Shown: in pieces, positions 1 to 64,000 of the stretch
Layout: every line of letters begins with the position of its first letter
Numbering within the stretch: position 1 is the first letter of the stretch
Origin: Escherichia phage EP75
Reading direction: 5' to 3' (one strand)
Sequence record: MG748547
Length of the DNA: 64,000 nucleotides
The notes under the pieces: model-generated
What the model saw: only the letters and a program-made list of their open reading frames with translations
Database searches by the model: none
Told to the model about the DNA's origin: nothing
Made by a program: the position numbers and the translations under genes

Positions 1-17
1 GGGGCACTGTGAGTTCT

Positions 18-440
18 ATGAAGAAATATGTCGTGCTCATCACAGGTTCCCGCTCAATAACCGAGCGGGATAAAATCTTCGCCAAACTGGATGAACTGTT
101 AGATCCCCACGAGATCGAAACTTTTATAGAAGGTGAAGCGGCTGGTGTGGACTTGATATCTCGTGATTGGTGTGAAATCAATTATGTCCATGTTACACCA
201 ATGGAGATCCCTAAGAATTATCACACGATATATGGGAAAGGCGCAGGAAACCAACGTAACAAAGATATGTTAGACAAAGCTACAACCCTGGCCAAACAAA
301 AAGGTCTTGAGGTCTTTGGAATTGCATTATGGGATGGTTCGTCTACTGGGACGCAAGACATGATTACCCGCATGAAAAAAGCAGGAGTCAATGTTAATAT
401 CACTCTCATGGGCAAACCCAAAACCAAACGATTGTTATAA
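18..440 (+). CDS. SLOG/DUF2493-like small protein, function unknown
   Basis: ORF 9..440 (GTG at 9, ATG at 18); VVLITGSRS and GEAAGVD motifs resemble SLOG/DprA-like Rossmann proteins; family assigned from memory only. Confidence 0.35.
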   Translation: MKKYVVLITGSRSITERDKIFAKLDELLDPHEIETFIEGEAAGVDLISRDWCEINYVHVTPMEIPKNYHTIYGKGAGNQRNKDMLDKATTLAKQKGLEVFGIALWDGSSTGTQDMITRMKKAGVNVNITLMGKPKTKRLL

Positions 441-646
441 ATATGTTTGCCTTCACACCCATATGGAGTTAGCTATGCTGCAATTAATTTTGATTCTTTG
501 CGTCGCTTTTACCATGTACTTTCTGGCGCGAATCAGTTATATCACACTAAATGATCTGAAAAATACACCACGCGAACCTAAATTTATATTTCTAAAGAAA
601 TACACCAAAAAGTTCTGCGAGAATTTTATCTATCATCTTCCATGAT

Positions 647-654
647 TATAAATA
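647..654 (+). promoter_or_regulatory. T4-type late promoter box TATAAATA
   Basis: Exact TATAAATA 22 nt upstream of ATG at 676, followed directly by hairpin ACCCCCAAAATTGGGGGT whose 3' arm carries the GGGGG Shine-Dalgarno. Confidence 0.5.
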
Positions 655-675
655 CCCCCAAAATTGGGGGTATTT

Positions 676-1404
676 ATGAACGCACAAATCTACGATGTCC
701 TTTCCTCTGGTAACGCATTTAGCAACCCGCTTCCGTCCCTCTCCGGTCCCTCACAGGATTTAATCACCAGTGGTAGTACCAATATACCATTGATAACTGC
801 CAACGCGACTCCGGAAATGCAGGTGGCTATGTCAGCAGGTGGATTAACACCAGATAAACTTACAGCAGCCACAAACATGTATAGCTCTGCCAACACGGGG
901 TTAACGACACTGAACACATATGGCGACCAGAGCATAAATGAAGCGTATTCAAGAATTGGGACTTCCGTTTCATATAAATCAGGTTTGAAAAGTATATCAC
1001 GGGAACCAAACAATTGTGACCTGATCAACAAAGCATTCGGTGTTGTTCAGGATCTAGGCCGCCAATGGTTAAACGCTATGGAAGGCGCTCTCCAGACTGT
1101 GACTAACAAGATATCGGAATTGTATGACATGATTATGGAAGGTGCCTCAGAAGGTATGGCAAAACTACAGCAATTGGCTGCTGAAGTAACAGGGTATATC
1201 AATGAGGCAATAACCGCCGTCAATGGAGTTATAAATGATATCACCGATGGGATAGCTGCAGAACTTGCTCATATTGAAAGTATGATCAAAGAATGTCTAA
1301 ACTTCTCTTTTGCGAATGTTCTTGGAGAATGGGCCAAAGATCTCTGTGCTGGAGGCGTTATTGATAAAATAGGGACTCCAGAATTAAAAGAGTCCCTGAA
1401 ATAA
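676..1404 (+). CDS. hypothetical late protein, possibly virion structural
   Basis: ORF 664..1404; ATG at 676 preceded by GGGGG SD and late box; Ser/Thr/Gly-rich N-terminus; no family recognised. Confidence 0.5.
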   Translation: MNAQIYDVLSSGNAFSNPLPSLSGPSQDLITSGSTNIPLITANATPEMQVAMSAGGLTPDKLTAATNMYSSANTGLTTLNTYGDQSINEAYSRIGTSVSYKSGLKSISREPNNCDLINKAFGVVQDLGRQWLNAMEGALQTVTNKISELYDMIMEGASEGMAKLQQLAAEVTGYINEAITAVNGVINDITDGIAAELAHIESMIKECLNFSFANVLGEWAKDLCAGGVIDKIGTPELKESLK

Positions 1405-2103
1405 TCAATGTCTAGCGGGGAGAACTCCCACTGGTTCGATACCTTCCATCACCAGGGAGTTCACCCCAACATCACTCATTCGAATCCATACTTTACCGCC
1501 TGGTCTTATTTCATAGATGTTCATTTCATTACCCACAGCAGATCCATTAACGAAAACACCCTGAGTGGCAATTCGGATCGGAGATTTGGTGTTATTAACT
1601 ATCTGAAATGATATTGCAACGTCTCTGGTGATTTCTACGCCCCTTGCTTGAGTATTCCTTCTGAGTTTGTCAAAGAAAGAAGGATTGAAAGTCGCTATGA
1701 TGCTATTATTCTGAGAGTAATAAATACTTGCGGATAGATATGGGATCTTTCCTTCGTCACCTTTCCTCAATAGGGGAATCGTGGTTTTCCAGTATGGTCT
1801 CAGTGAATGGTTGTTATCATCAAAACAACCAACAGCTTGAAGAGTCTGGAAGTTCTGAAAATCAGATACTACTTGATTCAGAATATTTTTATTGCATTTA
1901 TCAATGTCGGCTGAGATGTTAACAGGTATGGTTCTGATTTCAGGATCCCAGAGGTCGGTTACAGAAATGACGGACGTGACAAAGATACGGCAACTTGTGA
2001 GTGCAAGCACCATTATCATCGTCATGATCCATTTTCTGAATCCGCGTGTCAGGAACACTAAAACGTTCTCCACAGCAAAGGTGCTAACATGACAGGTGTA
2101 CAA
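1405..2103 (-). CDS. putative lipoprotein
   Basis: 232-aa ORF; N-terminal region has basic stretch RGFRKW, hydrophobic IMTMIMVLALT and lipobox-like LTSC; true start uncertain (2103 or 2025). Confidence 0.4.
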   Translation of the reverse strand: MYTCHVSTFAVENVLVFLTRGFRKWIMTMIMVLALTSCRIFVTSVISVTDLWDPEIRTIPVNISADIDKCNKNILNQVVSDFQNFQTLQAVGCFDDNNHSLRPYWKTTIPLLRKGDEGKIPYLSASIYYSQNNSIIATFNPSFFDKLRRNTQARGVEITRDVAISFQIVNNTKSPIRIATQGVFVNGSAVGNEMNIYEIRPGGKVWIRMSDVGVNSLVMEGIEPVGVLPARH

Positions 2104-2586
2104 TTCAAAAACGAAAATCCTAATTTCGCGGCTTCCGATAAATGGCGCTTAACTATCGGAGACCTGATATTGCTTACTCGTTCAATACATGACTTCAGTA
2201 TTCCTGGAGTGTATTCTGAAGGTATCGAGGGACCATCCCCTGGTGATGTGCTCAACTCCATACCTTCAGAACGTCTCACGTATGACCCCATCGTATTTAC
2301 GTTCGTTATCGATGAGAGTTGGTACAACTGGGAACAGATTTACAATTGGATTGCGTCTAATGCTGGATCTGATTTAGCTGTTAGCCGCGACATCACCATC
2401 GACCTTCTTGATAACATGAATCGACCTATTGGTCTACAATTGTTGTTGGAAGAAGCCCGTCCCACAGCTTTGGATAACGTATTGGTGGATGTGGATGCTG
2501 CGGTTCCCCAACTGGTCACGACTGTTACGTTCAAATATTTGAAACTGACTCCGACTCGCGTCACCCGCGAAATTGATAAACAATAA
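2089..2586 (+). CDS. hypothetical protein, possible tail-tube-family structural protein
   Basis: 165-aa ORF with AAAGGTG SD; loose resemblance to gp19/gp48/gp54-type tube proteins from memory; sits just upstream of uvsY where T4 has baseplate genes. Confidence 0.35.
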   Translation: MTGVQFKNENPNFAASDKWRLTIGDLILLTRSIHDFSIPGVYSEGIEGPSPGDVLNSIPSERLTYDPIVFTFVIDESWYNWEQIYNWIASNAGSDLAVSRDITIDLLDNMNRPIGLQLLLEEARPTALDNVLVDVDAAVPQLVTTVTFKYLKLTPTRVTREIDKQ

Positions 2587-2624
2587 GTTATAATACAGAG
2601 AGTTGAAACAGCAGGGAATAAATC

Positions 2625-3080
2625 ATGAGCGAAACAAAACTTGAAACGATGAAAACCGAAGATATAATGGCAGAATTGGAACCTCTTATTTCGGTAAATC
2701 CTGAAGACATGAACTTGGACCAAATGTCATTGAAAATTGGTCGTTCGTGGATGACTGTGCAACGCCATTATATTCGTGAAGGAAGATATCTGGAGTATCT
2801 AACTGGCAAATTCCGCCAAATAGATCTCTATTTACGCCGATTTTATGCAGGGGAATTGCCGCCCAACGTTTATGTTGAACGCCCATTAAAAGTTCGACCC
2901 CTGAAATCTGATATAGATGTATGGGTAAAAGCAGATGATGATTATATCGAATTGTCTAGCATGCTTCAAGAGCAGAAAGCCAAAGTCAAGTTCATCGAAA
3001 GTTGCTTAGATCGTTTGAACAAACTCGGATATGAAGTGAAGAATGCTATTGATTGGCGAAAATATTTGGATGGGATGTAA
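2625..3080 (+). CDS. uvsY: UvsY-like recombination mediator
   Basis: 151 aa; C-terminal half aligns by eye with T4 UvsY (DxYLRRFYAGE ... DYIELSSMLQ ... GYEVKNAIDWRKY); AGGGA SD; adjacent to uvsW as in T4. Confidence 0.65.
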   Translation: MSETKLETMKTEDIMAELEPLISVNPEDMNLDQMSLKIGRSWMTVQRHYIREGRYLEYLTGKFRQIDLYLRRFYAGELPPNVYVERPLKVRPLKSDIDVWVKADDDYIELSSMLQEQKAKVKFIESCLDRLNKLGYEVKNAIDWRKYLDGM

Positions 3081-3826
3081 TGGTTTCTCTACAGGCTTTG
3101 CGCAAACTTAATGACTTTGAAAATCGTCATCATACATTTCAGCAATATTCCTTGCCGTTTAAGGAACTGACTTGCGTAACTACTGAAAATGGTCGTCACT
3201 ATGTTTCTCCCACTGGAGTCAAACTGACTTCAGTGACGACCATGTTAGGGCGTACTGGTGACCACACATGGTTAGAAGCCTGGCGGGACAAGTTGGGGCA
3301 TGAAGCTGCTGATATAGAAACACATCGTTGCGCAGACCGTGGGGAAAAACTTCATTTGGCTTGTGAGTTGTATCTCAAAAACAGACCAATGAAAGAAGTT
3401 CTGGAAGCTGCAGGGGAATACGTGTTTATGTTCAAACAGGTTTTCCCCTACCTTAACAAAATGAGCAAGATATATGCACAAGAGATTCCATTATATAGCG
3501 AAGTCCTGGGTCTTGCTGGTCGTGTTGACCTCATCGGGGTTTACGAAGGAATTCCAAGCATAATCGATTTCAAAACATCCAACACCCTAAAAACTCGAAG
3601 CATGATAGAAGATTATAGTATTCAATTGTGTCTATACTCAGTCATGTTTCAACAAATGTTTAATGTCAAGATAGAGCGTTTAATCAATATTATATCCAAC
3701 GAAAATGCCCTTGTTCCCACCATAATCGAATTCGATCGCAAAGACGTTATTTCTAAAATGTTTGACCGTGTCCGTCTGTATCACAAAATGGACAAAGAAC
3801 AGAAAGGAATCTGGGCGGATCGCTAA
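3080..3826 (+). CDS. PD-(D/E)xK family nuclease (RecB/Cas4/YqaJ-like fold)
   Basis: ATG overlaps uvsY stop (TAATG); motifs GRVDLIG, IIDFKTS and QLCLYSV match D / (D/E)xK / QhxxY nuclease signature. Confidence 0.55.
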   Translation: MVSLQALRKLNDFENRHHTFQQYSLPFKELTCVTTENGRHYVSPTGVKLTSVTTMLGRTGDHTWLEAWRDKLGHEAADIETHRCADRGEKLHLACELYLKNRPMKEVLEAAGEYVFMFKQVFPYLNKMSKIYAQEIPLYSEVLGLAGRVDLIGVYEGIPSIIDFKTSNTLKTRSMIEDYSIQLCLYSVMFQQMFNVKIERLINIISNENALVPTIIEFDRKDVISKMFDRVRLYHKMDKEQKGIWADR

Positions 3827-3855
3827 ATACTCCATAATATTGGGGGAAATTAGTG

Positions 3856-5355
3856 ATGTCTGAGATCCAAATAGTCAAAGTGAACGAAGTTAGAATGCGG
3901 ATCCTTGCCGAGGATTATATCCGTGAAGAACTCAACGATTACTTCAAATTTGAAGATCCTAATTTCCAACCGAATCCGTTCAGTAAATGGGACGGCGTAG
4001 TGCGGTTGTTCACAAAGAGTTCTGGGCTTATCGACATCGGCCTGTTATTTGAGGTGTTCAAATTCTGTAAGATGAACGGTTACACCATCAAATTAGATCC
4101 GGCCTTAAAATATATTCAAGATATTCCGGATGAAGAAATTCATGCGTTCATCGATACATTGAATGCGGTGTACCGAGACGAAAACAAACAATATCAAAAA
4201 GCGATTGTCCGCGATTATCAATTTGATTCCGTTACCACAGCAATACGCCAAAGCAGATGTGTCCTCGAAGCTGCCACGAGTGCTGGCAAATCCTTTATTT
4301 TGTACATCATGGCGCGTTACTACAGGCAACGCAGAGATGCCCTCGAAAGTAATCTGAGGACGTTAATCGTTGTACCATCCATTCATTTGGTGACTCAGTT
4401 GTATGACAACTTCGAAGAATATAGCCACGGGACAGAATGGAAACCATTGATGAATGTCCAGACAATATACGAAGGGGCAACGAAAGAGATTTTCAAACCC
4501 ATAGTTATTTCAACTTGGCAAGGTATCCAGAACCAACCCAAAGAGTGGTTCCATCAATTTGGAGATATCGTCATCGACGAAGTACATACATCAAAATCAG
4601 ATAAATTGTCTTACATCTTGAACAACTGTATTAACGCTGATCAACGTTTGGGAGTAACCGGAACCCTGGCGAATACAAAGGTCGCGGGGTTACAAGTCGT
4701 TGCTCACTTTGGCGCATATCATAAAATTATTACAGCGCGCGATTTAATCGATCTAGGATATGCGGCAGACATCAATGTTAATATGATTGAAGTCATACAT
4801 CCTGTGGCAGACTGTATTGAAATGCACGGTGCTGAGTATCAAAAGGAAATAGAATTCCTCATTGCTAACGAACGCCGCAATGAATTGATAGCTCGAATGG
4901 CTCTGTCTTTGAAAGGGAACGTCGCAGTAATGTTCGAACGTATCGATGCACACATGATGTTGGTTTATGAAATGCTATCGGCAGTCAAGAAAAACGTATT
5001 CGTCATCAACGGGGAAGTCAAGACAGAAGTTCGTAAACAGATTCAGGCTGCTATGGAAGAAGGGGAAGATATAACACTGTTGGCATCATATGGTACTATG
5101 CAACAGGGCGTATCTATCAAAAAACTCCATCATCTGATATTGGCCCATCCCAGCAAATCTTATATCCGTGTTATACAGACATTGGGGCGTTTGATGCGCC
5201 AGCATTCCTCTAAGGATGTTGCGCGAATCTGGGACCTGGTAGACAACCTGCGTTACAACGGTTCCTACAACCATGCTCTCAGGCATTCTCATGAGAGATA
5301 TAAATTTTATCTTATGGAGCGCCACCCTGTTAAAATGAAAAAAGTGGCGCTCTAA
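3856..5355 (+). CDS. uvsW: UvsW-like SF2 DNA helicase
   Basis: 500 aa; Walker A AATSAGKS, DEVH box, TWQGIQNQPKEWF segment alignable to T4 UvsW; size matches T4 UvsW. Confidence 0.85.
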   Translation: MSEIQIVKVNEVRMRILAEDYIREELNDYFKFEDPNFQPNPFSKWDGVVRLFTKSSGLIDIGLLFEVFKFCKMNGYTIKLDPALKYIQDIPDEEIHAFIDTLNAVYRDENKQYQKAIVRDYQFDSVTTAIRQSRCVLEAATSAGKSFILYIMARYYRQRRDALESNLRTLIVVPSIHLVTQLYDNFEEYSHGTEWKPLMNVQTIYEGATKEIFKPIVISTWQGIQNQPKEWFHQFGDIVIDEVHTSKSDKLSYILNNCINADQRLGVTGTLANTKVAGLQVVAHFGAYHKIITARDLIDLGYAADINVNMIEVIHPVADCIEMHGAEYQKEIEFLIANERRNELIARMALSLKGNVAVMFERIDAHMMLVYEMLSAVKKNVFVINGEVKTEVRKQIQAAMEEGEDITLLASYGTMQQGVSIKKLHHLILAHPSKSYIRVIQTLGRLMRQHSSKDVARIWDLVDNLRYNGSYNHALRHSHERYKFYLMERHPVKMKKVAL

Positions 5356-5360
5356 CCATT

Positions 5361-5726
5361 TCAAATATCTTGATTCACATAGGCGGGGGTTGCCTCGCCT
5401 TCTTTGTTGGATCCAAATAAACAGTCGATCGTGCCAATACATTGTTGTAGCACTTTCGGCTCAAGAATCTGAGAAAACAATTCTTCATTAGATGCCAGCA
5501 GTGGAACAACTTTCACTTCCCGCGCCTGGCCTTGTTGAATAATGCCAACATACAGACCTTTGTTATTTGGGAGTAATGGTATCACCAACATCGGTGACAC
5601 AATAAACCCCGATGTACAGAAAAGGCTTTGTAAATAAACGCCTTTTAATGACGGACGTTGTTCTGCTATGGAAAGAATTACTTCTTGGTCTTTCCCTACT
5701 GCGTATAAACCAACAAATTGCTTCAT
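5361..5726 (-). CDS. hypothetical protein
   Basis: 121-aa ORF convergent with uvsW; GAGAAA SD-like sequence before ATG; no family recognised. Confidence 0.3.
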   Translation of the reverse strand: MKQFVGLYAVGKDQEVILSIAEQRPSLKGVYLQSLFCTSGFIVSPMLVIPLLPNNKGLYVGIIQQGQAREVKVVPLLASNEELFSQILEPKVLQQCIGTIDCLFGSNKEGEATPAYVNQDI

Positions 5727-5936
5727 ATATTATTTCTCACGTGTTAGCAAACTTGACTACATAATAATGTCATGCTCTGTTTAGACCAAATAAAATATTT
5801 TACTTGTTGAATAAAAATCGCTTTCTTGTTGAACAATCCGTGCGTAATATACGAGTTGTGAGCTTTGCGAGCAACGAGTATTATCACGAGCAAAGCGAGT
5901 AGACTGATAAAGAAAGGTTTTATTAAAACAGAATAT

Positions 5937-5944
5937 TATAAATG
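5937..5944 (+). promoter_or_regulatory. late-promoter-like box TATAAATG upstream of gene 45
   Basis: TATAAATG (1 mismatch to TATAAATA) followed by hairpin AAATGCC-GTCA-GGCATTT; about 120 nt upstream of gp45 ATG, so assignment is weak. Confidence 0.25.
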
Positions 5945-6065
5945 CCGTCAGGCATTTATTTATCGCGCGTAGGGCAATTTATCACTTGTTCTATAACTAC
6001 AAACACGCGATACTAATTTGCGTCAAATATGACTTGAACCCCACTATATTTTGAGGATACAACTA

Positions 6066-6734
6066 ATGCAAGAGATCACTCTTTCCGAACGCACTTTACA
6101 ACTGCTGGCTAACTTTGAAACCATCTGCCCCTCTATCGTTCTGGCACCTGGTAAAAAGTTGCGCACTGTTAACGATTCCAGTACAGTTATCGCTATTGCC
6201 GACATTGACGAAGACTTCCCGTTCGAATTCCCGATTCTGGATCTGACCAAATTGCTGGCAATCCAGCGTCTGCCGAGTTTTAAAGGTGGTAAAATTGAAA
6301 TGTCGGAAGACCACATTTTGCTGAAAGGTGAAAACTCCCAACTGCAATTCTGGCGTTCCGCTAAAGAACTGACTGTCGTTCCGGCAGACAGCATCGATCT
6401 TCCGTCTGTAGAATTTGAAGCAACAGTCACTCCTGAAAAAATGAAAGAGCTGACTCGCGCCTGTTCTACTCTGGGCCACAAAACTGTACGCCTGGTGGCC
6501 AGCGGCGGTAAAACTCGTCTGGTGGGCACGACCACTACTATCGACAATTCCAACGATTACACTGTTGAGTTGGGTGAAACAACTCTGGGTGATTTTGCTA
6601 TGCCTGTTGATGTGGTCAACCTGAAAATGATCGAAGGCAACTATGTGATCCGCGCCTGTGCCGAAATGCAACTGGTTAACTTCCAATCCGCAGATGGCAC
6701 CATCAACTATTACGTCGGCATGCAGCTGGATTAA
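6066..6734 (+). CDS. 45: sliding clamp (gp45-like)
   Basis: 222 aa; N-terminus LSERTLQLLANFETICPSIVL aligns with T4 gp45 N-terminus; size and position before clamp loader genes. Confidence 0.9.
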   Translation: MQEITLSERTLQLLANFETICPSIVLAPGKKLRTVNDSSTVIAIADIDEDFPFEFPILDLTKLLAIQRLPSFKGGKIEMSEDHILLKGENSQLQFWRSAKELTVVPADSIDLPSVEFEATVTPEKMKELTRACSTLGHKTVRLVASGGKTRLVGTTTTIDNSNDYTVELGETTLGDFAMPVDVVNLKMIEGNYVIRACAEMQLVNFQSADGTINYYVGMQLD

Positions 6735-6764
6735 TCAATAACGATTCGGCGCTTTATTATCGGT

Positions 6765-6796
6765 GGCGGGGTTTCCCCGCCCTTTGAAACGTTTTA
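6765..6796 (+). terminator. intrinsic terminator after gene 45
   Basis: GGCGGGG-TTT-CCCCGCC hairpin followed by T-rich tract. Confidence 0.5.
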
Positions 6797-6811
6797 TCTA
6801 AAGAGGCTGCA

Positions 6812-7801
6812 ATGTCTAACATCACTATCGTCACAGATCAATACGCGTGGGAAAACAAATATCGCCCTGACAATCTGGATGAGATCGTCCTCCCTTCAGA
6901 CGTCCGTGCAAAAATCCATGGCTATGTTACATCAGGCAATGGAAACATCCCCTCAATGCTGTTCTATTCCCCTCAGCCTGGTACGGGCAAGACTACTTCT
7001 GCTCTGGCTGTTTGCAACGAAATCGGTTGTATCAAACCGTTGATGATCAATGCGTCACTGGATAACAGCATTGATGTCATCCGTGACCGTGTTATTCAAT
7101 ACGCAACTGGCGTCAGTGTTTTCGGTGGCCGTAAAGTCGTTATCCTTGATGAAGTTGAGCGACTTTCTATGGCGGCACAGGAATCCCTGAAAGGCATCGT
7201 AGAGAAAGTCTCCAAAAACTGCTCCTTCATCCTGACGACTAATGCGAAACAGCGCGTTAACGAACCTCTGCGTTCCCGCTGTCGTGAAATTGATTTTATC
7301 TGGTCTGAAAAGGAAGCAGATGAAGTTAAACTTCAATTCATGCGTCGTTGCGCCACTATCCTGACGGAAGAAGGTATCCCATACGAAGCTGGTGTTATTG
7401 CATCGATTGTCAAATCTTATTTCCCTGACAACCGCAAGATTATGGGAACCCTTCAGGATAATGCCACCACGTTTGGTAAAATCGATGAACGTGCTTTGGC
7501 TCAGGTGAAAGCAGGTGAATTCCAGGCGCTGGTCGATTTCTTAAAGGCCAATGATTGGGCTGGCATGAAGCAATGGGTGACTGACAACCAAAACTATATT
7601 ACAGAGGACTTCTACTCTCGTTTCTTCCATTTCTGTGTCCCACAGAACAAAGAGAAGACTCCTTTGATTCAGAACGAATCTATCCCAGATTTGGTCTGCG
7701 TTTGTGGTCAGTCACAGATTGAACATCGTTCAGTTGGAGACGTCTGGTTACACGGCGTTTACTTCCTGACCAACGTCATGCTCAACATCAAGTGGAAGTG
7801 A
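6812..7801 (+). CDS. 44: clamp loader large subunit (gp44-like AAA+ ATPase)
   Basis: 329 aa; Walker A PQPGTGKTT, DEVE box, SRC motif; directly downstream of gene 45. Confidence 0.9.
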   Translation: MSNITIVTDQYAWENKYRPDNLDEIVLPSDVRAKIHGYVTSGNGNIPSMLFYSPQPGTGKTTSALAVCNEIGCIKPLMINASLDNSIDVIRDRVIQYATGVSVFGGRKVVILDEVERLSMAAQESLKGIVEKVSKNCSFILTTNAKQRVNEPLRSRCREIDFIWSEKEADEVKLQFMRRCATILTEEGIPYEAGVIASIVKSYFPDNRKIMGTLQDNATTFGKIDERALAQVKAGEFQALVDFLKANDWAGMKQWVTDNQNYITEDFYSRFFHFCVPQNKEKTPLIQNESIPDLVCVCGQSQIEHRSVGDVWLHGVYFLTNVMLNIKWK

Positions 7802-7805
7802 TATT

Positions 7806-8228
7806 ATGGCCGCTCCGTCACTGTTCGATTACCTGGGTGCTCTGAACAGCACCAAAGAGAATCTGTTGTTGACCGAAGACCCCGAAATCAGAAAGGCATT
7901 TGATCCTTTCATGACTCGGCGCGGCCTTGCCCAGAGTAAAGACACGTTGGTGGTTGCAGAACGAATGAACCACTTTCATGCCATTACTCCTTGGATGCAA
8001 TGGAACCTTGCGTTTCATAGCATTCCGGCGAAACGCCGTTATGATAAATGGTCTAAGAAAGGAGCCATGGACCCTGATGTAAAATTGATTTCCGAGTATT
8101 ACTACATCAGTCCTGAAAAGGCTTCTGAATATGTTCGATTCCTGCCGAAAGAAGTCCTGGCTGAAATCAAGGCGAAGGTCGAACGTTCTAACAGCAACGA
8201 AAAAGCTAAACCGCGCAAGGCTAAGTAA
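7806..8228 (+). CDS. 62: clamp loader small subunit (gp62-like)
   Basis: 140 aa, basic C-terminus; assigned by conserved position between 44 and regA; shorter than T4 gp62. Confidence 0.6.
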   Translation: MAAPSLFDYLGALNSTKENLLLTEDPEIRKAFDPFMTRRGLAQSKDTLVVAERMNHFHAITPWMQWNLAFHSIPAKRRYDKWSKKGAMDPDVKLISEYYYISPEKASEYVRFLPKEVLAEIKAKVERSNSNEKAKPRKAK

Positions 8229-8257
8229 TTCAAATTATTGTTAAAGGGGTACGAGTC

Positions 8258-8722
8258 ATGGCGCGTAATACGCTGGACATCTTGAAACTTTCAGCCGTTA
8301 ACGATGAGGCCAGCATCGTTGATTGTATGGTTGAAGTTCAATTAAACCAAGATAAACCAGGAATTTTTCTGGGTATCAAGGAAACTCTGAGCCGGATAGG
8401 GGTTAACACTCGTCAAGAGCCGAATACCCTGTATCAAACATGTCATATCCTGCATAAATTTGGCAGATATCACATCGTGCACTTCAAGCATCTTTTCATG
8501 CTGGATGGGCATTACAACGGCTTTACGCGTGAAGATGTCCTGCGTATGAATCGGATTATTCGGCTTTTGGAGCAGTGGAATATGGTTAAAATACTGCATC
8601 CGGAACAGATTACCGAAGTTGCTGATATGTCTCGAATCAAAGTTGTAAAACATGACCAAGTTTCTGATTGGAAACTGGTTCCAAAATATACCATCCGCCC
8701 GAGTCGGGCAAAAAGCGAATAA
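8258..8722 (+). CDS. regA: RegA translational repressor
   Basis: Segment LYQTCHILHKFGRYHIVHFKHLFMLDG ... WKLVPKYTI aligns with T4 RegA; N-terminal extension of about 30 aa relative to T4; strong SD AAAGGGG. Confidence 0.85.
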   Translation: MARNTLDILKLSAVNDEASIVDCMVEVQLNQDKPGIFLGIKETLSRIGVNTRQEPNTLYQTCHILHKFGRYHIVHFKHLFMLDGHYNGFTREDVLRMNRIIRLLEQWNMVKILHPEQITEVADMSRIKVVKHDQVSDWKLVPKYTIRPSRAKSE

Positions 8723-8738
8723 CTGGAGTCGCTATATT

Positions 8739-9602
8739 ATGACAACTACATTTAATAAAAACGTGAGACTGAATCTGGCTTTTGGTAATGCTGCAGGGGA
8801 CGTGACCGCCCCCGACTTTAGCAAAATTCGCAATCAGGCAAAACTCGTTCTGGAAGAAACTAAAGAACTTCTGGAAGCGGCGTTCTTTGATCATCAAGTG
8901 GTTCTAACATTAGAATTGAACCCTTGTGAAAGTGAGATCCCAACCACTATCGAAGACCGCATGAAAGCCATCATGGATGCCCAGGGTGATATCACTACTG
9001 TCAACGACGGCGTGGCGCATATCGCGGGTTTTAATGGTGATGAGTGCTTACAGCGCGTGTTTGCCTCCAACATGAGCAAGTTTATCCGCTCTGAAGATGA
9101 AGTCGGTCCGGCTCTGGACTATTACTATTCTCGCGGTTTCCCTGATGGGCAATTGCGCGTGGAAGGCGAATTCCCTCAGGCGTGCATCAAAGTTAATGAA
9201 ACTGTTGTTTGGAATGGCAAAGAATATCCTAAAGGAAAATTCCTTAAAAACATGGCCGTTTTCCAAGAGCCTGATTTTTCTGACATGCTGACTAAAACTC
9301 CTTCCCGTCAGATCAACGATATCGTTGCCAGCATGGCGATTGAAGAAGGCCAGGTGTTTATCGATGATCTCAATGGTGTGGCGTTGGTATCCCCGAACAC
9401 ATTGGGTGTAATTCTTTCCATGGCTGTTGAAAAAACTTCTCAACCTGTAGAGATCGACGGGCAAATTGAAAGCTATGTGCCCGCGTTCATCGTGGATGAT
9501 ACCAATATGCCTAAGCTGTGTGGGGTGTGGGGTTCTAATGTTCGTGTTTATGCGAGCACTCCAGTGCAGAACACGGTAACACACCTTTCCCGTATTGATT
9601 AA
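8739..9602 (+). CDS. hypothetical protein (287 aa)
   Basis: ATG at 8739 in frame with ORF 8652..9602; EETKELLEA motif weakly reminiscent of all-alpha NTP pyrophosphatases; occupies the slot where T4 carries gene 43. Confidence 0.45.
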   Translation: MTTTFNKNVRLNLAFGNAAGDVTAPDFSKIRNQAKLVLEETKELLEAAFFDHQVVLTLELNPCESEIPTTIEDRMKAIMDAQGDITTVNDGVAHIAGFNGDECLQRVFASNMSKFIRSEDEVGPALDYYYSRGFPDGQLRVEGEFPQACIKVNETVVWNGKEYPKGKFLKNMAVFQEPDFSDMLTKTPSRQINDIVASMAIEEGQVFIDDLNGVALVSPNTLGVILSMAVEKTSQPVEIDGQIESYVPAFIVDDTNMPKLCGVWGSNVRVYASTPVQNTVTHLSRID

Positions 9603-9626
9603 TATAAACCGTTATTCATTAAACAA

Positions 9627-9652
9627 CAGAGGCTATAATGGCCTCTGTTTTT
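9627..9652 (+). terminator. intrinsic terminator
   Basis: CAGAGGC-TATAATG-GCCTCTG hairpin followed by TTTTT. Confidence 0.6.
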
Positions 9653-9671
9653 GTATTCTAGAGAGGATACC

Positions 9672-10898
9672 ATGAAAGATAAACCGTGTGACATTCCTTA
9701 TTGCGGTGTTCGAGAAGCCAAAATTAAATCTGCACATCCCATGTTAAGTCCATTTCATAAACAACTCGCATACGAATGGATGAGTGAGCGCTATAAGATC
9801 CACGTGAGAAAGGACGTACAGCGTCTTCCTGCTCCTTGGACGGATAATCCCATACTACGGCAGGTCAAGTTCTGCAACGTCCGGAGAGAGCACGACAGGC
9901 AGTCTCTTAACCTGATCAACAATATCGTCAAGAACGACGCTCTGAGCATGGCTGACAAGATGTTCAATTGTGTTCTGTTTCGCATGTTCAATCTCTGGGA
10001 CCCGATCAAGGTGGCGCTCGAGGGTGCTATGACGATTTCAGACTTCGCTAAAATCAACCTCGACGAGACCCGCGCCCGTCTTCAGAAGTTTGAATCAGAA
10101 GGTGGTAAGATATTCACCAATGCATTCAACACAGGTGGTCTAAAACAATGCCTGGCGTTCCCTGAACTTGTTGTCAACCACAAGGAGCAGCGCTTTGGTG
10201 GTATGATGGTTAAGGTACACCGTGTTGGTCAGGGTATCGTTGATGAATTGGATTACAAGGTCGCCAAGAAGCTGGTTGAAGAGAATCCTGGGGAGTACAC
10301 GATCGAGGGCTGGGAGCCGTACATGCCGATGCGTGTTATCCGTTCCCTGAAGGCATTTGTCAACAAGTATCCTGATTACTTCAATGATCTTTTACGTCTT
10401 GACTCTCCGATGAAAGTCTACCAGCGCATGTATGAAGACATTGAAGGGCTTGGACCATTCCTGGCTTATCAGATCTGGGTAGACTTCACGTACATCCCTG
10501 AATATCCATTCAGCGAGAACCATTTCACTATCGCTGGCCCAGGTTGTCGCGCGGGTATTGACCTGATGTTCCTGGATAAGGACGGCATGACTCATGAAGA
10601 ATGCATCTTCTGGGTTCGAGATCACCAGTATCAATTGTTTGCCCAGTATGGTTATGTCCAAGAGCAGTTCTGGTCAGCCGAAGCACCGGAAGATCAGTGC
10701 ATGAATGTCATGCAGCTGGAGAATATGTTCTGTGAATTGAGCAAGTACACCCGCTGTGTGCAGGCTGTTGAGAGAGGGGAAAAGCCCCGTGGCAAGGTCG
10801 GTTACGATGGAGGCGGGGAATACAAAAAGCGGTGCGATGAAGTTGTCCTCAATCGCGGATCGGTCAATTTGTTAGATCGTTTGAAGAAACCTGAATAA
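9672..10898 (+). CDS. hypothetical protein (408 aa), no family recognised
   Basis: ATG at 9672 with GAGAGGA SD; conserved-looking stretches FCNVRREHDRQS and GPGCRAGID; C-terminal Cys cluster. Confidence 0.5.
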   Translation: MKDKPCDIPYCGVREAKIKSAHPMLSPFHKQLAYEWMSERYKIHVRKDVQRLPAPWTDNPILRQVKFCNVRREHDRQSLNLINNIVKNDALSMADKMFNCVLFRMFNLWDPIKVALEGAMTISDFAKINLDETRARLQKFESEGGKIFTNAFNTGGLKQCLAFPELVVNHKEQRFGGMMVKVHRVGQGIVDELDYKVAKKLVEENPGEYTIEGWEPYMPMRVIRSLKAFVNKYPDYFNDLLRLDSPMKVYQRMYEDIEGLGPFLAYQIWVDFTYIPEYPFSENHFTIAGPGCRAGIDLMFLDKDGMTHEECIFWVRDHQYQLFAQYGYVQEQFWSAEAPEDQCMNVMQLENMFCELSKYTRCVQAVERGEKPRGKVGYDGGGEYKKRCDEVVLNRGSVNLLDRLKKPE

Positions 10899-11010
10899 AG
10901 AATCGCTTTACTTCATTCTTCAATAACCCCCTTTCAACGTATATTGACCTCACTTTAACGACGCGCCCATTTAGGGCGCTCAATTTGAACTGAAACAGGA
11001 AGACTACACC

Positions 11011-13032
11011 ATGGCAGAATTTAAACCTTTCGCAACGGCTGTTAATGATAACGTGCTGGCGATGTCCGCAACTGGTCTGTTCATGACCAACGTTGATAAA
11101 GATGCTCTGTGGGATTTGTATTTGGCATCCTTCCCAGCTGGTACCAACCCGATGTACCGCGAACGCACTGAACACGACTGCACCTGCTGTAAACAATTCA
11201 TCCGTAATATCGGCGGCGTTGTGACTATCGATGCTGACCTGAACGTTATCTCGATTTGGGACAACATTGAGTTGGGTAACGAATACGACGTGGTCGCTGC
11301 GGCGCTGTCGACCTTCGTTAAACAACACGCAATCGTCGACGTGTATTTTAACGATTCTGCTAAAGTCGGCCTGTCTCATAACCACGAATCTGGTGTAGAC
11401 GGTAAAATCCGCACGTATAACCATTTCCATACCGAACTGCTCGGCAGCTATGTCCTGCGTTCTGATGCTATCGCATCTAAAAAAGGTGAAATCCGTCAGG
11501 CTATCGAATTATTTGAACGCGGTCTGCGTGAAATTACTCTGGAATCAGCAGAAATCGTTCTGGAATTGATTGATCAGAATTCTTTGTATCGCGGTGCTGA
11601 ACATAAAGCTGCGGTGATGGGCTTCGTAGTAGCCAAGACGGCATATGAAGAAATCCCAGAATCTAACCGTTCTCTGTGGGCATGGCGCACTGGTTATCGT
11701 TCAAACAATCATGTTCCACATGGCATTCGCAACACCGTTATCGGTACTCTGTTGACTGATATCAGTGAAGGCGTGGAACTGGAAAAGGCCGTTAAGTCGT
11801 TTGAAACCAAAGTTGCCCCAGCGAACTACAAACGCCCGACGGCTCTGGTCTCCAAGTCCATGATCGAAAACGCTCAGAAAGAAGTGATTGCTCTCGGTCT
11901 GGAAGATTCGCTGGCGCGTCGTTATGCAGTTTATGACGACCTGACGATCAATAACGTTCTGTTTGCAGACCTGGCTGCTCAAAAAGCGATGGATCCATTC
12001 GCTCAACTGGCCGCCGAAGTGAAAACGCCGACCAAGTCGCTGGATAAAGTTGAAGAGATCGGCATTGACGACTTCCTGAGCAATATCCTGCCGAAAGCGC
12101 ATTCAATGGAAGTGCTGGTTGAAAACTCGCATACAGGAAACCTGATGTCTCTGGTCGCTCCGGCTATCGCAGGTGCTCCTAACCTTTTCAAATGGGGCAA
12201 CGGTTTCTCATGGTCATACAACGGCGAAGTGACCGACTCCATCAAAGAGCGTGTGAAAGCGGCTGGTGGTAAAGTCGACGGGTTCCTCCGTGTGTCTTTG
12301 GCTTGGCACAACAACGATGACCTCGACCTGCATATGTTCTTTAACAATATGGAACATGTGTACTTCCGCGATCGTCGTTCAATGACTGGTGCTCATCTCG
12401 ATATCGACATGAACGGTATGGACGGCATCGACCCGAACCGCTCTCCGGTAGAAAACATCATCTTCACTGATGAAAGAAAGTTGCGTGACGGTGAATATCG
12501 TTTTGAGATTCACAACTACAACCAACGTGAAAAGATCGACGAAGGGTTTGAAATTGAAGTTGAATACAAAGGCACTACGCAACGTTTCAGCCACAATGGG
12601 TTAAAAGACCAGGGGCGCATCACTGCCGTCGTTCTGACTGTTAAAGACAAACAAGTCGTTAGCATCAAGTCCGAGCTGGCGAATGTTGATAAATCCAAAG
12701 AAATTTGGGGCATTAAGACAGCGACCTTCCAGAAGGTACAACTGGTCCTGAACTCACCGAACCATTGGGATGGTGAACAAACTGGCAACAAGCACGTCTT
12801 CTTCATCCTGGAAGGTTGTGCAAATCCTGAAGGTACTCGTGGTTTCTACAACGAATATCTGAAGCCGGAACTGGATAAACATCGTAAGGTTTTTGAAATG
12901 CTGGGTAGTAAAATGAAAGTACAGCCCAACGAAAACCAACTGTCTGGTCTGGGGTTCTCAACGACGCAACGCAATCATGTGTTCATCAAAGTGTCCGGTG
13001 CGTTTAACCGTACTGTAAAAGTCATTTTCTAA
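11011..13032 (+). CDS. large hypothetical protein (673 aa)
   Basis: AGGAAG SD; no Walker A and no polymerase motifs; AAGGKVDGF...NDDLDLH stretch loosely resembles G[GS]...DxD nucleotidyltransferase or KxDG ligase motifs. Confidence 0.55.
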   Translation: MAEFKPFATAVNDNVLAMSATGLFMTNVDKDALWDLYLASFPAGTNPMYRERTEHDCTCCKQFIRNIGGVVTIDADLNVISIWDNIELGNEYDVVAAALSTFVKQHAIVDVYFNDSAKVGLSHNHESGVDGKIRTYNHFHTELLGSYVLRSDAIASKKGEIRQAIELFERGLREITLESAEIVLELIDQNSLYRGAEHKAAVMGFVVAKTAYEEIPESNRSLWAWRTGYRSNNHVPHGIRNTVIGTLLTDISEGVELEKAVKSFETKVAPANYKRPTALVSKSMIENAQKEVIALGLEDSLARRYAVYDDLTINNVLFADLAAQKAMDPFAQLAAEVKTPTKSLDKVEEIGIDDFLSNILPKAHSMEVLVENSHTGNLMSLVAPAIAGAPNLFKWGNGFSWSYNGEVTDSIKERVKAAGGKVDGFLRVSLAWHNNDDLDLHMFFNNMEHVYFRDRRSMTGAHLDIDMNGMDGIDPNRSPVENIIFTDERKLRDGEYRFEIHNYNQREKIDEGFEIEVEYKGTTQRFSHNGLKDQGRITAVVLTVKDKQVVSIKSELANVDKSKEIWGIKTATFQKVQLVLNSPNHWDGEQTGNKHVFFILEGCANPEGTRGFYNEYLKPELDKHRKVFEMLGSKMKVQPNENQLSGLGFSTTQRNHVFIKVSGAFNRTVKVIF

Positions 13033-13069
13033 TTGATTTGACAACAACTTCGTAATAAGGAACAAAGAA

Positions 13070-13441
13070 ATGTTTGATCAAGCAACCCGTTTAAAACTGC
13101 GTTTTAACTCTAACAAAGGTCTGCTGTCTGTTGAGCAGGTTTGGGATCTGAATCTGAACGCATTGAATGAGATGGCGAAAGATCTCAGCCGTCAGGTGAA
13201 GGAAGCCGCCAGCGATGAAGAAGATTTCATCGGCGTGAAAAGCGCAGTCGACTCTCAGTTACAACTGCGTTTCGATATCGTGAAAGCGATCATCGGTGTT
13301 AAACTGAAAGAACGTGACGAAAGCGCAACCGCCGCCGAACGTAAAGCGAATAACCAGGCGATCATGGAACTGATCCAGCGTAAGAAACAGCAGGAACTGG
13401 AAGGTCTCTCTGTTGAAGAACTGGAAAAACTCCTGAAATAA
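13070..13441 (+). CDS. hypothetical coiled-coil protein
   Basis: 123 aa, charged helical composition, SD AAGGAA. Confidence 0.45.
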   Translation: MFDQATRLKLRFNSNKGLLSVEQVWDLNLNALNEMAKDLSRQVKEAASDEEDFIGVKSAVDSQLQLRFDIVKAIIGVKLKERDESATAAERKANNQAIMELIQRKKQQELEGLSVEELEKLLK

Positions 13442-13464
13442 TCTGTCGGCTCCGGCCTGAGCAA

Positions 13465-13489
13465 CCCCGCCGTGTGCGGGGTTTCTTTT
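13465..13489 (+). terminator. intrinsic terminator
   Basis: CCCCGC-CGTGT-GCGGGG hairpin followed by TTTCTTTT. Confidence 0.6.
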
Positions 13490-13500
13490 AGGTAAAGAAT

Positions 13501-13875
13501 ATGAAACCTGTCGTCTGTGATTACTGCGGTCAACCTGCTCAATACGTCGGGGGCGATGCTGTATACCCCCACCGCCCAGACCTCCGCAATCTGAAGTTCT
13601 GGGTATGCACTCCATGTGACGCTCGTGTGGGTTGCCATACCCATGGGGATGGAAAGACCCCTCTGGGAAGGATGGCGAATGCCGCTCTCCGTGCTGCTAA
13701 GCAGGAAGCTCATAGGTCGTTTGACCCTATCTGGAAAAGTGGGCAGAGGAGCAGGAGTGATGCTTACAGCTGGCTGGCTCATAATCTGGGGATCAAGAAG
13801 CGCGATTGCCATATCGGCTTGTTCGATATCGTCATGTGCCGTAAAGTAGTGGAGGTCTGTAAACAAATATCATAG
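13501..13875 (+). CDS. Cys-rich zinc-finger protein
   Basis: 124 aa; CDYCG ... CTPCD ... CH motifs typical of small phage zinc-ribbon proteins. Confidence 0.45.
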   Translation: MKPVVCDYCGQPAQYVGGDAVYPHRPDLRNLKFWVCTPCDARVGCHTHGDGKTPLGRMANAALRAAKQEAHRSFDPIWKSGQRSRSDAYSWLAHNLGIKKRDCHIGLFDIVMCRKVVEVCKQIS

Positions 13876-13883
13876 GATAACAC

Positions 13884-14756
13884 ATGACAACTCGTACTGG
13901 CATCAAACTCACTCCTGAAGTCCTGAAGTCACATATCGCTGAGGTGATTTACGAAGACCGCGAAGTCGGCGGTCACCGGGCTATCACTTGTCATTTCAAG
14001 ATGGATAACGGCTTCGTCGTTCACGGCACCAAGCCCAGCACATCCATAGACCCGGCCAACTTCGATGAAGCCCTGGGCAAAGAGATTTCCTACAATAACA
14101 CCTTCGACCAGCTGTGGCAGCTGGAGGCGTACCGGGCGCTTGTTGAACAAGATCTGTTGGCCAAAGCCACGGAAACGGCAGAGATCCGGATCGATCAATA
14201 CGCTGTTGAACGTAGCGCCCTCTGTCCGGCCTATCACCTCGGCTTCAATGTGATGATTCAGGACGTGATGTTCAGAGCGGAAAATGGCGAGCGCTTCTTG
14301 GCGTCTTTCGTTTGTGGGCCGGATGACATGGAACTTGTTGTTGACTCTCACAACGCCAAATCTCGTAAGGCTGTTAGTGATTTCCTGTGCGCCAACTCCA
14401 AACTCGATCTCACTTATTCGCCATTGGTTCTGCGCATCGCCAAGATTTGTCATGAAGCCAACCGCGCATACTGCAAGTCTGTTGGTGACGACTCTCAACT
14501 GCCTTGGGAACAATCTCCGGCCTGGCAGCGTGAGAGCGCTTGCAAAGGTGTTATCTTCCATCTCACTGGTGATCGTAAGCCCAGCGAATCGCATGAGAGC
14601 TGGATGGCGGAGAAGGAGGCTGAGGGATGGGTGTATGGCCCAGTCAAAGACCCTCAGACCAAGCAACACCCTTGCATGGTTCCGTATGGAGAACTCCCGG
14701 TACAACAACGCTCCAAAGATTATATTTTCAAATCCATTGTAGACTCCTTTAAATAA
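13884..14756 (+). CDS. Gp49-like N-terminal domain fused to RyR domain protein
   Basis: N-terminus ITCHFKMDNGFVVHG...NFDEALGKEI...WQLEAY matches phage Gp49/Sf6 gene-66 family pattern; C-terminus WMAEKEAEGWVYGPVKDPQTKQHPCMVPYGELP matches RyR domain signature. Confidence 0.55.
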   Translation: MTTRTGIKLTPEVLKSHIAEVIYEDREVGGHRAITCHFKMDNGFVVHGTKPSTSIDPANFDEALGKEISYNNTFDQLWQLEAYRALVEQDLLAKATETAEIRIDQYAVERSALCPAYHLGFNVMIQDVMFRAENGERFLASFVCGPDDMELVVDSHNAKSRKAVSDFLCANSKLDLTYSPLVLRIAKICHEANRAYCKSVGDDSQLPWEQSPAWQRESACKGVIFHLTGDRKPSESHESWMAEKEAEGWVYGPVKDPQTKQHPCMVPYGELPVQQRSKDYIFKSIVDSFK

Positions 14757-14789
14757 GCTCTGAATAATATTTCAACCTGTCAATAATAT

Positions 14790-14826
14790 AATGCCCGGTT
14801 ATATTCAATCGGGCATTTTATTATAT
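14790..14826 (+). terminator. intrinsic terminator
   Basis: AATGCCCG...CGGGCATT hairpin followed by TTTATTATATT. Confidence 0.5.
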
Positions 14827-14905
14827 TAATTGGCATCAATACCGCCTGTCGTAATATAATAGTCCCATGTTGAAATAGTTGGGAAATATAACTCACGAGA
14901 GCCTG

Positions 14906-15082
14906 ATGACCGACAACAAATTAAAACGCGCCGGACTTGATTGTCTTGACAATTCATTCCGTCCCAGTGATGTTCTGGTCGCCCAAATGGAAAACAACCG
15001 GGATTTCATTGAAACTATGCTGGAGAACGCCGACGCGAACTCCAAACACTCCAAAGCCCAAAAAGGTCAAAACGATGATTGA
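14906..15082 (+). CDS. small hypothetical protein (58 aa)
   Basis: ATG at 14906; stop overlaps the vWA gene start (ATGATTGA), suggesting translational coupling. Confidence 0.3.
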   Translation: MTDNKLKRAGLDCLDNSFRPSDVLVAQMENNRDFIETMLENADANSKHSKAQKGQNDD

Positions 15083-17291
15083 ATCATTAACATTTAAGAA
15101 TGCGGTTGCGACTGTCGCGCCGTCTAACCATGTAATCGTTGTGGATATCTCCGGTTCCATGTATCGTTCACTTCCAGAAGTTCGTAAGCATCTGAAGGAG
15201 AACCTGCCTTCCCTGGTGAAACCGGAAGATACTGTGAGCATCCTTTACTTTTCATCTCGCGGTGATTTCGGAACGGTATTTGCCGGACGTCAGATTAACA
15301 GTGCAACTGATCTCACTGAGATCAATAATCTAATTGACCGCTTCCTGCAACCGTCGGGATGTACGGGATTTGTAGAACCTCTGAAATTGGCTGCTGAAAC
15401 CGCGTTGAGTCTGAACAAACCTGGTTATGTCAATAACCTGGCGTTCATGACCGACGGTTATGACAACTGCTGGCGCTCTAATGAAATTCTGGCAGCAGCT
15501 GAAGTACTGCCCAAAGCGTTTGATAACATTACCTTCATCGAATACGGTTGGTATTGTAATCGCGAACTGCTGGCTCTGATGTCCGAGCGTTCTGGCGCGA
15601 CCCACGTGTTTGCCGAAGGTCAGACTGAATATCAGACCGAACTGGAAAACGTACTGAAATCATCTACGCCGAAAGTGGTTGTTGATGTTCCCCTGGTTTA
15701 CACTCATGCCATCTACGTTGAAAACGGCGTGGCAACTGTGCTAGCCATACAGCCAGATGAAGAACACCCGATTGGCCACGTGAGCATTCCTGAAAGCGTT
15801 TCTCAGCTGTGGGTTGTAAACCCCAACATGATCGACCAGCTGGACAATCTGGCCGACATCCAGGCGGCATACGTGCTGGCATTTTATGGCGTGTATACCA
15901 TGGATGCCGATCTGGTTTGGGCTGCGCTGAAGAAGACAGGCGACGTCCGCTTCATCAAACAATACAGCAACTGTTTCACCAAGCAGGACTATTCCAACAT
16001 CAAAGTCGACCTGACCCAGGCTATCGTGGATGAAACTCTGCGCGGCGTAGATGGTATCGATTACAACATGGTTCCAGCTGAAGATGCGACGACCATTGTT
16101 GATGTCTTGACCTATCTGGCCGAAGCCGACGTCTCTGTTGTCACTAAGCATCCGTTGTTCTCTTACAACAGCATCGGTCGCGGAACTGTGCAGAAAGTTG
16201 ATGACACAGAAGACAAGCTGGCTGAACAAATCGCCGAAGCCAAAACCAAAGCAGAGCGTAAAGCGCTGGCTCTTAAACTGGCCGAGCACGAAGATTGGAC
16301 GCCGGAATTTACTCCGGTTGACGACAAAGGGATTGTCCCAATTAGCAATCTGGTCTACAATTCAGAGCGCCCTAACATCAGCATTCAGACCGTTCAGCAC
16401 GGGACGGTTGTTGTGCCGGAGTTCGTACAGAAGAAATATGAACTTCCTGAAGAACTGGGAACCTGGCGTTATCGTAATTACACCATCGTCAAAGATGGCA
16501 TCATCAACCTGAAGACGATGCCGATTACTGCTGAATCTCCGATTGTCCGAGCTAAGGTTGTCCAAGATTTGACCGCCATGGGCGTTAATGTGTTTGGTGG
16601 TCCGGAAATCTTTATCGTTAATTTAGAAAGCGTTCCAATGGTCAACCGCGCCATGACCAAGAATATCAGTGCTGCCGAATTCTTCGCCGACAACGTTCGT
16701 CGCGAAGCGCTGAAGGCAAAACAGAAAGTTCTGAAATTCTATCGTGATGAACTGGTTGGCAAAGGTAATGCAACAGGCCTGGCGTCTAAATATGGTAAAG
16801 AAGCCGCCGATTTCTTGTCAGCAAATGGCATTCGTGACTACGGGTTCTCACCGAAAACTACTTCTGTGGAATCAACCGACGTCTACATGAGTCGTGAACT
16901 GAACGTGAAAATCAAAGGTGCTTCGTCGCTGCCGAGTATTGCGTCTGTTGTTAAAAAGCAAGCAGACGGTAAAAAACTGAATGTCGCTGATCAGTTGATT
17001 GCTAATGCTCTGGCCGAATACAACGCTTTTGTTAAATCTCCAATGATCACCAGCGTACCTGAAGAGACTCAGAAAAAGCTGATTGAAAGTTGGATTGGCG
17101 ACGCAGCAAAAGCAGCCATCAACGAAGTCCGCGCCCTGAACAAAACGCTGTCTAAAGTAGTTTACGGCATCGTCGCTGGTCATGGTTGGTTCACTGATTT
17201 GGATCTGGAAGAGTCTACGATGGATGTAGAAGTTGATGGGGTGAAATACACCGTCACTGCCGAACTGGCCGAAAAAGAAATCAAGATCTAA
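15075..17291 (+). CDS. von Willebrand factor type A (vWA) domain protein, 739 aa
   Basis: ATG at 15075 (MIESLTF); complete MIDAS motif VVDISGSM plus downstream MTDGYDN; long C-terminal region of unknown function. Confidence 0.7.
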   Translation: MIESLTFKNAVATVAPSNHVIVVDISGSMYRSLPEVRKHLKENLPSLVKPEDTVSILYFSSRGDFGTVFAGRQINSATDLTEINNLIDRFLQPSGCTGFVEPLKLAAETALSLNKPGYVNNLAFMTDGYDNCWRSNEILAAAEVLPKAFDNITFIEYGWYCNRELLALMSERSGATHVFAEGQTEYQTELENVLKSSTPKVVVDVPLVYTHAIYVENGVATVLAIQPDEEHPIGHVSIPESVSQLWVVNPNMIDQLDNLADIQAAYVLAFYGVYTMDADLVWAALKKTGDVRFIKQYSNCFTKQDYSNIKVDLTQAIVDETLRGVDGIDYNMVPAEDATTIVDVLTYLAEADVSVVTKHPLFSYNSIGRGTVQKVDDTEDKLAEQIAEAKTKAERKALALKLAEHEDWTPEFTPVDDKGIVPISNLVYNSERPNISIQTVQHGTVVVPEFVQKKYELPEELGTWRYRNYTIVKDGIINLKTMPITAESPIVRAKVVQDLTAMGVNVFGGPEIFIVNLESVPMVNRAMTKNISAAEFFADNVRREALKAKQKVLKFYRDELVGKGNATGLASKYGKEAADFLSANGIRDYGFSPKTTSVESTDVYMSRELNVKIKGASSLPSIASVVKKQADGKKLNVADQLIANALAEYNAFVKSPMITSVPEETQKKLIESWIGDAAKAAINEVRALNKTLSKVVYGIVAGHGWFTDLDLEESTMDVEVDGVKYTVTAELAEKEIKI

Positions 17292-17299
17292 ATCTAATT

Positions 17300-17323
17300 G
17301 GCGGGGCCAACCCGCCTTACTTT
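17300..17323 (+). terminator. intrinsic terminator
   Basis: GGCGGG-GCCAA-CCCGCC hairpin followed by TTACTTT. Confidence 0.5.
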
Positions 17324-17329
17324 CAGGAA

Positions 17330-17647
17330 ATGAATATGAGCAACAAACCGACTTATGTTGATGTAATGCGCGTTTTGGCCCAATACGCGTGTGACAATCT
17401 AAACATGGAAACTTGGCGCGACGGCGACCATAAAGAAAAGTTCGATAATATCGACGACAACATTGATGCGTTGGCTCCTCTTCGGGCCAAGAGCGATCTC
17501 GGTGGTGATGATCTTGACATGATTGAACTCATCATGGAAGTTGAAGAACAATATGATGTTGAAATCAGCGATGAATGGGTAGGCAAACATGGTGATGACC
17601 CCACGCTCGGCGCATTGGCTGAATTGGTAGTTGCCCTCAGCAAGTAA
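17330..17647 (+). CDS. acyl-carrier-protein-like protein with Asp in place of the phosphopantetheine serine
   Basis: DLGGDDLDMIELIMEVEEQYDVEISDE aligns with ACP core [27 protein letters not shown] but has DDL where ACP has DSL; alternative ATG at 17336. Confidence 0.55.
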   Translation: MNMSNKPTYVDVMRVLAQYACDNLNMETWRDGDHKEKFDNIDDNIDALAPLRAKSDLGGDDLDMIELIMEVEEQYDVEISDEWVGKHGDDPTLGALAELVVALSK

Positions 17648-17654
17648 CCAAAAG

Positions 17655-17690
17655 AATCCCCAATAAAATATTGGGGATTTTTACTTTTAG
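17655..17690 (+). terminator. intrinsic terminator
   Basis: AATCCCCAATA-AAA-TATTGGGGATT hairpin followed by TTTTACTTTT. Confidence 0.6.
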
Positions 17691-17692
17691 GG

Positions 17693-17722
17693 GTTTACTT
17701 CCTCTAAAGAATGTCCTATTAT
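17693..17722 (+). promoter_or_regulatory. T4-type early (sigma70-like) promoter
   Basis: -35 GTTTAC (17693..17698), 18-nt spacer, -10 TATTAT (17717..17722); directly downstream of a terminator. Confidence 0.5.
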
Positions 17723-17768
17723 TCAATAACTGGCTAACGTGGGGTTGGCTAGAAAAAGGAGATACAAA

Positions 17769-18008
17769 ATGAAACTACCAGGTCACATTGAAGTTTATAT
17801 GCGGTTATACAAAGAAGGTAACGCCGCTGCTAAAGAACTACACGAACTGATTTTGTCATACGGCGTTAAGTCTGTTACAGGAGTAAAGAACAAAAAAATA
17901 GACGGCGAATATGTGTCAATCAATGGGCGTGGTCTGAAAACCAACCCAACATATTTTGTGGGTGTCCATTTAGACACAGGGAAAGAAGTCGTGGAGATCG
18001 TGGCATAA
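17769..18008 (+). CDS. hypothetical small protein
   Basis: 79 aa, strong SD AAGGAG, downstream of early promoter. Confidence 0.45.
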   Translation: MKLPGHIEVYMRLYKEGNAAAKELHELILSYGVKSVTGVKNKKIDGEYVSINGRGLKTNPTYFVGVHLDTGKEVVEIVA

Positions 18009-18247
18009 TGTCTAATAAGAAAGTTGAAACGACAGTAGAAATTGATCGTAATTGGGGATTACTCCGCGCTAAAGGTTTTCGTCGCGTTTATATGACCAAG
18101 GAAGTTTATGTTCAGCGGCGCGACGTTATTATCAGCAAGAAAGGTAAAGAATGGGTTGCTGAAGAAGTTGACATTGAAACAGGTGTCGTGGGCAAAGTAA
18201 AAGCGAAGGCGGCTATTTTGTTTGCTCTTCTGAAGCATATCAATTAA
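18008..18247 (+). CDS. hypothetical small protein
   Basis: 79 aa, start overlaps previous stop (TAATG). Confidence 0.4.
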   Translation: MSNKKVETTVEIDRNWGLLRAKGFRRVYMTKEVYVQRRDVIISKKGKEWVAEEVDIETGVVGKVKAKAAILFALLKHIN

Positions 18248-18260
18248 TTCTATAATTTAC

Positions 18261-18290
18261 GGCGGGGTATGATTACCCCGCCTATTTGAA
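18261..18290 (+). terminator. intrinsic terminator
   Basis: GGCGGGGTA-TGAT-TACCCCGCC hairpin followed by T-rich tract. Confidence 0.55.
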
Positions 18291-18293
18291 ATT

Positions 18294-18311
18294 GCAGGAA
18301 CTATATCATGA
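18294..18311 (+). repeat. conserved translation-initiation repeat GCAGGAACTATATCATGA (copy 1 of 3)
   Basis: Near-identical 18-mers at 18294, 33953 and 46646, each containing the start codon of a small early gene and preceded by TTGAA. Confidence 0.6.
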
Positions 18312-18586
18312 CAGATCAAAGAAGTATTGCTCGTTCGGAAATCAAAGATATTATACAGAGCAAGACCAACGAAACTCATGCTCAATCCAGAATGCTATCT
18401 CGATTTGTTGAAATTAAGTTCGACATTGAAGAGAATAACAATCGGAGAGCGCTGGAGGGAATGTTGGCGATTATCTTGGGCCATGTCACCAATTCAGCAT
18501 ATGACATGGATGATTTAACTCGTTTGTTGAACGCCCAGAATAACGTTGGGAATTCTGTTCGTGAATTGCTGTTTAAGTCCGAATGA
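18308..18586 (+). CDS. hypothetical small protein
   Basis: 92 aa; start lies in conserved initiation repeat GCAGGAACTATATCATGA. Confidence 0.4.
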   Translation: MTDQRSIARSEIKDIIQSKTNETHAQSRMLSRFVEIKFDIEENNNRRALEGMLAIILGHVTNSAYDMDDLTRLLNAQNNVGNSVRELLFKSE

Positions 18587-18623
18587 ACTAACTAAGGGAT
18601 AACCCTATATCCCGAGGTGTGAC

Positions 18624-19073
18624 ATGTTCCTTACATCCTTTATTGACTGGATGAATATCATAAATGGCCTGAGGATCCCTGTTGGGAACCTCGGGCTTTC
18701 TCGTTCTTCTATGCCGCAAATAGATGCCGACAAACAAGAAGATTTTCACAAATATCTTGAAGACAACGGTGTGTCCATAGATGCTGCGCAAGTGCCCATC
18801 AAAATGCTTCGTCTTACCCAGAACGAAATCAATAAAATGAAGGTCTGGAAGATCATGAAGCAAATCAGAAATAAGAAACCTATGGGTCGAGTTTGGGTGT
18901 CTTCTGACAATTACGTTGTTGACGGTTCTCACCGATTTGTCGCTGCGTTGAACATGGATGGTAAACAGCGAATGAAGGTCTACAAAGTTGATTTACCCGC
19001 GATGGAATTCGTAAAACTCGCCAAACAATTTCAGGGTGTGCGGTACAGAACGGTCAGTGATACCCGTTTCTGA
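18624..19073 (+). CDS. ParB/Srx-like nuclease domain protein
   Basis: 149 aa; NYVVDGSHRFVAA resembles the ParB-like nuclease VVDGHHR motif. Confidence 0.45.
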   Translation: MFLTSFIDWMNIINGLRIPVGNLGLSRSSMPQIDADKQEDFHKYLEDNGVSIDAAQVPIKMLRLTQNEINKMKVWKIMKQIRNKKPMGRVWVSSDNYVVDGSHRFVAALNMDGKQRMKVYKVDLPAMEFVKLAKQFQGVRYRTVSDTRF

Positions 19074-19152
19074 ATACGATAGTTTATTGAAACCCTTTAC
19101 TCAACATGGTGAGCCGACTATCATTTTATCCAATGAAATAAGGAGAATCACC

Positions 19153-19842
19153 ATGAAACATTTAATCCTCGGGGTTGTGCTGGCAGGTCTGGCATTACCC
19201 GCCGCCGCCAAGCTGAACTCCACAGGTGAGAAACTGTGGTCTGATCTTTCCTACTGTGCTGGGTTCTCCCAGGCGGTCGCTATCGACAAGTCCGGTTCCA
19301 TAGAGAATTTTGCTGAACTTTGGAACACGGGTAACGTCTCCACTGCTGTTGTTAATGCTGGGATTGAGTTCAACCGTTACAAACAGGGAGCCTACAACTT
19401 GAAAGGCTACCTGAATGACGATGAATTTAACCGAGGAGGCATGGAGGCTGGCGATCTCATCATGACTGGCCGTATGGGCACACAAGGCCGTATGACTGTA
19501 AGGCAATGCCGTTCTCTCCCCTCTCCGGCATTACAGAAGGGTGTGCAAATCGGGCGTCGACATCTGGATCTGATCAATGATGGCAACCAATGCATCAAGG
19601 TGTTTGAATATAGTGCCGACCAAGAATCAGATCGACGTTTGAAAAAGGAATGGCGGACACGCGCCCTTGGATTGAGAGCATGGCTCGTAGAAAACGATTA
19701 TTACTACGAGGATCGTGTTCAGAACGGATTGAAAGATCTTTCTACTAATTTGTCTGTCAATCTAGACGACCCAAGGCTTTCGCGTGAACTCAAGCAAACA
19801 CGGATTGACTGCGACAATATGATGAAGGAGAACGAAAGATGA
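19153..19842 (+). CDS. secreted/periplasmic protein, function unknown
   Basis: AAGGAG SD; N-terminal signal peptide MKHLILGVVLAGLALPAAAK; several Cys. Confidence 0.5.
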   Translation: MKHLILGVVLAGLALPAAAKLNSTGEKLWSDLSYCAGFSQAVAIDKSGSIENFAELWNTGNVSTAVVNAGIEFNRYKQGAYNLKGYLNDDEFNRGGMEAGDLIMTGRMGTQGRMTVRQCRSLPSPALQKGVQIGRRHLDLINDGNQCIKVFEYSADQESDRRLKKEWRTRALGLRAWLVENDYYYEDRVQNGLKDLSTNLSVNLDDPRLSRELKQTRIDCDNMMKENER

Positions 19843-20159
19843 GAAACATAATATTCTTGTTATTCTTTTCTATGTTAGCATCATTCCAAGTTATGGCAAC
19901 TCCGGCCAGCAAATTGAATATATGTGCGGCCTGGTTGTCTACTTATCAACAATTTCACCCTGATGATAAAGATACATCCATCCTTTTATCAGATTATGAA
20001 GGTGAGTTGAAACGCCTTGATCTCTACAGCGTGGATCAAATAGAGAATGCTTTAGATTTGCCAATGATGGAGTCCGCTGCCGATAATAGCAAACAGACGA
20101 TCAAAGATCTGACTATGTGTCGGGAAATAGCGACTAATTTCGTTGGAAATCAAAGATAA
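19839..20159 (+). CDS. small secreted/periplasmic protein, function unknown
   Basis: 106 aa; hydrophobic N-terminus MRNIIFLLFFSMLASFQVMA; ATGA overlap with upstream gene. Confidence 0.45.
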   Translation: MRNIIFLLFFSMLASFQVMATPASKLNICAAWLSTYQQFHPDDKDTSILLSDYEGELKRLDLYSVDQIENALDLPMMESAADNSKQTIKDLTMCREIATNFVGNQR

Positions 20160-20206
20160 TTTTCAGGTTAAAATTTAACTTCCATTGAACTGAAAGGAAA
20201 TACTTC

Positions 20207-21016
20207 GTGATGATTATTACTAAAAAGATCGCCGAATCGATCGTTGAAAAGAATAAGATGTTCGCGCCCAACAAAGCAAAGGTCATTCTGATTCACGAAG
20301 ACGGGCGCGTCATCTTCGCTGAGAAGTTTGAGCAGGGTTGTGCTTTCTGGTTCGCAGATACTATGCGCGAAAGCAAGCTGCAGGGCATCATCTATAAATT
20401 AACCCTGGTTGCCAAGCGCAATGATCAGGGTGATTGGGTTACGGTCTGCGATTTCAGCTCTAAGGTAGAAGCTAAACCCAAAACTCGCCAAGAAAGGATT
20501 TTAGAGGCTCAGGAAAAACTTCGGGTTGCTCGCACATCATCCGCGGAGAAGCCGGAAATAAAACCAGCCGTTATTCCTGTCACCAATAATCCGCTCCCAC
20601 CTGTGGGTCAAAAGGCTTTCGAACAATATGTTGAAAAGAGAAAAGAAGAATCTATGAAGACTCCGGTAGAAAATAATGATGAGTCTGAATTTATTTCAAT
20701 ACGACAGTTGTGCCCGCAAGAACAACGTTATTCTTCTCCAAATGATTTATTTGTGTCATTCCGATGCAACGGAAAGATCATATTGTGTAAAACTCTGCGT
20801 GAACAACTACCATGGCCTAACATCAATATGATGGTGAGTCGCAATTTTAAACGATTTGCTATTAGTGAAGGGAACGATTATCCCGTAAACAAGAGCGGAA
20901 CGTATGCCAACAAACATATGTGTGGTAAGTTGTCTTTCCCTAACGATTCCGGAACCATCCGCGTTCGTTTAGAATGGGATGAAACCCTGAACATGTATGT
21001 TGGTGATATAAAATAA
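20207..21016 (+). CDS. hypothetical protein
   Basis: 269-aa ORF, no family recognised. Confidence 0.45.
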   Translation: MMIITKKIAESIVEKNKMFAPNKAKVILIHEDGRVIFAEKFEQGCAFWFADTMRESKLQGIIYKLTLVAKRNDQGDWVTVCDFSSKVEAKPKTRQERILEAQEKLRVARTSSAEKPEIKPAVIPVTNNPLPPVGQKAFEQYVEKRKEESMKTPVENNDESEFISIRQLCPQEQRYSSPNDLFVSFRCNGKIILCKTLREQLPWPNINMMVSRNFKRFAISEGNDYPVNKSGTYANKHMCGKLSFPNDSGTIRVRLEWDETLNMYVGDIK

Positions 21017-21030
21017 TTCAATAACATTAG

Positions 21031-21059
21031 GGCGGTTATTATTAAACCGCCTTTTATTT
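21031..21059 (+). terminator. intrinsic terminator
   Basis: GGCGGTT-ATTATTA-AACCGCC hairpin followed by TTTTATTT. Confidence 0.55.
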
Positions 21060-21073
21060 GAGAGATCTATATT

Positions 21074-21742
21074 ATGAATAAGAAGAGTCGTATCATCATC
21101 GGCGCGGATCAGGGAAATCTGTATTTTGATACAACTGGTGCTATTGCCCACGCCATCCTTCCAACAGGTATTTCTGTTTATTGTGTCGAACATCCAGATC
21201 CAGCGATCAAACGACTTTGTTACATCCATCGTGAAAAGGGATTGATTGTATTACCGGAAGGCGCAATTATGCGCGCTCGTTCTTGGCCGATCGATTTTAA
21301 TTCCATGACCGCCAGAGAGATTGACGCCCGTTTCTTCGCATACAATATGAATCGAACTTTAAGGAACGAAACTCAAAGAGTTGCCCATTTCGATAATGAA
21401 ACATATACCGTGACATTAGAATTTCGCGTTCTTGGTGAAGCTCTTCAGGTAAAGAAAACGAGTTGGGCAACCGAAGGGACGTTTACCAATGATTATGCTC
21501 TTATCGATAGATTGTGTAATCGGTTCCGAATTAGCCTGACTGCGAATGAAGATTTGGGAGAATATGTATCATGGACAGCTCGTTCTCCACATATGAATGG
21601 GATCATGATGGAGAGCGGGACTCGTAATCGTGCTGTTCTTCAGCTGCTGTTGTTAGATGCGTATTCTCGCAATCCTCTGGAATATTTGTCTCGAGAGCAA
21701 ATCGACAACGCTCTTTCCCATTGCAATCGTCTGGAGGTGTAA
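21074..21742 (+). CDS. hypothetical protein
   Basis: 222-aa ORF, no family recognised. Confidence 0.45.
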   Translation: MNKKSRIIIGADQGNLYFDTTGAIAHAILPTGISVYCVEHPDPAIKRLCYIHREKGLIVLPEGAIMRARSWPIDFNSMTAREIDARFFAYNMNRTLRNETQRVAHFDNETYTVTLEFRVLGEALQVKKTSWATEGTFTNDYALIDRLCNRFRISLTANEDLGEYVSWTARSPHMNGIMMESGTRNRAVLQLLLLDAYSRNPLEYLSREQIDNALSHCNRLEV

Positions 21743-21743
21743 T

Positions 21744-22031
21744 ATGTCCGGCGTATGGTGTGATGTATTATTAGTGAGATTTTCAAACGGGATGGATAAC
21801 CAGATTATTTCATTCTTTTATCCTGTTCCCTTTTCTTCTATGGGTCTGACTGTCAAGCGCGTTCTTGACATAGAAGAAAAACTCAACGCCATGCCGTATA
21901 TGGCGCGACCACACGTGCTGGGTTGTGAACTGTTAAACGAAATGATGATCGATGAGAATCTTGTTGAAACAATTATCACGCGTGAACAGATGAAAACCAT
22001 ACTGGCTCAGGGAGAACCCCATGTCGAATAA
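21744..22031 (+). CDS. hypothetical small protein
   Basis: ATG at 21744 with GGAGGTG SD, in frame with ORF 21657..22031. Confidence 0.35.
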   Translation: MSGVWCDVLLVRFSNGMDNQIISFFYPVPFSSMGLTVKRVLDIEEKLNAMPYMARPHVLGCELLNEMMIDENLVETIITREQMKTILAQGEPHVE

Positions 22032-22341
22032 ACCGTTTGAACTTAAATTTCGCGTTTGGCATATTCCCCAGGTTCCTGGGATCGCTTTTCATGTTGAGGT
22101 TCCAACATTTGAAGAAGCGCAGCGCCTGAAGAATGCTCTGGGTGATTATGATTTGTTCCAGTTCAACAACAATATCAAGCCGGATTATTGCAATGCTTCG
22201 GGCATTCAGATTTATCAACATGATCTGACCGATGATGATCTTAATGATATGGGTCTGGATGATCGTTGGGTTGATATGGAAGATGTTGACGAACTCAACG
22301 ATTATTTCGAGCATCTGCGCAGTACAGGGTGGGAAATATGA
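22021..22341 (+). CDS. small acidic protein, function unknown
   Basis: 106 aa; C-terminal half very rich in Asp/Glu. Confidence 0.4.
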   Translation: MSNKPFELKFRVWHIPQVPGIAFHVEVPTFEEAQRLKNALGDYDLFQFNNNIKPDYCNASGIQIYQHDLTDDDLNDMGLDDRWVDMEDVDELNDYFEHLRSTGWEI

Positions 22342-22646
22342 TTTCAAAATATATTGTAAAGCCTGGGGATACTCTGTCCAGCATCGCTCTAAAATTATAT
22401 GGTGATGCCCAACAGTATATCAAATTAGCCAGATTCAACAATATCCAAAACCCAGGCCATATCGCGGTTGGTCAGGTTATTTGTTTACCCACACCTGTCG
22501 AAGACAAAGAACACATTATGATTCCGGTTCAACCGACTCAGAAGTGTTTGGATGCGATAGCTGGTTTATTTCGGCCAGGTTTTTGTGATGGAACTATTGA
22601 ACGTCACATTTATCAAGCAATTGTGGAAAACGCAGGTGTAAAATGA
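22338..22646 (+). CDS. LysM domain protein
   Basis: YIVKPGDTLSSIALKLYGDAQQYIKLARFNNI matches LysM peptidoglycan-binding motif; ATGA overlap upstream. Confidence 0.55.
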   Translation: MISKYIVKPGDTLSSIALKLYGDAQQYIKLARFNNIQNPGHIAVGQVICLPTPVEDKEHIMIPVQPTQKCLDAIAGLFRPGFCDGTIERHIYQAIVENAGVK

Positions 22647-22852
22647 TCGGATTAATTCGTTACCTGTTCATATTCGTAATTTCAACATTCATTTTATTTT
22701 TCTTTTTCAAATACTTGAAAGAGACTAAAATCTACCGAAGTAAACGTTGGCGCAAACGGGTGAGGGCAACTTTCCTGCTGCTGATTTCTTCGGTTACAAT
22801 AACCGCACTCACATTGGGTGCTTATATCTACATTTTTGAAGGGGTACATTGA
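22643..22852 (+). CDS. small integral membrane protein (two predicted TM helices)
   Basis: 69 aa with two hydrophobic segments separated by a basic loop; ATGA overlaps on both sides. Confidence 0.45.
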   Translation: MIGLIRYLFIFVISTFILFFFFKYLKETKIYRSKRWRKRVRATFLLLISSVTITALTLGAYIYIFEGVH

Positions 22853-23643
22853 TGTTCAAGAAACTGGTGTTCGGTGCAATTATGGTTCTGGCTGCAAGTC
22901 TACTTTCTGGTTGTGGTGGCGTTATCGATGAAGGTAACGTCGGCGTTCGTACCCAATGGGGTGAAGTAGACATGAACCCTGTAACGGCGGGGATCTACAC
23001 CAGCTTTGTTTCAAGCGTGGATGTTTACACGACCAAAGAAGCCGTTGTGAGTCTTACTAAAATGACTCCAAAGGCGAAAGACAACCTGACTCTGGAAGAC
23101 TTGGATGTAGATGTTTATTACACACCCAACGTCGCAAAGGTTCCGTGGTTCCATACCAAATTTGCTGGCCAGAGCGCTGAACTCGATGATGGCACGATAG
23201 CGGTGGGTTTCAATCTGGTTAAAACTGCTGCATCATCTTCTTCAATGGACGCCGTTTCTTCTCTTGATTCTATGACAATTCACACCCAACGTGCTGAATT
23301 GGAGAAGATGATTAAAGATCGCACTCAGCAACAATTAGAAACTGCTGCGCCTGGTATGTTCACAATTACACGCGTGTTAGTGAAAAAGGCGCTGACAGAT
23401 CCTTCTATTGAGCAGTCTATCCGTGATAATGTTATGGCGGACAAACGATTGGATACGGCAAGAAAGAACGTTGAAATTCGCGAGCAAGAAGCCCAAGCGA
23501 ACCAAAAACTGACCACCTCGCTGACGCCTGAATATCTACAACATGAATATAACATGGTGTTACAATCATGCGCCAACAGTGGAAAATGTACTCTGATCGT
23601 TGACGGATCCGGCTCAGGTAAAATGCTGAACGTCGGCAAATAA
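22852..23643 (+). CDS. lipoprotein with SPFH (band-7/HflC-like) domain
   Basis: Signal peptide plus lipobox LLSGC; EGNVGVRTQWGEV resembles the SPFH N-terminal motif of HflK/C; coiled-coil C-terminus. Confidence 0.5.
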   Translation: MFKKLVFGAIMVLAASLLSGCGGVIDEGNVGVRTQWGEVDMNPVTAGIYTSFVSSVDVYTTKEAVVSLTKMTPKAKDNLTLEDLDVDVYYTPNVAKVPWFHTKFAGQSAELDDGTIAVGFNLVKTAASSSSMDAVSSLDSMTIHTQRAELEKMIKDRTQQQLETAAPGMFTITRVLVKKALTDPSIEQSIRDNVMADKRLDTARKNVEIREQEAQANQKLTTSLTPEYLQHEYNMVLQSCANSGKCTLIVDGSGSGKMLNVGK

Positions 23644-23726
23644 ACGCTTTATTCAATAATATTTGTTAGGTAAGCTGTAGTCCTCTTGTAGTGAAACATT
23701 GTAAACAACTAACTGGAGTAATCCGA

Positions 23727-24005
23727 ATGAACCGTACTGATTTTATCGCTCACATCGCCCAGACTCAGGGTATGACCAAAGGCGAAGCAGAGAAGATCGT
23801 GGCATCTTTTATCAACGGCGTAAAAACTGCAGTCGCAGCTGGCCAATCTGTCCAATTCGTCGGCTTCGGCGCGTTTGAAGTTAAACATCAGGAAGCGCGC
23901 ACTGGCCGCAACCCGCTGAACGGGCAAGCGATTCAGATCGAAGCGAAAAATGTTGTTAAATTCAAAGTCGGCGAAGGTCTGAAAGCTGCTGCCAACGGCC
24001 AGTAA
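23727..24005 (+). CDS. HU/IHF-family DNA-binding protein
   Basis: 93 aa; VGFGAFEVKHQEARTGRNPLNGQAIQIEAKNVVKFKVGEGLK aligns with bacterial HU; GGAG SD; strong terminator downstream. Confidence 0.8.
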   Translation: MNRTDFIAHIAQTQGMTKGEAEKIVASFINGVKTAVAAGQSVQFVGFGAFEVKHQEARTGRNPLNGQAIQIEAKNVVKFKVGEGLKAAANGQ

Positions 24006-24056
24006 TCACATCCAGAGCGGGCGTGCCTAGCACAGCGTGTTAGGCTAAAAGAGAAA

Positions 24057-24082
24057 GCCGAGGCATTAACCTCGGCTTTTTC
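24057..24082 (+). terminator. intrinsic terminator
   Basis: GCCGAGG-CATTAAC-CTCGGC hairpin followed by TTTTT. Confidence 0.65.
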
Positions 24083-24130
24083 GTTGCTGGAATTCGGGTA
24101 AACTATAACAGAACCCAAAGGAGGAACAAC

Positions 24131-25852
24131 GTGACAGCATTTAATCAATACCGAAAGGCGATTGACGCCATAGGCCGTAAGGTTCCTATAGAAGAAATAG
24201 AAAGCCTTGCCAAAAACGAATTTCCATATGACAAGGCGAACCCAGGCCAGATGGAATGTATCGTTGAAGCTGTTGATGCACTGGTCAACAAAAAGGTCAA
24301 ACATGTGATCATCGAAGCCCCAACTGGCGTGGGGAAATCTTTGATCGGAACAACGATTCATAAAGTTATTCGCCATTTGGTTTTACATGCCGATCCTTAT
24401 GGGCAATTCCGCACGTCTATCAGTACACCCACCAAAGGTCTACAAGACCAATATGCTGCTGAAAAGGCGGTGGCGATAGACATCCTGAAAGGCAAGAAGA
24501 ACTATCGTTGCCACGTACACCCAGATGTGTATTATAACGCTGTGCAATGCCGTATAGCATGCCGAGACGGGCATTGTAGTAAACGCCGTTGTCCATATGT
24601 ACAAGCACGTAATTTGTGGACGGACATTTCATCATTGCGTTGCACTAATGCAGCTATGATGATTGAGATGTGCACCACCATATGTATGAAGCCTGAAAAC
24701 CGCTCCGACATGCTGATCTTAGACGAGTGCCATAAGATGCCCTCCACGCTCCTAGAGCACACGATAATGGAATACAATACAAAGGCTGTGGATGGGCTGC
24801 GAACTATCCCCGAAGGGAAGGAGATAGTCTCCATCATTGCCGATATTGTAGACCGCACTAAAGACTATGTCTTGGGCAAATTGTATTCTTTGTCTGGTGA
24901 AATGCATTCGATGTTCGAAGACCTCCATCTTAAAGTGGAGTCTTTGTTGGAAGTTCTTGAAGAATTGGTTGAAGATGACCGCCTGAGTGAAAGCCAGGTG
25001 ATGAAACTCGCTGACATTATAGATGTGCTACACAATCTGAGTGATTATTGTGGTATTATGTCTCAGACAAAGGCCAGCACCTTTATCGTACAGGAAAAGG
25101 GAGATGACTTTATCCGGTTCAAACCCGTCATGCCTTCTGATGTAAGTGAATTTGGTTTGTTCAGGAAAGCCGATTACCATGTTCATATGTCGGCAACAAT
25201 CTGTGGGATCGATTCATATGCCCGTTCCTTGGGTATCCGCCAGGGGGATTATCATTCAATACAGATTGGAAATCCAATCCCAATTGAAAATCGTAAAGTC
25301 AACTATATGCCCATTGTTAAGATGACCAACAACATGGGCGATTATGAAATGAAAAGGCTGACGGAATACATCGATGAAATAATCGCGTTTCATCCAGGGC
25401 AATCTGGTATTATACACACGGTGAGTTATGATCGTGCATTGGCGATACAAAAATTCAGCAAATACCAGAATTTTATCCATGTGCCCCGCACTCGAAAGGC
25501 GTTGATGGATATTATGGAAAATGCATTCAGGACAAAGACGCCTTGTGTCATTGCCAGTCCGGCTATGGAAGAAGGATATGACTTCAAAGGTGATTACAGC
25601 CGATTCCAGATACTGATCAAAGTTCCTTACGATTATCTGGGTGATCCTCTAATTGCACATATCAACTCAGTAGATCCGTCAGCGTACTTCCGCAATGCGG
25701 TACTGAGGATTGTACAAATGTGCGGACGCTCGGTCAGGGGTGTCGATGACTGGGCTGCAACATACATAATTGATTCTTCCTTTGAATCTCTTATGATGCG
25801 CAACCCAGAGTTCTTCCCAACCTGGTTCACCGATGCAGTATTTGAAGTTTAA
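24131..25852 (+). CDS. DinG/XPD-like Fe-S helicase
   Basis: GTG start with AGGAGG SD; Walker A APTGVGKS, DECH box, four-Cys cluster CRIACRDGHCSKRRCPYV typical of an Fe-S domain. Confidence 0.65.
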   Translation: MTAFNQYRKAIDAIGRKVPIEEIESLAKNEFPYDKANPGQMECIVEAVDALVNKKVKHVIIEAPTGVGKSLIGTTIHKVIRHLVLHADPYGQFRTSISTPTKGLQDQYAAEKAVAIDILKGKKNYRCHVHPDVYYNAVQCRIACRDGHCSKRRCPYVQARNLWTDISSLRCTNAAMMIEMCTTICMKPENRSDMLILDECHKMPSTLLEHTIMEYNTKAVDGLRTIPEGKEIVSIIADIVDRTKDYVLGKLYSLSGEMHSMFEDLHLKVESLLEVLEELVEDDRLSESQVMKLADIIDVLHNLSDYCGIMSQTKASTFIVQEKGDDFIRFKPVMPSDVSEFGLFRKADYHVHMSATICGIDSYARSLGIRQGDYHSIQIGNPIPIENRKVNYMPIVKMTNNMGDYEMKRLTEYIDEIIAFHPGQSGIIHTVSYDRALAIQKFSKYQNFIHVPRTRKALMDIMENAFRTKTPCVIASPAMEEGYDFKGDYSRFQILIKVPYDYLGDPLIAHINSVDPSAYFRNAVLRIVQMCGRSVRGVDDWAATYIIDSSFESLMMRNPEFFPTWFTDAVFEV

Positions 25853-26616
25853 TAACCTGCAATAAACGATAAATGGCACTTGATATTTGGTTCAAGTGTC
25901 GTTATCGTGATGATCATATTATCCACATCTTGGCTGAAAGATATATTTGCAATCGGTTTGGTTTGCACATGATTATACAGACTGTAAATCAAATCTTCAC
26001 CGCGATAACCTACTTTGCCATCAGTGTCTTGCCAATGGCCTAACGTGGATTCATGAGCATGTACTCGGAATTCTATCATATGGAACAATGCTTTTGGGAT
26101 TGTTTTCAGTATGCTGGTTCCGACAACAGGGATATCAATAGCAGAGTCGTTGGAATTGCCCTCATATACTGACGCCCAACCAAAAGTTGGATCTCCTCCC
26201 GCTACTGGAGTTCTCTTCCAATATTGGAATTCCGGATTTCCAGCAGCATTCTTTTGAAGAAGGATTACTTCACCGCCTTCAAAATTGGATGTGTCTATGT
26301 CATCACGTGCTAATAAATCAGCTGGAGAACCAATAAATTTCCAGGTTTCGCGATCTAAAATAGACTTATAATAATCGGTGAATACGTTGCTGTCGTTAGC
26401 TGCATTGATTGCGTCTTTAAGACCTTCACCTGTGACCATCTCATTGAGTTTTAGCCACATGTTTTTGACAGCTGACGCAGCTGCGACCTGACCTTCAGTC
26501 CCACCCGCCGTGTAGTCATATACGATGTCCAGCTTTTGGATGGAGTCGTTTATGGACAAGAGCAAACGCTCAATTTCTGGGGCGGTCAGACTGAAACGAT
26601 ATGCGCGTTCTGACAT
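25849..26616 (-). CDS. hypothetical protein, possibly late/structural
   Basis: 255 aa on - strand with GAGGAA SD; late-like box TATAAGTA upstream on - strand; no family recognised. Confidence 0.45.
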   Translation of the reverse strand: MSERAYRFSLTAPEIERLLLSINDSIQKLDIVYDYTAGGTEGQVAAASAVKNMWLKLNEMVTGEGLKDAINAANDSNVFTDYYKSILDRETWKFIGSPADLLARDDIDTSNFEGGEVILLQKNAAGNPEFQYWKRTPVAGGDPTFGWASVYEGNSNDSAIDIPVVGTSILKTIPKALFHMIEFRVHAHESTLGHWQDTDGKVGYRGEDLIYSLYNHVQTKPIANISFSQDVDNMIITITTLEPNIKCHLSFIAGY

Positions 26617-26658
26617 GATTCGTTCCTCATCGATAAAACCAGTTTGGGATACTTATAC

Positions 26659-27186
26659 ATGATTGAAATATACACTGACGGGGCATCATCCCCTCAGAAG
26701 ACAAGAGCTGCTGGTTGGGCATTTGCCATCAGTCCAATCACTGGAGAGCAATGGAAAGTGTTTTATGGGTATTTACCCCCGCCGTCAACGAACAATATAG
26801 CTGAGTTACTCGGGGTTATAAACGCGATGAAGATCCTATGGAAATTCTCTAATTGTGGTGAACGCTGCATTCCCCCAGCCCGCATTATATCCGACAGCCA
26901 ATATGTTATCAATAGTGTTTTGGAGTGGCGTAGAAAATGGGAATATGAAGGGATGCCGCCTAAGAACACAGAACTTCTGCTCGAGTTGTTCGATTATTAT
27001 GACAAAGTTTGTTCAATTTGTGAACTTGAATTAAAATGGGTGAAAGGTCATGCAGGAACGATGGGCAACGAAATTGCGGATCAGTGGAGCGTTAGAGCCA
27101 AAGAAGATAGTTCAATGGTTCTTGAAAATAACCGTTTCTCGGTCAAGAAAGTCGTTGGTTCTTTCAATGAATTCATTGGTATTTGA
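26659..27186 (+). CDS. RNase HI (cellular type)
   Basis: IYTDGAS ... NNIAELLGVINAMK ... ISDSQYVIN ... WVKGHAGTMGNEIADQ match RNase H catalytic motifs. Confidence 0.8.
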   Translation: MIEIYTDGASSPQKTRAAGWAFAISPITGEQWKVFYGYLPPPSTNNIAELLGVINAMKILWKFSNCGERCIPPARIISDSQYVINSVLEWRRKWEYEGMPPKNTELLLELFDYYDKVCSICELELKWVKGHAGTMGNEIADQWSVRAKEDSSMVLENNRFSVKKVVGSFNEFIGI

Positions 27187-27197
27187 GGATTATCACG

Positions 27198-27968
27198 ATG
27201 GGTATGAATTTTATAGACAGGGGTGATAACGTCACCAAATATTTCACAGACGAAGATAATGACCGTGTTGTTGGAATATTGAGAGATTGGATTCCGGCTC
27301 GCAAAAAGGCTTTGGCCGAAGGAACACCCCTACCAAGAATCCCCAATTATGTGGCCATGAATGTTCAGATGATTATTAAGAACATGAGTATGCGCTACAA
27401 CTATCGTGATTATCCATACCGCGAAGACATGGTCAGTGAGGCCGTTGTCAACATCCTTCGTTACCTCCATACATTTGATGTCAGTCATATCGGCAAGAAA
27501 GGAAAAATCAATTTTTTCTCTTGGGTAACGATGTGCGCCGACCGTTCATTCGCCAAGAAACTCACCAGTGAAGAAGAACACAATTATATCAAGTTGCGTT
27601 CATTTGAAGAAGCAGGTGGGTTCGCTGCATTATCGGATGACCCAGACTTCCAACAACAAACCTTCGTTGATAGCACTGGGATAACGATGGACTTCCGTGA
27701 GCGTATCGGAAATTTTGAAACTAAGAAAGAAGCCCAGCGCGAAAAGGAACGCCAAAAGCAAATCGCCATCAAAGAAGAGGAAAAGAATAAGAAAATTCCT
27801 CGCGGTATACTTCAATGTCTTACGAAGAGTGAAAATACCATTACCGCTGACGCCGAAGATAATTCAGATAATGACTTCGGCTCTACTCAATTTAGTCTTG
27901 AAGATATAATGGACAGCCCCACATTGTTAGCCGAATCAGTTGGAGAAAAGAATAATGGCGATTGCTAA
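27198..27968 (+). CDS. 55: late sigma factor (gp55-like)
   Basis: Region RYNYRDYPYREDMVSEAVVNILRYLHTFD aligns with T4 gp55; followed by 47 and 46 as in T4; acidic C-terminal extension; alternative ATG at 27183. Confidence 0.7.
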   Translation: MGMNFIDRGDNVTKYFTDEDNDRVVGILRDWIPARKKALAEGTPLPRIPNYVAMNVQMIIKNMSMRYNYRDYPYREDMVSEAVVNILRYLHTFDVSHIGKKGKINFFSWVTMCADRSFAKKLTSEEEHNYIKLRSFEEAGGFAALSDDPDFQQQTFVDSTGITMDFRERIGNFETKKEAQREKERQKQIAIKEEEKNKKIPRGILQCLTKSENTITADAEDNSDNDFGSTQFSLEDIMDSPTLLAESVGEKNNGDC

Positions 27969-29070
27969 AATTGGCGATTTACACATCGGGAGCCGCAATG
28001 GTTCCCGTTACGTTCGTGAATTCATAAAGAATTATCTCATCAACTATTTTATTCCCGAATTGGTAGATGCAGACATTAAAGAAGTTTGGCAATTTGGTGA
28101 TACGTTTGATGTTCGCAAATTCATGTATGGGCGCGATAAAGATTGGTTGAAAGATGAATTAACGCCAGCCCTGAGAAAGGCGGGTATCAAATGGAATGGC
28201 ATCGTTGGAAACCATGATATCACCTTAGAAGAATCTAACCGTATCAACTGGCCATCCTATCTGAATGAATTAGCGCCAGACGTCTATCATTATTACAGTG
28301 AACCCACTGAAGTATTGATTGAAGGTGTCAAGACTCTCCTACTGCCGTGGATCAATAAAGAGAATTATGATGCATCTGTTAAAGCGATACAAGATACAGA
28401 CGCCAAGTACTGTTTTGCGCATCTGGAGTTGGCAGGGTTCAAAATGTACCAGTCCTCTGTATGTGATAAAGGTCAGATCGACGTGGCGCTCCTTTCCAAG
28501 TTCGAGCGCGTGGATACCGGACATTTCCATACCCGTTCGATGGAAGGTAACATTCAGTATATTGGGACTCCTTATCACCTTACCTGGGAAGACCATAAAG
28601 ACGGGACGAACCGAGGATTCTATGTAGACGACATGAATGGCGGGGAATTGTTTATCCCCAACAACGAACAACAAACGTTGTTCCGATTCATAGAATACGA
28701 CTACACCCAAATGTCTTCCGACATCGAAGGAAACTGGATTGACCCAGATTGGCTAAACAATGGTTTGGGTATTGAAGGGCAAATCGTTAAGGTGATTGTA
28801 CAGAACCGCGATAATGCCAAGCATTATGAAAAGTTCTGCGACGCATTGAAGCGCTGTAAATGCATCGATTACAACTTCATCGATCGGACGATTACTGTTG
28901 CTTCCGAGAAGGTAGAAGTCACTGAAGAGATGGTGGCTACTGATGCGGTGGAAGTCTTGAAGAAAGATATCCGCGCCGCCAATAATATCCAGCGCCCTGA
29001 AAATGTTTGCAAATTAGCAGAACAATTCTATAATGCTGCCCAACAACGCCTGAACACATTGGATGCATAA
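27955..29070 (+). CDS. 47: Mre11/SbcD-like recombination nuclease (gp47-like)
   Basis: Metallophosphatase motifs GDLH, GDTFD, GNHD; GGAG SD; start MAIAKIGDLH. Confidence 0.85.
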   Translation: MAIAKIGDLHIGSRNGSRYVREFIKNYLINYFIPELVDADIKEVWQFGDTFDVRKFMYGRDKDWLKDELTPALRKAGIKWNGIVGNHDITLEESNRINWPSYLNELAPDVYHYYSEPTEVLIEGVKTLLLPWINKENYDASVKAIQDTDAKYCFAHLELAGFKMYQSSVCDKGQIDVALLSKFERVDTGHFHTRSMEGNIQYIGTPYHLTWEDHKDGTNRGFYVDDMNGGELFIPNNEQQTLFRFIEYDYTQMSSDIEGNWIDPDWLNNGLGIEGQIVKVIVQNRDNAKHYEKFCDALKRCKCIDYNFIDRTITVASEKVEVTEEMVATDAVEVLKKDIRAANNIQRPENVCKLAEQFYNAAQQRLNTLDA

Positions 29071-29072
29071 TA

Positions 29073-31406
29073 ATGAGCAATGTAGACCTATTATCAAAAT
29101 TTGGTTCGCTGTTGAAAGAAGCGGACACTCCTGTTTCTGTTGAAGTACCATTTGAAATTCGTGGGGAAATTACCCACAAACTGACTTTCCATCGCGGTCG
29201 CGCTAAAAACTTCCGTTCTATCGGTAATGAATTCATGGAAATTGATTACCAACGCAATTCGGCAACCTTGGTTACATCCGATGACAATGGCGCTGGTAAA
29301 TCCACCATGCTTGTCTGGCTGCTGTTCTTCGTTCTGTACAACGACACGTACAGCAAGAAAGAGAAGAAAGCCGGATTGGTTAACTCTCAAAACAAAAAAG
29401 AATGCGTGGGTGAAGTTGAGTTCTCAACTCGCGGTAGTGAATGGAAAGTCCGTCGCGGTATCAAACCAGATTTTGTAGAAGTTTATCAGATGGTGGAAGG
29501 AGAGTGGAAGCAAGTCGTGAACGATGCGGCCAAAGCTGATATGAACAAGTACATCGTGAATCTCATCGGCGTGGACCAGAAGATGTTTGAGAACTCCCTG
29601 GTTCTAGGCAAAGAGAAGTTCATCCCATTCACGGAAATGTACACTGCCGACCGTCGCGCTATGGTAGAGACAATCTGGGATTTGGGGTTCTTCAGTCTGA
29701 TGAATGAAGATGTAAAAGCATCTATCAAGACAGTAACAAATGAACTCACGACGGTCACCAATGATTACGCCTTTCATGATGTAAATTTAAAAGGCCAGCA
29801 AGCGCAGTTGGAACAGATCAATAATTCCAATGCGATGATCCAGCAACAATCTGCTGATATCCTTGTCCAAGAGAAGGAACGTCTGAATAGTTTGAATTCA
29901 GATATCGGCGCAGTGCAGGAACAACTGACAGAGTCCCGTGCTCAAGACTCTAAATTGGAATCAGAATTATCAGAAGTCCGTAATCGCCTGAATGCCGAAA
30001 TGAAAGGGGATATCGATGCCATCAATGAAGAGTATGCGGCCAAAATCCAAGCAGTTCAGGATGAAGCCGATACCAAGGCTGAAGATTATGAACGCATAGA
30101 AGTATCCGACGGCGAAAGGTCGTTACAAGAAATCCGCGAAAGAATGGCGGTGGTCGCAGAACGCAAAAACGATCTGGTCAGCCAACGGAATGCTAATCTC
30201 GACGAACTGAATAAAGCGTTGGCGCGGCGTCAACAGGGAGAGAACTTCCGTTTCAAATTCGTCACAGAAATGGAAGGCCATGAATCTGCCATCAAACGTT
30301 TCCACGATATGGGCACTTGCCCTACGTGTACGCAATTAGTGTCGGACGATACCAAATCACGCATTGAAAGTCAATATTATCCACAAATCAGTGAACTGAC
30401 TGACAAGATTCTTCAGGTTGATACAGCCCTAGAAGAAGTGAATTCCCTGATTGAGAATTACAATGTCAGAGATTCAGAATTATCTTCTCAGATTTCGGTT
30501 ATTGACAAAGAACTGGATGCTTTGCGCAATGAAATCCGAGAAGCGGAATCAGCGATCGCGGCTTTAAAGCGCGATATCCAGGGGTTCTACGAGGTTGCGG
30601 CGGTTGAGAAAGCATCTTTACAGCGAGAACAACAATCTAAAGTTAATGATATCCTCAGAGCAGTAGATGTCCGTTATGAAGATATCACAACTTCTATTCG
30701 CCAAGCCCGTGATCAGCTCTCTAAGAGCATCAATGACACTGCTGATAAACTCACGAGCATGAAATCGCGTCGTGCTCCTCTGGAGGCATCTATTGCCGAT
30801 TTAGAACGTAAATTGGCTGTTAAGCCGACGCCTACCGATGCTCTCGAAGAAGAGATCACCCGCATCACGGAGTTAATGGATGGCTTGAACACAAGACGTG
30901 TGGAATTGGATGAAAAATTGCAAGATCTGAACCATCTGTTGTTCTTCCTGAAAGATGACCAGACCAAAGCGCGCATTATCAGTCTGTACTTGCCTTTCCT
31001 CAATAGCAAGATAAACGAGTATCTTGAAGCACTCAATATGTTCTTGGATATTGCGGTTGATGATACATTTGAAATCACTATGAGCGCTGCTGGTCGTAAA
31101 GGGCAAAGCATATTCTCCCTGTCTACAGGACAACGCAGCCGACTCAATCTGGCGGTGACATTAGCCCTGCGGGACGTCGCTAACCTGAAGGCGTCTGTAC
31201 AATGTAACCTCTTCGTGTTAGATGAGATACTCGAAAACATGAGTGAGCGTGGGGTTCAAGAATCCGTCGAGATGTTGAAACATAAATTTGGTGGGAACAA
31301 TCTGTTTGTCATCAGTCAGCGTGAACAGGAGTTCCAAGAATATTTCCAACATAACATTCGTTATGGTCTGCGTAATGGCATGACCGAAGTGATTAAGAAG
31401 GATTGA
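29073..31406 (+). CDS. 46: Rad50/SbcC-like recombination ATPase (gp46-like)
   Basis: 777 aa; Walker A DDNGAGKST, long central coiled coil with CPTC zinc hook, C-terminal signature and D-loop (FVLDE). Confidence 0.85.
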   Translation: MSNVDLLSKFGSLLKEADTPVSVEVPFEIRGEITHKLTFHRGRAKNFRSIGNEFMEIDYQRNSATLVTSDDNGAGKSTMLVWLLFFVLYNDTYSKKEKKAGLVNSQNKKECVGEVEFSTRGSEWKVRRGIKPDFVEVYQMVEGEWKQVVNDAAKADMNKYIVNLIGVDQKMFENSLVLGKEKFIPFTEMYTADRRAMVETIWDLGFFSLMNEDVKASIKTVTNELTTVTNDYAFHDVNLKGQQAQLEQINNSNAMIQQQSADILVQEKERLNSLNSDIGAVQEQLTESRAQDSKLESELSEVRNRLNAEMKGDIDAINEEYAAKIQAVQDEADTKAEDYERIEVSDGERSLQEIRERMAVVAERKNDLVSQRNANLDELNKALARRQQGENFRFKFVTEMEGHESAIKRFHDMGTCPTCTQLVSDDTKSRIESQYYPQISELTDKILQVDTALEEVNSLIENYNVRDSELSSQISVIDKELDALRNEIREAESAIAALKRDIQGFYEVAAVEKASLQREQQSKVNDILRAVDVRYEDITTSIRQARDQLSKSINDTADKLTSMKSRRAPLEASIADLERKLAVKPTPTDALEEEITRITELMDGLNTRRVELDEKLQDLNHLLFFLKDDQTKARIISLYLPFLNSKINEYLEALNMFLDIAVDDTFEITMSAAGRKGQSIFSLSTGQRSRLNLAVTLALRDVANLKASVQCNLFVLDEILENMSERGVQESVEMLKHKFGGNNLFVISQREQEFQEYFQHNIRYGLRNGMTEVIKKD

Positions 31407-31408
31407 TC

Positions 31409-31570
31409 ATGACTAATGTTCTGATTGCCACCGTTTTTCTAATTGCTTCTATAACCACGTTCATCTTAGGTTACAGGCGTGTATTTCAGGCTGATATTAT
31501 CACTGGCCTGATGTATATCGCGCTGGGTTCATTTCTGGCGTTCGGCTTCTCTGGGTTTACGTTAGAATGA
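31409..31570 (+). CDS. small hydrophobic membrane protein
   Basis: 53-aa ORF not in supplied track; MTNVLIATVFLIASITTFILG; ATGA coupling on both sides. Confidence 0.3.
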   Translation: MTNVLIATVFLIASITTFILGYRRVFQADIITGLMYIALGSFLAFGFSGFTLE

Positions 31571-31902
31571 AAGTTGTCCACTTCAAGAAGGAGCCATACG
31601 ACGTCTACATTGGTCGCCCTGGTAAATGGGGAAACCCGTTCGAGGTCAAAGACCACGGGCGGGGAAACTGTATTGAGTTGTTTGAAGACGACTTGTATGT
31701 GCGCCTGATTGAAGGGGATATCGCCGAAGATGAACTCCTTGAATTAGATGGAAAGACCTTGGGATGCTGGTGTAAGCCGCGCCCATGTCATGGAGATGTT
31801 TATGTCAAAGTGATCGGTCGTATTAAACTATTCCGTAAGTTGGGTAAATCTTTTACTGAATATTTGAGACAAACATATGCGAAAAGTTCTTGTAAAACTT
31901 GA
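31567..31902 (+). CDS. DUF4326-like protein
   Basis: YIGRPGKWGNPF ... GCWCKPRPCHGDV matches the conserved pattern of the phage DUF4326 family. Confidence 0.5.
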   Translation: MKVVHFKKEPYDVYIGRPGKWGNPFEVKDHGRGNCIELFEDDLYVRLIEGDIAEDELLELDGKTLGCWCKPRPCHGDVYVKVIGRIKLFRKLGKSFTEYLRQTYAKSSCKT

Positions 31903-32245
31903 TTGCCATCCATATTTCCCAGACATTTGGTTCACTAACAGTCGCATACTCTTTTTACAACAATTATCTAAAATAAGGGATGAAGGTATCATACATGATT
32001 TAGAAGATACTATCGGTATGGTTAGTTCCGATGAAAGTCGTGGAAAGATGGTGGTCGGAGTATTCATTTCAGATTCAGGTGTGTTGGTACATGAACTGAG
32101 CCATGCGGTAATAAACATATTTGAAGCCGTCAATATGGTAGCTAACACTCACACCACGGAAGCATTTGCCTACCTGTTAGAGAGTCTGTATAACCAATGT
32201 AATCACCATCTGAACTTATGGAGTTCTTTTGATGAGCCGAGATGA
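31877..32245 (+). CDS. hypothetical protein with HExxH motif
   Basis: VLVHELSHAV zinc-metallopeptidase-like motif; start overlaps previous gene by 26 nt, start uncertain. Confidence 0.3.
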   Translation: MRKVLVKLDCHPYFPDIWFTNSRILFLQQLSKIRDEGIIHDLEDTIGMVSSDESRGKMVVGVFISDSGVLVHELSHAVINIFEAVNMVANTHTTEAFAYLLESLYNQCNHHLNLWSSFDEPR

Positions 32246-32510
32246 AATTCAGATTGCTTGCGATATCGCTGTCGAGTTATGGAATCAGCGAAACAAACAT
32301 TATCAGGTGACGTTGACACCAAAACGTTACCTAGAGCAAGGTGGGTTGATCGTTGTTGACGCCGTCTTGGGTTTCAACAAGTACACAGATATGCAAATCC
32401 TCCAAGGGGATTTCATAGTGGCATCAAAATCAGCTTGGGATGATCCTATGGAATTTGTCTACGGTTGGTTGGAATGCATCGAGGAATCATACCATCTGAT
32501 CTACGAATAA
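32229..32510 (+). CDS. hypothetical small protein
   Basis: 93-aa ORF. Confidence 0.35.
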   Translation: MMSRDEIQIACDIAVELWNQRNKHYQVTLTPKRYLEQGGLIVVDAVLGFNKYTDMQILQGDFIVASKSAWDDPMEFVYGWLECIEESYHLIYE

Positions 32511-32514
32511 GGTG

Positions 32515-32548
32515 AAGGGCACTAAATATCACGTGCCCTTTATCTTTT
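32515..32548 (+). terminator. intrinsic terminator
   Basis: AAGGGCAC...GTGCCCTT hairpin followed by TATCTTTT. Confidence 0.55.
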
Positions 32549-32606
32549 AACCCTGTCAGGAGGCTCCAGCGAGCTGCAAGTCGACAAACACATAAGGAAC
32601 GCCATC

Positions 32607-33224
32607 ATGACGATGACAACGTTGAAGGCCATGGCCTTGTCCGTGACCTTTACCATTGCCAGCGGGAGTGTGCACGCTTCCCAAAGTACCACCCAATGTG
32701 ATTATGAGTTTTCTGATCAACAACTTTCAACCATGGCCACAGCCTATCACGTGGGCAAACAACAAGACCTTGGTTTCACCCTCGCCGCAATATCATGGAG
32801 GGAAAGCCGCGCCGGAGAAGATGTTGTATCCATGCGGAATAACCTGAAATCGGCTAATATGGGGGCATTTCAAAATCGCGTCCAAACCGTCGGGAAACGG
32901 GAGGGATGCAAAACACAGAAGTGTTACGCCAATGTTGCGATCAAATTACTGGTCAATCAAGAATATGCTGCCAATGCTGCCCTTGATGAAATGAATTTCT
33001 GGCTAGAATATCATAACCAAAACATCCGCAAATCCCTTTCCTCTTACAATGCTGGGTTCAATCGTAACCAGAAATCCAATTCTTATGCAGCCGACGTCGT
33101 GAAGAAGGCTAAATATCTTCAACGATGTGTGTCTTTCAAAGGCATGGCAATAAACCCAAAGGTCGACCCAGGAGTGATCGCCATGAATAAGCGCACGATT
33201 GAGAAACTCAAGAGGACCAGATAA
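32607..33224 (+). CDS. secreted lytic-transglycosylase-like (SLT) protein
   Basis: Signal peptide; ISWRESRAGEDV (catalytic Glu-Ser), GAFQ and SYNAG resemble SLT-domain ES / GLMQ / AYNAG motifs. Confidence 0.45.
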   Translation: MTMTTLKAMALSVTFTIASGSVHASQSTTQCDYEFSDQQLSTMATAYHVGKQQDLGFTLAAISWRESRAGEDVVSMRNNLKSANMGAFQNRVQTVGKREGCKTQKCYANVAIKLLVNQEYAANAALDEMNFWLEYHNQNIRKSLSSYNAGFNRNQKSNSYAADVVKKAKYLQRCVSFKGMAINPKVDPGVIAMNKRTIEKLKRTR

Positions 33225-33862
33225 TGAATATCACTCCATCTCAGACCGGATATGAACACATAATGGTATTTCTGGCTATTCAGGGCGCGAAGGAAGGGAT
33301 CATTACTTCAGAATATTCCGGTACAATGCGCCTTGCGGATTATGTCGCGCCTGAAGCATTCATCAAGAAATGCATTGACGCTTGGTGCCTTTATGCGCTC
33401 GGCACGTATCCATCACCTCCTGCTGGTGAGTTATTGTTTGCCATACCGACTCCGGCAACTGGTGACACAGACGCGATATTCGCTGATATGCTGTCAAAGG
33501 GTTATCTGACATATGACAGTGCTCACGGCGTGTATGATTTTTCTGCGCTGAATCGTATCTTCGGATTCACCATAACTTCTGAAGCCAATATTCCTGATTA
33601 TGGAATACTAGCATGGGGCGTCGACGGTTTGGGGGCAACATATGCATCTTCGGATGTCGGTCCTGTGTTGATAGACCCAGGGGTGACGATGGAGCAATAC
33701 ATGTCACAATTCCCTCAACATAATGTAACCGGAAGCGATATCATTATTGTCTATCCTGGTTCTAACGCGTTGTCCCGCCTGGTGGACGGCTGGAAGCCTC
33801 AGCTGAAGGACATTGTCTCTGGAATCAGGTTCCATATTCCCGTTGTCAATCCAACACCTTAA
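33224..33862 (+). CDS. hypothetical protein
   Basis: 212-aa ORF, TAATG overlap with upstream gene. Confidence 0.45.
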   Translation: MNITPSQTGYEHIMVFLAIQGAKEGIITSEYSGTMRLADYVAPEAFIKKCIDAWCLYALGTYPSPPAGELLFAIPTPATGDTDAIFADMLSKGYLTYDSAHGVYDFSALNRIFGFTITSEANIPDYGILAWGVDGLGATYASSDVGPVLIDPGVTMEQYMSQFPQHNVTGSDIIIVYPGSNALSRLVDGWKPQLKDIVSGIRFHIPVVNPTP

Positions 33863-33874
33863 AATATTCAATAA

Positions 33875-33897
33875 AAGGGGCAAAAGCCCCTTTACTT
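33875..33897 (+). terminator. intrinsic terminator
   Basis: GGGGC-AAAA-GCCCC hairpin followed by TTTACTTCTT. Confidence 0.55.
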
Positions 33898-33918
33898 CTT
33901 CAATAACCCACGTATAAT
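33891..33918 (+). promoter_or_regulatory. T4-type early (sigma70-like) promoter
   Basis: -35 TTTACT (33891..33896), 16-nt spacer, -10 TATAAT (33913..33918); -35 overlaps the terminator U-tract. Confidence 0.6.
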
Positions 33919-33952
33919 TCTAAACATAAGCAGTACGACACCAACTTGAAAA

Positions 33953-33970
33953 GCAGGAACTACATTATGA
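33953..33970 (+). repeat. conserved translation-initiation repeat (copy 2 of 3)
   Basis: GCAGGAACTACATTATGA, 2 mismatches to copies 1 and 3. Confidence 0.6.
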
Positions 33971-34242
33971 AAATCATCCTCGACGCATATATCCGTTACG
34001 GCAGCAAATGGTTGATGGCCAAAGTTTACGACGGTGAAGAATTAGTCCACGCCCAAACCGCCCCTTCTGAACAATTGCGTGAAATTATGAAACGCGATTT
34101 TCCTACTGTTGAAATGATTGAACCTGCCAACCAAACCGAAGTTGACAAAGAATGGGAACGCGAATGGAGTCCGGCGGCGTTGGCACAATTTGATAAGAAT
34201 TACAACAATCGCCAAAACGCGTCTCGCCCGTTCCGTCGTTAA
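33967..34242 (+). CDS. hypothetical small early protein
   Basis: 91 aa; start within conserved initiation repeat GCAGGAACTACATTATGA. Confidence 0.4.
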   Translation: MKIILDAYIRYGSKWLMAKVYDGEELVHAQTAPSEQLREIMKRDFPTVEMIEPANQTEVDKEWEREWSPAALAQFDKNYNNRQNASRPFRR

Positions 34243-34320
34243 GAATAAAGGGGTGTTAGCATCCCTTTCTTTTCGCTAATTAAGGGAAACCGCACCGATT
34301 TTATAATCAGGAGAATTACA

Positions 34321-36708
34321 ATGGCCATCCCATCTTTCTTGAACTTTCTTGAAGAGTCTAAACAATTAGACGAAGCGTTTAACTCATCCCCGTATGAATT
34401 GACATTCGGTAAGAAGAACGCTGGTGACATTTTCTTCACATTTGTTGATGAAGACGAAAAAGAATTCCGCATCCAATTTTATACCCCGCAGGGGCTGGGC
34501 AAGAACGTTCGTCAGGTCTTCATAGGCCAGAAACGTGGTTCGACCTATCCAGACGCAATCGGTCGTTTCAAAAACCCAATGCGTGTCATCGCATCCATGA
34601 TCGAAGCAACAAAGCAATTCATGGCGACGCCTTTGGGGAAAACCATTGACGGCTTTGCAATTAACTTCTCCAAGAAAGCATTGGAACGTGGTGTTACCCT
34701 CCTGCCGAAGATCATCCGTCAGTCCGGCCTGAAGCAGAAGCTCAATGTCATGGACCTGACGTATACCCCTATCCCTGATCGTGCATTCGTATGGGTTGTG
34801 CGTAAAGGTAAGGATCCTGCTCAGGTATTCGATGGTCCGAAAATGAAAGGCGTGACTTGGGACGACCCAGACAAAGTCGGCGACGTTCCTGACCAGGCTG
34901 CTCGTGACGCCGCACTACAAGGTGACATAGATGATTTGAGCCAAGCCATAAATGCCGATTCTCGCTGGATTCTGACCAAGGCTGATCATACTCAGCCTAT
35001 GCTGGTCTGGTCTGGTAAAGAACGTGGGCGGACTATTACCGCCAATATCGCACCTCACGCGAATGAACCTGGTGTGTATGCTGGTAGTATCATGAACGAG
35101 AAACGGATCCGCGCTCAATCCCCAGACGCTATTGTACGCCAACTGGGATTACCGCAGATCCCTGTGAATATTCTGAATGATTTCACCAAGCAGTCGTCCA
35201 TCTTCTGGAAAGAGATGACGGGAGATTCTGGAAAAATAGACATGCAGACTTTGCCAAAAACAGGATCTGTGGATGACTTACGAAATCAGGGTTATATTGC
35301 TCGCCTTCTGGGGATTGTAGACACATATGCTCCACAACAGGTCGGTATGTATGCAGGTGAAAAACTAACACGAATCGGCGCGGGCAAATATCGTACTTCG
35401 GGTGGTCTGGACATTCAGGTTTATTTCTGGGGAATTGTCAACGGAAAACTTTCTGTAGAAGTAGTATCAGATTTGTCTGGTCATTACCAACTTATGCTGG
35501 AAGGAGACGTGAAAAACGCCGCTTATGAAATAGTGGGCGCAATCTCCCGTGCAGCCGATTCTCAATTTGCGGGAGAAGTAGAATGCCGTGTGGTTCCTAT
35601 CAATGGTGCCCCATATCCGATTCAAAAAATTTCCCGTTCTCAGGGATATTCTTACGTTGATTGTGGTTCTTTCACATTGAAGATCGCTGACGCTCTGCTG
35701 AATCGGTTTACCTTGGGCAAGGCGGTCAAACTTGATCTGATGAAAGAGTTTCCTCGTACAACATTCAAAGTCCGCTATGATTGGCGTGGAAAAGATACTC
35801 TGTTGGTTCAATCTTCCGACGAGCGTACTATCTTTGGTGAAATCAACACCAATTCCAGTGAAAATGCAGTGATCACTGCAAACATCAAAGTACCAAGCAA
35901 CGCTAAATTTTTTGGTGAAACCGTTCATGGCTTCTCTGTAGCGTGGGATTTCCAGTTCCCTGCTGGTAGCAAGTTGCAAGCCGCAAGATTCGTTACCAAC
36001 GTAACTTACGATTTTGATCGAAATAAAGCCAACATCACCACCATGTTGACTGAAAATGGTCGAAATGTGGTAGACAGCAATGGATATGATATTTCGTTGT
36101 CTGTCAAATCAGTGCAAGATGCATTGGATGAGATTTCTCGACGCCTGAAAGACGCGGCTTCGCAACTGAGCCATCTCAGTTCATCAAACTATAACCCTAA
36201 CAATCTGTTCCTGAATGACATCACTGTCAGTAAATTTGGCGCGATTATGTTCCAAGACAAAGATTTGGCACAGTCCAGGAACCGCACGGCAGTCATTGAT
36301 GCTTTGGCTCGGGCTAAAGATCAGGCTGCTGGAGGTAAGAATGCAGGTGATCTGGCCACCTATGCCGAATCCATTCGTGACAGCGCTCCTAATGGACGAG
36401 ATCTGGATTGGCAGGTATACACAGCCAGTAATGGTACAGTTCTGAATGTTGCTTGGGATATCACTTTCCGTCGCAATACGACCGAAGGAGCATATCGTGA
36501 ATTCAAGGATCAGATCAACCGTGCCAACCAATACCTGCAAACGGTATACAACGACGCGAAATCTAAAGGCTATAATCCTACCGAGCCAAATCTCATGACT
36601 CTTGAACGCGCTCGCCAATCCGACGAATGGGCTATGAGTAATGGTGATAGTGCATACAGTGAATATGAACAATCGCTGGGTGGTAATCTTCAGATTAGTC
36701 TGAAATAA
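34321..36708 (+). CDS. large internal-head-protein-like protein (795 aa)
   Basis: N-terminus MAIPSFLNFLEESKQLDEA resembles a T4 capsid-targeting sequence with LxE cleavage motif; first of three consecutive genes with such N-termini. Confidence 0.45.
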   Translation: MAIPSFLNFLEESKQLDEAFNSSPYELTFGKKNAGDIFFTFVDEDEKEFRIQFYTPQGLGKNVRQVFIGQKRGSTYPDAIGRFKNPMRVIASMIEATKQFMATPLGKTIDGFAINFSKKALERGVTLLPKIIRQSGLKQKLNVMDLTYTPIPDRAFVWVVRKGKDPAQVFDGPKMKGVTWDDPDKVGDVPDQAARDAALQGDIDDLSQAINADSRWILTKADHTQPMLVWSGKERGRTITANIAPHANEPGVYAGSIMNEKRIRAQSPDAIVRQLGLPQIPVNILNDFTKQSSIFWKEMTGDSGKIDMQTLPKTGSVDDLRNQGYIARLLGIVDTYAPQQVGMYAGEKLTRIGAGKYRTSGGLDIQVYFWGIVNGKLSVEVVSDLSGHYQLMLEGDVKNAAYEIVGAISRAADSQFAGEVECRVVPINGAPYPIQKISRSQGYSYVDCGSFTLKIADALLNRFTLGKAVKLDLMKEFPRTTFKVRYDWRGKDTLLVQSSDERTIFGEINTNSSENAVITANIKVPSNAKFFGETVHGFSVAWDFQFPAGSKLQAARFVTNVTYDFDRNKANITTMLTENGRNVVDSNGYDISLSVKSVQDALDEISRRLKDAASQLSHLSSSNYNPNNLFLNDITVSKFGAIMFQDKDLAQSRNRTAVIDALARAKDQAAGGKNAGDLATYAESIRDSAPNGRDLDWQVYTASNGTVLNVAWDITFRRNTTEGAYREFKDQINRANQYLQTVYNDAKSKGYNPTEPNLMTLERARQSDEWAMSNGDSAYSEYEQSLGGNLQISLK

Positions 36709-36759
36709 GTCATAGCCCCTTCGGGGGCTAAATACATCAAAATCCTTAGGAGATCCACG

Positions 36760-37329
36760 ATGAAACCGTTTATAGAATATTTTAAAGAACAAGCTCAACA
36801 ACCGCAAACTCATGGCGGCATACAAGGCAAAAGTGTAACCATCACCAAACAGGCCGACGGAACCCAATGGTGTACTGGTGCCACCGTGACCCAGATCACT
36901 CCAGATAATCAGGCCGACATCTATAATCTGGAATTGACTAACGGCAACACCACCAAAGTAAAACTCACACCGGACCAGGTTCATGCAGTTTCTGTCGGTA
37001 AAGATGTGGTTGCCGTTCATGACGGTTTTGAGTTCTTCTTTGGGAAAGATGCCAGCAAAGGTCAGGTCACAGAATCCTATGCCCAAGAATTGGCGAACAT
37101 GGATAAGATGATCGGTAAAGCGCTGGGCGTTGGCAAATCTCGTAAAAGCGGTCGTACAGAGTTTGAATATTCCGGTATTCCTGGTATTGGAAAACCTGTC
37201 GCAATCGACTTCGGCGGAGAAGACGATCCATATGTAATTGTCACAGTCGCTGGCAAACAGCATGACATCAGTAAGGGAAAAACCCTAGCTGCGGACATTG
37301 CCAAATATATCGGCGTTAAACCTGTCTAA
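36760..37329 (+). CDS. internal-protein-like protein
   Basis: N-terminus MKPFIEYFKEQAQQ resembles the T4 IP capsid-targeting sequence (MKTYQEFIAEA). Confidence 0.45.
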   Translation: MKPFIEYFKEQAQQPQTHGGIQGKSVTITKQADGTQWCTGATVTQITPDNQADIYNLELTNGNTTKVKLTPDQVHAVSVGKDVVAVHDGFEFFFGKDASKGQVTESYAQELANMDKMIGKALGVGKSRKSGRTEFEYSGIPGIGKPVAIDFGGEDDPYVIVTVAGKQHDISKGKTLAADIAKYIGVKPV

Positions 37330-37338
37330 GGAGGTTGT

Positions 37339-37581
37339 ATGAAAGGATTCCAGGACTTCCTCTTGAAGGAAGCAAAGGTTGACCATCGCCGTCTTGGACA
37401 GCAGGGCATGTATGACATCACCGACGTTGGCCGCCCTAACAAAGGCGATCTGATTGATTACTATGATCGCAACGGGGATAAACATCAGGGGAAAGTGAAG
37501 TCTGTGAACGCACAGAACATTATGACCCTGACGAACACCAGCACGGGTGAAACCGTCAAGCTGACTTTGATCAAGCCTTGA
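37339..37581 (+). CDS. internal-protein-like small protein
   Basis: N-terminus MKGFQDFLLKEAK resembles the T4 IP capsid-targeting sequence; basic 80-aa protein. Confidence 0.45.
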   Translation: MKGFQDFLLKEAKVDHRRLGQQGMYDITDVGRPNKGDLIDYYDRNGDKHQGKVKSVNAQNIMTLTNTSTGETVKLTLIKP

Positions 37582-37585
37582 TGAC

Positions 37586-37617
37586 AATCCCCCTAAATAC
37601 AGGGGGATTTCTTTTTC
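37586..37617 (+). terminator. intrinsic terminator
   Basis: ATCCCCC-TAAATAC-AGGGGGAT hairpin followed by TTCTTTTTCT. Confidence 0.6.
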
Positions 37618-37630
37618 TGAGGAAACAATC

Positions 37631-37984
37631 ATGGTTAACGCGAGTATATTCATCAACCGTGGACTGCTTGCTATAGCCCACTCTCATGCCCTCCACTTCG
37701 TTACAACGTCCTATGCCAAGCACAAGGCACTCGGGGAGTTCTACGGGAAACTGGAGGACTTGCTGGACACCTTTACGGAAGCGTATATTGGTGCGGGTGG
37801 TATATACATTCCAGGATTCGAGAACATCAAATTATACAATCCTGAACCGATATCGTATATCAACAGCGTGGTCATCGACGTTAATGGGATCTACAATCAG
37901 TGTGATAGCCATTTACAAAACACGCTTGACGAAATCAAAACTTTGTGCTATCAAACGATTTACAAACTGAAGCAATTGTCCTAA
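37631..37984 (+). CDS. hypothetical protein
   Basis: 117-aa ORF. Confidence 0.4.
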   Translation: MVNASIFINRGLLAIAHSHALHFVTTSYAKHKALGEFYGKLEDLLDTFTEAYIGAGGIYIPGFENIKLYNPEPISYINSVVIDVNGIYNQCDSHLQNTLDEIKTLCYQTIYKLKQLS

Positions 37985-38047
37985 CTCAATAGGATCATCA
38001 TCAGGTTATAATTTTGCCCATTCGTCATCAATAGGATACAGATAACA

Positions 38048-38665
38048 ATGGGCAAAATCTTTATACCTTCTCACTCAGAAGGTTGTCAAATCGCTGCAAA
38101 ATTTCTACACAAACAAATGAATTGTGGTGCTGTGTTCGTAGAACCAAATTCATTCGATAATCGTGAATCCCCTGACGCCATCGGGTTCAGACCTGGAGGT
38201 TGTTCTATATTAATGGAAGTTAAAGTCTCCCGCGCCGACTTCCTGACAGACAAAAAGAAACCTCATCGCATGAATCCTTCCATAGGCATGGGAGCATATC
38301 GTTTCTATGTTTGCCCAGCAGATGTTATTAAAATTGAAGACCTCCCTCCCAAGTGGGGTTTGTTGTACTTCACCCCTAGAAAATCTTTGAAGCCCGTTCA
38401 CGTTCCAAATATGCAATATTCCTCTTTGTCTTCACCGGAACATTATGCATCATATTTGTCTAAATCTTTGGACAAAAGAAGACCTACAGATATCCCTCCT
38501 TATCTATTAGGGTACAAACAGATGCTGGAAGAATTCGCCCACTTTGAACGCAATCAGGTTGCGGAACAAAATATTCTGTATGGGGCTTGGCGACAGCTTT
38601 GCATAGCTCAAAGTCGCGGGGTGGATTATAATGTGACAGAAGTGTTCCAGAGGCCAAATATCTAA
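38048..38665 (+). CDS. hypothetical protein, possible PD-(D/E)xK-like nuclease
   Basis: 205 aa; ESPDAIGF ... ILMEVKVS suggests D / ExK nuclease motifs; weak. Confidence 0.35.
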   Translation: MGKIFIPSHSEGCQIAAKFLHKQMNCGAVFVEPNSFDNRESPDAIGFRPGGCSILMEVKVSRADFLTDKKKPHRMNPSIGMGAYRFYVCPADVIKIEDLPPKWGLLYFTPRKSLKPVHVPNMQYSSLSSPEHYASYLSKSLDKRRPTDIPPYLLGYKQMLEEFAHFERNQVAEQNILYGAWRQLCIAQSRGVDYNVTEVFQRPNI

Positions 38666-39729
38666 TGAAATTCTTGGACGAACAATACATCAATTTTCTC
38701 GCCCCCCGACTTGATAAATTCAGTTGGGAACGTGTTGGCGCTGTCGCCAAATTTCGTTGCCCATTATGTGGGGATTCTAAGAAGAGTGCCAACAAGCGTC
38801 GTGGTCACTTCTTTTATGATCGTGATGACGATGTGTTTCGTTTCAAGTGCCACAACTGTAATGAAATGAGCGGTTGGGCGTTTGAATTCTGGTTGAAGAA
38901 GTTTGACGAGCGTCTGTATAATGAATACAACCTTGAAAAATTCAGGATCATGGGGGATACCAGTTCCCGCCCGTTACAAAAACTCAAACCATTACAGCGC
39001 CTGACCCAGACAGCACGTATCGGTTCTCAGGTCGCCAAACGGGATGAAGAGCACCTTGGGAATATGATACGCCTTGATCTTCTTGACCGTGATCATATCG
39101 CCCGTCGTTACGTTGAAGGCAGGGGAATGCCGGAGAGCGCGTTATCTCTTTTGTATTACAGCAAGAACTTCCGCGAGGATCTTTTGAATTTTGAAACAGA
39201 CGTTGAAAAACAGAAGAAGATCCCTGAAGATGAACGGTTGGTTATCCCATTCTGGACTCAAGACGGTCGCATGAAGATCGTTCAGGGGCGCGCATTCGGT
39301 GATAACCTTCCTGATAATGTGTTGCGGTACGCCACTGTCAAACCCAAAAACGAGGATACTAAAATCTATGGGGAAGAGCGCATCATATGGAATAAGACCA
39401 AATTGGTCGTTGAAGGTCCAATTGATAGCCTGTTCCTCCCGAATTGTTTAGCAACTGCGGATGCCGACCTTCTGAGCGCCAAGGGGGATATCTATATCCC
39501 TGACAACCAATATCGAAACAAACAAGTTTGTGATGGTATACAGAAAATGATAGACAGCGGAGTCAAAGTCGTTCTGTTCCCACCAGAAATTCCATGGAAG
39601 GATATCAACGATATGGTCCATCCGGATAAGGGGAACATCCCTATTCGTGATTTGCTTCAGATCATAGCCAAGAACGTGTATCAGGGGTTGGCAGCGTCCC
39701 TGAGGTTTTCAGATTTGAGGAAGATATAA
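38665..39729 (+). CDS. 61: DNA primase (gp61-like)
   Basis: N-terminal zinc ribbon CPLCGDS ... CHNCN and TOPRIM-like region LVVEGPIDSLFLP align with T4 gp61. Confidence 0.85.
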   Translation: MKFLDEQYINFLAPRLDKFSWERVGAVAKFRCPLCGDSKKSANKRRGHFFYDRDDDVFRFKCHNCNEMSGWAFEFWLKKFDERLYNEYNLEKFRIMGDTSSRPLQKLKPLQRLTQTARIGSQVAKRDEEHLGNMIRLDLLDRDHIARRYVEGRGMPESALSLLYYSKNFREDLLNFETDVEKQKKIPEDERLVIPFWTQDGRMKIVQGRAFGDNLPDNVLRYATVKPKNEDTKIYGEERIIWNKTKLVVEGPIDSLFLPNCLATADADLLSAKGDIYIPDNQYRNKQVCDGIQKMIDSGVKVVLFPPEIPWKDINDMVHPDKGNIPIRDLLQIIAKNVYQGLAASLRFSDLRKI

Positions 39730-39769
39730 GAACTGACCTAAAACTTTTTAACTCAAAATATTTCCCTCC

Positions 39770-39795
39770 AGGCCTCGTTCTATGAGGCCTCTTAA
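39770..39795 (+). terminator. hairpin, weak terminator candidate
   Basis: AGGCCTC-GTTCTAT-GAGGCCT followed by CTTAAAATA; weak U-tract. Confidence 0.35.
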
Positions 39796-39834
39796 AATAC
39801 TTCAAAAATATTTTAAAAATTTATTGAAAAAGAC

Positions 39835-39863
39835 TTTACTCTTCAATAATGACGCACTATTAT
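39835..39863 (+). promoter_or_regulatory. T4-type early (sigma70-like) promoter
   Basis: -35 TTTACT (39835..39840), 17-nt spacer, -10 TATTAT (39858..39863). Confidence 0.55.
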
Positions 39864-39940
39864 AGTTCACATAGGGCGGTACACAACACCCCGCCGAATG
39901 AAAAGTGAAACGAACCAACTACATTATGAGGAATTACATC

Positions 39941-40429
39941 ATGGCTACTACCAAAACTCTGATCACCAACGGCACCATCTCTTTTGAACTGAACACTGAA
40001 GTTGCAAAAGTTGAAATGTTCCGCATCGCTCAGGCAGCTGGCTTCACTGGTGGCAAAACTTCCTTCATGAACCTGCTGAACGGCAAAGTCAAAGCGACCA
40101 ACGGCTTCACCCTGGTTGAGCAGGTTGTGGTTGACAAAGCAGTCGTCGCAAAAACCGCTGACAAAGTTGGCATGCTGAAAGGCCTGGGGCACGACATCCA
40201 CGTTGTTGAAGCTACGACCGAAACTTACGGCACCATCACTGTCGGAAAGGGGCGCATCCAGCTGAACCCGCTGAATAACGGAACCTTCTCTGTGATGGTA
40301 TTCCCGAAAAAAGGTTACGACAACAGCGATATCGTGAAAGCCGCTGGCGGTGAAGCAAAATCCCAATATGTCAAAATGGGTAAACTGAGCGCCGACGCCG
40401 TTGAAACTCTGGTAAGCAAACTGGCATAA
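39941..40429 (+). CDS. hypothetical protein, probably abundant early protein
   Basis: ATG at 39941 with GAGGA SD; strongly biased codon usage; flanked by early promoter and strong terminator. Confidence 0.5.
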   Translation: MATTKTLITNGTISFELNTEVAKVEMFRIAQAAGFTGGKTSFMNLLNGKVKATNGFTLVEQVVVDKAVVAKTADKVGMLKGLGHDIHVVEATTETYGTITVGKGRIQLNPLNNGTFSVMVFPKKGYDNSDIVKAAGGEAKSQYVKMGKLSADAVETLVSKLA

Positions 40430-40436
40430 GTCACAA

Positions 40437-40460
40437 GGGGAGGCAACTCCCCTCCTTATT
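40437..40460 (+). terminator. intrinsic terminator
   Basis: GGGGAGG-CAACT-CCCCTCC hairpin followed by TTATTC. Confidence 0.5.
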
Positions 40461-40483
40461 CAGAATTTTGGTAGGAGATTATC

Positions 40484-40672
40484 ATGGGACGTCCGATTAT
40501 CCACGTTTCAGAAGGCGCGATTTGGGTTATGACCCGCATCCCTAATGTTCATTTTCCTCAGTTCCAAGAGGAAATCGAGCAAGCAATGCTAACGATCCTG
40601 GAAAAATACGGGTACGACACTGAAGTCCGTGAATCCTTCAACGAAATTATGCCTGTGGTGGTTGCGCGATGA
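40484..40672 (+). CDS. hypothetical small protein
   Basis: 62-aa ORF with AGGAG SD. Confidence 0.35.
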   Translation: MGRPIIHVSEGAIWVMTRIPNVHFPQFQEEIEQAMLTILEKYGYDTEVRESFNEIMPVVVAR

Positions 40673-40974
40673 CCCTGACCCTCGAACAAATCGGCGAAGC
40701 AACCTGTCACCTCCTGAAGGAAAAGACAGGCAAGCAGTGGAAGCATCAGTTGTACAAAGATCACCCTGATGGCGTAGGGGCGATCATGATTGATAGCGAA
40801 GAGTCAACAGCCGTCCTCTTCTATTGGCAAGACACTGGCCGCTGGTCGGCTCAGACTTATGGTGGGAATAAGCAATCTAACTCCGTGCCTTCACCAGTGG
40901 AGGCATATGAAAGTCTGAAGAGAGGCATTCAAATGCAGATCGCTAATCTAAACACTCTCTTGTCAACTATCTAA
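40669..40974 (+). CDS. hypothetical small protein
   Basis: 101-aa ORF, ATGA overlap. Confidence 0.35.
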   Translation: MTLTLEQIGEATCHLLKEKTGKQWKHQLYKDHPDGVGAIMIDSEESTAVLFYWQDTGRWSAQTYGGNKQSNSVPSPVEAYESLKRGIQMQIANLNTLLSTI

Positions 40975-41006
40975 CATAGCAGTTCCTCAAGTCAGTTCAC
41001 TTTCAC

Positions 41007-41036
41007 TTTAAATACCTCTGCAATCACTGCGGAGGT
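41007..41036 (+). promoter_or_regulatory. late-like box TTTAAATA abutting an SD-sequestering hairpin upstream of the endolysin gene
   Basis: TTTAAATA (41007..41014) immediately followed by hairpin ACCTCTGC-AATCACT-GCGGAGGT whose 3' arm contains the GGAGG SD; ATG at 41045. Confidence 0.4.
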
Positions 41037-41044
41037 ATTTTCTT

Positions 41045-41839
41045 ATGGCCATTCTAAAACTTGGCAACCGAGGTTCTGAAGTCAAATCACTTCAGCAAAG
41101 CCTCAATAAAATCGGGTTCTCTCTTATAGCTGATGGCATATTTGGTAAGGCGACCGAGAATGCTGTCAAATCCGTTCAGGCAGGTGCCGGACTGGTGATT
41201 GATGGTATTGCAGGTCCAAAAACCTTCTATGCTATCCGTAATGCCGGAGACGCTCATCAGGAACATCTTACCGAAGCCGACTTAGTTGACGCAGCGCGTG
41301 AACTTGGTGTCGAACTGGCCAGCATGAAAGCTGTTAACCAGGTCGAATCTCGGGGTACTGGTTTCACCAAAACAGGTAAGATCAAAACTCTGTTCGAGCG
41401 CCACATCATGTATAAGAAAGTGGCGGCTAAATTCGGACAAGCAAGAGCCAATGCTCTGTACCAACTTTACCCAACATTGGTTAACCCCAATTCTGGTGGC
41501 TATATCGGCGGAGACGCGGAGTTGGAACGCCTTCAGGGTGCAATCGCCCTTGATGAGGACTGCGCGTACGAGAGTGCGTCCTACGGCTTATTCCAGATCA
41601 TGGGGTTCAATTGCCAGATATGTGGTTATCCGAACGCCAAAGAAATGTTCACAGATTTTCTGACTGGTGAACGTGCACATCTTCTGGCATTTGTGAAATT
41701 CATCAAAGCTGACGCCAATATGTGGAAAGCATTGAAGAACAAAAATTGGGCTGAGTTCGCCCGTCGGTACAATGGTCCAGCATATGCCAAGAACCAGTAT
41801 GACACCAAACTAGCGGCGGCATACAAGAGTTTCTGTTAA
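41045..41839 (+). CDS. endolysin: peptidoglycan-binding domain plus N-acetylmuramidase-like catalytic domain
   Basis: N-terminal PG_binding-like repeat (LKLGNRGSEVKSLQQSLNKIGF ... IDGIAGPKTF); C-terminal domain with FQIMGFN and YNGPAYAKNQYD resembling phage muramidases. Confidence 0.75.
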   Translation: MAILKLGNRGSEVKSLQQSLNKIGFSLIADGIFGKATENAVKSVQAGAGLVIDGIAGPKTFYAIRNAGDAHQEHLTEADLVDAARELGVELASMKAVNQVESRGTGFTKTGKIKTLFERHIMYKKVAAKFGQARANALYQLYPTLVNPNSGGYIGGDAELERLQGAIALDEDCAYESASYGLFQIMGFNCQICGYPNAKEMFTDFLTGERAHLLAFVKFIKADANMWKALKNKNWAEFARRYNGPAYAKNQYDTKLAAAYKSFC

Positions 41840-41842
41840 CAA

Positions 41843-41868
41843 AAGGCCGGAAACGGCCTTTTTCTTTA
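41843..41868 (+). terminator. intrinsic terminator
   Basis: AAGGCCG-GAAA-CGGCCTT hairpin followed by TTTCTTT. Confidence 0.65.
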
Positions 41869-41944
41869 TCTAACATACAGGTATGCTGGGCACGTCGCTT
41901 AATTAAAGGTGTCGACAACCCCTGTAGATATAGGAAGGTTCAAC

Positions 41945-42784
41945 ATGCAATCTGCGTCTAAAGTTGTATCCATGAAGCCAGCGAAGACAAAATCTGCTCG
42001 TAAGAAAGACACCATCCAGAAGGAAGAAGACTGGATGAAGTTTTCCAAAGGCGATTTCAAAATTGCTCCGTTCAATGGCCTCTCAGAAAATCAGAACCTC
42101 GCATATCAATCCGCACTCAATGAACATCTCACTATCGCTATCGGTCCGGCAGGTACAGGCAAATCCTATTGTGGTGCGTCCGCTGCTGCCAAGCATCTGA
42201 TTGACAAAACCATCAACAAGATTATCATCACGCGTTCTCCTTTACCGACTGGAACCACAGCGGGGTTCCGGCCTGGTGACACATATGAAAAGCTGATGCC
42301 TTATTTGATGCCGCTCATACAGACATTCAAAAAGGTTCTCAAAACAGATACGGGTTCCGACGGTTTCTTCAACTATCTGTGGGAGAAACGCATCATAGAA
42401 ATTCAAGACCTTGAAACTGTGAAGGGGATGACTTTCGATGATTGTTTCCTGATTATCGAAGAGGCGCAGGAATGCGATATGGAGCAACTGAAAAACTTAT
42501 TGACTCGTGCTTCAGATTCTTCGTACATCTTCGTGAATGGAGATATCAAACAGTCTAACAAGCGACTGCGTGATAGTGCGTTACAGACGTATGTGGATTC
42601 CTTTAAAGACTTCAACAACAAGCTGGAAACAGGTTCTTTGCAAATTGACGGTGTAGAAATCGGAGATGAATATCCTGAGTGGGTTCAGCCATTCAGCATC
42701 ATCGAATTCGATAAGTCTGATCGTAATGGTCGCGGTAACTTCACCCGCCTGATGTTAGAAATTAACGACCTGTACAACATTTAA
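41945..42784 (+). CDS. phoH: PhoH-like ATPase
   Basis: Walker A GPAGTGKSY and downstream PhoH-type motifs (ITRSP, FLIIEEAQ); GGAAGG SD; alternative GTG at 41909. Confidence 0.8.
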   Translation: MQSASKVVSMKPAKTKSARKKDTIQKEEDWMKFSKGDFKIAPFNGLSENQNLAYQSALNEHLTIAIGPAGTGKSYCGASAAAKHLIDKTINKIIITRSPLPTGTTAGFRPGDTYEKLMPYLMPLIQTFKKVLKTDTGSDGFFNYLWEKRIIEIQDLETVKGMTFDDCFLIIEEAQECDMEQLKNLLTRASDSSYIFVNGDIKQSNKRLRDSALQTYVDSFKDFNNKLETGSLQIDGVEIGDEYPEWVQPFSIIEFDKSDRNGRGNFTRLMLEINDLYNI

Positions 42785-42868
42785 ATACCACACGAACTTC
42801 CCCGTCGCCTTCAATCCATGGAGGCGACGTATAATAACAGCCTGCATTAACACAAACCGAGGATCGCT

Positions 42869-45145
42869 ATGATTAACATCATAAAGCGGGACGGATCTTC
42901 TGTCCCCTTTGACATTGAAAAACTCCACACTGTTCTTGAACGTGCCTGTGAAGGATTAGAAGGAGTTTCGGTGTCTGAGGTGGAAGCAGCATCGAAGATT
43001 CAGTTCACAGACAATATGAAAACCGAACGCATTCAGGATATTATCATCCAAGCGGCGGCTACATTGATTTCTGTAGAAAAACCCAACTACCAATATGTTG
43101 CTGCCCGCCTGAAATCGTATGACCTGCGCAAAGTCGTCTATGGGCGATACAAGCCACCTCACTTGCTTGATATATTCGCTAAAAACATCAAGCAGGGCGT
43201 TTATGATCGTGAATTCCTCGAACTCTATACGAAAGAAGAATTTGAAGAACTGAACACGGTCATCAATCACAAACGCGACAAGAATTTTACTTGGGCGGCT
43301 ATGGGCCAGCTCACGCAAAAATATCTTTTGCGCGATCGCTCAGCAGACAGCAAAGTATATTACGAAACGCCTCAAGTCATGTATATGGCGATCGCGATGG
43401 CTCTGTTCTCTGCATGGGATAAAGAAACTCGCCTGACGATGGTGAAGAAATTTTATGAATACGCCAGTACAGGTAAATTCAGTCTTCCAACACCCATCAT
43501 GTCCGGCGTTCGTACCCCAACCCGCCAATTCAGTTCTTGTGTTCTTATCAAAACCGGTGACACTTTGGACTCAATCAATGCTACAGCCAAAAGTATTGTT
43601 GATTATGTATCCAAACGCGCTGGGATCGGATTTGATGTCGGAGCAATTCGTGGCATCGGTAGCCCTATCCGAAAAGGTGAAATGGTGCACACAGGTCTGG
43701 TTCCTTTCATAAAATATCTGACTGGGGCATTAAAGTCTTGCTCTCAAGGCGGTATTCGTGGCGGATCAGCAACTTGCTATATCCCTATCTGGCATTATCA
43801 ATTTGATGATGTTGTGGTCCTGAAGAACAACCGTGGTCTTGAAGAGAACCGTGAACGCCGTATCGACTATGGTATTCAGATCAACCGCGTCATGTTCGAA
43901 CGTCTGGTGAACAAACAACCCCTGTATTTGTTCGATCCGAAAGACAACCGCGATATGTACGAAGCGTTTTTCGCAGATGTCGATAAGTTCCGTACCCTGT
44001 ACGACAACATGGTCAAAGCTGCTGATGCTGGTTTGGTTCGTGCCAAGAAGATGAATGCGGAAGAAGTATTCCAGATGTTGTTGGATCAGCGTTCAGATAC
44101 AGGCCGCATCTACATCGCGTTTGTCGACCACATGAACCAGTACAGTCCATTCAATCTAGACACAATCTATAGTTCTAATCTGTGTCTGGAGATTGCGCTT
44201 CCTACTCGTGAGTTCCAACAGTATGATGATGAAGATGGTCGCATTGCCCTGTGTACACTCGCATCATTTAACCTGACGGCGTTTGAAGATCCAACAGAAA
44301 TGGAAGATGTTGCTTTCGTTCTGGTTTCAGCTTTGGATATGTTGTTGGAATATCAGGACTACCCAGCTCGCCAAGCCCGTTTGGCTGTAGAAGAATATCG
44401 TCCTCTGGGTATCGGTATCGTCAACGTCGCGCATTTCCTGGCCAAGAACTTCACGGGTTATGGATCGCCTGTCGGATTAGAACTTCTAGACAAGTGGATG
44501 GCACATCTTCATTTCTACTTGGTCAAAGCGTCCAACCGTCTGGCCATGCGTTTCGGATCTTGTAAGAAGTCAACTATCCATGATTCTGGATTTGTGACAG
44601 CAGACCTTCAGCCTCTCCCGCTAGACATCCTACCCAATGGCAAAAAGCCTGTTGGGCAAGCCTATGGTCTTGACTGGGAAGGTCTGAAGCAGAACCTATC
44701 CGAGTATGGGATCCGTAACGCCACGTTGTTAGCCGTAGCACCAACTGAAAGCTCCTCTCAGGTGCTGAACGCAACGAACGGTATAGAACCACCAAAAGGT
44801 CTCATCAGCATCAAAGGCAGCAAGGACGGCGTCTATAAACAGATCGTTCCGGATGTAGAAACCCTTGGTCCTCTATATGACCTGAAATGGAATTTGGATT
44901 GTATTGAATACCTGAAGACGGCTGCGGTCATACAACGTTGGGTAGATCAATCTATCAGCACCAACACATGGTATGACCCAGAGAAATATCCAGAAGGCAA
45001 GATCCCGCGCTCTCTTATGATGCAGGATATTCTGTCTTTCTACATGTGGGGTGGTAAAACTCTGTATTACAACACCAACAAAGACTCCAAGGAAGACGAG
45101 GAGTTGTCTCAGGCTGTTGTTGAATGTGACACCTGTGTTGTTTGA
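42869..45145 (+). CDS. nrdA: ribonucleotide reductase large subunit, class Ia (NrdA)
   Basis: 758 aa; ATP-cone N-terminus (IIKRDGSSVPFDIEKL), catalytic NLCLEI, C-terminal CDTC redox pair. Confidence 0.9.
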   Translation: MINIIKRDGSSVPFDIEKLHTVLERACEGLEGVSVSEVEAASKIQFTDNMKTERIQDIIIQAAATLISVEKPNYQYVAARLKSYDLRKVVYGRYKPPHLLDIFAKNIKQGVYDREFLELYTKEEFEELNTVINHKRDKNFTWAAMGQLTQKYLLRDRSADSKVYYETPQVMYMAIAMALFSAWDKETRLTMVKKFYEYASTGKFSLPTPIMSGVRTPTRQFSSCVLIKTGDTLDSINATAKSIVDYVSKRAGIGFDVGAIRGIGSPIRKGEMVHTGLVPFIKYLTGALKSCSQGGIRGGSATCYIPIWHYQFDDVVVLKNNRGLEENRERRIDYGIQINRVMFERLVNKQPLYLFDPKDNRDMYEAFFADVDKFRTLYDNMVKAADAGLVRAKKMNAEEVFQMLLDQRSDTGRIYIAFVDHMNQYSPFNLDTIYSSNLCLEIALPTREFQQYDDEDGRIALCTLASFNLTAFEDPTEMEDVAFVLVSALDMLLEYQDYPARQARLAVEEYRPLGIGIVNVAHFLAKNFTGYGSPVGLELLDKWMAHLHFYLVKASNRLAMRFGSCKKSTIHDSGFVTADLQPLPLDILPNGKKPVGQAYGLDWEGLKQNLSEYGIRNATLLAVAPTESSSQVLNATNGIEPPKGLISIKGSKDGVYKQIVPDVETLGPLYDLKWNLDCIEYLKTAAVIQRWVDQSISTNTWYDPEKYPEGKIPRSLMMQDILSFYMWGGKTLYYNTNKDSKEDEELSQAVVECDTCVV

Positions 45146-45215
45146 TTAGGTCTATACAACACAAACGTTTAATATCAGGGGTGATTCGTCACCCCTTATT
45201 CATCAGGAAAGAAAT

Positions 45216-46319
45216 ATGAACGAACAAAAGCAATTTTCAGTATTTGACCCATCTTCAGATAATACAGGTTTACCGTTCTTTGGCGACCCTGTGAGCATCC
45301 AACGTTATGACAAAGTCGCATGGCCTTTTGTGCAGAAATGGTATGAAAAAGGTCTTAGTCAATTCTGGCGTCCGGAAGAAGTAGACGTGACTAAAGACAA
45401 AGCCGACTTTGCCACACTCTCCGCAGCAGAACAACACATTTACTTCAGCAATCTGAAACGGCAGACCATGCTGGATTCTATTCAGGGTGCCGCCCCTGAC
45501 GAGGCGTTCAAGGTGTGGACTTCAACGCCTGAAATGCAGTTCGCTGTACAGGAATGGTGTCGTCAGGAATCTATTCACTCCCTGTCGTACACGCACATCC
45601 TGCGCAATACGGTGAACGACCCTGGCATCGTGTTTGACCACCTCCTGGACGATGCCGAAATCGTAGACTGTGCCAAGCAGATCAGCACCTACTACGACGA
45701 TATGGTGCGTTATAGCGGAATGCGCATGGCGGGACGTTTGTTTACCCGTGATGATATCATGAACGCCAAGCGTGCATTCTGGCGTGCTCTATTTGCCGCC
45801 AACTCCCTCGAAGGCGTCCGTTTCTATGTTTCATTTGCGTGTTCTTGGGCTTTCATGCAATTCCTCAACAAAATGGAAGGCAACGCTAAAATCATCCGTC
45901 AGATTGCTCGTGATGAGCAAGACCATTTGATCCTCACCCAAACACTGCTGAACCGTCTACCACTGATGGACCCTGATTTTGCCATTATCAGAGAAGAACT
46001 GCGTGGCGAAATGACCCAGATGTATGTGGATGTGGTCAACCAAGAGAAAGAGTGGGCGAACTATCTGTTCAAAGACGGATCCATGCTGGGTCTGAACGCA
46101 AATATCTTACACCAAATGGTTGATTGGCTAGCAACACATCGTATGGGCGCGATTGGCCACCCGTACCCTGGGCAAGCCCGTAAAGACAATCCGGTTCCAT
46201 GGATAAATGAGTGGCTAGATAATAAAACAATGCAATACGCATTACAGGAAGCGGAAGCCCCTGATTATCTGACTGGTGTCCTTACTGGATCAGTCTCCGA
46301 CGGTCTGAAATTTGTTTAA
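45216..46319 (+). CDS. nrdB: ribonucleotide reductase small subunit (NrdB)
   Basis: 367 aa; di-iron ligand motifs (ESIHS, EGVRFY, DEQDHL) and radical tyrosine region. Confidence 0.9.
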   Translation: MNEQKQFSVFDPSSDNTGLPFFGDPVSIQRYDKVAWPFVQKWYEKGLSQFWRPEEVDVTKDKADFATLSAAEQHIYFSNLKRQTMLDSIQGAAPDEAFKVWTSTPEMQFAVQEWCRQESIHSLSYTHILRNTVNDPGIVFDHLLDDAEIVDCAKQISTYYDDMVRYSGMRMAGRLFTRDDIMNAKRAFWRALFAANSLEGVRFYVSFACSWAFMQFLNKMEGNAKIIRQIARDEQDHLILTQTLLNRLPLMDPDFAIIREELRGEMTQMYVDVVNQEKEWANYLFKDGSMLGLNANILHQMVDWLATHRMGAIGHPYPGQARKDNPVPWINEWLDNKTMQYALQEAEAPDYLTGVLTGSVSDGLKFV

Positions 46320-46328
46320 AGGTGAGAA

Positions 46329-46553
46329 ATGATTACGATCTATTCCAAACAAGGTTGTGCGCAGTGTTTACAAGCCGAAAACATCTGCCGCATTCGCGGT
46401 ATTGAACACAAGATTCTGAAACTTGATAAAGATTACAAGCTGGAAGAATTACAGAAAATCACTGGTAAACAGCGCATGTCTATGCCCGTGATTGTCCTGG
46501 CTGATCAAACCGTGACCGATGTTACTGGACTCGCCGCAAGTTTAAAACGTTGA
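46329..46553 (+). CDS. nrdC: glutaredoxin/thioredoxin-like protein (NrdC-type)
   Basis: 74 aa with CAQC active-site motif directly downstream of nrdAB. Confidence 0.7.
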   Translation: MITIYSKQGCAQCLQAENICRIRGIEHKILKLDKDYKLEELQKITGKQRMSMPVIVLADQTVTDVTGLAASLKR

Positions 46554-46560
46554 TATTTCA

Positions 46561-46590
46561 AAGCCCCTGATCCAGGGGCTTTACTTTTGA
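46561..46590 (+). terminator. intrinsic terminator
   Basis: AAGCCCCTG-ATC-CAGGGGCTT hairpin followed by TACTTTTG. Confidence 0.65.
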
Positions 46591-46608
46591 AACCTTCCCG
46601 CCTATACT
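46580..46608 (+). promoter_or_regulatory. T4-type early (sigma70-like) promoter
   Basis: -35 TTTACT (46580..46585) overlapping the terminator 3' end, 17-nt spacer, -10 TATACT (46603..46608). Confidence 0.5.
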
Positions 46609-46645
46609 TCCCAGTAATTCATTGGCAAACGCCACAAATTGAACA

Positions 46646-46663
46646 GCAGGAACTATATCATGA
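46646..46663 (+). repeat. conserved translation-initiation repeat (copy 3 of 3)
   Basis: GCAGGAACTATATCATGA, identical to copy 1. Confidence 0.6.
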
Positions 46664-46893
46664 CCAATTCTGAAATATATCATGCTTCTATGCATTATCA
46701 TGACCTACGCGCCCGTCCAGGACACGCCAAACAAAAAGCATTCTGGGTAGCAGAACTCAGATTACGCCGTGCTGTCGTTAACCACCAAATAATCATGAAT
46801 CGGAAAAACGACAAATCACCGTTGTTGGCAGATTCTTATCTTGAACTCCGCACAGCCTATGAACAAGCCAAACAGCACGTAATAGGAGCATAA
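46660..46893 (+). CDS. hypothetical small early protein
   Basis: 78 aa; start within conserved initiation repeat GCAGGAACTATATCATGA. Confidence 0.4.
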   Translation: MTNSEIYHASMHYHDLRARPGHAKQKAFWVAELRLRRAVVNHQIIMNRKNDKSPLLADSYLELRTAYEQAKQHVIGA

Positions 46894-46894
46894 T

Positions 46895-47356
46895 ATGTCC
46901 AACAAATTACTCACCAACCCCCGCCACAACTTTGGTTATATCCAATTACCAGAAGTGATAGACACGTTGTTTGCTGAAGACAAGGAAGAAGTTTGTTGGG
47001 CACCAACGACTCTTATTGAACGTGAAATTTTCAAATCTGAAGTGGATGTGATGTTCCGCATCGGTTCATTCGGAGACCTTCATTATTTGGGAAAAGTGAC
47101 TGAGTTAAAGACCTGTCACGCTCAAAGATTTTTGCGCATTGACACCACTCAATGTGAAGACATTTCATTCAGCATTCTGCGTGAATATGTTCAGGTCAAT
47201 CGCCCTGTGTACCAGCACCGCCCTTACCTGACGTCTATGCATATAGACAATTATATTTCTGACATTCATTTACGTGCATCAACTATCCATGAAGAAGATT
47301 CTGGTATCGCGGTTGATACAGTACTCAATATGATCGTCATTACTTTGGTGCCGTGA
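46895..47356 (+). CDS. hypothetical protein
   Basis: 153-aa ORF, tightly packed after previous gene. Confidence 0.4.
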   Translation: MSNKLLTNPRHNFGYIQLPEVIDTLFAEDKEEVCWAPTTLIEREIFKSEVDVMFRIGSFGDLHYLGKVTELKTCHAQRFLRIDTTQCEDISFSILREYVQVNRPVYQHRPYLTSMHIDNYISDIHLRASTIHEEDSGIAVDTVLNMIVITLVP

Positions 47357-47357
47357 T

Positions 47358-47696
47358 ATGTACAAATTCCCGATATTAGAAACGGTGTACTCTGTTCACA
47401 AAAAGGAAGGTCCATTATTTGAAAATTTGGATATTCTGTTAAAGGAAAATGTCCGTATCCCTCTGGTTCTAAAGGGAAAGCAAATAGGATATAGCCATGA
47501 CTGCCAAATAATGCGTTCTGAAGGCATCGACGTCTTACGCATCCGTCTAACATTTGTGTTGACAGGTGATCTGGACGGTATGGTGGTTAATCTGAAACCA
47601 ACCACCATAGTCCACAGAACGGGTGGGAAAATATTATATCGTTTATTAACTCATTTTGAGATAGTGACAAAATGTTCTGCCACCGACGTTCTTTGA
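47358..47696 (+). CDS. hypothetical protein
   Basis: 112-aa ORF. Confidence 0.4.
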   Translation: MYKFPILETVYSVHKKEGPLFENLDILLKENVRIPLVLKGKQIGYSHDCQIMRSEGIDVLRIRLTFVLTGDLDGMVVNLKPTTIVHRTGGKILYRLLTHFEIVTKCSATDVL

Positions 47697-48077
47697 TCAA
47701 TTTGTCCGTTTCAACCATATGGTATCTGTTATCGGCTCTGGGTTGTTAACCACATAAAAAGTTATGGTTACGCCCAGAGAATGATAATCGTCAGACAATG
47801 ACACATCAACTGATTGTATCTCCGCTCTCGGTTCAAATAAAGCAATCGCGTCTTCAACTTTGTTTTTAACGTCAACCTGAATTGTGGGGTTTGTATTTTC
47901 CCCCAGCATGGTATACAGCCCAGCTCCGATACTTGGGTATGTCGGCCAATCCCCAACAGTCGACATCACGATATTCCGCACGGATTGCAACACGGCATAA
48001 ACACCTGTTTTCTTAGTGACATCTTTGGTGACCGGATGCATGCCAAACTTCAGGTCAATGTCCTTGTACTCTTTCAT
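47697..48077 (-). CDS. 25: baseplate wedge protein (gp25/GPW family)
   Basis: Start at 48077 (MKEYKDIDL) with AAAGGGG SD; YKDIDLKF ... FEPRAEIQSVDVS ... LGVTITFYVVNNPEPI align with T4 gp25. Confidence 0.75.
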   Translation of the reverse strand: MKEYKDIDLKFGMHPVTKDVTKKTGVYAVLQSVRNIVMSTVGDWPTYPSIGAGLYTMLGENTNPTIQVDVKNKVEDAIALFEPRAEIQSVDVSLSDDYHSLGVTITFYVVNNPEPITDTIWLKRTN

Positions 48078-48091
48078 GTTAAACCCCTTTG

Positions 48092-48124
48092 GATATTGCC
48101 TCTCCGGCACGAGAGGGCAATATC
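48092..48124 (-). promoter_or_regulatory. near-perfect inverted repeat (13-14 bp stem) between the gp5-like and gp25-like genes
   Basis: GATATTGCCTCTC-CGGCAC-GAGAGGGCAATATC; no U-tract after it on the coding (-) strand, so more likely an mRNA structural or processing element than a terminator. Confidence 0.4.
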
Positions 48125-48141
48125 TGCCCTCGCCAGTGTAA

Positions 48142-49767
48142 TCATGCGTCTTTACCACCAAAGTTGCCGCCATTATCCTCTAGTTCCGGTTTTATATCAA
48201 TTGGACCAGGACCAGAAGTAGATACTGGAGTTGCCCCAGCGCGTGATGCAGCACGACCAGCACCTTCAGCATATTTGATGTTGCCTTCAATAGTCTGCGC
48301 CACCGACAACTTATCACAAACTATTTCACTAGCCAGTATTTTAGGCACTTTCAAAGTATTGGAAACTTCCAACATCTCGCAGATGATACGCATCACGTTT
48401 TGCGCTTGAATTTCGGCCAGCTGTGAAAATTTCAACAGCGCCGTGCCAGCAACCACATTGGAATAGTTCGATGAATGTAGATGATAGACCTCACCTGTCT
48501 TGCGCTGAACTTCAGTCCCACCAATGGTCAGGTTGTGATCACGACCAACATAGTAACGTTTGTCAAACATCGTCAGATCATAGTGATCTTTAACTGATTT
48601 ATTGACCACGTCCCCGTCAGGAAGCATCTGCTTATAAGACCCCGAGGAGTGCATCCAATGGAGACGTTCCCCGCCTGGTGTGTCATCAACCTCCATAATA
48701 TGTCCCGAACGAGATGCCATGACATTGTTGTAAGGATAACGAGACCCGCCAGCAGAAGGAACCGACACCTCTCCTGTGTTATCAATATCTTGAACACGCC
48801 CAGAAGGAGGCGGAGTTTCCTGAACTTTTGGTGTACGATCAGGGATTGGCTCAGACCATTTACCATTTTGTTGTGTAGGAGCCGCCGATGCTGTCGTAGC
48901 AGGACCAGGCCAACGATAACCCAACACAGATGAGCGGCTGAAGCGACTCACCTTCACAGAATCTGATTGGTTGCCTCCAATACACCAAACATAATTGGCA
49001 TCGAATTTCTGCACGAACGCAACGTGTCCGAATGTTGGGTTGTTGCCACGCCGGAATACAACAACAGCGCCGTAGCGGGGTTCCGACAAAGGGGAACCCC
49101 ATTGCAAATATGAACGAGCCAAAGCCGAGCGCGTTGAAGTGTATCCTGCTTGGATCAACACCCATCCCACAAATGATGCACACCAGCTGACTTCATCTTC
49201 CGAAGCGCCCAAAGATGTTGTCTTGTGATATTCCAAAATCCTTGGGTTATTATTGAATTTACCAGAATATTCTTTGACACCTAATTCACCACGAGCCACT
49301 GTCATCCATTTCTCAGGATCATAACCGTCCACAGGAGGTTGAGGTTCTGGTTGAGGTTCGTCTTCAATCTTGACAGGAACATTTTCAACGGCGTTATATT
49401 TCTGCCTTTCTATAGATTGAACGACCTGGCCCAGCGCCAACGGGTTTGTGTCTGAACCATCTGTTGGTGTCGCCGCTGGCCAAACCCAGGCGATACGAAT
49501 ATTTTGGTATGCTTCATCCAAAGCAAAACCCATAACATCCGACCCGACTGTAATACCCGTTGGAGACCAGCCTAAACCTGCCGAGGAGGCGTTAGATGCT
49601 GGCATGAGCATTTTACCCCAAGGCAATAATTCGGTAGGTAAGAGAGTGGTATCTTCCGTGTGTACACCATAGATGCGCACAGCGACGCGCCCGTTCTGGT
49701 CGGGATCATTCACGTCTTCAACGCGCCCGTAAAACCAACGCAAGTTGTCTAACATATTGAAACCCAT
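48142..49767 (-). CDS. 5: baseplate central spike (gp5-like) with CHAP/NlpC-P60-like hydrolase domain
   Basis: N-terminus LRWFYGRVEDVNDPDQNGRVAVRIYGVHT aligns with T4 gp5 OB domain; central WCASFVGWV ... GHVAFV resembles a Cys-His peptidase rather than T4 lysozyme; Gly/Ser-rich C-terminus. Confidence 0.75.
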   Translation of the reverse strand: MGFNMLDNLRWFYGRVEDVNDPDQNGRVAVRIYGVHTEDTTLLPTELLPWGKMLMPASNASSAGLGWSPTGITVGSDVMGFALDEAYQNIRIAWVWPAATPTDGSDTNPLALGQVVQSIERQKYNAVENVPVKIEDEPQPEPQPPVDGYDPEKWMTVARGELGVKEYSGKFNNNPRILEYHKTTSLGASEDEVSWCASFVGWVLIQAGYTSTRSALARSYLQWGSPLSEPRYGAVVVFRRGNNPTFGHVAFVQKFDANYVWCIGGNQSDSVKVSRFSRSSVLGYRWPGPATTASAAPTQQNGKWSEPIPDRTPKVQETPPPSGRVQDIDNTGEVSVPSAGGSRYPYNNVMASRSGHIMEVDDTPGGERLHWMHSSGSYKQMLPDGDVVNKSVKDHYDLTMFDKRYYVGRDHNLTIGGTEVQRKTGEVYHLHSSNYSNVVAGTALLKFSQLAEIQAQNVMRIICEMLEVSNTLKVPKILASEIVCDKLSVAQTIEGNIKYAEGAGRAASRAGATPVSTSGPGPIDIKPELEDNGGNFGGKDA

Positions 49768-49788
49768 TAGTCAATTAGAATCATGGGT

Positions 49789-49796
49789 TATTTATG
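49789..49796 (-). promoter_or_regulatory. late-like promoter box (CATAAATA on - strand)
   Basis: Plus-strand TATTTATG; 22 nt upstream of the gp5-like start codon on the - strand. Confidence 0.35.
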
Positions 49797-50090
49797 GCGG
49801 GGATTTGAAATCTGTCGAATAGTAATATTATAGGAAGCTCTGCTTCCGTTCAACTTTATTCTTTTCATTTCTACTCGCTGAAGCTCGTAACACCGCCTTG
49901 ACAGGCAGTCCCATTCCAATGCCATGGAGGCATAAAGGCGAGGAAAATACTGTACACCTCAGAACATGCGTAGAAAAGGATTATTTTTGCTTCAAAACAA
50001 ATTCAAACCCCAATTTACACAACACTTACTTCAGCAACAACGGTTTTATAGCAATTTAAGGTTAAACGTTCCTGTCTTAACCTATAAAAC

Positions 50091-50125
50091 AGTTAAGCAA
50101 AGAAAACCCCACATTACGTGGGGTT
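50091..50125 (-). terminator. intrinsic terminator (- strand)
   Basis: AACCCCAC...GTGGGGTT hairpin; on the - strand it is followed by TTTTCTTTGCTT; downstream of the - strand gene 50275..51078. Confidence 0.55.
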
Positions 50126-50274
50126 GGAAGATTTCTTAGACAATCGGATCTTCAGTGTCTCTGTTAGCAAATCAAGATGCCAAGGCATCGACTCGCTTAT
50201 TTCAAATATGCTATAGCCATGTGCCTTTAATTCGTCACACATCACAAAGTAGGAGAGTAAATCAATTTCAAAAA

Positions 50275-51078
50275 TTAAATGAAAATTTCAGTGACACTGT
50301 TAAATTTGACTTCGTGTTCTTTCCCACACGAAGGACATTTAATTTTCGTCGCGTAACGGATACGAGGAATCTTTTTAAAGAAATCGTCGGATATATCTTG
50401 AACAATCTCAGATTCAATATTTTCCCCCACCCATTTAATGAATTCATCCTTGACACGTTGACGTTCTTTAGCAACATCGGGAGATATGCCAGGCTCTGCT
50501 GGATTCTCTACTTTCCAAACCTGACCATCATCGTCATACAAACAATCAATAAAGGTCGCGATCATTTGCTCCACAGATGATGCTTCGTTGAGCACTGAGG
50601 CGTCCGAGAAGGACGGTTGACGCATCTTGATGTGATAGCCACCAGGGAGGTCAAATGTTTCCCTGAAGCCTTCTGGGGACACGCATTTCACTTGGTTGAG
50701 GGGGATCGGTAAAACAAGTTCTTGACCGCATTCTTTAAGGCCAGAAACTGGTTCTTCGCCTTCATCTGTGGCAGCTGGAACTTTGTTGTTGCATTTGTAA
50801 CGTATCTTCATGATCTCACCGATAGATATACAGCGCATCTTTAAAAATACTTCTTCAGTAACACCGATCGGCAGTTTACTAAAGGGAACCCCAGCGTCAA
50901 CACAACTATCAAATAGTTGCTCCAGCGTCGCCACACGTTCACTCATAGGAGTGTTCGGATCAGCAACCTGAAGTAACATGGTCTGTTGCCCTGCTGTGAA
51001 GGCGCGGTATTTGATCACAGTCGGCCAGAAATCACTTTTATGTGTTCTCTCAGTTTTGGGCAATGATGGTAAATTCAT
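50275..51078 (-). CDS. hypothetical late protein, probably virion/baseplate-associated
   Basis: 267 aa on - strand immediately upstream of gp5-like gene; C-terminal CPSCG zinc-ribbon-like motif; exact late box upstream. Confidence 0.5.
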   Translation of the reverse strand: MNLPSLPKTERTHKSDFWPTVIKYRAFTAGQQTMLLQVADPNTPMSERVATLEQLFDSCVDAGVPFSKLPIGVTEEVFLKMRCISIGEIMKIRYKCNNKVPAATDEGEEPVSGLKECGQELVLPIPLNQVKCVSPEGFRETFDLPGGYHIKMRQPSFSDASVLNEASSVEQMIATFIDCLYDDDGQVWKVENPAEPGISPDVAKERQRVKDEFIKWVGENIESEIVQDISDDFFKKIPRIRYATKIKCPSCGKEHEVKFNSVTEIFI

Positions 51079-51106
51079 AATGTATCTCCACGGTATATTG
51101 TAATTG

Positions 51107-51114
51107 TATTTATA
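51107..51114 (-). promoter_or_regulatory. T4-type late promoter box TATAAATA (- strand)
   Basis: Plus-strand TATTTATA; 29 nt upstream of the start of gene 50275..51078 on the - strand; divergent from + gene starting at 51128. Confidence 0.5.
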
Positions 51115-51127
51115 ACGAGGACTGAAA

Positions 51128-51652
51128 ATGCACGCGTTCTGTTTCAGTAAAGTGGGGGAGCAACTCGCAATTAATTATCCGGATGCAAACACGGACTTTT
51201 TTGTATTACTCACAGATTTTGCAAATAAATTGGGGATAAAGAATGTCGCCATGACCGTGTCCGATATGAAATTCGGGTGGCTGGGAGTTAAAGATTTATT
51301 GAATTATGGTTTCAATGTGATTATCGTTGATCCAACGTACAGCCCAATTGAAGAGGATGATGTTATTCCGGTTTGGGTGCAACGAGATATTAACACCCTG
51401 GACAAACACTATCCGGATTGTATCATCATCGGTGAATTAATACCGTATTTTCATAAACGTCGTCGGCTTGAATCAATTAAAAGTTATTTTCAAGATAGCG
51501 ATGACGGATATAAAATGGATGTCCTTACGAGCGGTTGGGTTGTGAAGAATACCACAGGCAACGCCGACCGAATTACTTCTCGTCTTTATGAATATGTTAA
51601 AGAACGGGATTATGAACTGGAGAACAATAATGCCAAACGTAGAACGCGCTGA
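51128..51652 (+). CDS. hypothetical protein
   Basis: 174-aa ORF with GAGGA SD. Confidence 0.45.
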   Translation: MHAFCFSKVGEQLAINYPDANTDFFVLLTDFANKLGIKNVAMTVSDMKFGWLGVKDLLNYGFNVIIVDPTYSPIEEDDVIPVWVQRDINTLDKHYPDCIIIGELIPYFHKRRRLESIKSYFQDSDDGYKMDVLTSGWVVKNTTGNADRITSRLYEYVKERDYELENNNAKRRTR

Positions 51653-52115
51653 TATCCAGCAAGTACAAAAAGTTATCCTTCAACGCCTCCGTGCTGTTAT
51701 CACAAATGAAAAGGGAGAAATTGCGCCAGGGTTTGAAGGCGCATTCGACGGTTTCGTTGCCGATGATCAGGGGAACCCCGTTGTACAAACGATCGCTGGC
51801 ATGATTATGCTGAATAGCGAATTTATGGCTGATGGTAAAATCCATTATTCTCCCAATCTCAGTGTTGACGGAGAATCTTTGGCTTCCGAAGTGGTTGATT
51901 TAACGGTTGCCGTTGGTGAGTTGGGTTATGTTTTGATGGTTTGCACCGCGCATTATGTGGACGCCAACGGCCATGTGTCGTATGGTGATGAGGCGCGAGG
52001 GATCAAACGTCATGTGGACACTTCTGCATTACTGCAACAGATACGTCAGATGCAAGAAGAAATGGACTCCAAACCTCGCCTGATTTTACCGGAAAGCAAA
52101 ATCGTCACCAGATAA
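51630..52115 (+). CDS. hypothetical protein
   Basis: ATG at 51630 with GGAG SD; overlaps previous gene by 23 nt. Confidence 0.4.
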   Translation: MPNVERADIQQVQKVILQRLRAVITNEKGEIAPGFEGAFDGFVADDQGNPVVQTIAGMIMLNSEFMADGKIHYSPNLSVDGESLASEVVDLTVAVGELGYVLMVCTAHYVDANGHVSYGDEARGIKRHVDTSALLQQIRQMQEEMDSKPRLILPESKIVTR

Positions 52116-52127
52116 TCCGGTCTAAAT

Positions 52128-52164
52128 ACCCATAACACAATGAAACTTCGTTATGGGTATTTTT
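52128..52164 (+). terminator. intrinsic terminator
   Basis: ACCCATAAC...GTTATGGGT hairpin followed by ATTTTT, ending immediately before the ATG at 52165. Confidence 0.5.
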
Positions 52165-52764
52165 ATGAAATTTTGCGGAATCGACTATTCTTACGGCTGT
52201 CCAGCCATGTGCTTCTGGGACGACAAAGATCCTCTGGATTTTGATCATCTTCATTTCTATGCACATCATACCGTTGAGAAGCACTGTCGTCAAGTGCGAC
52301 ACAATATTCTTATTTTACGTCAACCCAAATATGAATCCCCCGAAGAACGGTTTTATAACATTTCCAAATGGGCTGAAGCCGTACTTCTTACAGAGAAGCC
52401 GGATTTCATCACCCTAGAAGGCTATGCTATGGGGAATTCAAAAAACTCCAACAACATATGCCAAACCGCCGAGAACACATCTCTATTGAAACAAGCGATG
52501 CGCCGTAACAATATGGAATTTCAGATTGTTACCCCGTCTTTTGTTAAGAAACATTTTTGTGGTAAAGGAAATGCCGACAAATTGGTCATGATAGATCACT
52601 TTGAGAAGCTGTTCAACGTTAAGATGCGTGGTATAATGGACATGTTGGACGTGAAGGATCCAAAGCCTATCGATGATCTTGTAGACTCATTCGCAAACAT
52701 GGTGTCTGGACCTTACTTCATAGAAAATTATCCCGATTTCAATAGAGGTGTAAGAAATGATTAA
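52165..52764 (+). CDS. hypothetical protein, possible RuvC-like/RNase H-fold nuclease
   Basis: 200 aa; FCGIDYSYG ... ITLEGYAMG pattern weakly resembles the RuvC/A22 resolvase fold; low confidence. Confidence 0.35.
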   Translation: MKFCGIDYSYGCPAMCFWDDKDPLDFDHLHFYAHHTVEKHCRQVRHNILILRQPKYESPEERFYNISKWAEAVLLTEKPDFITLEGYAMGNSKNSNNICQTAENTSLLKQAMRRNNMEFQIVTPSFVKKHFCGKGNADKLVMIDHFEKLFNVKMRGIMDMLDVKDPKPIDDLVDSFANMVSGPYFIENYPDFNRGVRND

Positions 52765-53053
52765 TTACTGGCTGTTGGCAGACATACTGCTTTTCGCCTT
52801 GCTGTTGATAACGGCATTTATTTGGGTTAAGGGATTCTTGACATTCCTTCATTCATTAAGTGCCATGGTATCTTTCTATGCGGTTTCGCCACATAGTGAC
52901 GTCAATGTAAGAGCTGCAAATCAATCTGATATGTTGGCCGAATATGTTTTGCTGCGTGACAAAGCAATCAGGATTGTCCTGTTTTCTACGCTGGTGGGAG
53001 CAGTTATTATATTTCTGCGACACGTATTGGAGGCGATTCATGCCGTTTTATGA
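52757..53053 (+). CDS. small integral membrane protein
   Basis: 98 aa with three hydrophobic segments. Confidence 0.4.
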   Translation: MINYWLLADILLFALLLITAFIWVKGFLTFLHSLSAMVSFYAVSPHSDVNVRAANQSDMLAEYVLLRDKAIRIVLFSTLVGAVIIFLRHVLEAIHAVL

Positions 53054-53285
53054 TTATGCCTGTACAGGTTGTGGAAATTCGTTTAGTGCTCGAAAATCTT
53101 GTGCTGAACGTCATACACCTGAATTAGAGCCATGTTCTGAATGTGGCGGTGAAATAAAAATGATTATTGGAGCACCAAAGATCGTATCTGGTGTTCGTGG
53201 TCCTCAGTCCGCGCCTGATGGCTTCAAAGACGTTTTGCGTCATATTAAGAAGCAATCAGGGAAGGGGAATACAATCGATGTCTGA
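53040..53285 (+). CDS. FmdB-like zinc-ribbon protein
   Basis: MPFYDYACTGCG ... CSECGG two CxxC pairs typical of the FmdB zinc-ribbon family. Confidence 0.4.
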   Translation: MPFYDYACTGCGNSFSARKSCAERHTPELEPCSECGGEIKMIIGAPKIVSGVRGPQSAPDGFKDVLRHIKKQSGKGNTIDV

Positions 53286-53520
53286 TCAACAAATAGCACA
53301 AGTGCTCACACCAGATTCTTTTTCCGAATTGGTGTTGATGAGAGCAAGCCAACGCAAGGAATCAATCCTTGAAACGATGGCCAGTGTTTGTGAAGAGTAT
53401 GACATCGAAGAAGCAAAGGTCAAAAAATTGATCACGCCTCCTCTTCTGTCAAGGCTAACAGCTGAATGTTCTGATGCTCGGTTGTTGAAGGGTGAATTGA
53501 AATCTAAAAAACTCATTTAA
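53278..53520 (+). CDS. hypothetical small protein
   Basis: 80 aa; ATG at 53278 overlapping previous stop. Confidence 0.35.
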   Translation: MSDQQIAQVLTPDSFSELVLMRASQRKESILETMASVCEEYDIEEAKVKKLITPPLLSRLTAECSDARLLKGELKSKKLI

Positions 53521-53529
53521 GGTTGTAAC

Positions 53530-53769
53530 ATGAGCAAAGAGCAAATCTATAAAATGTTGAAGGCGCAAGAGTATCTGCCAGGTTCTATCCGCTGGCGGCA
53601 CGGTAGCCTCAATGAACATGCTGATGATATGGATCGTGTACGTTACACGACGCCGGAAGGTAAATCCTATGTCATCGAATACCATACATTCTTGGAAGGG
53701 CACAAAACCTTCTCAGATGTGTACGATATTATTGAAATAGACCCAGCAAAACAAATGATTGCGGGTTAA
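53530..53769 (+). CDS. hypothetical small protein
   Basis: 79-aa ORF. Confidence 0.35.
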   Translation: MSKEQIYKMLKAQEYLPGSIRWRHGSLNEHADDMDRVRYTTPEGKSYVIEYHTFLEGHKTFSDVYDIIEIDPAKQMIAG

Positions 53770-53793
53770 CTCAATAGCAAAACGCAGTATAAT
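53766..53793 (+). promoter_or_regulatory. sigma70-like promoter upstream of gene 32
   Basis: -35 TTAACT, 16-nt spacer, -10 TATAAT; followed by GCCC-GAAG-GGGC hairpin in the leader. Confidence 0.35.
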
Positions 53794-53865
53794 TACACCG
53801 TCGGAATAATTGACAAATACATTTACAGAATAGCCCGAAGGGGCGGATTATAGAGGAATATTAAA

Positions 53866-54897
53866 ATGGGTAATTTATTTGATCGTCTTAAACAATCTCG
53901 TGGCCAACAAGCCGAAGCTATGCAACAGCGACTCGCTCAGCAAGGCCAGCGTGTTGGTGGCGGTCGTGACCCACGCATCTGGAAGTGGACCTGGAATGAC
54001 AAGGGTACTTCTGAAAACATCATTCGTTTCCTGCCGATCCCTTTGGTGGACATGAAGGCTCAAGAAGAAGGCACCATCCCTGAAGATGCTGTGTTAACTC
54101 CGTGTGCCATGATCATGAAACACGCATTCCAGGGCGCTGGTGGTTGGTATATCGAAAACTCTCCACAGACTTTCGGTAACGATGATCCTGTTCGTGACCA
54201 TGACCGTCCTCTGTGGGCACAACAGAAAGAAACGAATGATGAAAAGCTGAAAACAGTTCTCAAAAAACGTCTGCCGGACACCAAATACTACGCCAACATC
54301 CTGGTGATCAAAGATGGCAACAATCCGGAAAACAACGGCAAGGTCTTCTTGCTTGAGTTCGGTAATGCCGTCAAGAAAATCCTGGATTCGGCTCAGAATC
54401 CTAAGTTCTCAACTGACCCTAAATTCGACCCGTTCGATATGTGGGAAGGCGCGAACCTGATTCTGAACCTCTTTGGCGAAGAGAAAGAGTTCGGCAACTG
54501 GAAAGGTCTGGTGGCCAACTTCACCAATGTGAAGTGGGATACTCCGGCACCTTTGGGGACAGACGAATACATTGAAGAGATCTGGGAAAAAGAGCACAGC
54601 TTGTTTGAGTTCTTTAATCCGGCCAACTTCAAATCGTACGAAGATCTGGAAAAACGTTTGCGCAAAGTTCTGGCCATCCCTGATAATCAGCCTCTGGTTG
54701 AAGGTGGTGCTTCTACTATGGCGCATGCGCCTACCCAGTCTCAGGAACCCCAGCGCCCAACAGCGCAGGAAAGTCTGAACCAACAACAATCTCAGCCTTC
54801 TAATGCACAGCAATCTGTTCCAGCCAATAATGGTGGTGCCGATGCGAAACAGACGGCTTCCATTGATGAGTTCGAGCAGTTCCTGAAGCAAGACTAA
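53866..54897 (+). CDS. 32: single-stranded DNA-binding protein (gp32-like)
   Basis: NIIRFLPIP, YYANILVIKDGNNPENNGKVFLLEFG and MWEGANLILNL align with T4 gp32; acidic Gln-rich C-terminal tail. Confidence 0.9.
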   Translation: MGNLFDRLKQSRGQQAEAMQQRLAQQGQRVGGGRDPRIWKWTWNDKGTSENIIRFLPIPLVDMKAQEEGTIPEDAVLTPCAMIMKHAFQGAGGWYIENSPQTFGNDDPVRDHDRPLWAQQKETNDEKLKTVLKKRLPDTKYYANILVIKDGNNPENNGKVFLLEFGNAVKKILDSAQNPKFSTDPKFDPFDMWEGANLILNLFGEEKEFGNWKGLVANFTNVKWDTPAPLGTDEYIEEIWEKEHSLFEFFNPANFKSYEDLEKRLRKVLAIPDNQPLVEGGASTMAHAPTQSQEPQRPTAQESLNQQQSQPSNAQQSVPANNGGADAKQTASIDEFEQFLKQD

Positions 54898-54904
54898 TTT
54901 CGCT

Positions 54905-54933
54905 AAAGCCCCTTCGGGGGCTTTTTAGTTTTT
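54905..54933. terminator. bidirectional intrinsic terminator between convergent genes
   Basis: AAAGCCCC-TTCG-GGGGCTTT with T-tract on + strand and A-tract upstream, serving both gene 32 and the - strand gene. Confidence 0.65.
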
Positions 54934-55869
54934 GACAACATCCTGCAACAATCCGAGTAAACTACTCTTCTCAGACGCCGTCAGGTTATCATTGCCTAAT
55001 ATATCCCTCTGGATGCCGATAGAGATCCTTTCGAAATCAGCCAGGCTGATACCAGCCAGATTGTTTACAAGCTGATCGAGTTGCTTATAAGCCAGCAGGG
55101 CTTCACCTGTGAAGTTTCCTTCTTTGATCTTTTTATACAGCTGTCCGGCTTTTGACGCAGCGGTTTCCCAGTCTCCGGAAGCAAGAGCATCAGTAATACC
55201 CAAAGGAAGAAAATCGCTGGCGAGGCTGCGCGTTTCATATTCAGTCTCCGATAATACTTTGTTATAAGAAAAGGAAATGTTGTACTGATTAAATTGATCG
55301 GCGGCGCTTTTATCCAGGTCTATAGAACTGAAGTTGATGGGGTGAGCCTCAGTCACATAAACGCGATGAACAACCTGATCTTCTGTATCCATTTGTTCTA
55401 TACAAATATCGGTCACGAAATCTTCATAATAACCCATCTTGGTTGTGTATGGGTCGAATATCAGATTCTTCCATTTGTCCATGACCGACTTTTCATAATA
55501 ATCGTTGGCGAGGAGGAACGACAACTCCAGATCAATGTTCGTCTTGTTGTTCGGCATTTTAATGTGGTTGCCGTTGTTGGTCATGGGAGTAGTGTCAATC
55601 CCTGTACCAGGTAAAGATGCGACCATACACATCATTTGCAGGGAACGAGATGTTTGGTTTGTCCCTCCAAAGAATGCGTTTACAATACGGGCGCTTTGTT
55701 TGAACAGATCCCCAAATGATGAAGATGAAGGATACGCGTTCCCATCATTTGCTAGTGTTGCATTGGAATCAAATATCCCAGGCGGCAACGGAATTGTAAC
55801 ACGAAATCTGTTCTTGCGGGAAATACCCCGTTGAAGCAGTTGCGTTAGAAAATTGCGATAGTCTTCCAC
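54925..55869 (-). CDS. hypothetical late protein
   Basis: Long - strand ORF; proposed GTG start at 55869 preceded by GGAG SD and exact late box; upstream in-frame part of ORF overlaps the promoter and the divergent + gene. Confidence 0.4.
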   Translation of the reverse strand: MEDYRNFLTQLLQRGISRKNRFRVTIPLPPGIFDSNATLANDGNAYPSSSSFGDLFKQSARIVNAFFGGTNQTSRSLQMMCMVASLPGTGIDTTPMTNNGNHIKMPNNKTNIDLELSFLLANDYYEKSVMDKWKNLIFDPYTTKMGYYEDFVTDICIEQMDTEDQVVHRVYVTEAHPINFSSIDLDKSAADQFNQYNISFSYNKVLSETEYETRSLASDFLPLGITDALASGDWETAASKAGQLYKKIKEGNFTGEALLAYKQLDQLVNNLAGISLADFERISIGIQRDILGNDNLTASEKSSLLGLLQDVVKN

Positions 55870-55893
55870 GATGAGGACTCCATTTAAATAATA

Positions 55894-55901
55894 TATCTGT
55901 T
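55894..55901 (-). promoter_or_regulatory. T4-type late promoter box TATAAATA (- strand)
   Basis: Plus-strand TATTTATA; 25 nt upstream of proposed GTG start at 55869. Confidence 0.45.
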
Positions 55902-55923
55902 GATATTTATAAGGAGTTGACAA

Positions 55924-56628
55924 ATGGCTAAGAACGCTATGGGTGAAGAAGACCCGTTGTTGCTTCCCGCCGAGATGGACGCCCCAGAACTGGTCAAGCG
56001 TTACATCCGCAAATATCGTCAACATTTTGGGCCGGAAGCGAAGCGTAATATCCGTCGTTCTCATGTGTGGTTTATGGAGCGCGTGTCGAAAGATGCTAAC
56101 TTATCTCCGAATCACATGATGAAAGCATTCGCTGAAAATAAACGTCCTGTTCAGGGTGTGCGTTATATTGTTGGTCGCATGTATTATTTCAAATATGATG
56201 CGCTGACTAAAGATGAACTCCCGTATTGGGATATGTATCCTCTGGTGTTCTTCTTCAATTTTGTGAAGGGGGATGGAGTGAAATTCGGTGAACGTGGTGT
56301 AACCTATCTTTATGGCCTAAACCTCCATTATTTACCGCCTAAACTCAGATTGTTGGTATTTGAAGATCTCATTAAATTGAGAAATGAACGGGCATATCGT
56401 TCTAAAACACGTTTGAGACTTACCTGGGATGCGCTAAAGCGGTTTGCGAATCACCCTTTGTACAATCATTGTGTCAAATTATACCGCGCAGATCAATTTC
56501 GTTCACAACTTTATGAAATTGAACCGCAATATTGGGAGGTCGTTTTGTTTATGCGTACTGCTCGATTCCAGAAACAGAGTCAGATGTCTGTTTGGAAGGA
56601 CGCACGTCGTAAACACAAAAATGGTTAG
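55924..56628 (+). CDS. hypothetical protein
   Basis: 234 aa, strong SD AAGGAG, basic C-terminus; no family recognised. Confidence 0.5.
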   Translation: MAKNAMGEEDPLLLPAEMDAPELVKRYIRKYRQHFGPEAKRNIRRSHVWFMERVSKDANLSPNHMMKAFAENKRPVQGVRYIVGRMYYFKYDALTKDELPYWDMYPLVFFFNFVKGDGVKFGERGVTYLYGLNLHYLPPKLRLLVFEDLIKLRNERAYRSKTRLRLTWDALKRFANHPLYNHCVKLYRADQFRSQLYEIEPQYWEVVLFMRTARFQKQSQMSVWKDARRKHKNG

Positions 56629-56633
56629 TTCTA

Positions 56634-56670
56634 AAAGCCGTTCTACGTGATAATTCGCGAACGGCTTTCT
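56634..56670 (+). terminator. hairpin, terminator candidate
   Basis: AAAGCCGTTC...GAACGGCTTT 10-bp stem with 15-nt loop, followed by a short T-tract. Confidence 0.4.
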
Positions 56671-56689
56671 ATAAACATGAGGTTATGAT

Positions 56690-57436
56690 ATGTCACAGCT
56701 ACATCGTATTTTTGGTATTGAATTCAGTTCTAATTGCGTTCGATATGATCGCACCCATAAAGATTCGGGTGGTAAAACCGGATATGAACTCGGTAGCCAG
56801 TTGGGATATTCCAAGGAACAATTGTTTAATCAGCACAGGCTGAATGAAACGGATCTTCTTAAGGTTATGGGTATTGAACTTGATTCCGAAGCCAGCTTGG
56901 ATCTGGGCGACGAAATTCGTTTTGGCAAACCAGAAGCATTGGAATTCATTGAAGACTTCGTTTCTGGTTATACCCAAGCCGCTACGAACCGCCGCGCTGC
57001 TAATGATGCAGTGGGTAAATTCTACTTTGCGGCGAAATATCTTGCCGACAAACGTATACAGATGGAAGCGGAATTCAGTAAAGAAAATCTGAAAGCGGTT
57101 TTCGGCGAAGAAGGCGATTTCCGTTTAATGCCAGAATCTGGCACTGATTCAGCTCGTGATTTCTTTGAAAAACCATTTGTGGTCAAAGGCTGTAAAATTC
57201 TTACCGACGAAGACCACGCTTTCGCAATCCATACTGAAGTCGTTTACAATGAAGAGAATTGCCTTGTTATTTCCAGATTGTTCAACAGTCTGTCATATAC
57301 AGCGTATTCTTTGATTGAACGTTGTATGGAAGAAGAGCATCGTCAGGTAGTGGTGAATAAAATTCGCTTACACGTTGAGCAGAATTTTAACGGGTTTGGT
57401 TGTGAATCCGGCGAAATCCCTAATTTCTATCTGTAG
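56690..57436 (+). CDS. hypothetical protein
   Basis: 248-aa ORF with GAGG SD. Confidence 0.45.
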   Translation: MSQLHRIFGIEFSSNCVRYDRTHKDSGGKTGYELGSQLGYSKEQLFNQHRLNETDLLKVMGIELDSEASLDLGDEIRFGKPEALEFIEDFVSGYTQAATNRRAANDAVGKFYFAAKYLADKRIQMEAEFSKENLKAVFGEEGDFRLMPESGTDSARDFFEKPFVVKGCKILTDEDHAFAIHTEVVYNEENCLVISRLFNSLSYTAYSLIERCMEEEHRQVVVNKIRLHVEQNFNGFGCESGEIPNFYL

Positions 57437-57453
57437 CACAAGCAGGGGGCTGT

Positions 57454-57741
57454 ATGAAGAAATATGTTCGCCTGAACACGGTACTGGAATCTGTAATCGA
57501 ATATTTCATAATGCAGCACCTGAGAGCAGAAAATGAACACGTGAGCGACGCTCTGACTTATGATCACCGGATAGTGGTTCATTCCGTCGAAATAGTGGAT
57601 GACGAAATGTTGATTGCCAATGTTGAGCATGCCCTCTGGGATGAAGTGTTGGATCAGTATGTTCAACCGAAGTTCACACAGATCGAGTTATCTGCCATGT
57701 GGCCACCTGAAACAGTTTTCAATATTGATATACAAAGTTAA
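57454..57741 (+). CDS. hypothetical small protein
   Basis: 95-aa ORF. Confidence 0.4.
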   Translation: MKKYVRLNTVLESVIEYFIMQHLRAENEHVSDALTYDHRIVVHSVEIVDDEMLIANVEHALWDEVLDQYVQPKFTQIELSAMWPPETVFNIDIQS

Positions 57742-57818
57742 TATTCACGTCAGTCCGCGCTATTCCAGCGTTCCGTTGTCTAACACAGAAGTGTTAACCA
57801 ACTTTTCAATAAAAAGTG

Positions 57819-57847
57819 GTTTACATCTTCTAAAAAGGCAGTATATT
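57819..57847 (+). promoter_or_regulatory. T4-type early (sigma70-like) promoter
   Basis: -35 GTTTAC (57819..57824), 17-nt spacer, -10 TATATT (57842..57847). Confidence 0.55.
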
Positions 57848-57916
57848 AATGTTCCAGACGCACAGTTGAACATTAAAAACTGCCAAAGAAGGTTACTACA
57901 CAAAAGGGTTTTTATT

Positions 57917-58876
57917 ATGTCCTATATTCTTCATATCGAGTCCGGCCTGAAATTTGAAATTGATGGTAAAACCGCTGCTGATCTTCAAGCAGAAATCAAA
58001 GGTGCAGACCTTATCATCGGCAACGTCACGTTGCGTCGCATGATGGAAGGCGTCCTCCAGTCAGCCAACGGCTTTGAACTCATTGAAGGTCTGAGCCAGG
58101 AAGAGAAAGAAGAGACTCTCGAAGCTCTTGACCGCGCTGAAGCCGAAAAAGTTAAACCGACCGAAGATGCGGGGGTTAAACAGGGCGACGGTGAATCAAA
58201 TCCGGTGATTGACGCCGAAGAAACGGTTGAGCAACCTGTCGGTGATCAAAATTCCCAGACCGTTGAAGACGGTTCTCTTGAAGTCAACAAAGACGGCTCC
58301 ATTTCCCTGGTAGTTGAAGGCGAAGAAGTTCTTGACGAAGAAGCGCAAGCCCGTGCTGAAGAAGTTCGCCGTCGTATGCTGGGCACAACCGTTGCTGAAG
58401 CAATCGCCGACGTTGAAAATCCGAAGGATGATCAGGCTTTAGCGAACGCGAAGGCGGTTCTGGCCAAGAAATCTTCTGAAATGCGTCCTGCGTCTTCTAC
58501 TGAAGAACGCAAGCGTCGTCATAACAAACGTGAAGAAATGGTTGACGCTGCTCGTGCTTCTAACTATGGTCCAATCCTGGCGGCGGTTGAAGCAGGGGTT
58601 ACTCCTGGAGTATATTTGAGTTATGTGAACCCTGATATGCGCTGGTTCCAGTTCCCTGTTACAGAACTGGCGGATGAAGCCAATCCGCATGCCCGCACCA
58701 ATACGTATGTTGATCTGGCACCTATCGTTTCCGGCGGCTGGGGATTCAGCCTGTATGTGAACGGTAAGTCATTCACCAAGCGTCAGAAAATCAAAGAAAC
58801 TGACGCTGAGTCTCTGGTGAAGGCAATCAACGAATGGTTGCCTCAGGCGTTGGCTGAAGCGAAAGATGCTGCGTAA
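57917..58876 (+). CDS. hypothetical acidic protein
   Basis: ATG at 57917 with AAAGGG SD (ORF track 57614 start lies in intergenic promoter region); 319 aa, acidic middle region. Confidence 0.5.
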   Translation: MSYILHIESGLKFEIDGKTAADLQAEIKGADLIIGNVTLRRMMEGVLQSANGFELIEGLSQEEKEETLEALDRAEAEKVKPTEDAGVKQGDGESNPVIDAEETVEQPVGDQNSQTVEDGSLEVNKDGSISLVVEGEEVLDEEAQARAEEVRRRMLGTTVAEAIADVENPKDDQALANAKAVLAKKSSEMRPASSTEERKRRHNKREEMVDAARASNYGPILAAVEAGVTPGVYLSYVNPDMRWFQFPVTELADEANPHARTNTYVDLAPIVSGGWGFSLYVNGKSFTKRQKIKETDAESLVKAINEWLPQALAEAKDAA

Positions 58877-58896
58877 TTTAACTCAGAAGCATTCAA

Positions 58897-58928
58897 TAGA
58901 TGAAGGGGCTGCTATAATAGCAGCTCCT
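58897..58928 (+). terminator. hairpin, terminator candidate
   Basis: GCTGCTA-TAA-TAGCAGC hairpin followed by TCCTTTTGTTTATT. Confidence 0.4.
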
Positions 58929-58948
58929 TTTGTTTATTGGAGCACACC

Positions 58949-59620
58949 ATGTCGTATTCGCTCAAAGGGTTGTTGAAGCGCCCTGTTCATCTGTTTGTAA
59001 AACCACCCGCTGTTGAAGGGGAATATCCGGCACGAGGAGAGTTGTATTACGTTAAAGGCTCCAACGGTAGCGGCAAGTCCACTGTCCCTTCCTATCTGGC
59101 GGAGAATGATCCTCAGGCATATGTCGTGGCCCGCGATAGCAAGATCATGCTCACGGTTTGCCCTTCTTATAACATTATCTGTATCGGTAAATATGACAAG
59201 TCTAAGTCTAAAGGTGTTGATTCCCTGAAAGACACCGAGCAGATGTTGTTCGCCTTGTCCATTGCGGACCAACCAGAATATCTGAAATACGACGTGATAT
59301 TTGAAGGCATCATCCCTTCAACTCTTCTCAGTTCATGGATTCCCCGCCTGACGCGCCCACCACGAGAATTGGTCGTCCTCTTCATGGATACCCCTCTTGA
59401 AACATGTATTGCCCGTGTGAAATCACGCAATGGCGGCGCAGAGTTCAATGAAAGCCTGGTGGTCGAAAAGTGGGAGAGAGTTCATGACCACCGCCAACGG
59501 CATAAAGGCTTGTTCCCTACCGTTCCCGCAGGTATGATGAAGTCTCACGGTCTAACAGTAGACCAAGCTGTAATGGCATTCCTCTGTCGTGATTTTGGGA
59601 GTATTGATTGTGGAAATTAA
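58949..59620 (+). CDS. P-loop kinase, polynucleotide-kinase-like
   Basis: YVKGSNGSGKSTVPSYLAENDPQAYVVARD parallels T4 Pnk kinase N-terminus (GCPGSGKST ... NP..Y ... RD); no phosphatase domain; second P-loop kinase next to a gene-1-type dNMP kinase. Confidence 0.55.
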   Translation: MSYSLKGLLKRPVHLFVKPPAVEGEYPARGELYYVKGSNGSGKSTVPSYLAENDPQAYVVARDSKIMLTVCPSYNIICIGKYDKSKSKGVDSLKDTEQMLFALSIADQPEYLKYDVIFEGIIPSTLLSSWIPRLTRPPRELVVLFMDTPLETCIARVKSRNGGAEFNESLVVEKWERVHDHRQRHKGLFPTVPAGMMKSHGLTVDQAVMAFLCRDFGSIDCGN

Positions 59621-60656
59621 AGCAATAAACAACAACGACATGCTGAAACAGGCTGTCTTGGCTATCCGTGAGCACGGGATTGAATCTGATCCAGGTAACG
59701 CGGAGATCAACACCGACGGCACCCGCTTCCTCGATGGTGTGACTATTACCGTCAGTGATATTCGCGACCGCTGGCTTTCCGTTGAAGGTCGCAACTCATC
59801 AGCAATAGCAGCCATCGGCGAAACCTTCTGGGTGCTGTCGGGGCGCGATGATGTTCGCTTCCTTTCTCGTGTGTTACCCCGCGCCGCTAACTTCTCCGAT
59901 AATGGCCACACGTGGCGAGCCGCCTATGGACCACGCCTGTATGCCCATGGCCAGCTGGATAGCGTCATCAACCGCCTGCGCAAGAATCCTAACACGCGCC
60001 AGGCATACCTCACCATCTATGATCCGGCTCTAGACTCAGATTTTGGTCTGGCGAAGTTCAGCCTGAGTGGTGAAGCGAAGACCAAAGACATGGTATGCAA
60101 CCTGGCCCTGCTATTCGCTATCGTTGAAGGTCGCTTGAACCTGACAGTCATCAACCGATCGCAGGATGTTCTCTGGGGTATGAGTTCAATCAACTTCATT
60201 GAGTTCTCTATCCTTCAGGAAGTGATTGCTCAGGTGCTGGATGTTGACGTCGGCCAGTACAAGCTCTTCTCTAACAATCTTCATTACTACAACAATGAAA
60301 TGAGCCAGAAGCAGCTCGGTAAGATCACGAAGGAAACCAAAGTGGAAGCCGGGTTCATCAACTCGTTGATCTACTTCAAGAACGTGACCAACCAGAACCA
60401 TATCCGTGATCTATTCACTGGTGTTCTTCATCACTGTGATATTGGTAGCCCGTGGGAAACTGTCGTCGCCCATCTTAAGAAATACGACGCTGATCGCGGC
60501 CTGATACCACAGATGGCATACTGCTTGTACTGCAAACTGAACGACTACAAGATCAACATGGACATGATCCAAGACCACGGGTTGAACGCAGCACTGCAAC
60601 ATTCACCTGTTGACCGCAAGATCATTGACCCCAAGTTCCTGGAAGGTGTGGTATGA
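59610..60656 (+). CDS. 42: thymidylate-synthase-family pyrimidine hydroxymethylase (gene-42-like)
   Basis: NTRQAYLTIYDP, DMVCNLA (candidate catalytic Cys) and INRSQDVLWGMSSINFIEF align with T4 dCMP hydroxymethylase/TS core; about 100-aa C-terminal extension; GTG 59610 (GGGAG SD) or ATG 59640. Confidence 0.75.
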   Translation: MEIKAINNNDMLKQAVLAIREHGIESDPGNAEINTDGTRFLDGVTITVSDIRDRWLSVEGRNSSAIAAIGETFWVLSGRDDVRFLSRVLPRAANFSDNGHTWRAAYGPRLYAHGQLDSVINRLRKNPNTRQAYLTIYDPALDSDFGLAKFSLSGEAKTKDMVCNLALLFAIVEGRLNLTVINRSQDVLWGMSSINFIEFSILQEVIAQVLDVDVGQYKLFSNNLHYYNNEMSQKQLGKITKETKVEAGFINSLIYFKNVTNQNHIRDLFTGVLHHCDIGSPWETVVAHLKKYDADRGLIPQMAYCLYCKLNDYKINMDMIQDHGLNAALQHSPVDRKIIDPKFLEGVV

Positions 60657-61222
60657 TGTACCCGAACCTTGAATTCTTCACGGGGCGCAAGCGCTCCGGT
60701 AAGGACTTCTGTTTGGAGTCCCTGATCAGTTTTCATCATATTCAGGGTGATATGGATATTCGTCGTCTGTCTTTCTCGGATGAACTACGACGTGTCGCTA
60801 ATTTCATCTATCCATGGCTACCAGCGGAGGTGGAGGATGCTGTGAAGGACGTTCCCTTCGTACACCCTGATAACCCCAAGGGCTTATCCCCGCGCCAAAT
60901 CTGGCTTCATCTGGGCAGCGATACGGGCTTGCGTTATGTACAGCCAGACCTGTTCCTGTCATTCTTTAAACGATATCAACTTCCTTTGGTTGAACAGAAC
61001 CCCAATGTTCATTATATCGTGAGTGATTTGCGTACTCCTCAGGAATATGAATGGGCGCTGAGCACTAAATGTCCTATCACCCGCATTTCAAAGGCGGATC
61101 GTGGTGGTATCATAGAGGATGACATAGAGGCTTTCATTGATAAGATGGAAGTTGATTATGAATTTGTCAATCCGTTTGAAGGTTGGCAACCGTTCGTCAA
61201 ATTTTATAGGGATCGGAAATGA
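60653..61222 (+). CDS. 1: dNMP kinase (gene-1-like)
   Basis: FFTGRKRSGKDF parallels T4 gp1 FLSGVKRSGKDT; ATGA overlap with hydroxymethylase. Confidence 0.7.
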   Translation: MMYPNLEFFTGRKRSGKDFCLESLISFHHIQGDMDIRRLSFSDELRRVANFIYPWLPAEVEDAVKDVPFVHPDNPKGLSPRQIWLHLGSDTGLRYVQPDLFLSFFKRYQLPLVEQNPNVHYIVSDLRTPQEYEWALSTKCPITRISKADRGGIIEDDIEAFIDKMEVDYEFVNPFEGWQPFVKFYRDRK

Positions 61223-61773
61223 TCACAGCAGAGCATATTAAAAGTCTGCTCGAACTTCAAAAGGCCACCAACGTGGCCTACTTTGGGGAAGAGTGGAAGA
61301 ATGTATGGAGTCATAACGCCGTCGTCAACTCCATATATCGTGAGTGGGCAGAGTTTCTTGATGAAACGACTGCTGACTGGAAGGTTTATGGAAACGACAT
61401 CGGGTTTAACCATGCGAACGCAGTCTATGAACTGGTGGACGTGGTTCACTTCATGCTGTGCTTCGTCCTGTTGGACCGTACCAAAGGCGAGATCGAAGAA
61501 GAATTCGAAATCCTCAGTGGTCGCGAATTCACCTTATTTGCTTCGATTGCTGTCGGACATCGAGGTGTGACGTATCGCCTTGGGCAATTCATGAACGATC
61601 CTTGCGTCGAGACTCTCATGTTCTTCCTGTCGGATGCTTGCTTTTACATGGAGATTGACATTGAGACCTACATGCTGGCACACAAACGCAAAAATGATCG
61701 CAATCGGCTGCGTGCTGCTGGTGGCGCGAACTACGATAAGTCCGCAGAAACCCCTCTGACCCTGGAGTTCTAA
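61219..61773 (+). CDS. all-alpha NTP pyrophosphatase (gene-56 dCTPase/MazG-like)
   Basis: AVYELVDVVHFMLCF resembles the T4 gp56/MazG helix; ATGA overlap; substrate cannot be inferred. Confidence 0.55.
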   Translation: MITAEHIKSLLELQKATNVAYFGEEWKNVWSHNAVVNSIYREWAEFLDETTADWKVYGNDIGFNHANAVYELVDVVHFMLCFVLLDRTKGEIEEEFEILSGREFTLFASIAVGHRGVTYRLGQFMNDPCVETLMFFLSDACFYMEIDIETYMLAHKRKNDRNRLRAAGGANYDKSAETPLTLEF

Positions 61774-62303
61774 TGTTTACAGTTGTCGTATCATATTATG
61801 CGGAACATGCCCCGCACATGGCAGAGAACTTCGCTGAGTTTATTAAACCAGGCGGTCATGTCGTTATTGCGACCAATTTCAAGAAAGAGCCAGATGGTGC
61901 GGCTACTGTAACACAACACATTACAACCAAAGAGCCGGAAACACTTTTTAAACGCATTGAGGATTTTGCTTTTGGCGGGGAAGAAATTCCAGAGTCATTA
62001 CAGCATATCTATTTTGAAGATGCGATATATTATATTCATGCTATACCAAAGGATGTTACGACCGAACAACTAATGTATGTTTTGAATATTGCGTTAAATT
62101 TATCGTGCGTCAACAGGGCACAGCATAATCGTTTGCGCAATATGTATTTAACAGAACGCGGGGGTTCCGAAATTAACGATGAAAAACTCCCGTCAATAAT
62201 GGCGATTCACGAAGCAATCAATATATTGTCCAAGAAAGTCTTGGGCACCGATTTATTAATTACGATCAACAAGCAAGAGGAAACGAAATGGCCGATTCAT
62301 TGA
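61773..62303 (+). CDS. hypothetical protein
   Basis: 176 aa, in the position where T4 carries the beta-glucosyltransferase gene; no glycosyltransferase motifs recognised. Confidence 0.45.
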   Translation: MFTVVVSYYAEHAPHMAENFAEFIKPGGHVVIATNFKKEPDGAATVTQHITTKEPETLFKRIEDFAFGGEEIPESLQHIYFEDAIYYIHAIPKDVTTEQLMYVLNIALNLSCVNRAQHNRLRNMYLTERGGSEINDEKLPSIMAIHEAINILSKKVLGTDLLITINKQEETKWPIH

Positions 62304-63373
62304 TGGCTCGCATGCTCAAGACAGCAAAGAAACTGGACCCGAATGCCGAAGTGCTGTCAAAGACCGATGCGCTGAAGCCTGACATTATTTGCAGTACGGG
62401 TATTCCTATTCTGAATTTGGCCTGGTCCGGTCGTATTGATGGTGGTCTGATATCAGGCATCAAACAGTTGGTGGGGGATTCTCGTACATTCAAAACCATG
62501 TTTGGGCTGGTGGATGTTAAGGCTTACATGGATAAGTTTCCTGATGCAATTTGTATCTTCGCGGATTCAGAAGGCGGTGCGAATGAAAACTACTGGACAT
62601 CTATGGGTATTGACATGGACCGTGTCTTGTATCTGCCGATTGAAAACGTTGAAAAGACGAAGATCAAGCTGACACAGCTTCTGAACGATGCACAGAAAGG
62701 TGACAAGATCATCGTATTCATTGACTCAATCAGCCAGTTGCCGTCTACCAAAGAAGTTGATGATGCCATCGCGGGCAAAGACACACAAGATATGACCCGC
62801 GCTCGCGCTCTCAATAGTTTTTGGCGTGTTATCACCCCGTTGGTCACTGAAAAGAAATTCGTTTTGGTATGGATCAACTCGTACTATGATGAAATCGGGA
62901 ACCAATACGCCGAGCCGAACATCAAAGGCGGTAAACAGGGGTTCCTGTCTTCTAACCAATTGTGGTTCATCACGCGTGCTCAAGTTAAAGAAGACAAAGA
63001 CCTTTTGGGATGGCAGTTTACAGTCAACATTATGAAAGGCCGCTTTGTCCGTGAAAAAGCCAAGTTCCCTGTCACTGTGTTGTATGAAGGCGGTATTGAC
63101 CGTTGGTCCGGTATGTTAGAAATTGCGCGCATGCTGGGGTATGTGGATTTGGTGAGTGGTTCTTGGTATCAACGCACTGCCAAAGGCGGGTTTGATCCAG
63201 AAAAAGAAAAGAAATATCGTAAGGCAGAGCTGGGGGATGACTTCTGGTATCCGCTGCTGGAAAACCCAGACTTTGTTGACGATGTGAACAACATGTTCGG
63301 TATCTCTCAGAGTTCGGTTATGCCTGCAGATATGCTGGAGCGCCTCGATAATGTCATCAAAACAACCGAGTAA
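62288..63373 (+). CDS. uvsX: UvsX RecA-like recombinase
   Basis: PILNLAWSGRIDGG, DAICIFADSEG, KIIVFIDSI and DMTRARALNSFWRVITP align with T4 UvsX. Confidence 0.9.
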   Translation: MADSLMARMLKTAKKLDPNAEVLSKTDALKPDIICSTGIPILNLAWSGRIDGGLISGIKQLVGDSRTFKTMFGLVDVKAYMDKFPDAICIFADSEGGANENYWTSMGIDMDRVLYLPIENVEKTKIKLTQLLNDAQKGDKIIVFIDSISQLPSTKEVDDAIAGKDTQDMTRARALNSFWRVITPLVTEKKFVLVWINSYYDEIGNQYAEPNIKGGKQGFLSSNQLWFITRAQVKEDKDLLGWQFTVNIMKGRFVREKAKFPVTVLYEGGIDRWSGMLEIARMLGYVDLVSGSWYQRTAKGGFDPEKEKKYRKAELGDDFWYPLLENPDFVDDVNNMFGISQSSVMPADMLERLDNVIKTTE

Positions 63374-63680
63374 TATTGCAGGGGGAGGAGACTCCCCCGT
63401 TAATTACAAAATCATCGACCCTGGTTCTGATCAGTTAGCAATAATCGAAATAACGGAAGGCAAATTCCGTGGCGTTCAATTTCGTATAGGGAAAGTGGGT
63501 GTCCATTTAGATAATGGAGAGCCTCGGTTATCCTTTACAACAGATATATTGAAGAAACCATGGCGTTTGTTATTTGTTAATTTGAAAGAAAATGACTTGT
63601 TCACTGTGGTGTCTGGGGATATCTTAGTTGATCTGATACAGCAAAATGCTCAGGATTACAACAAAATTTTGGTGGGGTAG
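63351..63680 (+). CDS. hypothetical protein in gene-40 position
   Basis: 109 aa between uvsX and 41 as T4 gene 40; overlaps uvsX 3' end by 23 nt; no sequence-level support. Confidence 0.4.
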   Translation: MSSKQPSNIAGGGDSPVNYKIIDPGSDQLAIIEITEGKFRGVQFRIGKVGVHLDNGEPRLSFTTDILKKPWRLLFVNLKENDLFTVVSGDILVDLIQQNAQDYNKILVG

Positions 63681-63686
63681 TTGCCA

Positions 63687-64000
63687 ATGTTACTCGAATC
63701 TGTCGTGCTTTCCCAATTAATCTATAACGAAGAATATCAAAGAAAGATCCAGCCGTATTTGAAAGCCGATTATTTCGATAACGAAGGCGAGAAAATTATA
63801 TTCGGTCTCATTGACCATTACACTTGCGAATATAATGCTCGTCCTTCGGTTGAAGCGTTGTCTATTATGCTGGAAAAGACTTCGCTCAACGAACACGTAT
63901 TTGAACAAGCTATTTCTGCTCTTGAGAATATCAATGACAACACATTCCATCAGGAATGGCTTGTAAAAGAAACAGAAAGTTGGGCGCGGCAGAAAGCTGT
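63687..64000 (+). CDS. 41: replicative DNA helicase (gp41-like), 5' partial, continues beyond window
   Basis: MLLESVVLSQLIYNEEYQRKIQPYLKADYF ... HQEWLVKETESWARQKA aligns with T4 gp41 N-terminus; ORF open to end of window. Confidence 0.85.
   Translation, partial: MLLESVVLSQLIYNEEYQRKIQPYLKADYFDNEGEKIIFGLIDHYTCEYNARPSVEALSIMLEKTSLNEHVFEQAISALENINDNTFHQEWLVKETESWARQKA

Follow-up and report, generated by a model that had tools for sequence, protein, structure and literature searches.

Intergenic DNA of Escherichia phage EP75 carries a small family of repeated units, each joining a terminator hairpin, a T4-early-type promoter, and a near-identical ribosome-binding leader. The stretch analyzed here, hereafter the window, comprises 64,000 nucleotides of sequence record MG748547. 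Its source is a ViI-like Kuttervirus (Ackermannviridae), which places it outside the T4-type phages in the strict sense. To judge from sequence comparison, different small genes stand behind these units in related phages, in a manner that appears comparable to the PeSL cassettes of T4-like phages, and the earlier reading of the units as PeSL-like modules is partly supported. A second promoter-like unit, built on a TTCAATAA box and apparently undescribed, was found alongside them. The cassettes would accordingly count as a further case of the known PeSL kind, and TTCAATAA as a new putative promoter box. At gathering thresholds, no Rfam family matched within the window.

The early-type promoters, which we call class A, were collected with the pattern TTTAC[TA]-N16-18 followed by a hexamer agreeing with TATAAT at five or more of six positions, against a background of 300 dinucleotide shuffles. 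Six sites were observed in the window versus 0.84 expected (shuffle maximum 4). All six are intergenic, in a window of which 6.7% is intergenic DNA, and all six lie on the + strand, as do the hairpins, leaders, and ORFs described with them. A hairpin, TTTACT, and a −10 hexamer had been predicted at 17655, 33875, 39770, and 46561, and all four sites are as described, with spacers of 16–17 nt; the motif also occurs elsewhere in the genome, and the sites at 19096 and 57820 are additions to the earlier list. Stable hairpins (−13.6 to −17.1 kcal/mol, z = −3.6 to −4.9) lie upstream of four of the six promoters, adjoining or overlapping them at 17694, 33891, and 46580. The sites at 19096 and 57820 have no hairpin and, in the relatives sampled, no indel. 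Phage Mooltan, with 145 kb, has only eight intergenic class A sites, again all on the + strand, and overall density is about eight promoters per 157-kb genome. A generic sigma70 scan was set aside, its signal being weak (about 1.5–2.3 sd above shuffles per segment, n = 3; e.g., 42 vs 34.1 ± 5.4).

The first of these units begins 3′ of an acyl-carrier-protein gene with a putative intrinsic-terminator hairpin (17652–17682; U-tract TTTTTACTTTT) of −16 to −17 kcal/mol (z = −4.9). Its stem reads CCCCAAT/ATTGGGG or CCCCAAC/GTTGGGG among relatives, a compensatory change, and Mooltan and Mutine carry a terminator annotation for it. The promoter (17694–17722) consists of TTTACT at 17694–17699, 17 nt, and TATTAT at 17717–17722. 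Across nine Kuttervirus genomes the two hexamers do not vary, whereas most of the spacer sequence differs and its length stays the same, and an ortholog is retained in Klebsiella phage cp19. A 5′-UTR hairpin (17730–17754; −12.6 kcal/mol, z = −5.1) then precedes the Shine-Dalgarno sequence and the ATG at 17769; Se-G and maane spell its stem differently (CTGGCGAAC...GTTCACCAG) with pairing preserved. Directly behind lies an accessory ORF of 79 aa (17769–18008) without Pfam match. It is missing in four of eight relatives (Pa-sanjiao, Se-G, Se-J, and maane) and in cp19, and where it is missing the leader runs directly into the homolog of the 18008 gene.

A full cassette occupies 33867–33970, where TTCAATAA is followed by a hairpin (33874–33893), TTTACT (33891–33896) with tc-TTCAATAA behind it, TATAAT (33913–33918) after a 16-nt spacer, and a 48-nt leader ending in a variant of the shared 18-mer (33953–33970). 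The replaceable unit behind it (33967–34268) holds an ORF of 91 aa and its own terminator hairpin (34247–34268). One unrelated ORF takes this slot in KEP4 and barely and another in Se-J, each with its own hairpin. Three or more mutually unrelated ORFs, every one paired with a terminator, are known from this slot, and their left breakpoint is the leader ATG. The cassette at 46560–46663 is similarly arranged, its hairpin (46560–46582) overlapping TTTACT (46580–46585), followed by 17 nt, TATACT (46603–46608), a 51-nt leader, and the 18-mer (46646–46663). Orthologs in Dickeya phage RC-2014 and Klebsiella phages T751 and cp19 keep TTTACT-N17-TATACT, with differing spacers and compensatory changes in the stems. 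An accessory ORF of 77 aa (46660–46893), inserted at the leader ATG, is precisely absent from SenASZ3 (upstream DNA 99.4% identical), RC-2014, T751, and cp19; without it the leader leads into the homolog of the 46895 gene, and homology at this locus ends at query positions 334–340, that is, at the ATG. In phage SilasIsHot, two full cassette copies enclose an additional ORF of 128 aa, and their junctions have GGGGCTTTACTT in common.

In the cassette at 39770–39943, a hairpin (39770–39790), an A+T-rich stretch, and TTATTGAA (39821) precede TTTACT (39835–39840). The 17-nt spacer includes c-TTCAATAA (39842), and TATTAT (39858–39863) and a UTR hairpin (39870–39900) follow. Its leader, ACTACATTATG (39918–39928), is succeeded by a second in-frame start at 39941, and the cassette is conserved in cp19. 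All six relatives that cover the site have an extra 193-bp insertion at 39727/39728, 42 nt upstream of the hairpin, which corresponds to a 207-bp gene in Mooltan and Mutine. Of the two added promoters, the one at 19084–19124 (TTATTGAA, N4, TTTACT, N17, TATCAT) is predicted to drive the gene at 19153; across nine genomes its hexamers are invariant and its spacer variable, and no ortholog was detected in cp19. The other, at 57805–57847 (TTCAATAA, N7, TTTACA, N16, TATATT), is invariant in six genomes. The idea that the terminator U-tract doubles as the −35 thus describes the sites at 33891 and 46580 and misdescribes the other two: at 17655 the U-tract TTTACT (17680) is a separate copy, and it is another TTTACT, 14 nt downstream, that has the correct spacing for a −35; at 39770 the hairpin stands 44 nt upstream of the −35, behind the A+T-rich stretch.

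The units also share a leader. The 18-mer GCAGGAACTATATCATGA occurs exactly at 18294 and 46646 and with two mismatches at 33953 (0.09 expected), and, as predicted, it holds the start of three small ORFs (18308, 33967, and 46660); the 18294 copy, however, lies behind a TTCAATAA module and not a TTTACT promoter. Because the three encoded proteins are unrelated, gene duplication is ruled out as the origin of the common 18-mer. A shorter leader motif, ACTAYATYATG, is found at four sites, and the leader and ribosome-binding consensus is TTGAA-N2-3-GCAGGAACTAYATYATGA. The copies retain, at the 3′ end of the unit, the downstream gene's Shine-Dalgarno sequence and its start codon, and conservation includes the Shine-Dalgarno-to-ATG spacer and the first base past the ATG, at unrelated ORFs. 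From promoter to ATG the four units are 72–81% identical over about 80 nt, and on this basis we class them as true paralogs, beyond mere consensus matches. Between the −35 and the ATG, the 33891 unit shares 81% identity with the “P-A” copy (Mutine L001:2670–2749), located immediately 5′ of the window, 78% with Mooltan P15774, and 75% with the 46580 unit (z = 9–14). As a query, the 33891 cassette has 566 matching places in 270 records, about two per genome; matches in LIMEstone1 and May were rejected as orthologs of the 33891 promoter and are orthologs of the paralogous P-A copy. At 39926/39941, Mooltan P127890, and the KEP4 slot, “scar” starts occur, a further Shine-Dalgarno sequence and ATG lying behind the ATG of the cassette. 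The PhiW-14-like contig L005, in which seven promoters of the early type fall within 4 kb, has a related recurring leader, AGGAA(A)CTACannATG. Searching IMG/VR with an exact 16-mer leader pattern returned mostly chance matches in unrelated contigs and was useful for only a few Ackermannviridae and PhiW-14-like loci.

Within Kuttervirus, the footprint of these units is consistent: −35 and −10 hexamers are invariant, spacers are rewritten at constant length, and stems carry compensatory changes. The same combination of fixed hexamers, changed spacers, and compensatory stems is seen in Limestonevirus and Taipeivirus, where coding DNA is about 75% identical. When ORFs behind early-type promoters were compared with Pfam and PHROGs, only PHROG families of unknown function were matched apart from one Rz-like spanin, and no Pfam family scored above its curated cutoff.

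Gene content behind the cassettes turns over, in line with the expectation of variable small ORFs there: at 17769, 18308, 33967, and 46660, relatives lack the ORF that follows the leader or carry another in its place. In a large collection, homology breaks at the leader ATG (33970, 46662) in about half of the genomes. The 33967 query is matched at ≥80% coverage in only 131 of 270 records, and in several genera the match ends at query 410–411, window positions 33969–33970, which is the leader ATG(A). A breakpoint at the ATG is also to be expected where a conserved regulatory region stands beside non-homologous ORFs, whatever the mechanism of insertion. Inserted ORFs are bracketed by module repeats of 46–61 nt in Mutine, Se-G, and bering, versus an overlap of ≤8 nt at all other indels in the sample; such ORFs between two copies were seen in relatives, none within the window itself. 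The slot at 18248–18311, for instance, is empty in the window, holds denV in Mooltan, and in Mutine holds an ORF annotated as an ADP-ribosylase, which is bracketed by two module copies.

The predicted correlation of cassettes with variable gene content amounts to a trend only. Among eight relatives, indels occur at 5/8 of the originally listed junctions plus 18262 vs 25/81 others (p = 0.08), and at 3/6 of the TTTACW sites alone vs 27/83 others (p = 0.32). About 25 other junctions vary without a cassette, among them sites of homing endonucleases and small intra-operon ORFs, and the cassettes explain only part of the gene turnover here. In the sampled regions no ORF was found to occupy different slots in different phages. 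A slot-to-slot move of the cassette ORF of Klebsiella phage May was considered and rejected, because this ORF and its 35%-identical homolog in Mutine both sit behind orthologous P-A cassettes.

Motifs in excess of chance, paralogous and conserved across genera, with alternative ORFs behind them and duplicated cassettes around inserted ORFs, are most readily understood, in our opinion, as composite intergenic regulatory cassettes that probably double as homology patches for PeSL-type modular shuffling of ORFs. The G+C hairpin would halt the upstream transcript, and transcription would restart at once at a promoter (TTTACT, 16–17 nt, TATAAT-like hexamer; T4 early type) read by host sigma70 RNA polymerase, each cassette providing a shared leader and ribosome-binding site. 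Because a sequence of about 80–105 nt is repeated in the genome and in co-infecting relatives, the cassette could act as a homology patch at which small accessory ORFs would be inserted, lost, and exchanged. We infer promoter and terminator activity, early timing, and recombination within, rather than beside, the cassette as the cause of these exchanges from the sequence patterns.

It is possible, if somewhat doubtful, that the units are ordinary conserved operon-start signals, that turnover proceeds by illegitimate recombination and homing endonucleases, and that accessory genes are simply tolerated at operon boundaries. Such an account sits comfortably with an indel association that is not significant, with indels that mostly lack a cassette and overlap by only 3–8 nt, and with the low cassette density, and it makes the ATG breakpoints trivial wherever a conserved leader meets unrelated ORFs. 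It has more difficulty with ORFs between two module copies—46–61-nt repeats or full cassettes—an arrangement that crossover inside the module should yield, with 72–81% identity of leaders even at positions without a known consensus role, and with the multi-allelic slots at three leaders.

Two further explanations address parts of the unit. The leader (TTGAA..GCAGGAACTAYATYATGA) might be kept mainly as a post-transcriptional operator that co-regulates early accessory genes, with shuffling incidental, and a RegA-like translational repressor (gene at 8258–8722) or an RNase would be candidates to act on it. Conservation that spans the Shine-Dalgarno-to-ATG spacer and the first post-ATG base at unrelated ORFs, a regA homolog annotated in relatives, and the related leader in the PhiW-14-like contig all point this way, but common descent of the cassettes together with selection for efficient initiation predicts the same conservation. 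To our knowledge the leader is also unlike the T4 RegA SELEX site, and we regard a primary operator role as unlikely. Very improbable, we believe, is that there are no promoters here at all, TTTACT being an interrupted terminator U-tract and the TATAAT-like hexamers chance occurrences in A+T-rich spacers. TTTACT at 33891, 46580, and 17680 does lie physically within a terminator tail, and the generic sigma70 scan rises only modestly above shuffles. Yet the hexamer, the 16–17-nt spacing, and the −10 are kept at 39835, 19096, 57820, and the second TTTACT at 17694, all outside terminator tails; the six sites stand against 0.84 expected, and the −10 hexamers are invariant across genera despite changing spacers.

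PeSL cassettes are known from the T4-like phages RB49/phi1, T4/PST, and KVP40/nt-1 (Arbiol et al. 2010, PMC2839356; Comeau et al. 2014, PMC4122927). As originally predicted, the anatomy matches: in both, an intergenic G+C stem-loop lies by or over a sigma70-type early promoter, and the unit ends in a Shine-Dalgarno sequence and ATG. Both also occur in multiple copies per genome, with neighboring ORFs that differ between close relatives and some ORFs bracketed by two copies, and the class A consensus is of the T4/PST type, TTTACW-N17-TAYWAT (PMC4122927, PMC2839356). The differences are of host family and degree. The present units belong to Ackermannviridae, their conserved part reaches through a 45–50-nt leader, their association with indels is only a trend, and promoter and terminator activity and mini-circle formation, which belong to the PeSL description, are here putative. 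They number about eight per genome, in contrast to dense arrays in hyperplastic regions such as the eight PeSLs within about 5 kb of RB49 (Arbiol 2010; Comeau 2014); no such density was found among the six sites of the 64-kb window or the roughly eight in 145 kb of Mooltan.

The region 33891–34268 also recalls lambdoid morons, in that it places one small ORF, with promoter and terminator of its own, between conserved genes. Morons, however, lack bounding repeated conserved sequence and often lie on the opposite strand (PMC2839356), whereas at 33891–34268 promoter and leader form the conserved repeat and only ORF and terminator are exchanged. Closer to home, T4-like early, middle, and late promoters have been predicted in Dickeya phage LIMEstone1, of another Ackermannviridae genus, five of them early promoters identified by T4 similarity (Adriaenssens et al. 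2012, PMC3296691), and the early promoter type is therefore not new for the family. The promoter and terminator passages of that paper do not describe cassette structure, a shared leader, paralogy, or a link to gene content. The CBA120 paper considered early promoters not identifiable by informatics, and in a 2024 review of Ackermannviridae the words promoter, transcription, and terminator are absent. Literature searches for PeSLs in Ackermannviridae and for transcriptomes of the family found nothing relevant.

Alongside the cassettes stand the TTCAATAA modules, or class B, defined as TTCAATAA, 12 ± 1 nt, and a −10 hexamer without usable −35, often in a terminator loop. Nine matches occur in the window versus 1.05 expected, and the strict pattern TTCAATA[AG] occurs 11 times in Mooltan versus 0.18 expected, with a spacing peak at 12. 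In most modules, five of eight, the loop of the preceding terminator provides the −10, so that terminator and putative promoter overlap as one element. All those placed here are on the + strand. The module at 6734–6783, before clamp-loader genes, reads ATCAATAA, N13, TATTAT, a hairpin, and CTTTGAAAC; its cp19 ortholog reads TTCAATAT-N13-TAATAT, a hairpin spelled differently, and TTTTGAAAC. At 9615–9649, TTCATTAA and N11 lead to a TATAAT that is the loop of a terminator (9625–9649), and Klebsiella phages May and cp19 share an ortholog, TTCAATAT-N11-TATAAT. The same arrangement places TATATT in the loop of terminator 14790–14817 (14779–14824; GTCAATAA, N13), TATTAT in that of 21029–21053 (21017–21061; TTCAATAA, N12), and TATAAT in that of 58902–58930 (58892–58938; TTCAATAG, N13). 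The last of these precedes a thymidylate synthase, dUTPase, and UvsX cluster, and the 14779 module is the boundary of a 2.8–3.3-kb replacement in maane and Se-G.

A site near 10907 had been taken for a degenerate cassette. A distance of 27 nt separates its TTTACT from the −10, and relatives do not conserve that TTTACT; the element is instead a class B module (10919–10945), with TTCAATAA at 10919, N13, and TATATT at 10940, then a UTR hairpin (10963–10979) and the leader TTTGAACTGAAACAGGAAGACTACACCATG. TTCAATAA and TATATT are conserved in nine Kuttervirus genomes and in cp19, and an insertion of 478 bp or 1273 bp in relatives ends at this box. The module at 18248–18311 combines class B with the shared leader: the box TTCTATAA (18248–18255), which is TTCAATAA with one mismatch, precedes a hairpin (18261–18282) with a −10-like TATGAT (18268–18273) at its top, then TATTTGAAATT and the 18-mer (18294–18311). 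CTATAAA and TATAAATA were tried as the identity of this box and are not enriched. The ORF that starts within the 18-mer (18308–18586, 92 aa) is a variable allele, with divergent or longer content in its place in KEP4 and Se-J. Its protein matched no Pfam family above curated cutoff (sub-threshold BCCIP, 14.1 bits vs a cutoff of 27), and a search for related loci with it gave three loci only.

Class B resembles the MotA-dependent middle promoters of T4 (Hinton 2010, PMC2988021) and the PmSL elements of vibriophage nt-1 (PMC4122927). The MotA box takes the place of the −35, at 12 ± 1 nt ahead of a sigma70-type −10 (PMC2988021); the TTCAATAA box has the same spacing, likewise with no usable −35, and is combined with a stem-loop ahead of replication and nucleotide-metabolism genes. 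It differs in the box, TTCAATAA and not (a/t)(a/t)(a/t)TGCTTtA, and in a −10 that is the terminator loop in five of eight modules. No MotA or AsiA homolog is known from ViI-like phages (PMC3184105), and comparison of 10 early ORFs with PHROGs and 10 with Pfam revealed none. Literature searches turned up nothing of relevance on TTCAATAA.

Ackermannviridae—ViI, CBA120, LIMEstone, and relatives—are widely used in biocontrol and as reporter phages. Their prereplicative transcription signals have so far been essentially undescribed, and no middle-mode signal has been described for the family. The early-type cassette set provides testable transcription units and takes the PeSL concept, in which regulatory cassettes act as linkers for modular gene exchange, beyond T4-like phages. 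The slots behind the shared leader (17769, 18308, 33967, and 46660) are natural landing pads where foreign ORFs are tolerated, and obvious places for insertion of payload genes.

As a tentative proposal that may well prove wrong, TTCAATAA could be the box of an Ackermannviridae transcription factor that works like T4 MotA and activates delayed-early, or “middle,” promoters. Such a putative factor would switch on the −35-less promoters at the clamp loader, thymidylate synthase/dUTPase/UvsX, and other prereplicative genes. Several early promoters contain the TTCAATAA octamer as well, within their spacers (TTTACT-tc-TTCAATAA-N6-8-TATAAT), and the same factor could shut them off. Structurally, a weak candidate for this factor is the conserved 162-aa protein encoded at 39941–40429, behind the 39835 promoter. 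Were the TTCAATAA modules activator-dependent promoters, the long-open question of middle-mode control would become directly testable. The outcome would be a three-class program like that of T4, with an activator other than T4's and with TATAAATA, which is seen ahead of structural genes, as the late class.

The phages considered here belong to Kuttervirus, family Ackermannviridae (ViI-like): positions 16000-24000 are 97.8% identical to the Salmonella phages Mooltan and Matapan, with 274 phage records matching the stretch, and positions 33560-34330 are 100% identical to Salmonella phage Marshall (KF669653.1). Up to 47.7 kb nearly all genes lie on the + strand, with replication, recombination and nucleotide-metabolism genes amid many small unknown ORFs. 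At all four sites where the original prediction had placed a terminator followed by an early promoter (17694, 33891, 39835 and 46580, by -35 coordinate), a stable hairpin (-13.6 to -17.1 kcal/mol, z = -3.6 to -4.9) does precede TTTACT and, 16-17 nt on, a TATAAT-like hexamer. A regular-expression scan of the window for such promoters (TTTACW-N16-18-TATAAT-like, class A) adds two further sites at 19096 and 57820. Six sites result, where 300 dinucleotide-preserving shuffles lead one to expect 0.84 and never yield more than 4; every one of the six is on the + strand, within the intergenic 6.7% of the window. Mooltan, scanned over 145 of its 157 kb, holds only eight intergenic class A promoters, again all on the + strand, six of which fall in the region matching the window. 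The additional claim that the U-tract of the terminator doubles as the -35 is borne out at 33891 and 46580 only, and not at the other two sites; for instance, at the site beginning at 39770 the -35 stands 44 nt downstream of the hairpin.

Both hexamers are unchanged in nine Kuttervirus genomes, among which the spacer at 17694 keeps its length while most of its sequence changes, and that at 19096 differs in its 3' portion. Compensatory substitutions are found in the terminator stem at 17655 and in a 5'-UTR hairpin at 17730-17754. The 46580 unit is retained in Dickeya phage RC-2014 (Limestonevirus) and in Klebsiella phages T751 and cp19 (Taipeivirus), whose coding DNA is about 75% identical; these orthologs present TTTACT-N17-TATACT with differing spacers and with stems of CTG/CAG, CTC/GAG or CC/GG. 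cp19 also retains orthologs of 17694, 33891 and 39835, and no ortholog of 19096 was found there. Such a footprint is that expected of real sigma70-type promoters, presumably active, joined to real hairpins.

Three small genes begin, as predicted, in a near-identical 18-mer, exact at 18294 and 46646 and with two mismatches at 33953 (0.09 expected); the shorter ACTAYATYATG occurs in the window only at 18300, 33959, 39918 and 46652. The three proteins starting in the 18-mer are unrelated to one another. Over the roughly 80 nt that run from the -35 to the ATG, the 33891 promoter is 81% identical to a paralogous copy just upstream of the window (Mutine L001:2670-2749), 78% to the Mooltan promoter at 15774 and 75% to that at 46580. 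Paralogue alignments reach z = 9-14 against shuffles, and the likeness extends to leader positions without a consensus role (CATAAGCAGYACRACAC...TGAAA.G.AGGAACTA). A 771-nt query around 33891 finds 566 matching places in 270 genomes. Because paralogue identity of 72% or more reaches into the non-consensus leader, matches number about two per genome and Mooltan has but eight intergenic promoters, the class A cassette family is real, paralogous and small.

We aligned the window with eight relatives (Mooltan, Mutine, Pa-sanjiao, Se-G, Se-J, KEP4, maane and bering) and refer to places behind a cassette leader where small ORFs differ as slots. The ORF at 17769-18008, immediately behind the 17694 unit, is absent from four of the eight and from cp19. 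Nothing occupies the slot at 18259-18319 in the window; Mooltan, Pa-sanjiao and Se-J have denV there, and Mutine, Se-G and bering have an ORF carrying the annotation RNA polymerase ADP-ribosylase. In these last three the insert lies between direct repeats of the module, 46-61 nt long. The ORF at 33967-34242, together with its own terminator, is swapped in KEP4, barely and Se-J for unrelated ORFs with their own terminators, the left breakpoint being the leader's ATG; the window's allele is found in only 131 of 270 genomes, and in several other genera the match ends at 33969-33970. The ORF at 46660-46893 is missing from SenASZ3 (99.4% identical upstream), RC-2014, T751 and cp19, where the leader abuts the homolog of the next gene. 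In SilasIsHot, an additional 128-aa ORF is sandwiched by two complete cassettes with a common junction sequence, GGGGCTTTACTT; such junctions are what a circular "cassette plus ORF" would produce if it integrated by a single crossover in the hairpin/-35 region. Elsewhere the cassette ATG is followed, a few codons on, by a second Shine-Dalgarno sequence and ATG (window 39926/39941, in frame; the Mooltan promoter at 127890, L003 about 16940-16964; the KEP4 slot homologous to 18294). These double starts look like scars of such events, possibly of insertion into the leader, or may instead be tiny upstream ORFs. In the sampled regions, no ORF turned up in more than one slot.

Plasticity extends throughout the region, with indel boundaries at about 30 of 89 gene junctions across the eight relatives. 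Homing or HNH endonuclease insertions (where annotated) of 540-750 bp occur in relatives without a cassette at 27203, 38661-38665, 42836-42872 and 63678-63687, which places them, in turn, between the gp55 and RNase H genes, at the start of the primase, ahead of nrdA and close to the helicase. Small ORFs in translationally coupled operons, absent from most or all of the compared relatives, likewise come without a cassette (22338-22646, 31877-32245, 37322-37585 and 40662-40994), and these four indels have junction overlaps of at most 8 nt. The predicted correlation between cassettes and variable genes emerges as a trend only: by Fisher's test the originally listed sites plus 18262 give 5/8 versus 25/81 (odds ratio 3.7, p = 0.08), the six TTTACW sites against other junctions 3/6 versus 27/83 (p = 0.32), and all modules of both classes 6/13 versus 24/76 (p = 0.24). 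Cassette events nonetheless differ in kind, as multi-allelic slots that begin at the shared leader and have long flanking repeats, whereas all other indels overlap by at most 8 nt.

Promoter-early stem-loops (PeSLs) of T4-like phages are repeated intergenic units that combine a stem-loop with a sigma70-like early promoter, end in a Shine-Dalgarno sequence and ATG, are dense in hyperplastic regions, adjoin indels and form mini-circles (PMC2839356, PMC4122927). The units described here share this anatomy and, in relatives, the flanking repeats, but not the high density (six in 64 kb; about eight in 145 kb of Mooltan). Architecture, paralogy and several clear exchange events speak for the PeSL-type interpretation, while statistics tie the units only weakly to gene turnover and their function is putative. 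A dense, textbook PeSL-like array does exist outside T4-like phages, in a 165-kb contig distantly related to Delftia phage PhiW-14 (IMGVR_UViG_3300046457_000084, L005 6300-10300): seven units within 4 kb, each belonging to an ORF of roughly 120 aa, consist of a terminator, TTTACT-N17-TATAAT and a conserved leader, AGGAA(A)CTACannATG, which is related to that of the cassettes described here. The cassettes represent a known kind of element, previously undescribed for this phage family. No description of such cassettes appears in the Ackermannviridae literature searched, and a 2024 review of the family is silent on transcription; early promoters were sought in CBA120 and not found (PMC3184105), and the promoter and terminator passages on LIMEstone1 predict five T4-like early promoters and do not mention a cassette structure (PMC3296691).

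A more novel element is a second module, class B, built on a TTCAATAA box. The box occurs 14 times in the window against 4.3 expected, and on both strands of Mooltan and the window it forms a bipartite motif with TATAAT, TATTAT or TATATT 12±1 nt on. The strict TTCAATA[AG] form numbers 4 in the window (0.075 expected) and 11 in Mooltan (0.18 expected), where within the 11-13-nt range the spacing peaks at 12 in 7 of 11; with one mismatch allowed in the box, the window has nine matches (1.05 expected). Eight of these nine lie at + strand gene junctions (6734, 9615, 10919, 14779, 18248, 21017, 39842 and 58892), and Mooltan modules lie at L004 4454, 7440, 11852, 25820 (-) and L003 19031, 22361 (+). 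Class B modules lack a usable -35 at the 17-nt position. An intrinsic terminator has the -10 hexamer as its loop in five of the eight, and the distance from -10 to ATG is 30-34 nt in four of them. Box and -10 are conserved in relatives and cp19 at orthologs of 9615, 10919, 18248 and 6734. The element at 10907, originally read as a degenerate TTTACT cassette, is therefore class B, as is the hairpin leader before 18308; the upstream TTTACT at 10919 is not conserved in relatives.

Genes downstream of class B modules include a clamp loader and a thymidylate synthase/dUTPase/UvsX cluster, among others. A related variant at 37986 with 14-nt spacing, CTCAATAG-N14-TATAAT, precedes the primase operon. 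Genes of all these kinds are middle genes in T4. The class B spacing is that of the T4 MotA box, "12 bp ± 1 from the -10" (PMC2988021), although the box sequence differs, and the module as a whole resembles the promoter-middle stem-loops (PmSLs) of phage nt-1 (PMC4122927); no MotA or AsiA is known from ViI-like phages (PMC3184105). TTCAATAA also appears in class A spacers, as TTTACT-tc-TTCAATAA, at 33891 and 39835, in the copy just upstream of the window, at Mooltan 15774 and in four of five cp19 orthologs. The reality of the motif is well supported, and its function as a module is putative. The inverse of the box, TTATTGAA, stands 4-6 nt upstream of the -35 in three TTTACT promoters (window 39821-39849 and 19084-19091; Mooltan L004 about 15757-15790). 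At 39835 and Mooltan 15774, TTATTGAA-N13-TTCAATAA straddles the -35, an arrangement that could be an operator or UP-like element.

The T4-type late box TATAAATA occurs four times in the window and is not enriched: the copies at 436 and 647 (+) immediately precede ORFs of unknown function, and those at 51107 and 55904 (-) immediately precede baseplate and tail genes on the - strand. Such a placement agrees with a scheme of three promoter classes and with the annotation of gp55/gp33 homologs in relatives. An element of about 50 nt (GCCTCCATGGC..GGAATGGGACTGCCTGTCAAGGCGGTGTTACGAG) is found at 49883-49937 (-) and at Mooltan L004 25956-26004, in copies 94% identical, each 116-117 nt ahead of a baseplate gene, a different one in each case; it forms two hairpins, one with a compensatory change, with an energy only weakly better than that of shuffles.

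What the first reader, a model, noticed from the sequence alone, without database searches (positions are those of the whole stretch)
19153..20159. Two consecutive secreted proteins: candidate periplasmic exclusion or lysis-inhibition factors
Both ORFs begin with hydrophobic signal-like N-termini and contain Cys pairs. The 106-aa one matches the size and architecture of T4 RI antiholin or Spackle, though I see no sequence homology. With a non-lysozyme tail spike, any spackle analogue would need a different target.
Basis: inference. Interest (0 to 1): 0.45.

Follow-up and report, generated by a model that had tools for sequence, protein, structure and literature searches.

The report
Paired secreted periplasmic proteins, mislabelled spanins
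Two overlapping genes of a Vi01-like (Kuttervirus) phage encode a conserved pair of small proteins exported to the host periplasm; public databases call them "spanins", but they lack the membrane anchors that define spanins, and their real job is untested (possibly protecting the infected cell against further phage attack).

Summary
Window 19153-19842 (A, 229 aa) and 19839-20159 (B, 106 aa) are real genes that overlap by ATGA. Mature-domain dN/dS is about 0.04. Both products have classical Sec/signal-peptidase-I leaders (n-h-c regions, A-x-A sites) and invariant, even-numbered cysteines (4 in A, 2 in B). AlphaFold models are confident, globular and all-alpha, and neither matches a solved fold.

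The window is a Kuttervirus (Ackermannviridae). Relatives annotate A and B as i-spanin, o-spanin or Rz-like spanin. That label does not survive testing:
- A has a 12-residue h-region followed by a conserved A-x-A site, not a transmembrane anchor, and its body is not a coiled coil.
- B has no lipobox here. A lipobox occurs in only 8 of 41 family clusters, including the Marshall and Maynard alleles where the label began.
- The spanin census (Kongari 2018) lists Vi01-like phages as spanin-less.

There is no homology to T4 RI or Spackle, although B shares Spackle's layout. The pair is core to Ackermannviridae of Enterobacterales, absent from virions, and sits behind a conserved sigma-70-like promoter.

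My best guess, which is inferred, is an early periplasmic complex that responds to superinfection. It would most likely work like Spackle, against the CHAP hydrolase on the tail hub. Function remains untested.

The parts
19096..19124 (+). Candidate sigma-70-type promoter (TTTACT-17 nt-TATCAT) just upstream of A
   Evidence: The consensus scan scores it 9/12. Both hexamers keep their positions in Taipeivirus May (TTTACT...TACTAT), Limestonevirus phiD3 and Marshall while the spacer varies. A TACTAT -10 is also present in distant locus L006. Inferred, not demonstrated.
19141..19145 (+). Ribosome-binding site of A (AGGAG, 7 nt before the ATG)
   Evidence: Read from the sequence. It is conserved in relatives.
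19153..19209 (+). Signal peptide of A (residues 1-19: MKH / LILGVVLAGLAL / PAAA, predicted cleavage AAA|K)
   Evidence: The uncharged stretch is 16-17 residues and ends in P-A-x-A. The A-x-A site is kept in all 32 family representatives, including the distant ones (ASA|A, ANA|G). AF2 pLDDT is below 50 for residues 1-19. dN/dS is 0.18 against 0.046 for the mature part.
19210..19842 (+). Mature protein A (210 aa, pI 6.8, four conserved Cys): globular all-alpha periplasmic protein, followed by its stop codon
19824..19830 (+). Ribosome-binding site of B (GAAGGAG), lying inside the 3' end of A
   Evidence: Read from the sequence. Together with the ATGA stop/start overlap at 19839-19842, it indicates translational coupling (inference).
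19839..19898 (+). Signal peptide of B (residues 1-20: MRN / IIFLLFFSMLASFQ / VMA, predicted cleavage VMA|TP); no lipobox
   Evidence: The PS51257-type lipobox test is negative for this allele. Leaders in the family are hypervariable in sequence and length, and nearly all keep a small-x-small site after the hydrophobic core. Leader dN/dS is 0.48.
19899..20159 (+). Mature protein B (86 aa, pI 4.5, Cys29 and Cys94 invariant): small helical bundle, followed by its stop codon

Best explanation
A and B are a translationally coupled pair of Sec-exported proteins. Each is cut by signal peptidase I and stabilised by disulfides, and each ends up soluble in the periplasm of the infected cell. A is a two-lobed all-alpha protein of 210 aa. 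B is an acidic helical bundle of 86 aa. They are probably transcribed early from their own sigma-70-like promoter and most likely work as a complex. They are not virion parts and they are not canonical spanins.

The mechanism I commit to is inferred. The pair is a superinfection-response module that works like T4 Spackle. It would sit in the periplasm and neutralise the peptidoglycan-cutting CHAP domain carried on the tail hub of later-arriving phages of the same family. That would protect the infected cell from lysis-from-without and hinder secondary DNA entry. The invariant helix1-helix2 face of B would contact the highly conserved A.

The steps fall into three groups:
- Shown here: gene structure, leaders, conserved cysteines, predicted folds, taxonomic distribution, purifying selection, and absence of membrane anchors.
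- Inferred: leader cleavage, disulfide formation, A-B complex formation, and early expression.
- Speculative: the molecular target.

My confidence in the localisation and anatomy layer is about 0.85. My confidence in the Spackle-like function is about 0.3.
For: Anatomy and export:
- Gene structure, leaders and cysteines.
- A-x-A sites are conserved despite leader turnover, and B's leader dN/dS is 0.48 against 0.037 for its mature part.
- AF2 models are globular and all-alpha.

The two act together: the ATGA overlap and adjacency are kept in distant loci L005, L006 and in phiMAM1.

Not structural: neither protein is in the CsCl-purified Sajous1 virion proteome, although their neighbour is (PMC10892097 Table 6).

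Early expression: the conserved promoter hexamers.

Spackle-like reading:
- B and T4 Spackle share their layout. Precursors are 106 and 97 aa, the first Cys is at residue 29 in both, the second Cys lies near the C-terminus, and both are helical.
- The hub at 48142-49767 carries Gp5_OB + CHAP.
- The Vibrio relative D510 has a hub without CHAP and has no A-B.
- Lipidation of B is facultative (8 of 41 clusters, three different leader contexts). From my own knowledge, this is the pattern seen in periplasmic hydrolase inhibitors such as PliC/MliC, and it is not the pattern of spanins.
- CBA120 tolerates MOI 10 without early lysis and shows lysis inhibition (PMC3184105).
- The genes lie in a block with other superinfection and envelope genes: a P22 gp17 family gene, a LysM protein and an SPFH lipoprotein.
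Against: - No homology or fold match to Spackle, RI or any known inhibitor.
- Nothing links A or B physically to the CHAP domain.
- The co-occurrence rests on very few clades, and Rhizobium phage RL38J1 has a CHAP-bearing hub without detectable A/B.
- Spackle acts alone, whereas here there are two proteins.
- Mature-domain dN/dS of about 0.04 shows no arms-race signature.
- A is more conserved than the replicative helicase within enteric-host phages (89-93% against 84-85%) but falls to 32-36% in distant lineages. That would fit a conserved host target equally well.
- Signal peptide cleavage is predicted by rule, not by SignalP or experiment.
Confidence: 0.3

Rival explanations
1. They are a two-component spanin, as GenBank and RefSeq annotate them. 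A would be the inner-membrane i-spanin and B the outer-membrane lipoprotein o-spanin. Together they would bridge the periplasm and fuse the membranes at lysis.
For: - Relatives are annotated this way, and phrog_3843 is named 'Rz-like spanin'.
- The overlapping gene pair resembles the 'overlapped' spanin architecture.
- Both products are periplasmic and carry conserved cysteines.
- The Marshall/Maynard-type allele of B has a true lipobox, LIAGC.
- These phages have no other recognisable spanin (PMC6139136; PMC6509533).
Against: - A has only a 12-residue h-region followed by a conserved P-A-x-A cleavage site in every homologue, so no stable anchor is expected.
- A is a compact ten-helix globule with two likely disulfides, not a coiled-coil rod.
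- B has no lipobox in this phage or in 33 of 41 family clusters. The residue before the conserved Cys29 is I, M, T, K, L, V or Q.
- B is a folded helical bundle.
- No experiment underlies the label.
- The pair is about 21 kb from the endolysin.
Confidence: 0.07
2. They are the periplasmic arm of lysis inhibition. B, or the A-B complex, would be a non-homologous analogue of the T4 RI antiholin. It would sense superinfection in the periplasm and hold the holin closed.
For: - CBA120 shows MOI-dependent lysis inhibition, and no holin or antiholin has been identified (PMC3184105).
- T4 RI is now known to be a signal-peptidase-cleaved soluble periplasmic protein of similar size (PMC8385771).
- Lysis-inhibition systems are non-homologous between phages, as with ICP1 TeaA/ArrA (PMC7182436).
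- The window encodes a homologue of the T4 accessory gene rI.-1 (37631-37984, 37% identity, E 5e-21), which is implicated in lysis inhibition (PMC2962797). No rI gene lies beside it.
Against: - No similarity to RI (probability 0.3%).
- The only PHROG-annotated holin candidate in the window (31403-31570, 55 aa, two membrane segments) would expose almost nothing to the periplasm for an RI-like partner to bind.
- A/B are not linked to it, to the endolysin or to rI.-1.
- From my own knowledge, RI is metabolically labile, whereas A and B look like stable disulfide-stapled globules.
Confidence: 0.17
3. They modulate a conserved host envelope component of Enterobacterales. Candidates include a periplasmic protease, nuclease or autolysin, or the machinery that exports surface polysaccharide or the receptor. 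The role would be host takeover rather than phage-phage interaction.
For: - The family occurs only in Ackermannviridae that infect Enterobacterales, plus two uncultured lineages. It is absent from Vibrio, Aeromonas and Rhizobium relatives that share the helicase.
- A is unusually conserved across phages of Salmonella, Klebsiella and Dickeya (89-93%) and then drops sharply to 32-36% in distant lineages, while the helicase stays at 63-65%.
- Purifying selection is strong.
- Both genes are in the 114-gene core of the family (PMC10892097 Table 5).
Against: - No fold or sequence clue points to any target.
- The same conservation pattern would arise from co-evolution with a phage partner.
- B alleles differ by about 28% even between close Kutterviruses with identical flanking genes, which is odd for a protein aimed at an invariant host target.
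Confidence: 0.25

Closest known systems
T4 Spackle (gp61.3), periplasmic inhibitor of the gp5 tail lysozyme
   Same: Both are phage-encoded proteins exported with a cleavable leader of about 20 aa. The mature part is small (about 75-86 aa) and helical. One Cys lies near the mature N-terminus, at precursor residue 29 in both, and one near the C-terminus. From my own knowledge, Spackle acts in the periplasm of the already infected cell.
T4 RI antiholin
   Same: Both are small soluble periplasmic phage proteins released by signal peptidase (PMC8385771). Kutterviruses show lysis inhibition (PMC3184105) and carry an rI.-1 homologue.
   Different: No homology (probability 0.3%). No T-like holin with a periplasmic domain was found in the window. 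A/B are not linked to rI.-1.
Two-component spanins (lambda Rz/Rz1, T4 PseT.3/PseT.2)
   Same: Both are adjacent, overlapping gene pairs whose products go to the periplasm and carry conserved cysteines. A minority of B alleles are lipoproteins.
   Different: A has no membrane anchor and B (this allele) has no lipid anchor. A is globular, not a coiled coil. The family is listed as spanin-less by the spanin census.
Soluble and lipoprotein forms of periplasmic hydrolase inhibitors and immunity proteins (PliC/MliC lysozyme inhibitors; Tai4/Rap-type all-alpha immunity proteins against NlpC/P60-CHAP-like T6SS amidases). This comparison is recalled from my own knowledge.
   Same: Both are small periplasmic proteins, often disulfide-bonded. 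The same fold occurs either free or lipid-anchored, matching the facultative lipobox of B. Tai4/Rap proteins are all-alpha and inhibit papain-like peptidoglycan amidases.

Membership tests
i-spanin (Rz-like) | N-terminal transmembrane anchor, type II (N-in, C-out), not removed | tested here: not met
   The h-region is 12 residues, the uncharged stretch is 16-17, and P-A-x-A|K is conserved in all 32 homologues. The best 19-residue hydropathy value is 1.76, against 2.0-2.6 for true membrane segments in the window. This is a rule-based call. SignalP and experimental data are lacking.
i-spanin (Rz-like) | Periplasmic domain dominated by long coiled-coil helices | tested here: not met
   The AF2 model shows ten helices of 5-25 residues packed as a globule (pTM 0.70), with four conserved cysteines.
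o-spanin (Rz1-like) | Lipobox with lipidated Cys, targeting the protein to the outer membrane | tested here: not met
   No PS51257-type lipobox in this allele, whereas the control lipoprotein at 22849-23643 scores positive. A lipobox is present in 8 of 41 family clusters, including the Marshall and Maynard alleles.
Two-component spanin system | Adjacent, overlapping or embedded gene pair | tested here: met
   ATGA overlap at 19839-19842. The overlap is conserved.
Two-component spanin system | Required for outer-membrane disruption; complements lambda Rz/Rz1 defects | not testable with these tools
   No experiment was found in the literature searched. The spanin census lists the family as spanin-less.
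Unimolecular spanin (T1 gp11-like) | Lipobox plus a C-terminal membrane segment | tested here: not met
   Neither A nor B has a lipobox or a C-terminal hydrophobic segment.
T4 RI antiholin family | Sequence or profile homology to RI | tested here: not met
   hhalign of the B family against T4 RI gives probability 0.3%. No PDB sequence hit at E<=10.
T4 RI antiholin family | Binds the holin periplasmic domain and delays lysis on superinfection | not testable with these tools
   Only the CBA120 lysis-inhibition phenotype is known.
T4 Spackle family | Sequence or fold homology to Spackle | tested here: not met
T4 Spackle family | Inhibits the tail-hub peptidoglycan hydrolase of superinfecting phage | not testable with these tools
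   The hub carries CHAP.
Sec/signal-peptidase-I secreted proteins | n-h-c leader with small residues at -3 and -1 | tested here: met
   The test is rule-based and comparative.
PHROG 4260 (A) and PHROG 3843 (B) | Full-length profile match | tested here: met
   E 3.1e-156 and 3.9e-58, both full length. The 'Rz-like spanin' name of phrog_3843 is an inherited label.

The most novel reading that the evidence does not exclude
A-B is how the 'spanin-less' Ackermannviridae handle the last barrier. It would be an anchor-free, soluble periplasmic two-protein system that takes the place of spanins in outer-membrane disruption or its control. That would explain why it is a core gene pair, why it sits in an overlapping spanin-like arrangement, and why some alleles of B have acquired a lipid anchor.
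Probability: 0.07. Interest if true: 0.85.

Novelty: new variant of a known kind. Interest (0 to 1): 0.42.

Why it matters
Vi01-like phages (Ackermannviridae) are widely isolated and are used for biocontrol and therapy of Salmonella, E. coli O157, Klebsiella and Dickeya. Despite this, their lysis programme is largely a blank:
- no verified holin
- no spanin
- an unexplained lysis-inhibition phenotype
- no known superinfection-immunity genes

Two things follow from this analysis. First, hundreds of GenBank and RefSeq records and one PHROG family carry a spanin label that fails its own defining tests. That label hides the open question. Second, A-B is a small, well-defined candidate pair for the periplasmic side of lysis control or superinfection immunity in this family. 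It is a core pair, it is the only soluble secreted pair in this 64 kb window, and it is under strong purifying selection. Simple knock-outs and a lambda Rz/Rz1 complementation assay would test it directly.

If B proves to inhibit a CHAP-type hub enzyme, it would be a second, independently evolved Spackle.

Tried and rejected
Searches that led nowhere:
- Pfam, NCBIfam and PADLOC scans of A and B found nothing. The only entry was a PqqC match at E 0.19, which is noise.
- PDB sequence profiles found no hit at E<=10.
- Foldseek against BFVD found only Ackermannviridae homologues. The AFDB library was unavailable.
- Exhaustive HMMER over 1.84 billion representatives found only 10 hits for A, all from the same phage lineage.
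- An IMG/VR scan found no new contexts beyond the family.

Ideas considered and rejected:
- A and B as paralogues, or A as a duplicated B-like domain. hhalign aligns only 10 columns around the first Cys, at probability 28%, so this is not supported.
- A as a T4 T-like holin with one membrane segment and a large periplasmic domain. It was rejected because the leader is short and carries a conserved cleavage site.
- A lysis cassette near the endolysin. The small ORFs at 40484-40974 have no membrane or signal features.
- Diversifying selection as a sign of an arms race. Mature-domain dN/dS is about 0.04.
- The longer GTG-started ORF at 19036-19842. It overlaps the upstream gene and would bury the leader, and all homologues start at the ATG.

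No transcriptome of any Kuttervirus turned up in the paper search.

Full report
**What the window is.** A megablast of 18600-20700 finds 273 phage records. The best are Salmonella phages Matapan, ST2 and Guerrero at 98.5-98.6% identity over the full length. All are Ackermannviridae, mostly Kuttervirus. The window is therefore a Vi01-like myovirus.

**The observation.**
- ORF A runs from ATG 19153 to TGA 19842 (229 aa), with AGGAG seven bases upstream.
- ORF B runs from ATG 19839 to TAA 20159 (106 aa), with GAAGGAG eight bases upstream.
- The two overlap as ATGA.
- The longer GTG-started reading at 19036 overlaps the upstream gene, and no homologue uses it.
- Both N-termini are textbook Sec leaders. 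A is MKH / LILGVVLAGLAL / PAAA|K. B is MRN / IIFLLFFSMLASFQ / VMA|TP.
- A hydropathy and lipobox scan of about 89 non-overlapping ORFs in the 64 kb window finds no other ORF that has such a leader and no further membrane segment. The other envelope proteins are an SPFH lipoprotein, three small two-segment membrane proteins and one candidate lipoprotein.
- A has four cysteines and B has two, all in the mature parts.

The finding's coordinates and description are correct.

**Family evidence.**
- A word-indexed search of 5.8 billion proteins gave 30 clusters for A (at least 78% identical) and 37-42 for B, down to 43% identity.
- An exhaustive HMMER search of 1.84 billion representatives with the A profile returned only ten proteins. 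Three are informative: P0073 (232 aa), P0074 (248 aa) and P0080 (126 aa).
- tblastn finds A in 269 and B in 280 phage records. All have Enterobacterales hosts: Salmonella, Klebsiella, Escherichia, Dickeya, Serratia, Shigella, Erwinia, Enterobacter and Yersinia.
- Both genes are in the 114-gene core of the Vi01-like family (PMC10892097 Table 5).
- A Vibrio relative, D510 (helicase 46% identical), goes straight from a ParB-like gene to the helicase at the syntenic site, with no A-B.
- In the distant uncultured loci L005 and L006, and in Serratia phage phiMAM1, the A homologue is again immediately followed by an overlapping B homologue. In phiMAM1 that A homologue is a short 126-aa version.

The unit under selection is the pair.

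**Leaders and cysteines across the family.**
- All 32 A representatives keep K/R, then a 12-13 residue core, then P/S-A-x-A. Examples are AAA|K, ASA|K, ATA|K, AHA|G, ASA|A and ANA|G.
- B leaders vary from 17 to 29 residues with almost no sequence conservation, yet nearly all end in a small-x-small site followed by P. Examples are VMA|TP, VHA|AP, AQA|AP and ALA|VP.
- Nei-Gojobori estimates over 22 loci give dN/dS of 0.046 for mature A and 0.037 for mature B. The leaders give 0.18 (A) and 0.48 (B). The upstream ParB-like gene gives 0.047 and the downstream 269-aa gene 0.17.
- A fast-evolving leader with a conserved cleavage motif in front of a tightly constrained body is what a cleaved signal peptide looks like.
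- C29 and C94 of B are invariant in 26 sequences.
- C35 and C220 of A are invariant in 18 sequences. C119 and C147 are missing only from the truncated homologue.

**Structures.**
- AlphaFold2 with the family alignments gives B a mean pLDDT of 89 and pTM of 0.76. It is a five-helix bundle, with C29 in the first helix and C94 in the last.
- A has pLDDT 82.6 and pTM 0.70. It has ten helices in two lobes joined by a loop at residues 121-139, and the leader is unstructured.
- Foldseek against viral models finds only family members, including the short forms in Serratia 3M and Erwinia phiEa2809.
- Pfam, NCBIfam, PADLOC and PDB sequence profiles find nothing.

**The spanin label.**
- Relatives annotate A as 'i-spanin' and B as 'o-spanin', 'Rz-like spanin' or 'putative lipoprotein'. 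phrog_3843 carries the same name.
- The earliest spanin and lipoprotein labels seen here are in the 2013 records of phages Marshall (i-spanin, o-spanin) and Maynard (conserved hypothetical lipoprotein). Later records cite them, for example the notes in phage bering. Their genome announcements report no lysis experiments.
- Those phages carry a B allele whose leader reads LLVLIAGC|VNAAP, which is a genuine lipobox.
- A PS51257-type test is positive in 8 of 41 B clusters, in three different leader contexts. It is negative in this phage and in all A sequences. It is positive for the control SPFH lipoprotein at 22849-23643.
- The conserved Cys29 of B is preceded by L-N-x, where x is I, M, T, K, L, V or Q. 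That is not a lipobox.
- A has no stable anchor and no coiled coil.
- The spanin census by the laboratory that defined the class lists Vi01, Maynard, CBA120, ECML-4, PhaxI, SFP10, SJ2, SJ3, AG3 and Dickeya RC-2014 as spanin-less (PMC6139136).

For this allele, two defining features of spanins were tested and not met. I therefore do not file the pair as a spanin. The gene arrangement is spanin-like, and the minority lipoprotein alleles keep a small probability alive.

**Comparison with T4 RI and Spackle.**
- I fetched both T4 genes. Profile comparison with the B family gives probability 0.3% for RI and 9.8% for Spackle. The Spackle alignment covers the leader and a C-x-W motif only.
- The layout of B and Spackle is nevertheless alike: leader length, first Cys at precursor residue 29 in both, second Cys 12-16 residues from the C-terminus, and a helical body.
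- RI is now known to be a signal-peptidase-processed soluble protein (PMC8385771). A cleavable leader therefore does not argue against an antiholin role.

**Context bearing on function.**
- *Virion proteome.* A and B are absent from the CsCl-purified Sajous1 virion proteome. The upstream ParB-N-like protein (11 spectra) and the SPFH lipoprotein (3 spectra) are present.
- *Promoter.* The 80-nt spacer upstream of A holds TTTACT-17-TATCAT. Both hexamers are conserved in other genera while the spacer drifts. This suggests host-polymerase, and therefore early, transcription.
- *Tail hub.* The tail hub at 48142-49767 (-) is Gp5_OB + CHAP, not a lysozyme. The hub of Vibrio relative D510 is 296 aa and has OB plus beta-helix only, and that phage lacks A-B. 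A Rhizobium phage has a CHAP hub without detectable A/B, so the correlation is suggestive only.
- *CBA120 phenotype.* CBA120 shows MOI-dependent lysis inhibition and no early lysis at MOI 10, with no holin or antiholin known (PMC3184105).
- *rI.-1 homologue.* The window has a homologue of the T4 lysis-inhibition accessory gene rI.-1 at 37631-37984 (PMC2962797). No signal-peptide gene lies beside it.
- *Holin candidate.* The only PHROG 'holin' candidate, at 31403-31570, is a 55-aa protein with two membrane segments and almost no periplasmic exposure. That makes an RI-like periplasmic clamp less attractive.
- *Conservation of A.* A is 89-93% identical between Kuttervirus, Taipeivirus and Limestonevirus, which is more than the helicase (84-85%). 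It drops to 32-36% in L005 and L006, where the helicase is still 63-65%.
- *Conservation of B.* B is 68-76% identical across those genera. It differs by 28% even from Marshall, whose flanking genes are 83-100% identical.

**Verdict.** Localisation and anatomy are well supported, at about 0.85. The pair is secreted, disulfide-bearing, all-alpha and periplasmic, probably forms a complex, is made early and is non-structural. Function is inferred. I weight the options as follows:

| Explanation | Weight |
|---|---|
| Spackle-like superinfection immunity directed at the hub CHAP enzyme | about 0.3 |
| Host-envelope modulator | about 0.25 |
| RI-like lysis-inhibition factor | about 0.17 |
| True spanin | about 0.07 |
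| Something else | the rest |

Its interpretation remains a live but unproven hypothesis. The main concrete result is that the database label for these genes fails its own membership test.

Noticed in passing
window 22643-22852 (+) and 22849-23643 (+): A 69-aa protein with two membrane segments (phrog_11680) overlaps the start of an SPFH/Band 7 lipoprotein that has a true lipobox (LLSGC; PF01145, phrog_200). The same pair directly follows A-B in distant locus L006. It is absent from Marshall, May and phiD3. The lipoprotein was seen in the Sajous1 virion preparation (3 spectra). The arrangement resembles bacterial NfeD-SPFH operons. Its function in the phage is unknown.
   Followed up: partly
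window 37631-37984 (+): This is a clear homologue of T4 rI.-1 (37% identity, E 5e-21; phrog_858, labelled 'starvation-inducible transcriptional regulator'), an accessory gene implicated in T4 lysis inhibition. No rI-like secreted protein lies next to it.
   Followed up: partly
window 48142-49767 (-): The gp5-like baseplate hub carries a CHAP amidase/peptidase domain (residues about 191-266) between the OB domain and the beta-helix, where T4 has a lysozyme. Many records call it 'tail lysozyme'. The Vibrio relative D510 has a 296-aa hub with no enzyme domain at all.
   Followed up: partly
window 31403-31570 (+): This 55-aa ORF has two hydrophobic segments and matches phrog_35473, annotated 'holin' (E 2e-38). 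It sits directly after the gp46-like recombination nuclease and about 10 kb from the endolysin. The syntenic small ORFs are annotated 'hypothetical protein' in May and Marshall. It may be the unidentified holin of Vi01-like phages.
   Followed up: no
B-family proteins P0009, P0014, P0017, P0018, P0024, P0026, P0030, P0032; loci L009 (Marshall) 20001-20327: A lipobox has appeared in B in three unrelated leader sequences (LIAGC, ISGVAC, IISSC), while sister alleles have Ser or no Cys at that position. B therefore seems to switch between free and lipid-anchored forms. The spanin and lipoprotein labels first appear on the lipobox-bearing Marshall and Maynard alleles, and the same labels are now found on B alleles that lack a lipobox.
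   Followed up: yes
window 18624-19073 (+): The 149-aa ParB-N-terminal-like protein just upstream of A is very conserved (83-93% within the family, and 64-70% even in L005 and L006). It is reported in virions (11 spectra in Sajous1; 'structural protein' in Limestone). That is an unusual location for a ParB-like nuclease or NTPase domain.
   Followed up: no
window 22021-22341 (+) and 22329-22646 (+): One gene belongs to the P22 gp17 family (PF17420, E 6e-52). It overlaps a 105-aa LysM-domain protein that has no signal peptide. RefSeq names the homologue of the LysM protein in phage May 'endolysin', although it has no catalytic domain. Both genes are missing from Marshall and phiD3.
   Followed up: no
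window 1405-2025 (-): This is a second candidate lipoprotein (leader MTMIMVLALTSC; phrog_3832; 'putative conserved lipoprotein' in Marshall). It is encoded next to tail genes, with no type II membrane protein beside it. This matches the spanin census's description of genomes with a lipoprotein gene but no linked i-spanin candidate.
   Followed up: no
window 20207-21016 (+), 21029-21053 (+): The 269-aa gene after B (phrog_3828, no leader) is the fastest-evolving gene of the block (40-59% identity between genera, dN/dS 0.17). In this phage it is followed by a terminator-like hairpin. A, B and this gene may therefore form one transcription unit.
   Followed up: no
L031 (Serratia phage phiMAM1) 5986-6366 and BFVD hits in Serratia 3M and Erwinia phiEa2809: In these genera A exists as a short form of 126-165 aa that corresponds to the N-terminal lobe only, and it is still followed by an overlapping B. 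The conserved functional core is therefore the A N-lobe plus B.
   Followed up: partly

Follow-up and report, generated by a model that had tools for sequence, protein, structure and literature searches.

A gene for a small two-helix membrane protein is paired with an SPFH lipoprotein gene, independently of a neighbouring LysM gene, in an accessory slot of Kuttervirus genomes

Many phages and giant viruses encode SPFH proteins, and what a virulent phage gains from one is the question raised by a locus in Escherichia phage EP75 (MG748547), a Vi01/CBA120-like Kuttervirus. Searching the literature for what phage SPFH proteins do returned only annotations and speculation, and a 2026 paper calls their presence in phages unexplained and their role unclear (PMC13239085). 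In the 64,000-nucleotide stretch of EP75 DNA that we analysed (the window), the SPFH gene follows genes for a LysM-domain protein and a 69-aa protein with two transmembrane (TM) segments. All three ORFs exist as the initial annotation described them, and its overall interpretation, a coupled envelope trio acting in lysis timing, superinfection exclusion or manipulation of host proteases, is partly supported. The genes themselves had already been annotated, and what is new is limited to the fixed pairing of the 2-TM gene with the SPFH gene. The cassette region is present in ~175 phage records at 90-99% identity. It is laid out as follows:

21029..21053, + strand: intrinsic terminator closing the upstream unit, 5' operon boundary (9-bp stem, then a T-run; an annotated terminator in phage Mooltan)
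22021..22341, + strand: P22 gp17-like gene (PF17420, Pfam E 6e-52; phrog_1510)
22338..22646, + strand: LysM-domain protein, 102 aa (PF01476, 44.9 bits)
22643..22852, + strand: predicted 69-aa two-TM inner-membrane protein (phrog_11680, E 5e-46)
22852..23643, + strand: SPFH (Band 7) lipoprotein, 263 aa (PF01145; phrog_200 'lipoprotein', E 2e-58)
24054..24079, no strand assigned: hairpin terminator after the HU-like gene, 3' operon boundary (11-bp stem; annotated in Mooltan, Menlow and KWBSE43-6)

The operon that carries these genes spans 21074-24005, with terminators at both ends, and runs in the same direction as the genes for a helicase, RNase H, a gp55-like sigma factor and gp46/47. Its surroundings are replication genes rather than a lysis cassette, and the LysM gene and the 2-TM/SPFH pair share one slot between the gp17-like and HU-like genes. 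A purine-rich ribosome-binding site lies 5-10 nt 5' of each of the LysM, 2-TM and SPFH starts. The three genes had been described as joined by ATGA overlaps. This is correct for the LysM/2-TM junction (22643-22646), and a further ATGA joins the gp17-like gene to the LysM gene (22338-22341), but the 2-TM and SPFH genes meet in a one-base overlap, TGATG (22850-22854), which would become ATGA only if the TTG at 22849 were the start. Within 20 kb of the cassette, the T4-type late-promoter motif TATAAATA does not occur, nor is it enriched in the window. Matches in a sigma-70 promoter scan did not exceed the shuffled expectation, and we therefore claim no promoter. Our literature search found no Ackermannviridae transcriptomes; going by gene context only, the operon is probably non-late. 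None of the LysM, 2-TM, SPFH and gp17-like proteins matched a PADLOC defence-system profile at E<0.1, and an NCBIfam scan assigned none of the proteins to a meaningful family.

The LysM protein had been taken for a peptidoglycan-binding, envelope-located partner of the other two. Its domain assignment is sound: residues 5-51 match PF01476 above the cut-off of 20.9 bits, and an AF2 prediction made from three sequences places a beta-alpha-alpha-beta fold in residues 1-55 at pLDDT ~85. No known fold is assigned to the C-terminal half (IPVxPTQKCLDAIAGLF..GFCDG.IER), which was modelled at a pLDDT below 55 and is more conserved than the LysM domain. However, the search for a signal peptide, a hydrophobic N-terminal segment or a TM segment was negative, as the LysM domain begins at the very start of the protein (MISKYIVKPGDTL), and the protein is not among the virion proteome terms reported in the Sajous1 study (PMC10892097). 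None of the three routes to peptidoglycan that we considered (signal peptide, TM anchor, virion location) is therefore evident. Since the signal peptide is missing, nothing marks the protein as a partner that binds the envelope while the infected cell is still intact, and that part of the earlier description is not supported.

The distribution of the LysM gene also separates it from its downstream neighbours. It is found in only 48 of ~170 Kuttervirus records, and its presence or absence corresponds to an exact 305-bp indel with ATGAT flanks; the ~70% of records that lack it keep the 2-TM/SPFH pair in the same slot. It is likewise missing at all 22 divergent phage loci with the pair. In Taipeivirus, a LysM gene sits beside the gp17-like gene with no SPFH gene, and the deletion described below for STP07 leaves a LysM gene without the 2-TM/SPFH pair. 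The expected co-conservation of all three genes is thus seen for the pair but not for the LysM gene, which is an accessory cassette independent of the pair. Its conserved, translationally coupled partner is the gp17-like gene, which lies outside the SPFH cassette, and their 4-nt overlap recurs in Taipeivirus Menlow and KWBSE43-6. Because the full-length LysM protein family amounted to only three 90% clusters in a 5.8-billion-protein set, we draw no wider context from it. P22 gp17 is a counter-exclusion protein in P22 (PMC9409062), whereas the gp17-like gene is annotated as 'superinfection exclusion'. This label is misleading, as are 'endolysin' for the LysM gene and 'regulator of protease activity HflC' for the SPFH gene.

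For the SPFH protein, the lipoprotein call was well founded. Residues 1-21 form a signal peptide and an L-S-G-C lipobox (MFKK-LVFGAIMVLAASL-LSGC; Cys21 at 22912-22914), with the n-region, h-region and [LVI][ASTVI][GAS]C motif from which lipidation is predicted, and LxGC or LxAC is kept in an alignment of ~25 homologues. PF01145 matches residues 24-216 at 50.3 bits (cut-off 23.6), covering profile positions 2-176 of 176. An AF2 model (pLDDT 86.3) has the order SPFH1-SPFH2-CC1-CC2-C-terminal strand, with SPFH1/SPFH2 at about residues 22-182, coiled-coil helices at 184-223 and 226-242, and a C-terminus containing C240-x5-C246 and a terminal 'TLIVDGS' strand. In Foldseek, the model matched prohibitin, erlin, HflK/C, stomatin, QmcA, flotillin and vault structures at probability 1.00 (PDB matches 8rrh, 9vvj, 9cz2, 7vhq, 9z7u and 8z5g), and matches over the full length to cage-forming SPFH proteins had E 2e-13 to 4e-9. 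The SPFH fold is thereby predicted with confidence, and the model has the alpha/beta fold, long coiled coil and C-terminal strand of cage-type SPFH architecture.

Sequence searches of the PDB were less helpful. The single protein had no match, and a family profile gave only insignificant HflC matches (E 0.4-0.9) confined to the N-terminal 40 residues; only the fold comparison was informative. The earlier term 'HflK/C-like' is apt at the superfamily level but not more narrowly; the protein matches neither the HflK nor the HflC equivalog of NCBIfam. Within the alignment, the C-x5-C pair is confined to lipobox members of the family, as would suit a disulfide formed in an oxidising compartment. 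Together with the conserved lipobox, it points to a periplasmic location. A family profile search found one SPFH ORF in the window, and all related loci carry a single SPFH gene.

The 69-aa protein was described as having two TM helices, in agreement with its two hydrophobic segments, which are separated by a loop with 10 K/R. Across 24 sequences from 23 distinct loci, K+R totals in the N-tail, loop and C-tail were 19, 120 and 6, and the C-tail is short (3-10 residues) and conserved as acidic. Both ends are predicted to face the periplasm (N-out/C-out), which would place the strongly basic loop in the cytoplasm and the short acidic C-tail in the periplasm. The protein belongs to no Pfam, NCBIfam or PADLOC family, a sub-threshold HisKA_7TM match in Pfam being the only hit, and it matched no holin family in Pfam or PHROGs. 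Comparison with NfeD gave neither a profile match nor an OB-fold domain, the 69 residues being taken up by two TM helices and the basic loop. We also considered whether an inner-membrane protein and a lipoprotein might form a spanin, and rejected this because the 2-TM protein has no periplasmic domain. A likeness to T4 Imm was rejected because there is no PHROG link.

What distinguishes this protein is its company. At 22 of 22 distinct non-Kuttervirus phage loci of the lipobox type, a 2-TM ORF of 55-70 aa lies upstream of the SPFH gene, and at 21 of these it lies -4 to +28 nt from the SPFH start. A profile built from the 2-TM ORFs recovered members on which it had not been trained (L020, 7e-10; L040, 2e-17; L044, 1e-13), and pairwise identities of the 2-TM and SPFH genes correlate (r = 0.41; none of 2000 Mantel permutations reached this value). 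By contrast, ~60 bacterial chromosomal SPFH relatives are TM-anchored and single, without a 2-TM partner or a C-x5-C pair; the closest of them are stand-alone prohibitin-like genes that do not lie beside ftsH. The single bacterial locus with a clear lipobox, in a Massilia assembly, does have a 2-TM partner. More distant lipobox SPFH proteins, such as that of Acinetobacter phage Ab15 (24% identity), have no upstream partner. These genome comparisons demonstrate a strict pairing of the 2-TM gene with the SPFH gene, one that is specific to the lipoprotein branch. In the literature that we searched, we found no description of an obligate 2-TM partner or of a pattern of cis TM anchor versus lipobox plus trans partner, and these are what the present analysis adds.

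Some phages do without the pair. In STP07 and about four other isolates, an in-frame deletion has left a fusion in which 2-TM residues 1-17 run directly into SPFH residues 198-263. Because these natural deletions occur in viable isolates, the 2-TM/SPFH cassette is dispensable.

The reading that we favour, with a probability of about 0.5, is that one slot holds two independent accessory cassettes, the second of which encodes an inner-membrane 2-TM protein and a periplasmic SPFH lipoprotein with an accessory envelope function. The first cassette would be the LysM protein without a signal peptide, partnered with the gp17-like gene; the second would be the 55-70 aa 2-TM protein translationally coupled to a prohibitin/HflKC-type SPFH lipoprotein. 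After export and lipidation, the SPFH protein would oligomerise into the kind of ring or cage that typifies its superfamily, on the periplasmic face of a membrane, with the 2-TM protein as its membrane-embedded partner. Bacterial relatives hold an N-terminal TM anchor in cis; the 2-TM protein would take over this role in trans and may retain the lipoprotein at the inner membrane, making contact through the short tails that it has at each end in the periplasm. That the two genes are adjacent and inherited together would, however, be expected of any function that they share. The most speculative step is that the pair could be a pre-late envelope device, neither a lysis timer nor an FtsH regulator, that excludes superinfecting phage or stabilises the membrane. 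Superinfection exclusion, one of the roles first proposed, is a possible role of the SPFH cassette, and membrane protection is a conjecture of the same kind. In its boldest form, which we consider doubtful, this proposal has large virulent phages deploying, before late expression, a phage-made cage facing the periplasm with a TM 'fence' supplied in trans, sealing the inner membrane against superinfecting DNA or membrane-depolarising abortive-infection effectors. If true, this would be a new class of phage envelope protection and would give viral SPFH proteins a function for the first time.

The choice of membrane in this reading can be challenged. In E. coli, the residue after the lipobox cysteine directs Lol sorting (the +2 rule). 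Gly stands at +2 and +3 after Cys21, and nearly all homologues have a residue other than Asp, so outer-membrane sorting is predicted, away from an inner-membrane partner. The lipoprotein could then be an exclusion factor at the inner leaflet of the outer membrane that masks or immobilises a receptor or injection route, as T5 Llp or Cor does, with the 2-TM protein as a co-expressed inner-membrane component or a helper in assembly or export. Three SPFH peptides were detected by MS in a virion preparation of phage Sajous1 (PMC10892097) and could be carry-over from outer-membrane vesicles (OMVs), in which a prophage HflK/C-like protein, PM0222, is released; both observations are compatible with the outer membrane and count against inner-membrane siting. 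A non-late accessory operon, beside a gene of exclusion conflicts (the gp17-like gene), would also suit such a factor. However, every SPFH assembly of characterised structure is located on the membrane that holds its own TM anchors and clients, the bacterial relatives are TM-anchored in the inner membrane, and the strict link between lipobox and 2-TM gene is better explained by a shared membrane. There is also no sequence similarity to Llp or Cor, phrog_200 being the only result of the PHROG scan. We regard this alternative as unlikely.

The remaining alternatives are less likely still. It is improbable that the phage protein takes the place of the host HflK/C around FtsH, or enters their cage, and so alters FtsH proteolysis during infection, even though Foldseek matches include HflK/C-FtsH complexes (9cz2, 7vhq, 7wi3), the predicted periplasmic compartment is that of HflK/C, and some GenBank records carry the HflC name. 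No NCBIfam HflK or HflC equivalog was matched at E<0.1, the PDB profile hits to HflC were insignificant, identity to HflK/C is 15-19% with better scores for prohibitin and erlin, and the window holds no K/C paralogue pair. The closest bacterial relatives do not adjoin ftsH, and since the phage is virulent, lambda CII logic does not apply. The proposed manipulation of host proteases is therefore not borne out. Lysis timing, with the 69-aa protein as a holin or antiholin whose triggering the lipoprotein controls, is quite improbable as well. The size and two TM helices recall class II holins, spanin-annotated genes lie 2-3 kb upstream on the same strand, and the pair comes after rIIB in two T4-like metagenomic contigs. 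Still, apart from its TM segments the protein lacks the hallmarks of a holin: it has no holin family match and no charged cytoplasmic C-tail (the predicted tail is periplasmic), and its gene does not adjoin the endolysin gene, which Kuttervirus genomes carry at another site. The 2-TM/SPFH cassette is not part of a lysis cassette and has no TATAAATA late promoter nearby, and the viable deletion mutants would not be permitted by loss of a sole holin. Finally, a single unit in which the LysM protein tethers a 2-TM/SPFH complex to peptidoglycan is very improbable. All three genes are translationally coupled in the window, but neither a signal peptide nor a TM segment is present in the LysM protein, and the distribution data, in which each cassette occurs without the other, already contradict this reading.

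A vague annotation can now be replaced by a tractable two-protein system, with a constant 2-TM partner, cis-anchored bacterial relatives and a dispensable module for which natural knock-outs exist. Phages with and without the LysM gene also occur naturally. Misleading annotations of the LysM, SPFH and gp17-like genes are corrected, which matters because Kutterviruses are used in the biocontrol of Salmonella and E. coli O157.

Among known systems, the phage SPFH 'lipoproteins' of PHROG 200, from Vi01-like, Erwinia, Acinetobacter and N4-like phages, do not differ in kind from the EP75 protein, which is a member. Such genes were noted in 2011 (PMC3220722), 2024 (PMC10892097) and 2026 (PMC13239085), and are annotated as 'SPFH domain band 7 family protein', 'lipoprotein' or 'regulator of protease activity HflC'. 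T4 Imm and Sp and T5 Llp resemble the pair in being small membrane proteins and/or lipoproteins that are non-late, non-essential and encoded in an operon with conflict genes; PHROG and Pfam reveal no sequence or family relation, and the likeness is a functional conjecture. SPFH-NfeD operons (E. coli QmcA-YbbJ, 8z5g; archaeal stomatin PH1511-PH1510) are likewise conserved two-gene operons that combine an SPFH gene with a small membrane-protein gene, and QmcA is among the fold matches. However, QmcA is oriented towards the cytoplasm and the phage protein is predicted to be exported, and the phage partner is a 55-70 aa 2-TM hairpin without the NfeD Pfam match or OB-fold. The prohibitin, HflK-HflC and erlin cages (8rrh, 9vvj, 7vhq, 9cz2) share with the phage model SPFH1-SPFH2, a long coiled coil and a C-terminal strand, and have their bulk on the non-cytoplasmic side of the membrane, as predicted for the phage protein; identity is 12-19%, and the phage side is known as a predicted monomer only. 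By sequence, the phage protein is most closely related to prohibitin-like proteins of bacteria, which carry a TM anchor at the N-terminus. Compared with the prohibitin, HflK-HflC and erlin cages, the phage SPFH protein is anchored by a lipobox cysteine instead of a TM helix, is encoded by one gene where those cages have a K/C or PHB1/2 paralogue pair, carries an extra C-x5-C pair, and has a dedicated 2-TM gene in front.

The 2.2 kb around the three genes were 98% identical in Salmonella phages Mooltan, Matapan and Vi01 and in ~170 other Kuttervirus (Ackermannviridae) records, and the genes were therefore already known and annotated. Labels varied from record to record: the LysM gene appeared as "LysM domain-containing protein", "endolysin" or "peptidoglycan-binding protein", the gene for the small two-helix (2-TM) protein as "hypothetical", and the SPFH gene as "lipoprotein", "SPFH domain band 7 family protein" or "regulator of protease activity HflC". 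All three open reading frames of the initial annotation were recovered:

22338-22646, LysM protein gene, 102 aa, Pfam match and phrog_7348/380
22643-22852, 2-TM protein gene, 69 aa, phrog_11680
22852-23643, SPFH lipoprotein gene, 263 aa, Band_7 and phrog_200 "lipoprotein"

A ribosome-binding site preceded every start. ATGA overlaps were present between the gp17-like gene and LysM and between LysM and 2-TM, but the 2-TM/SPFH junction is TGATG, a single-base overlap. The proposed LysM domain (44.9 bits) and the Band_7 domain (50.3 bits) both exceeded their Pfam thresholds.

The SPFH protein begins with MFKKLVFGAIMVLAASLLSGC, in which a canonical signal peptide and a lipobox with Cys21 can be recognized. 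An AlphaFold2 model, built from an alignment of 33 homologues (33-80% identity), reached a pLDDT of 86.3; it shows two SPFH subdomains rich in beta structure, helices spanning 184-223 and 226-242, and a tail that is flexible. In Foldseek searches of the PDB, it aligned over its whole length with cage-forming SPFH proteins, led by human prohibitin (E = 2e-13), erlin1/2 (7e-13) and HflK/C-FtsH (3e-12), followed by stomatin and E. coli QmcA-YbbJ (4e-9), with flotillin and vault ranking lower. An SPFH fold, whose absence the initial annotation had named as grounds for rejecting its proposal, was therefore predicted with confidence. The description "HflK/C-like" survived at the superfamily level, to which membership is limited by these comparisons, but not as HflK/HflC proper. 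NCBIfam models gave no equivalog match and identity to HflK/C was 15-19%; PDB sequence searches were negative or insignificant.

Outside Kuttervirus, a 55-70 aa 2-TM ORF lay upstream of the lipobox-type SPFH gene in 22 of 22 distinct loci, at a gap of -4 to +28 nt in 21 and with one intervening ORF in the other. Thus co-conservation, which had been proposed as a check on the trio, held for these two genes. Erwinia phage phiEa2809 (54% identity) has a 64-aa 2-TM ORF, missing from its annotation, that extends one base into the SPFH gene. The arrangement recurred in a phage contig associated with Burkholderia, in metagenomic phages of 80-174 kb, in T4-like contigs and in 17 more IMG/VR loci. The small proteins could be aligned, and a profile made from them recovered four loci not used in building it (L020, L040, L041 and L044). 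Their shared layout begins with a single basic residue (position 3-6) and TM1, continues with a loop that is basic, and closes with TM2 and a short acidic tail (LER, VDHIF or FEGVH). Across 24 sequences from 23 distinct loci, lysines and arginines numbered 19 in the N-tail, 120 in the loop and 6 in the C-tail, which under the positive-inside rule predicts a cytoplasmic loop with both termini at the periplasmic surface. For the 2-TM and SPFH proteins, pairwise identities were correlated (r = 0.41, reached by 0 of 2000 Mantel permutations), indicating co-inheritance. Judged by this conservation, the true module is the 2-TM/SPFH pair.

Several loci varied in their surroundings. In two metagenomic T4-like contigs (L008 3862-5813 and L009 1575-3526), the pair sits directly downstream of rIIB, with a Bax1-I family membrane protein a few genes beyond, a setting that suggests a possible tie between the pair and membrane integrity. 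Two divergent phages (L006 4602-4799 and L007 4575-4796) encode a conserved 65-73 aa soluble protein overlapping the 2-TM start (motif PGD[TP]IREKLTG...YxVTSVC); it is not LysM, yet occupies its place. Acinetobacter phage Ab15 (L004) has a distant lipobox SPFH protein (3001-3828, 24% identity), of a branch found in ~26 Acinetobacter phages, with no 2-TM gene upstream and a 55-aa 2-TM ORF two genes downstream (4357-4524).

Distant SPFH homologues (33-38% identity) carry an N-terminal TM helix in place of the lipobox and lack the C240-x5-C246 pair; beside them we found no small partner gene, only bacterial housekeeping genes. When each GTDB species was represented by one genome, a scan yielded 65 loci, chiefly in Beta- and Gammaproteobacteria, nearly all TM-anchored, and no TM-anchored locus had a 2-TM partner. 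The only one with a clear lipobox, in a Massilia assembly (44% identity), had the 2-TM gene, while a TM-anchored viral homologue (L035) lacked it. This distribution, our main positive result, indicates that three traits occur together and are derived and phage-associated: the lipobox, the 2-TM partner and, in most members, the cysteine pair. We infer from their joint occurrence that the 2-TM protein provides in trans the membrane span that relatives have in cis.

By contrast, the claim of a trio acting as one unit did not hold, as four lines of evidence separated LysM from the pair. The LysM gene occurred in 48 phage records, all Kuttervirus, vs. ~170 for SPFH, and no LysM relative lay within ~4 kb of the SPFH gene in 22 distinct divergent phage loci. 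Two Taipeivirus phages, Klebsiella phage Menlow and E. coli phage KWBSE43-6, have full-length LysM orthologues (59% identity) that share 4 nt with the gp17-like gene; the HU gene comes immediately afterward, and 2-TM and SPFH genes are missing from the locus. Finally, STP07-type Kutterviruses retain LysM although an in-frame deletion has destroyed the pair. LysM presence or absence is an exact 305-bp indel (window 22338-22642, vs. L012/L014 at ~3790), with ~120 Kuttervirus records lacking the gene; in LysM-less genomes (e.g., L012-L014 and L017), the gp17-like gene directly overlaps 2-TM. Because a 5-nt ATGAT repeat borders the indel, the ATGA stop/start overlap and translational coupling are kept either way, and the loss looks like a microhomology deletion of the entire gene. 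LysM identity falls inside the range of flanking-gene orthologues between the two genera (36-84%), which suggests vertical inheritance and later loss from most Kutterviruses. Neither a signal peptide nor a TM segment is present in the LysM protein sequence. The protein's C-terminal half, which has two cysteines, shows higher conservation than the LysM domain but gave no confident fold in structure prediction.

From gene order, the conserved partner of LysM is the gp17-like gene (22021-22341), a P22 gp17 homologue (PF17420, E 6e-52) in a strictly virulent phage. Records commonly label it "superinfection exclusion protein", whereas P22 gp17 instead acts against a prophage exclusion system (PMC9409062). 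The phiEa2809 homologue has 157 aa, with a C-terminal extension. A spanin label also looks doubtful: some records call the overlapping genes at 19153-19842 and 19839-20159 i-spanin and "Rz-like spanin/putative lipoprotein", but both products start with an apparently cleavable signal peptide (MKHLILGVVLAGLALPAAA|K in the first, MRNIIFLLFFSMLASFQVMA|T in the second), and the second lacks a lipobox. Their phiEa2809 homologues lie just upstream of the pair.

The pair belongs to a seven-gene unit (phrog_5426 protein, 95-aa protein, gp17-like, LysM, 2-TM, SPFH and HU) bounded by two terminators:

21029-21053, terminator, 5' bound
24054-24079, terminator, 3' bound

The unit is co-directional with genes for a Rad3-like helicase, RNase H, a gp55-like sigma factor and gp46/47, and no T4-type late promoter motif occurred within 20 kb of the pair. 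Elsewhere among phages, the neighbors of the pair are small ORFs of the early type, along with RNA ligase, RNase T and Thy1. The region's best sigma-70-like match (22394-22423, minus strand, TTGATA-18-TATAAT, 11/12) is antisense within LysM, and promoter-like matches did not exceed shuffled expectation. The module is accessory and does not lie in a late lysis cassette. A role in lysis timing, as first proposed, is less likely: the Kuttervirus endolysin gene is elsewhere in the genome (PMC10892097), the 2-TM protein lacks holin hallmarks, and natural deletions are viable. In Salmonella phage STP07 (L109 2450-2701, equivalent to window ~22643-23643), an in-frame deletion leaves an 83-aa ORF joining 2-TM residues 1-17 to SPFH residues 198-263, and at least four other Kuttervirus records gave the same shortened match. 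Read from their sequences, these are natural knock-outs.

Our analyses show the SPFH protein to be a predicted exported lipoprotein with the prohibitin/HflKC architecture. Its strict partner is a 2-TM inner-membrane protein, which may retain it at the inner membrane. The main alternative is an Llp-like outer-membrane location. Gly-Gly directly follows Cys21, and Asp at +2 is nearly absent from homologues. Under the E. coli Lol rule, the residue after the lipobox Cys sorts lipoproteins and Gly-Gly predicts the outer membrane; an outer-membrane lipoprotein is therefore predicted. This location also fits the three SPFH peptides in a phage Sajous1 virion preparation (PMC10892097) and the published release of a Pasteurella prophage HflK/C-like protein in OMVs. 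FtsH manipulation, also suggested initially, is less likely given the missing HflK/HflC equivalog match, the low identity and the single SPFH gene. In the favored reading, the two proteins would build a periplasm-facing ring or cage, with 2-TM as membrane partner. Such a structure could, speculatively, protect the infected cell's envelope by excluding superinfecting phage or stabilizing the membrane; PADLOC defense models matched no protein here.

Viral SPFH proteins are widespread, and databases and papers already contain the genes, the SPFH label and the lipoprotein call (PMC10892097 and PMC3220722). The literature searched did not describe the obligate, often unannotated 2-TM partner, its restriction to the lipobox branch, or LysM as a separate cassette. 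HflK and HflC are a paralogue pair, whereas the window has one SPFH gene. Set against NfeD operons, the pair is an operon of an SPFH gene and a small membrane partner, but the partner is not NfeD. The proposed envelope role would match those of T4 Imm, T4 Sp and T5 Llp, which are non-late, envelope-located accessory proteins.
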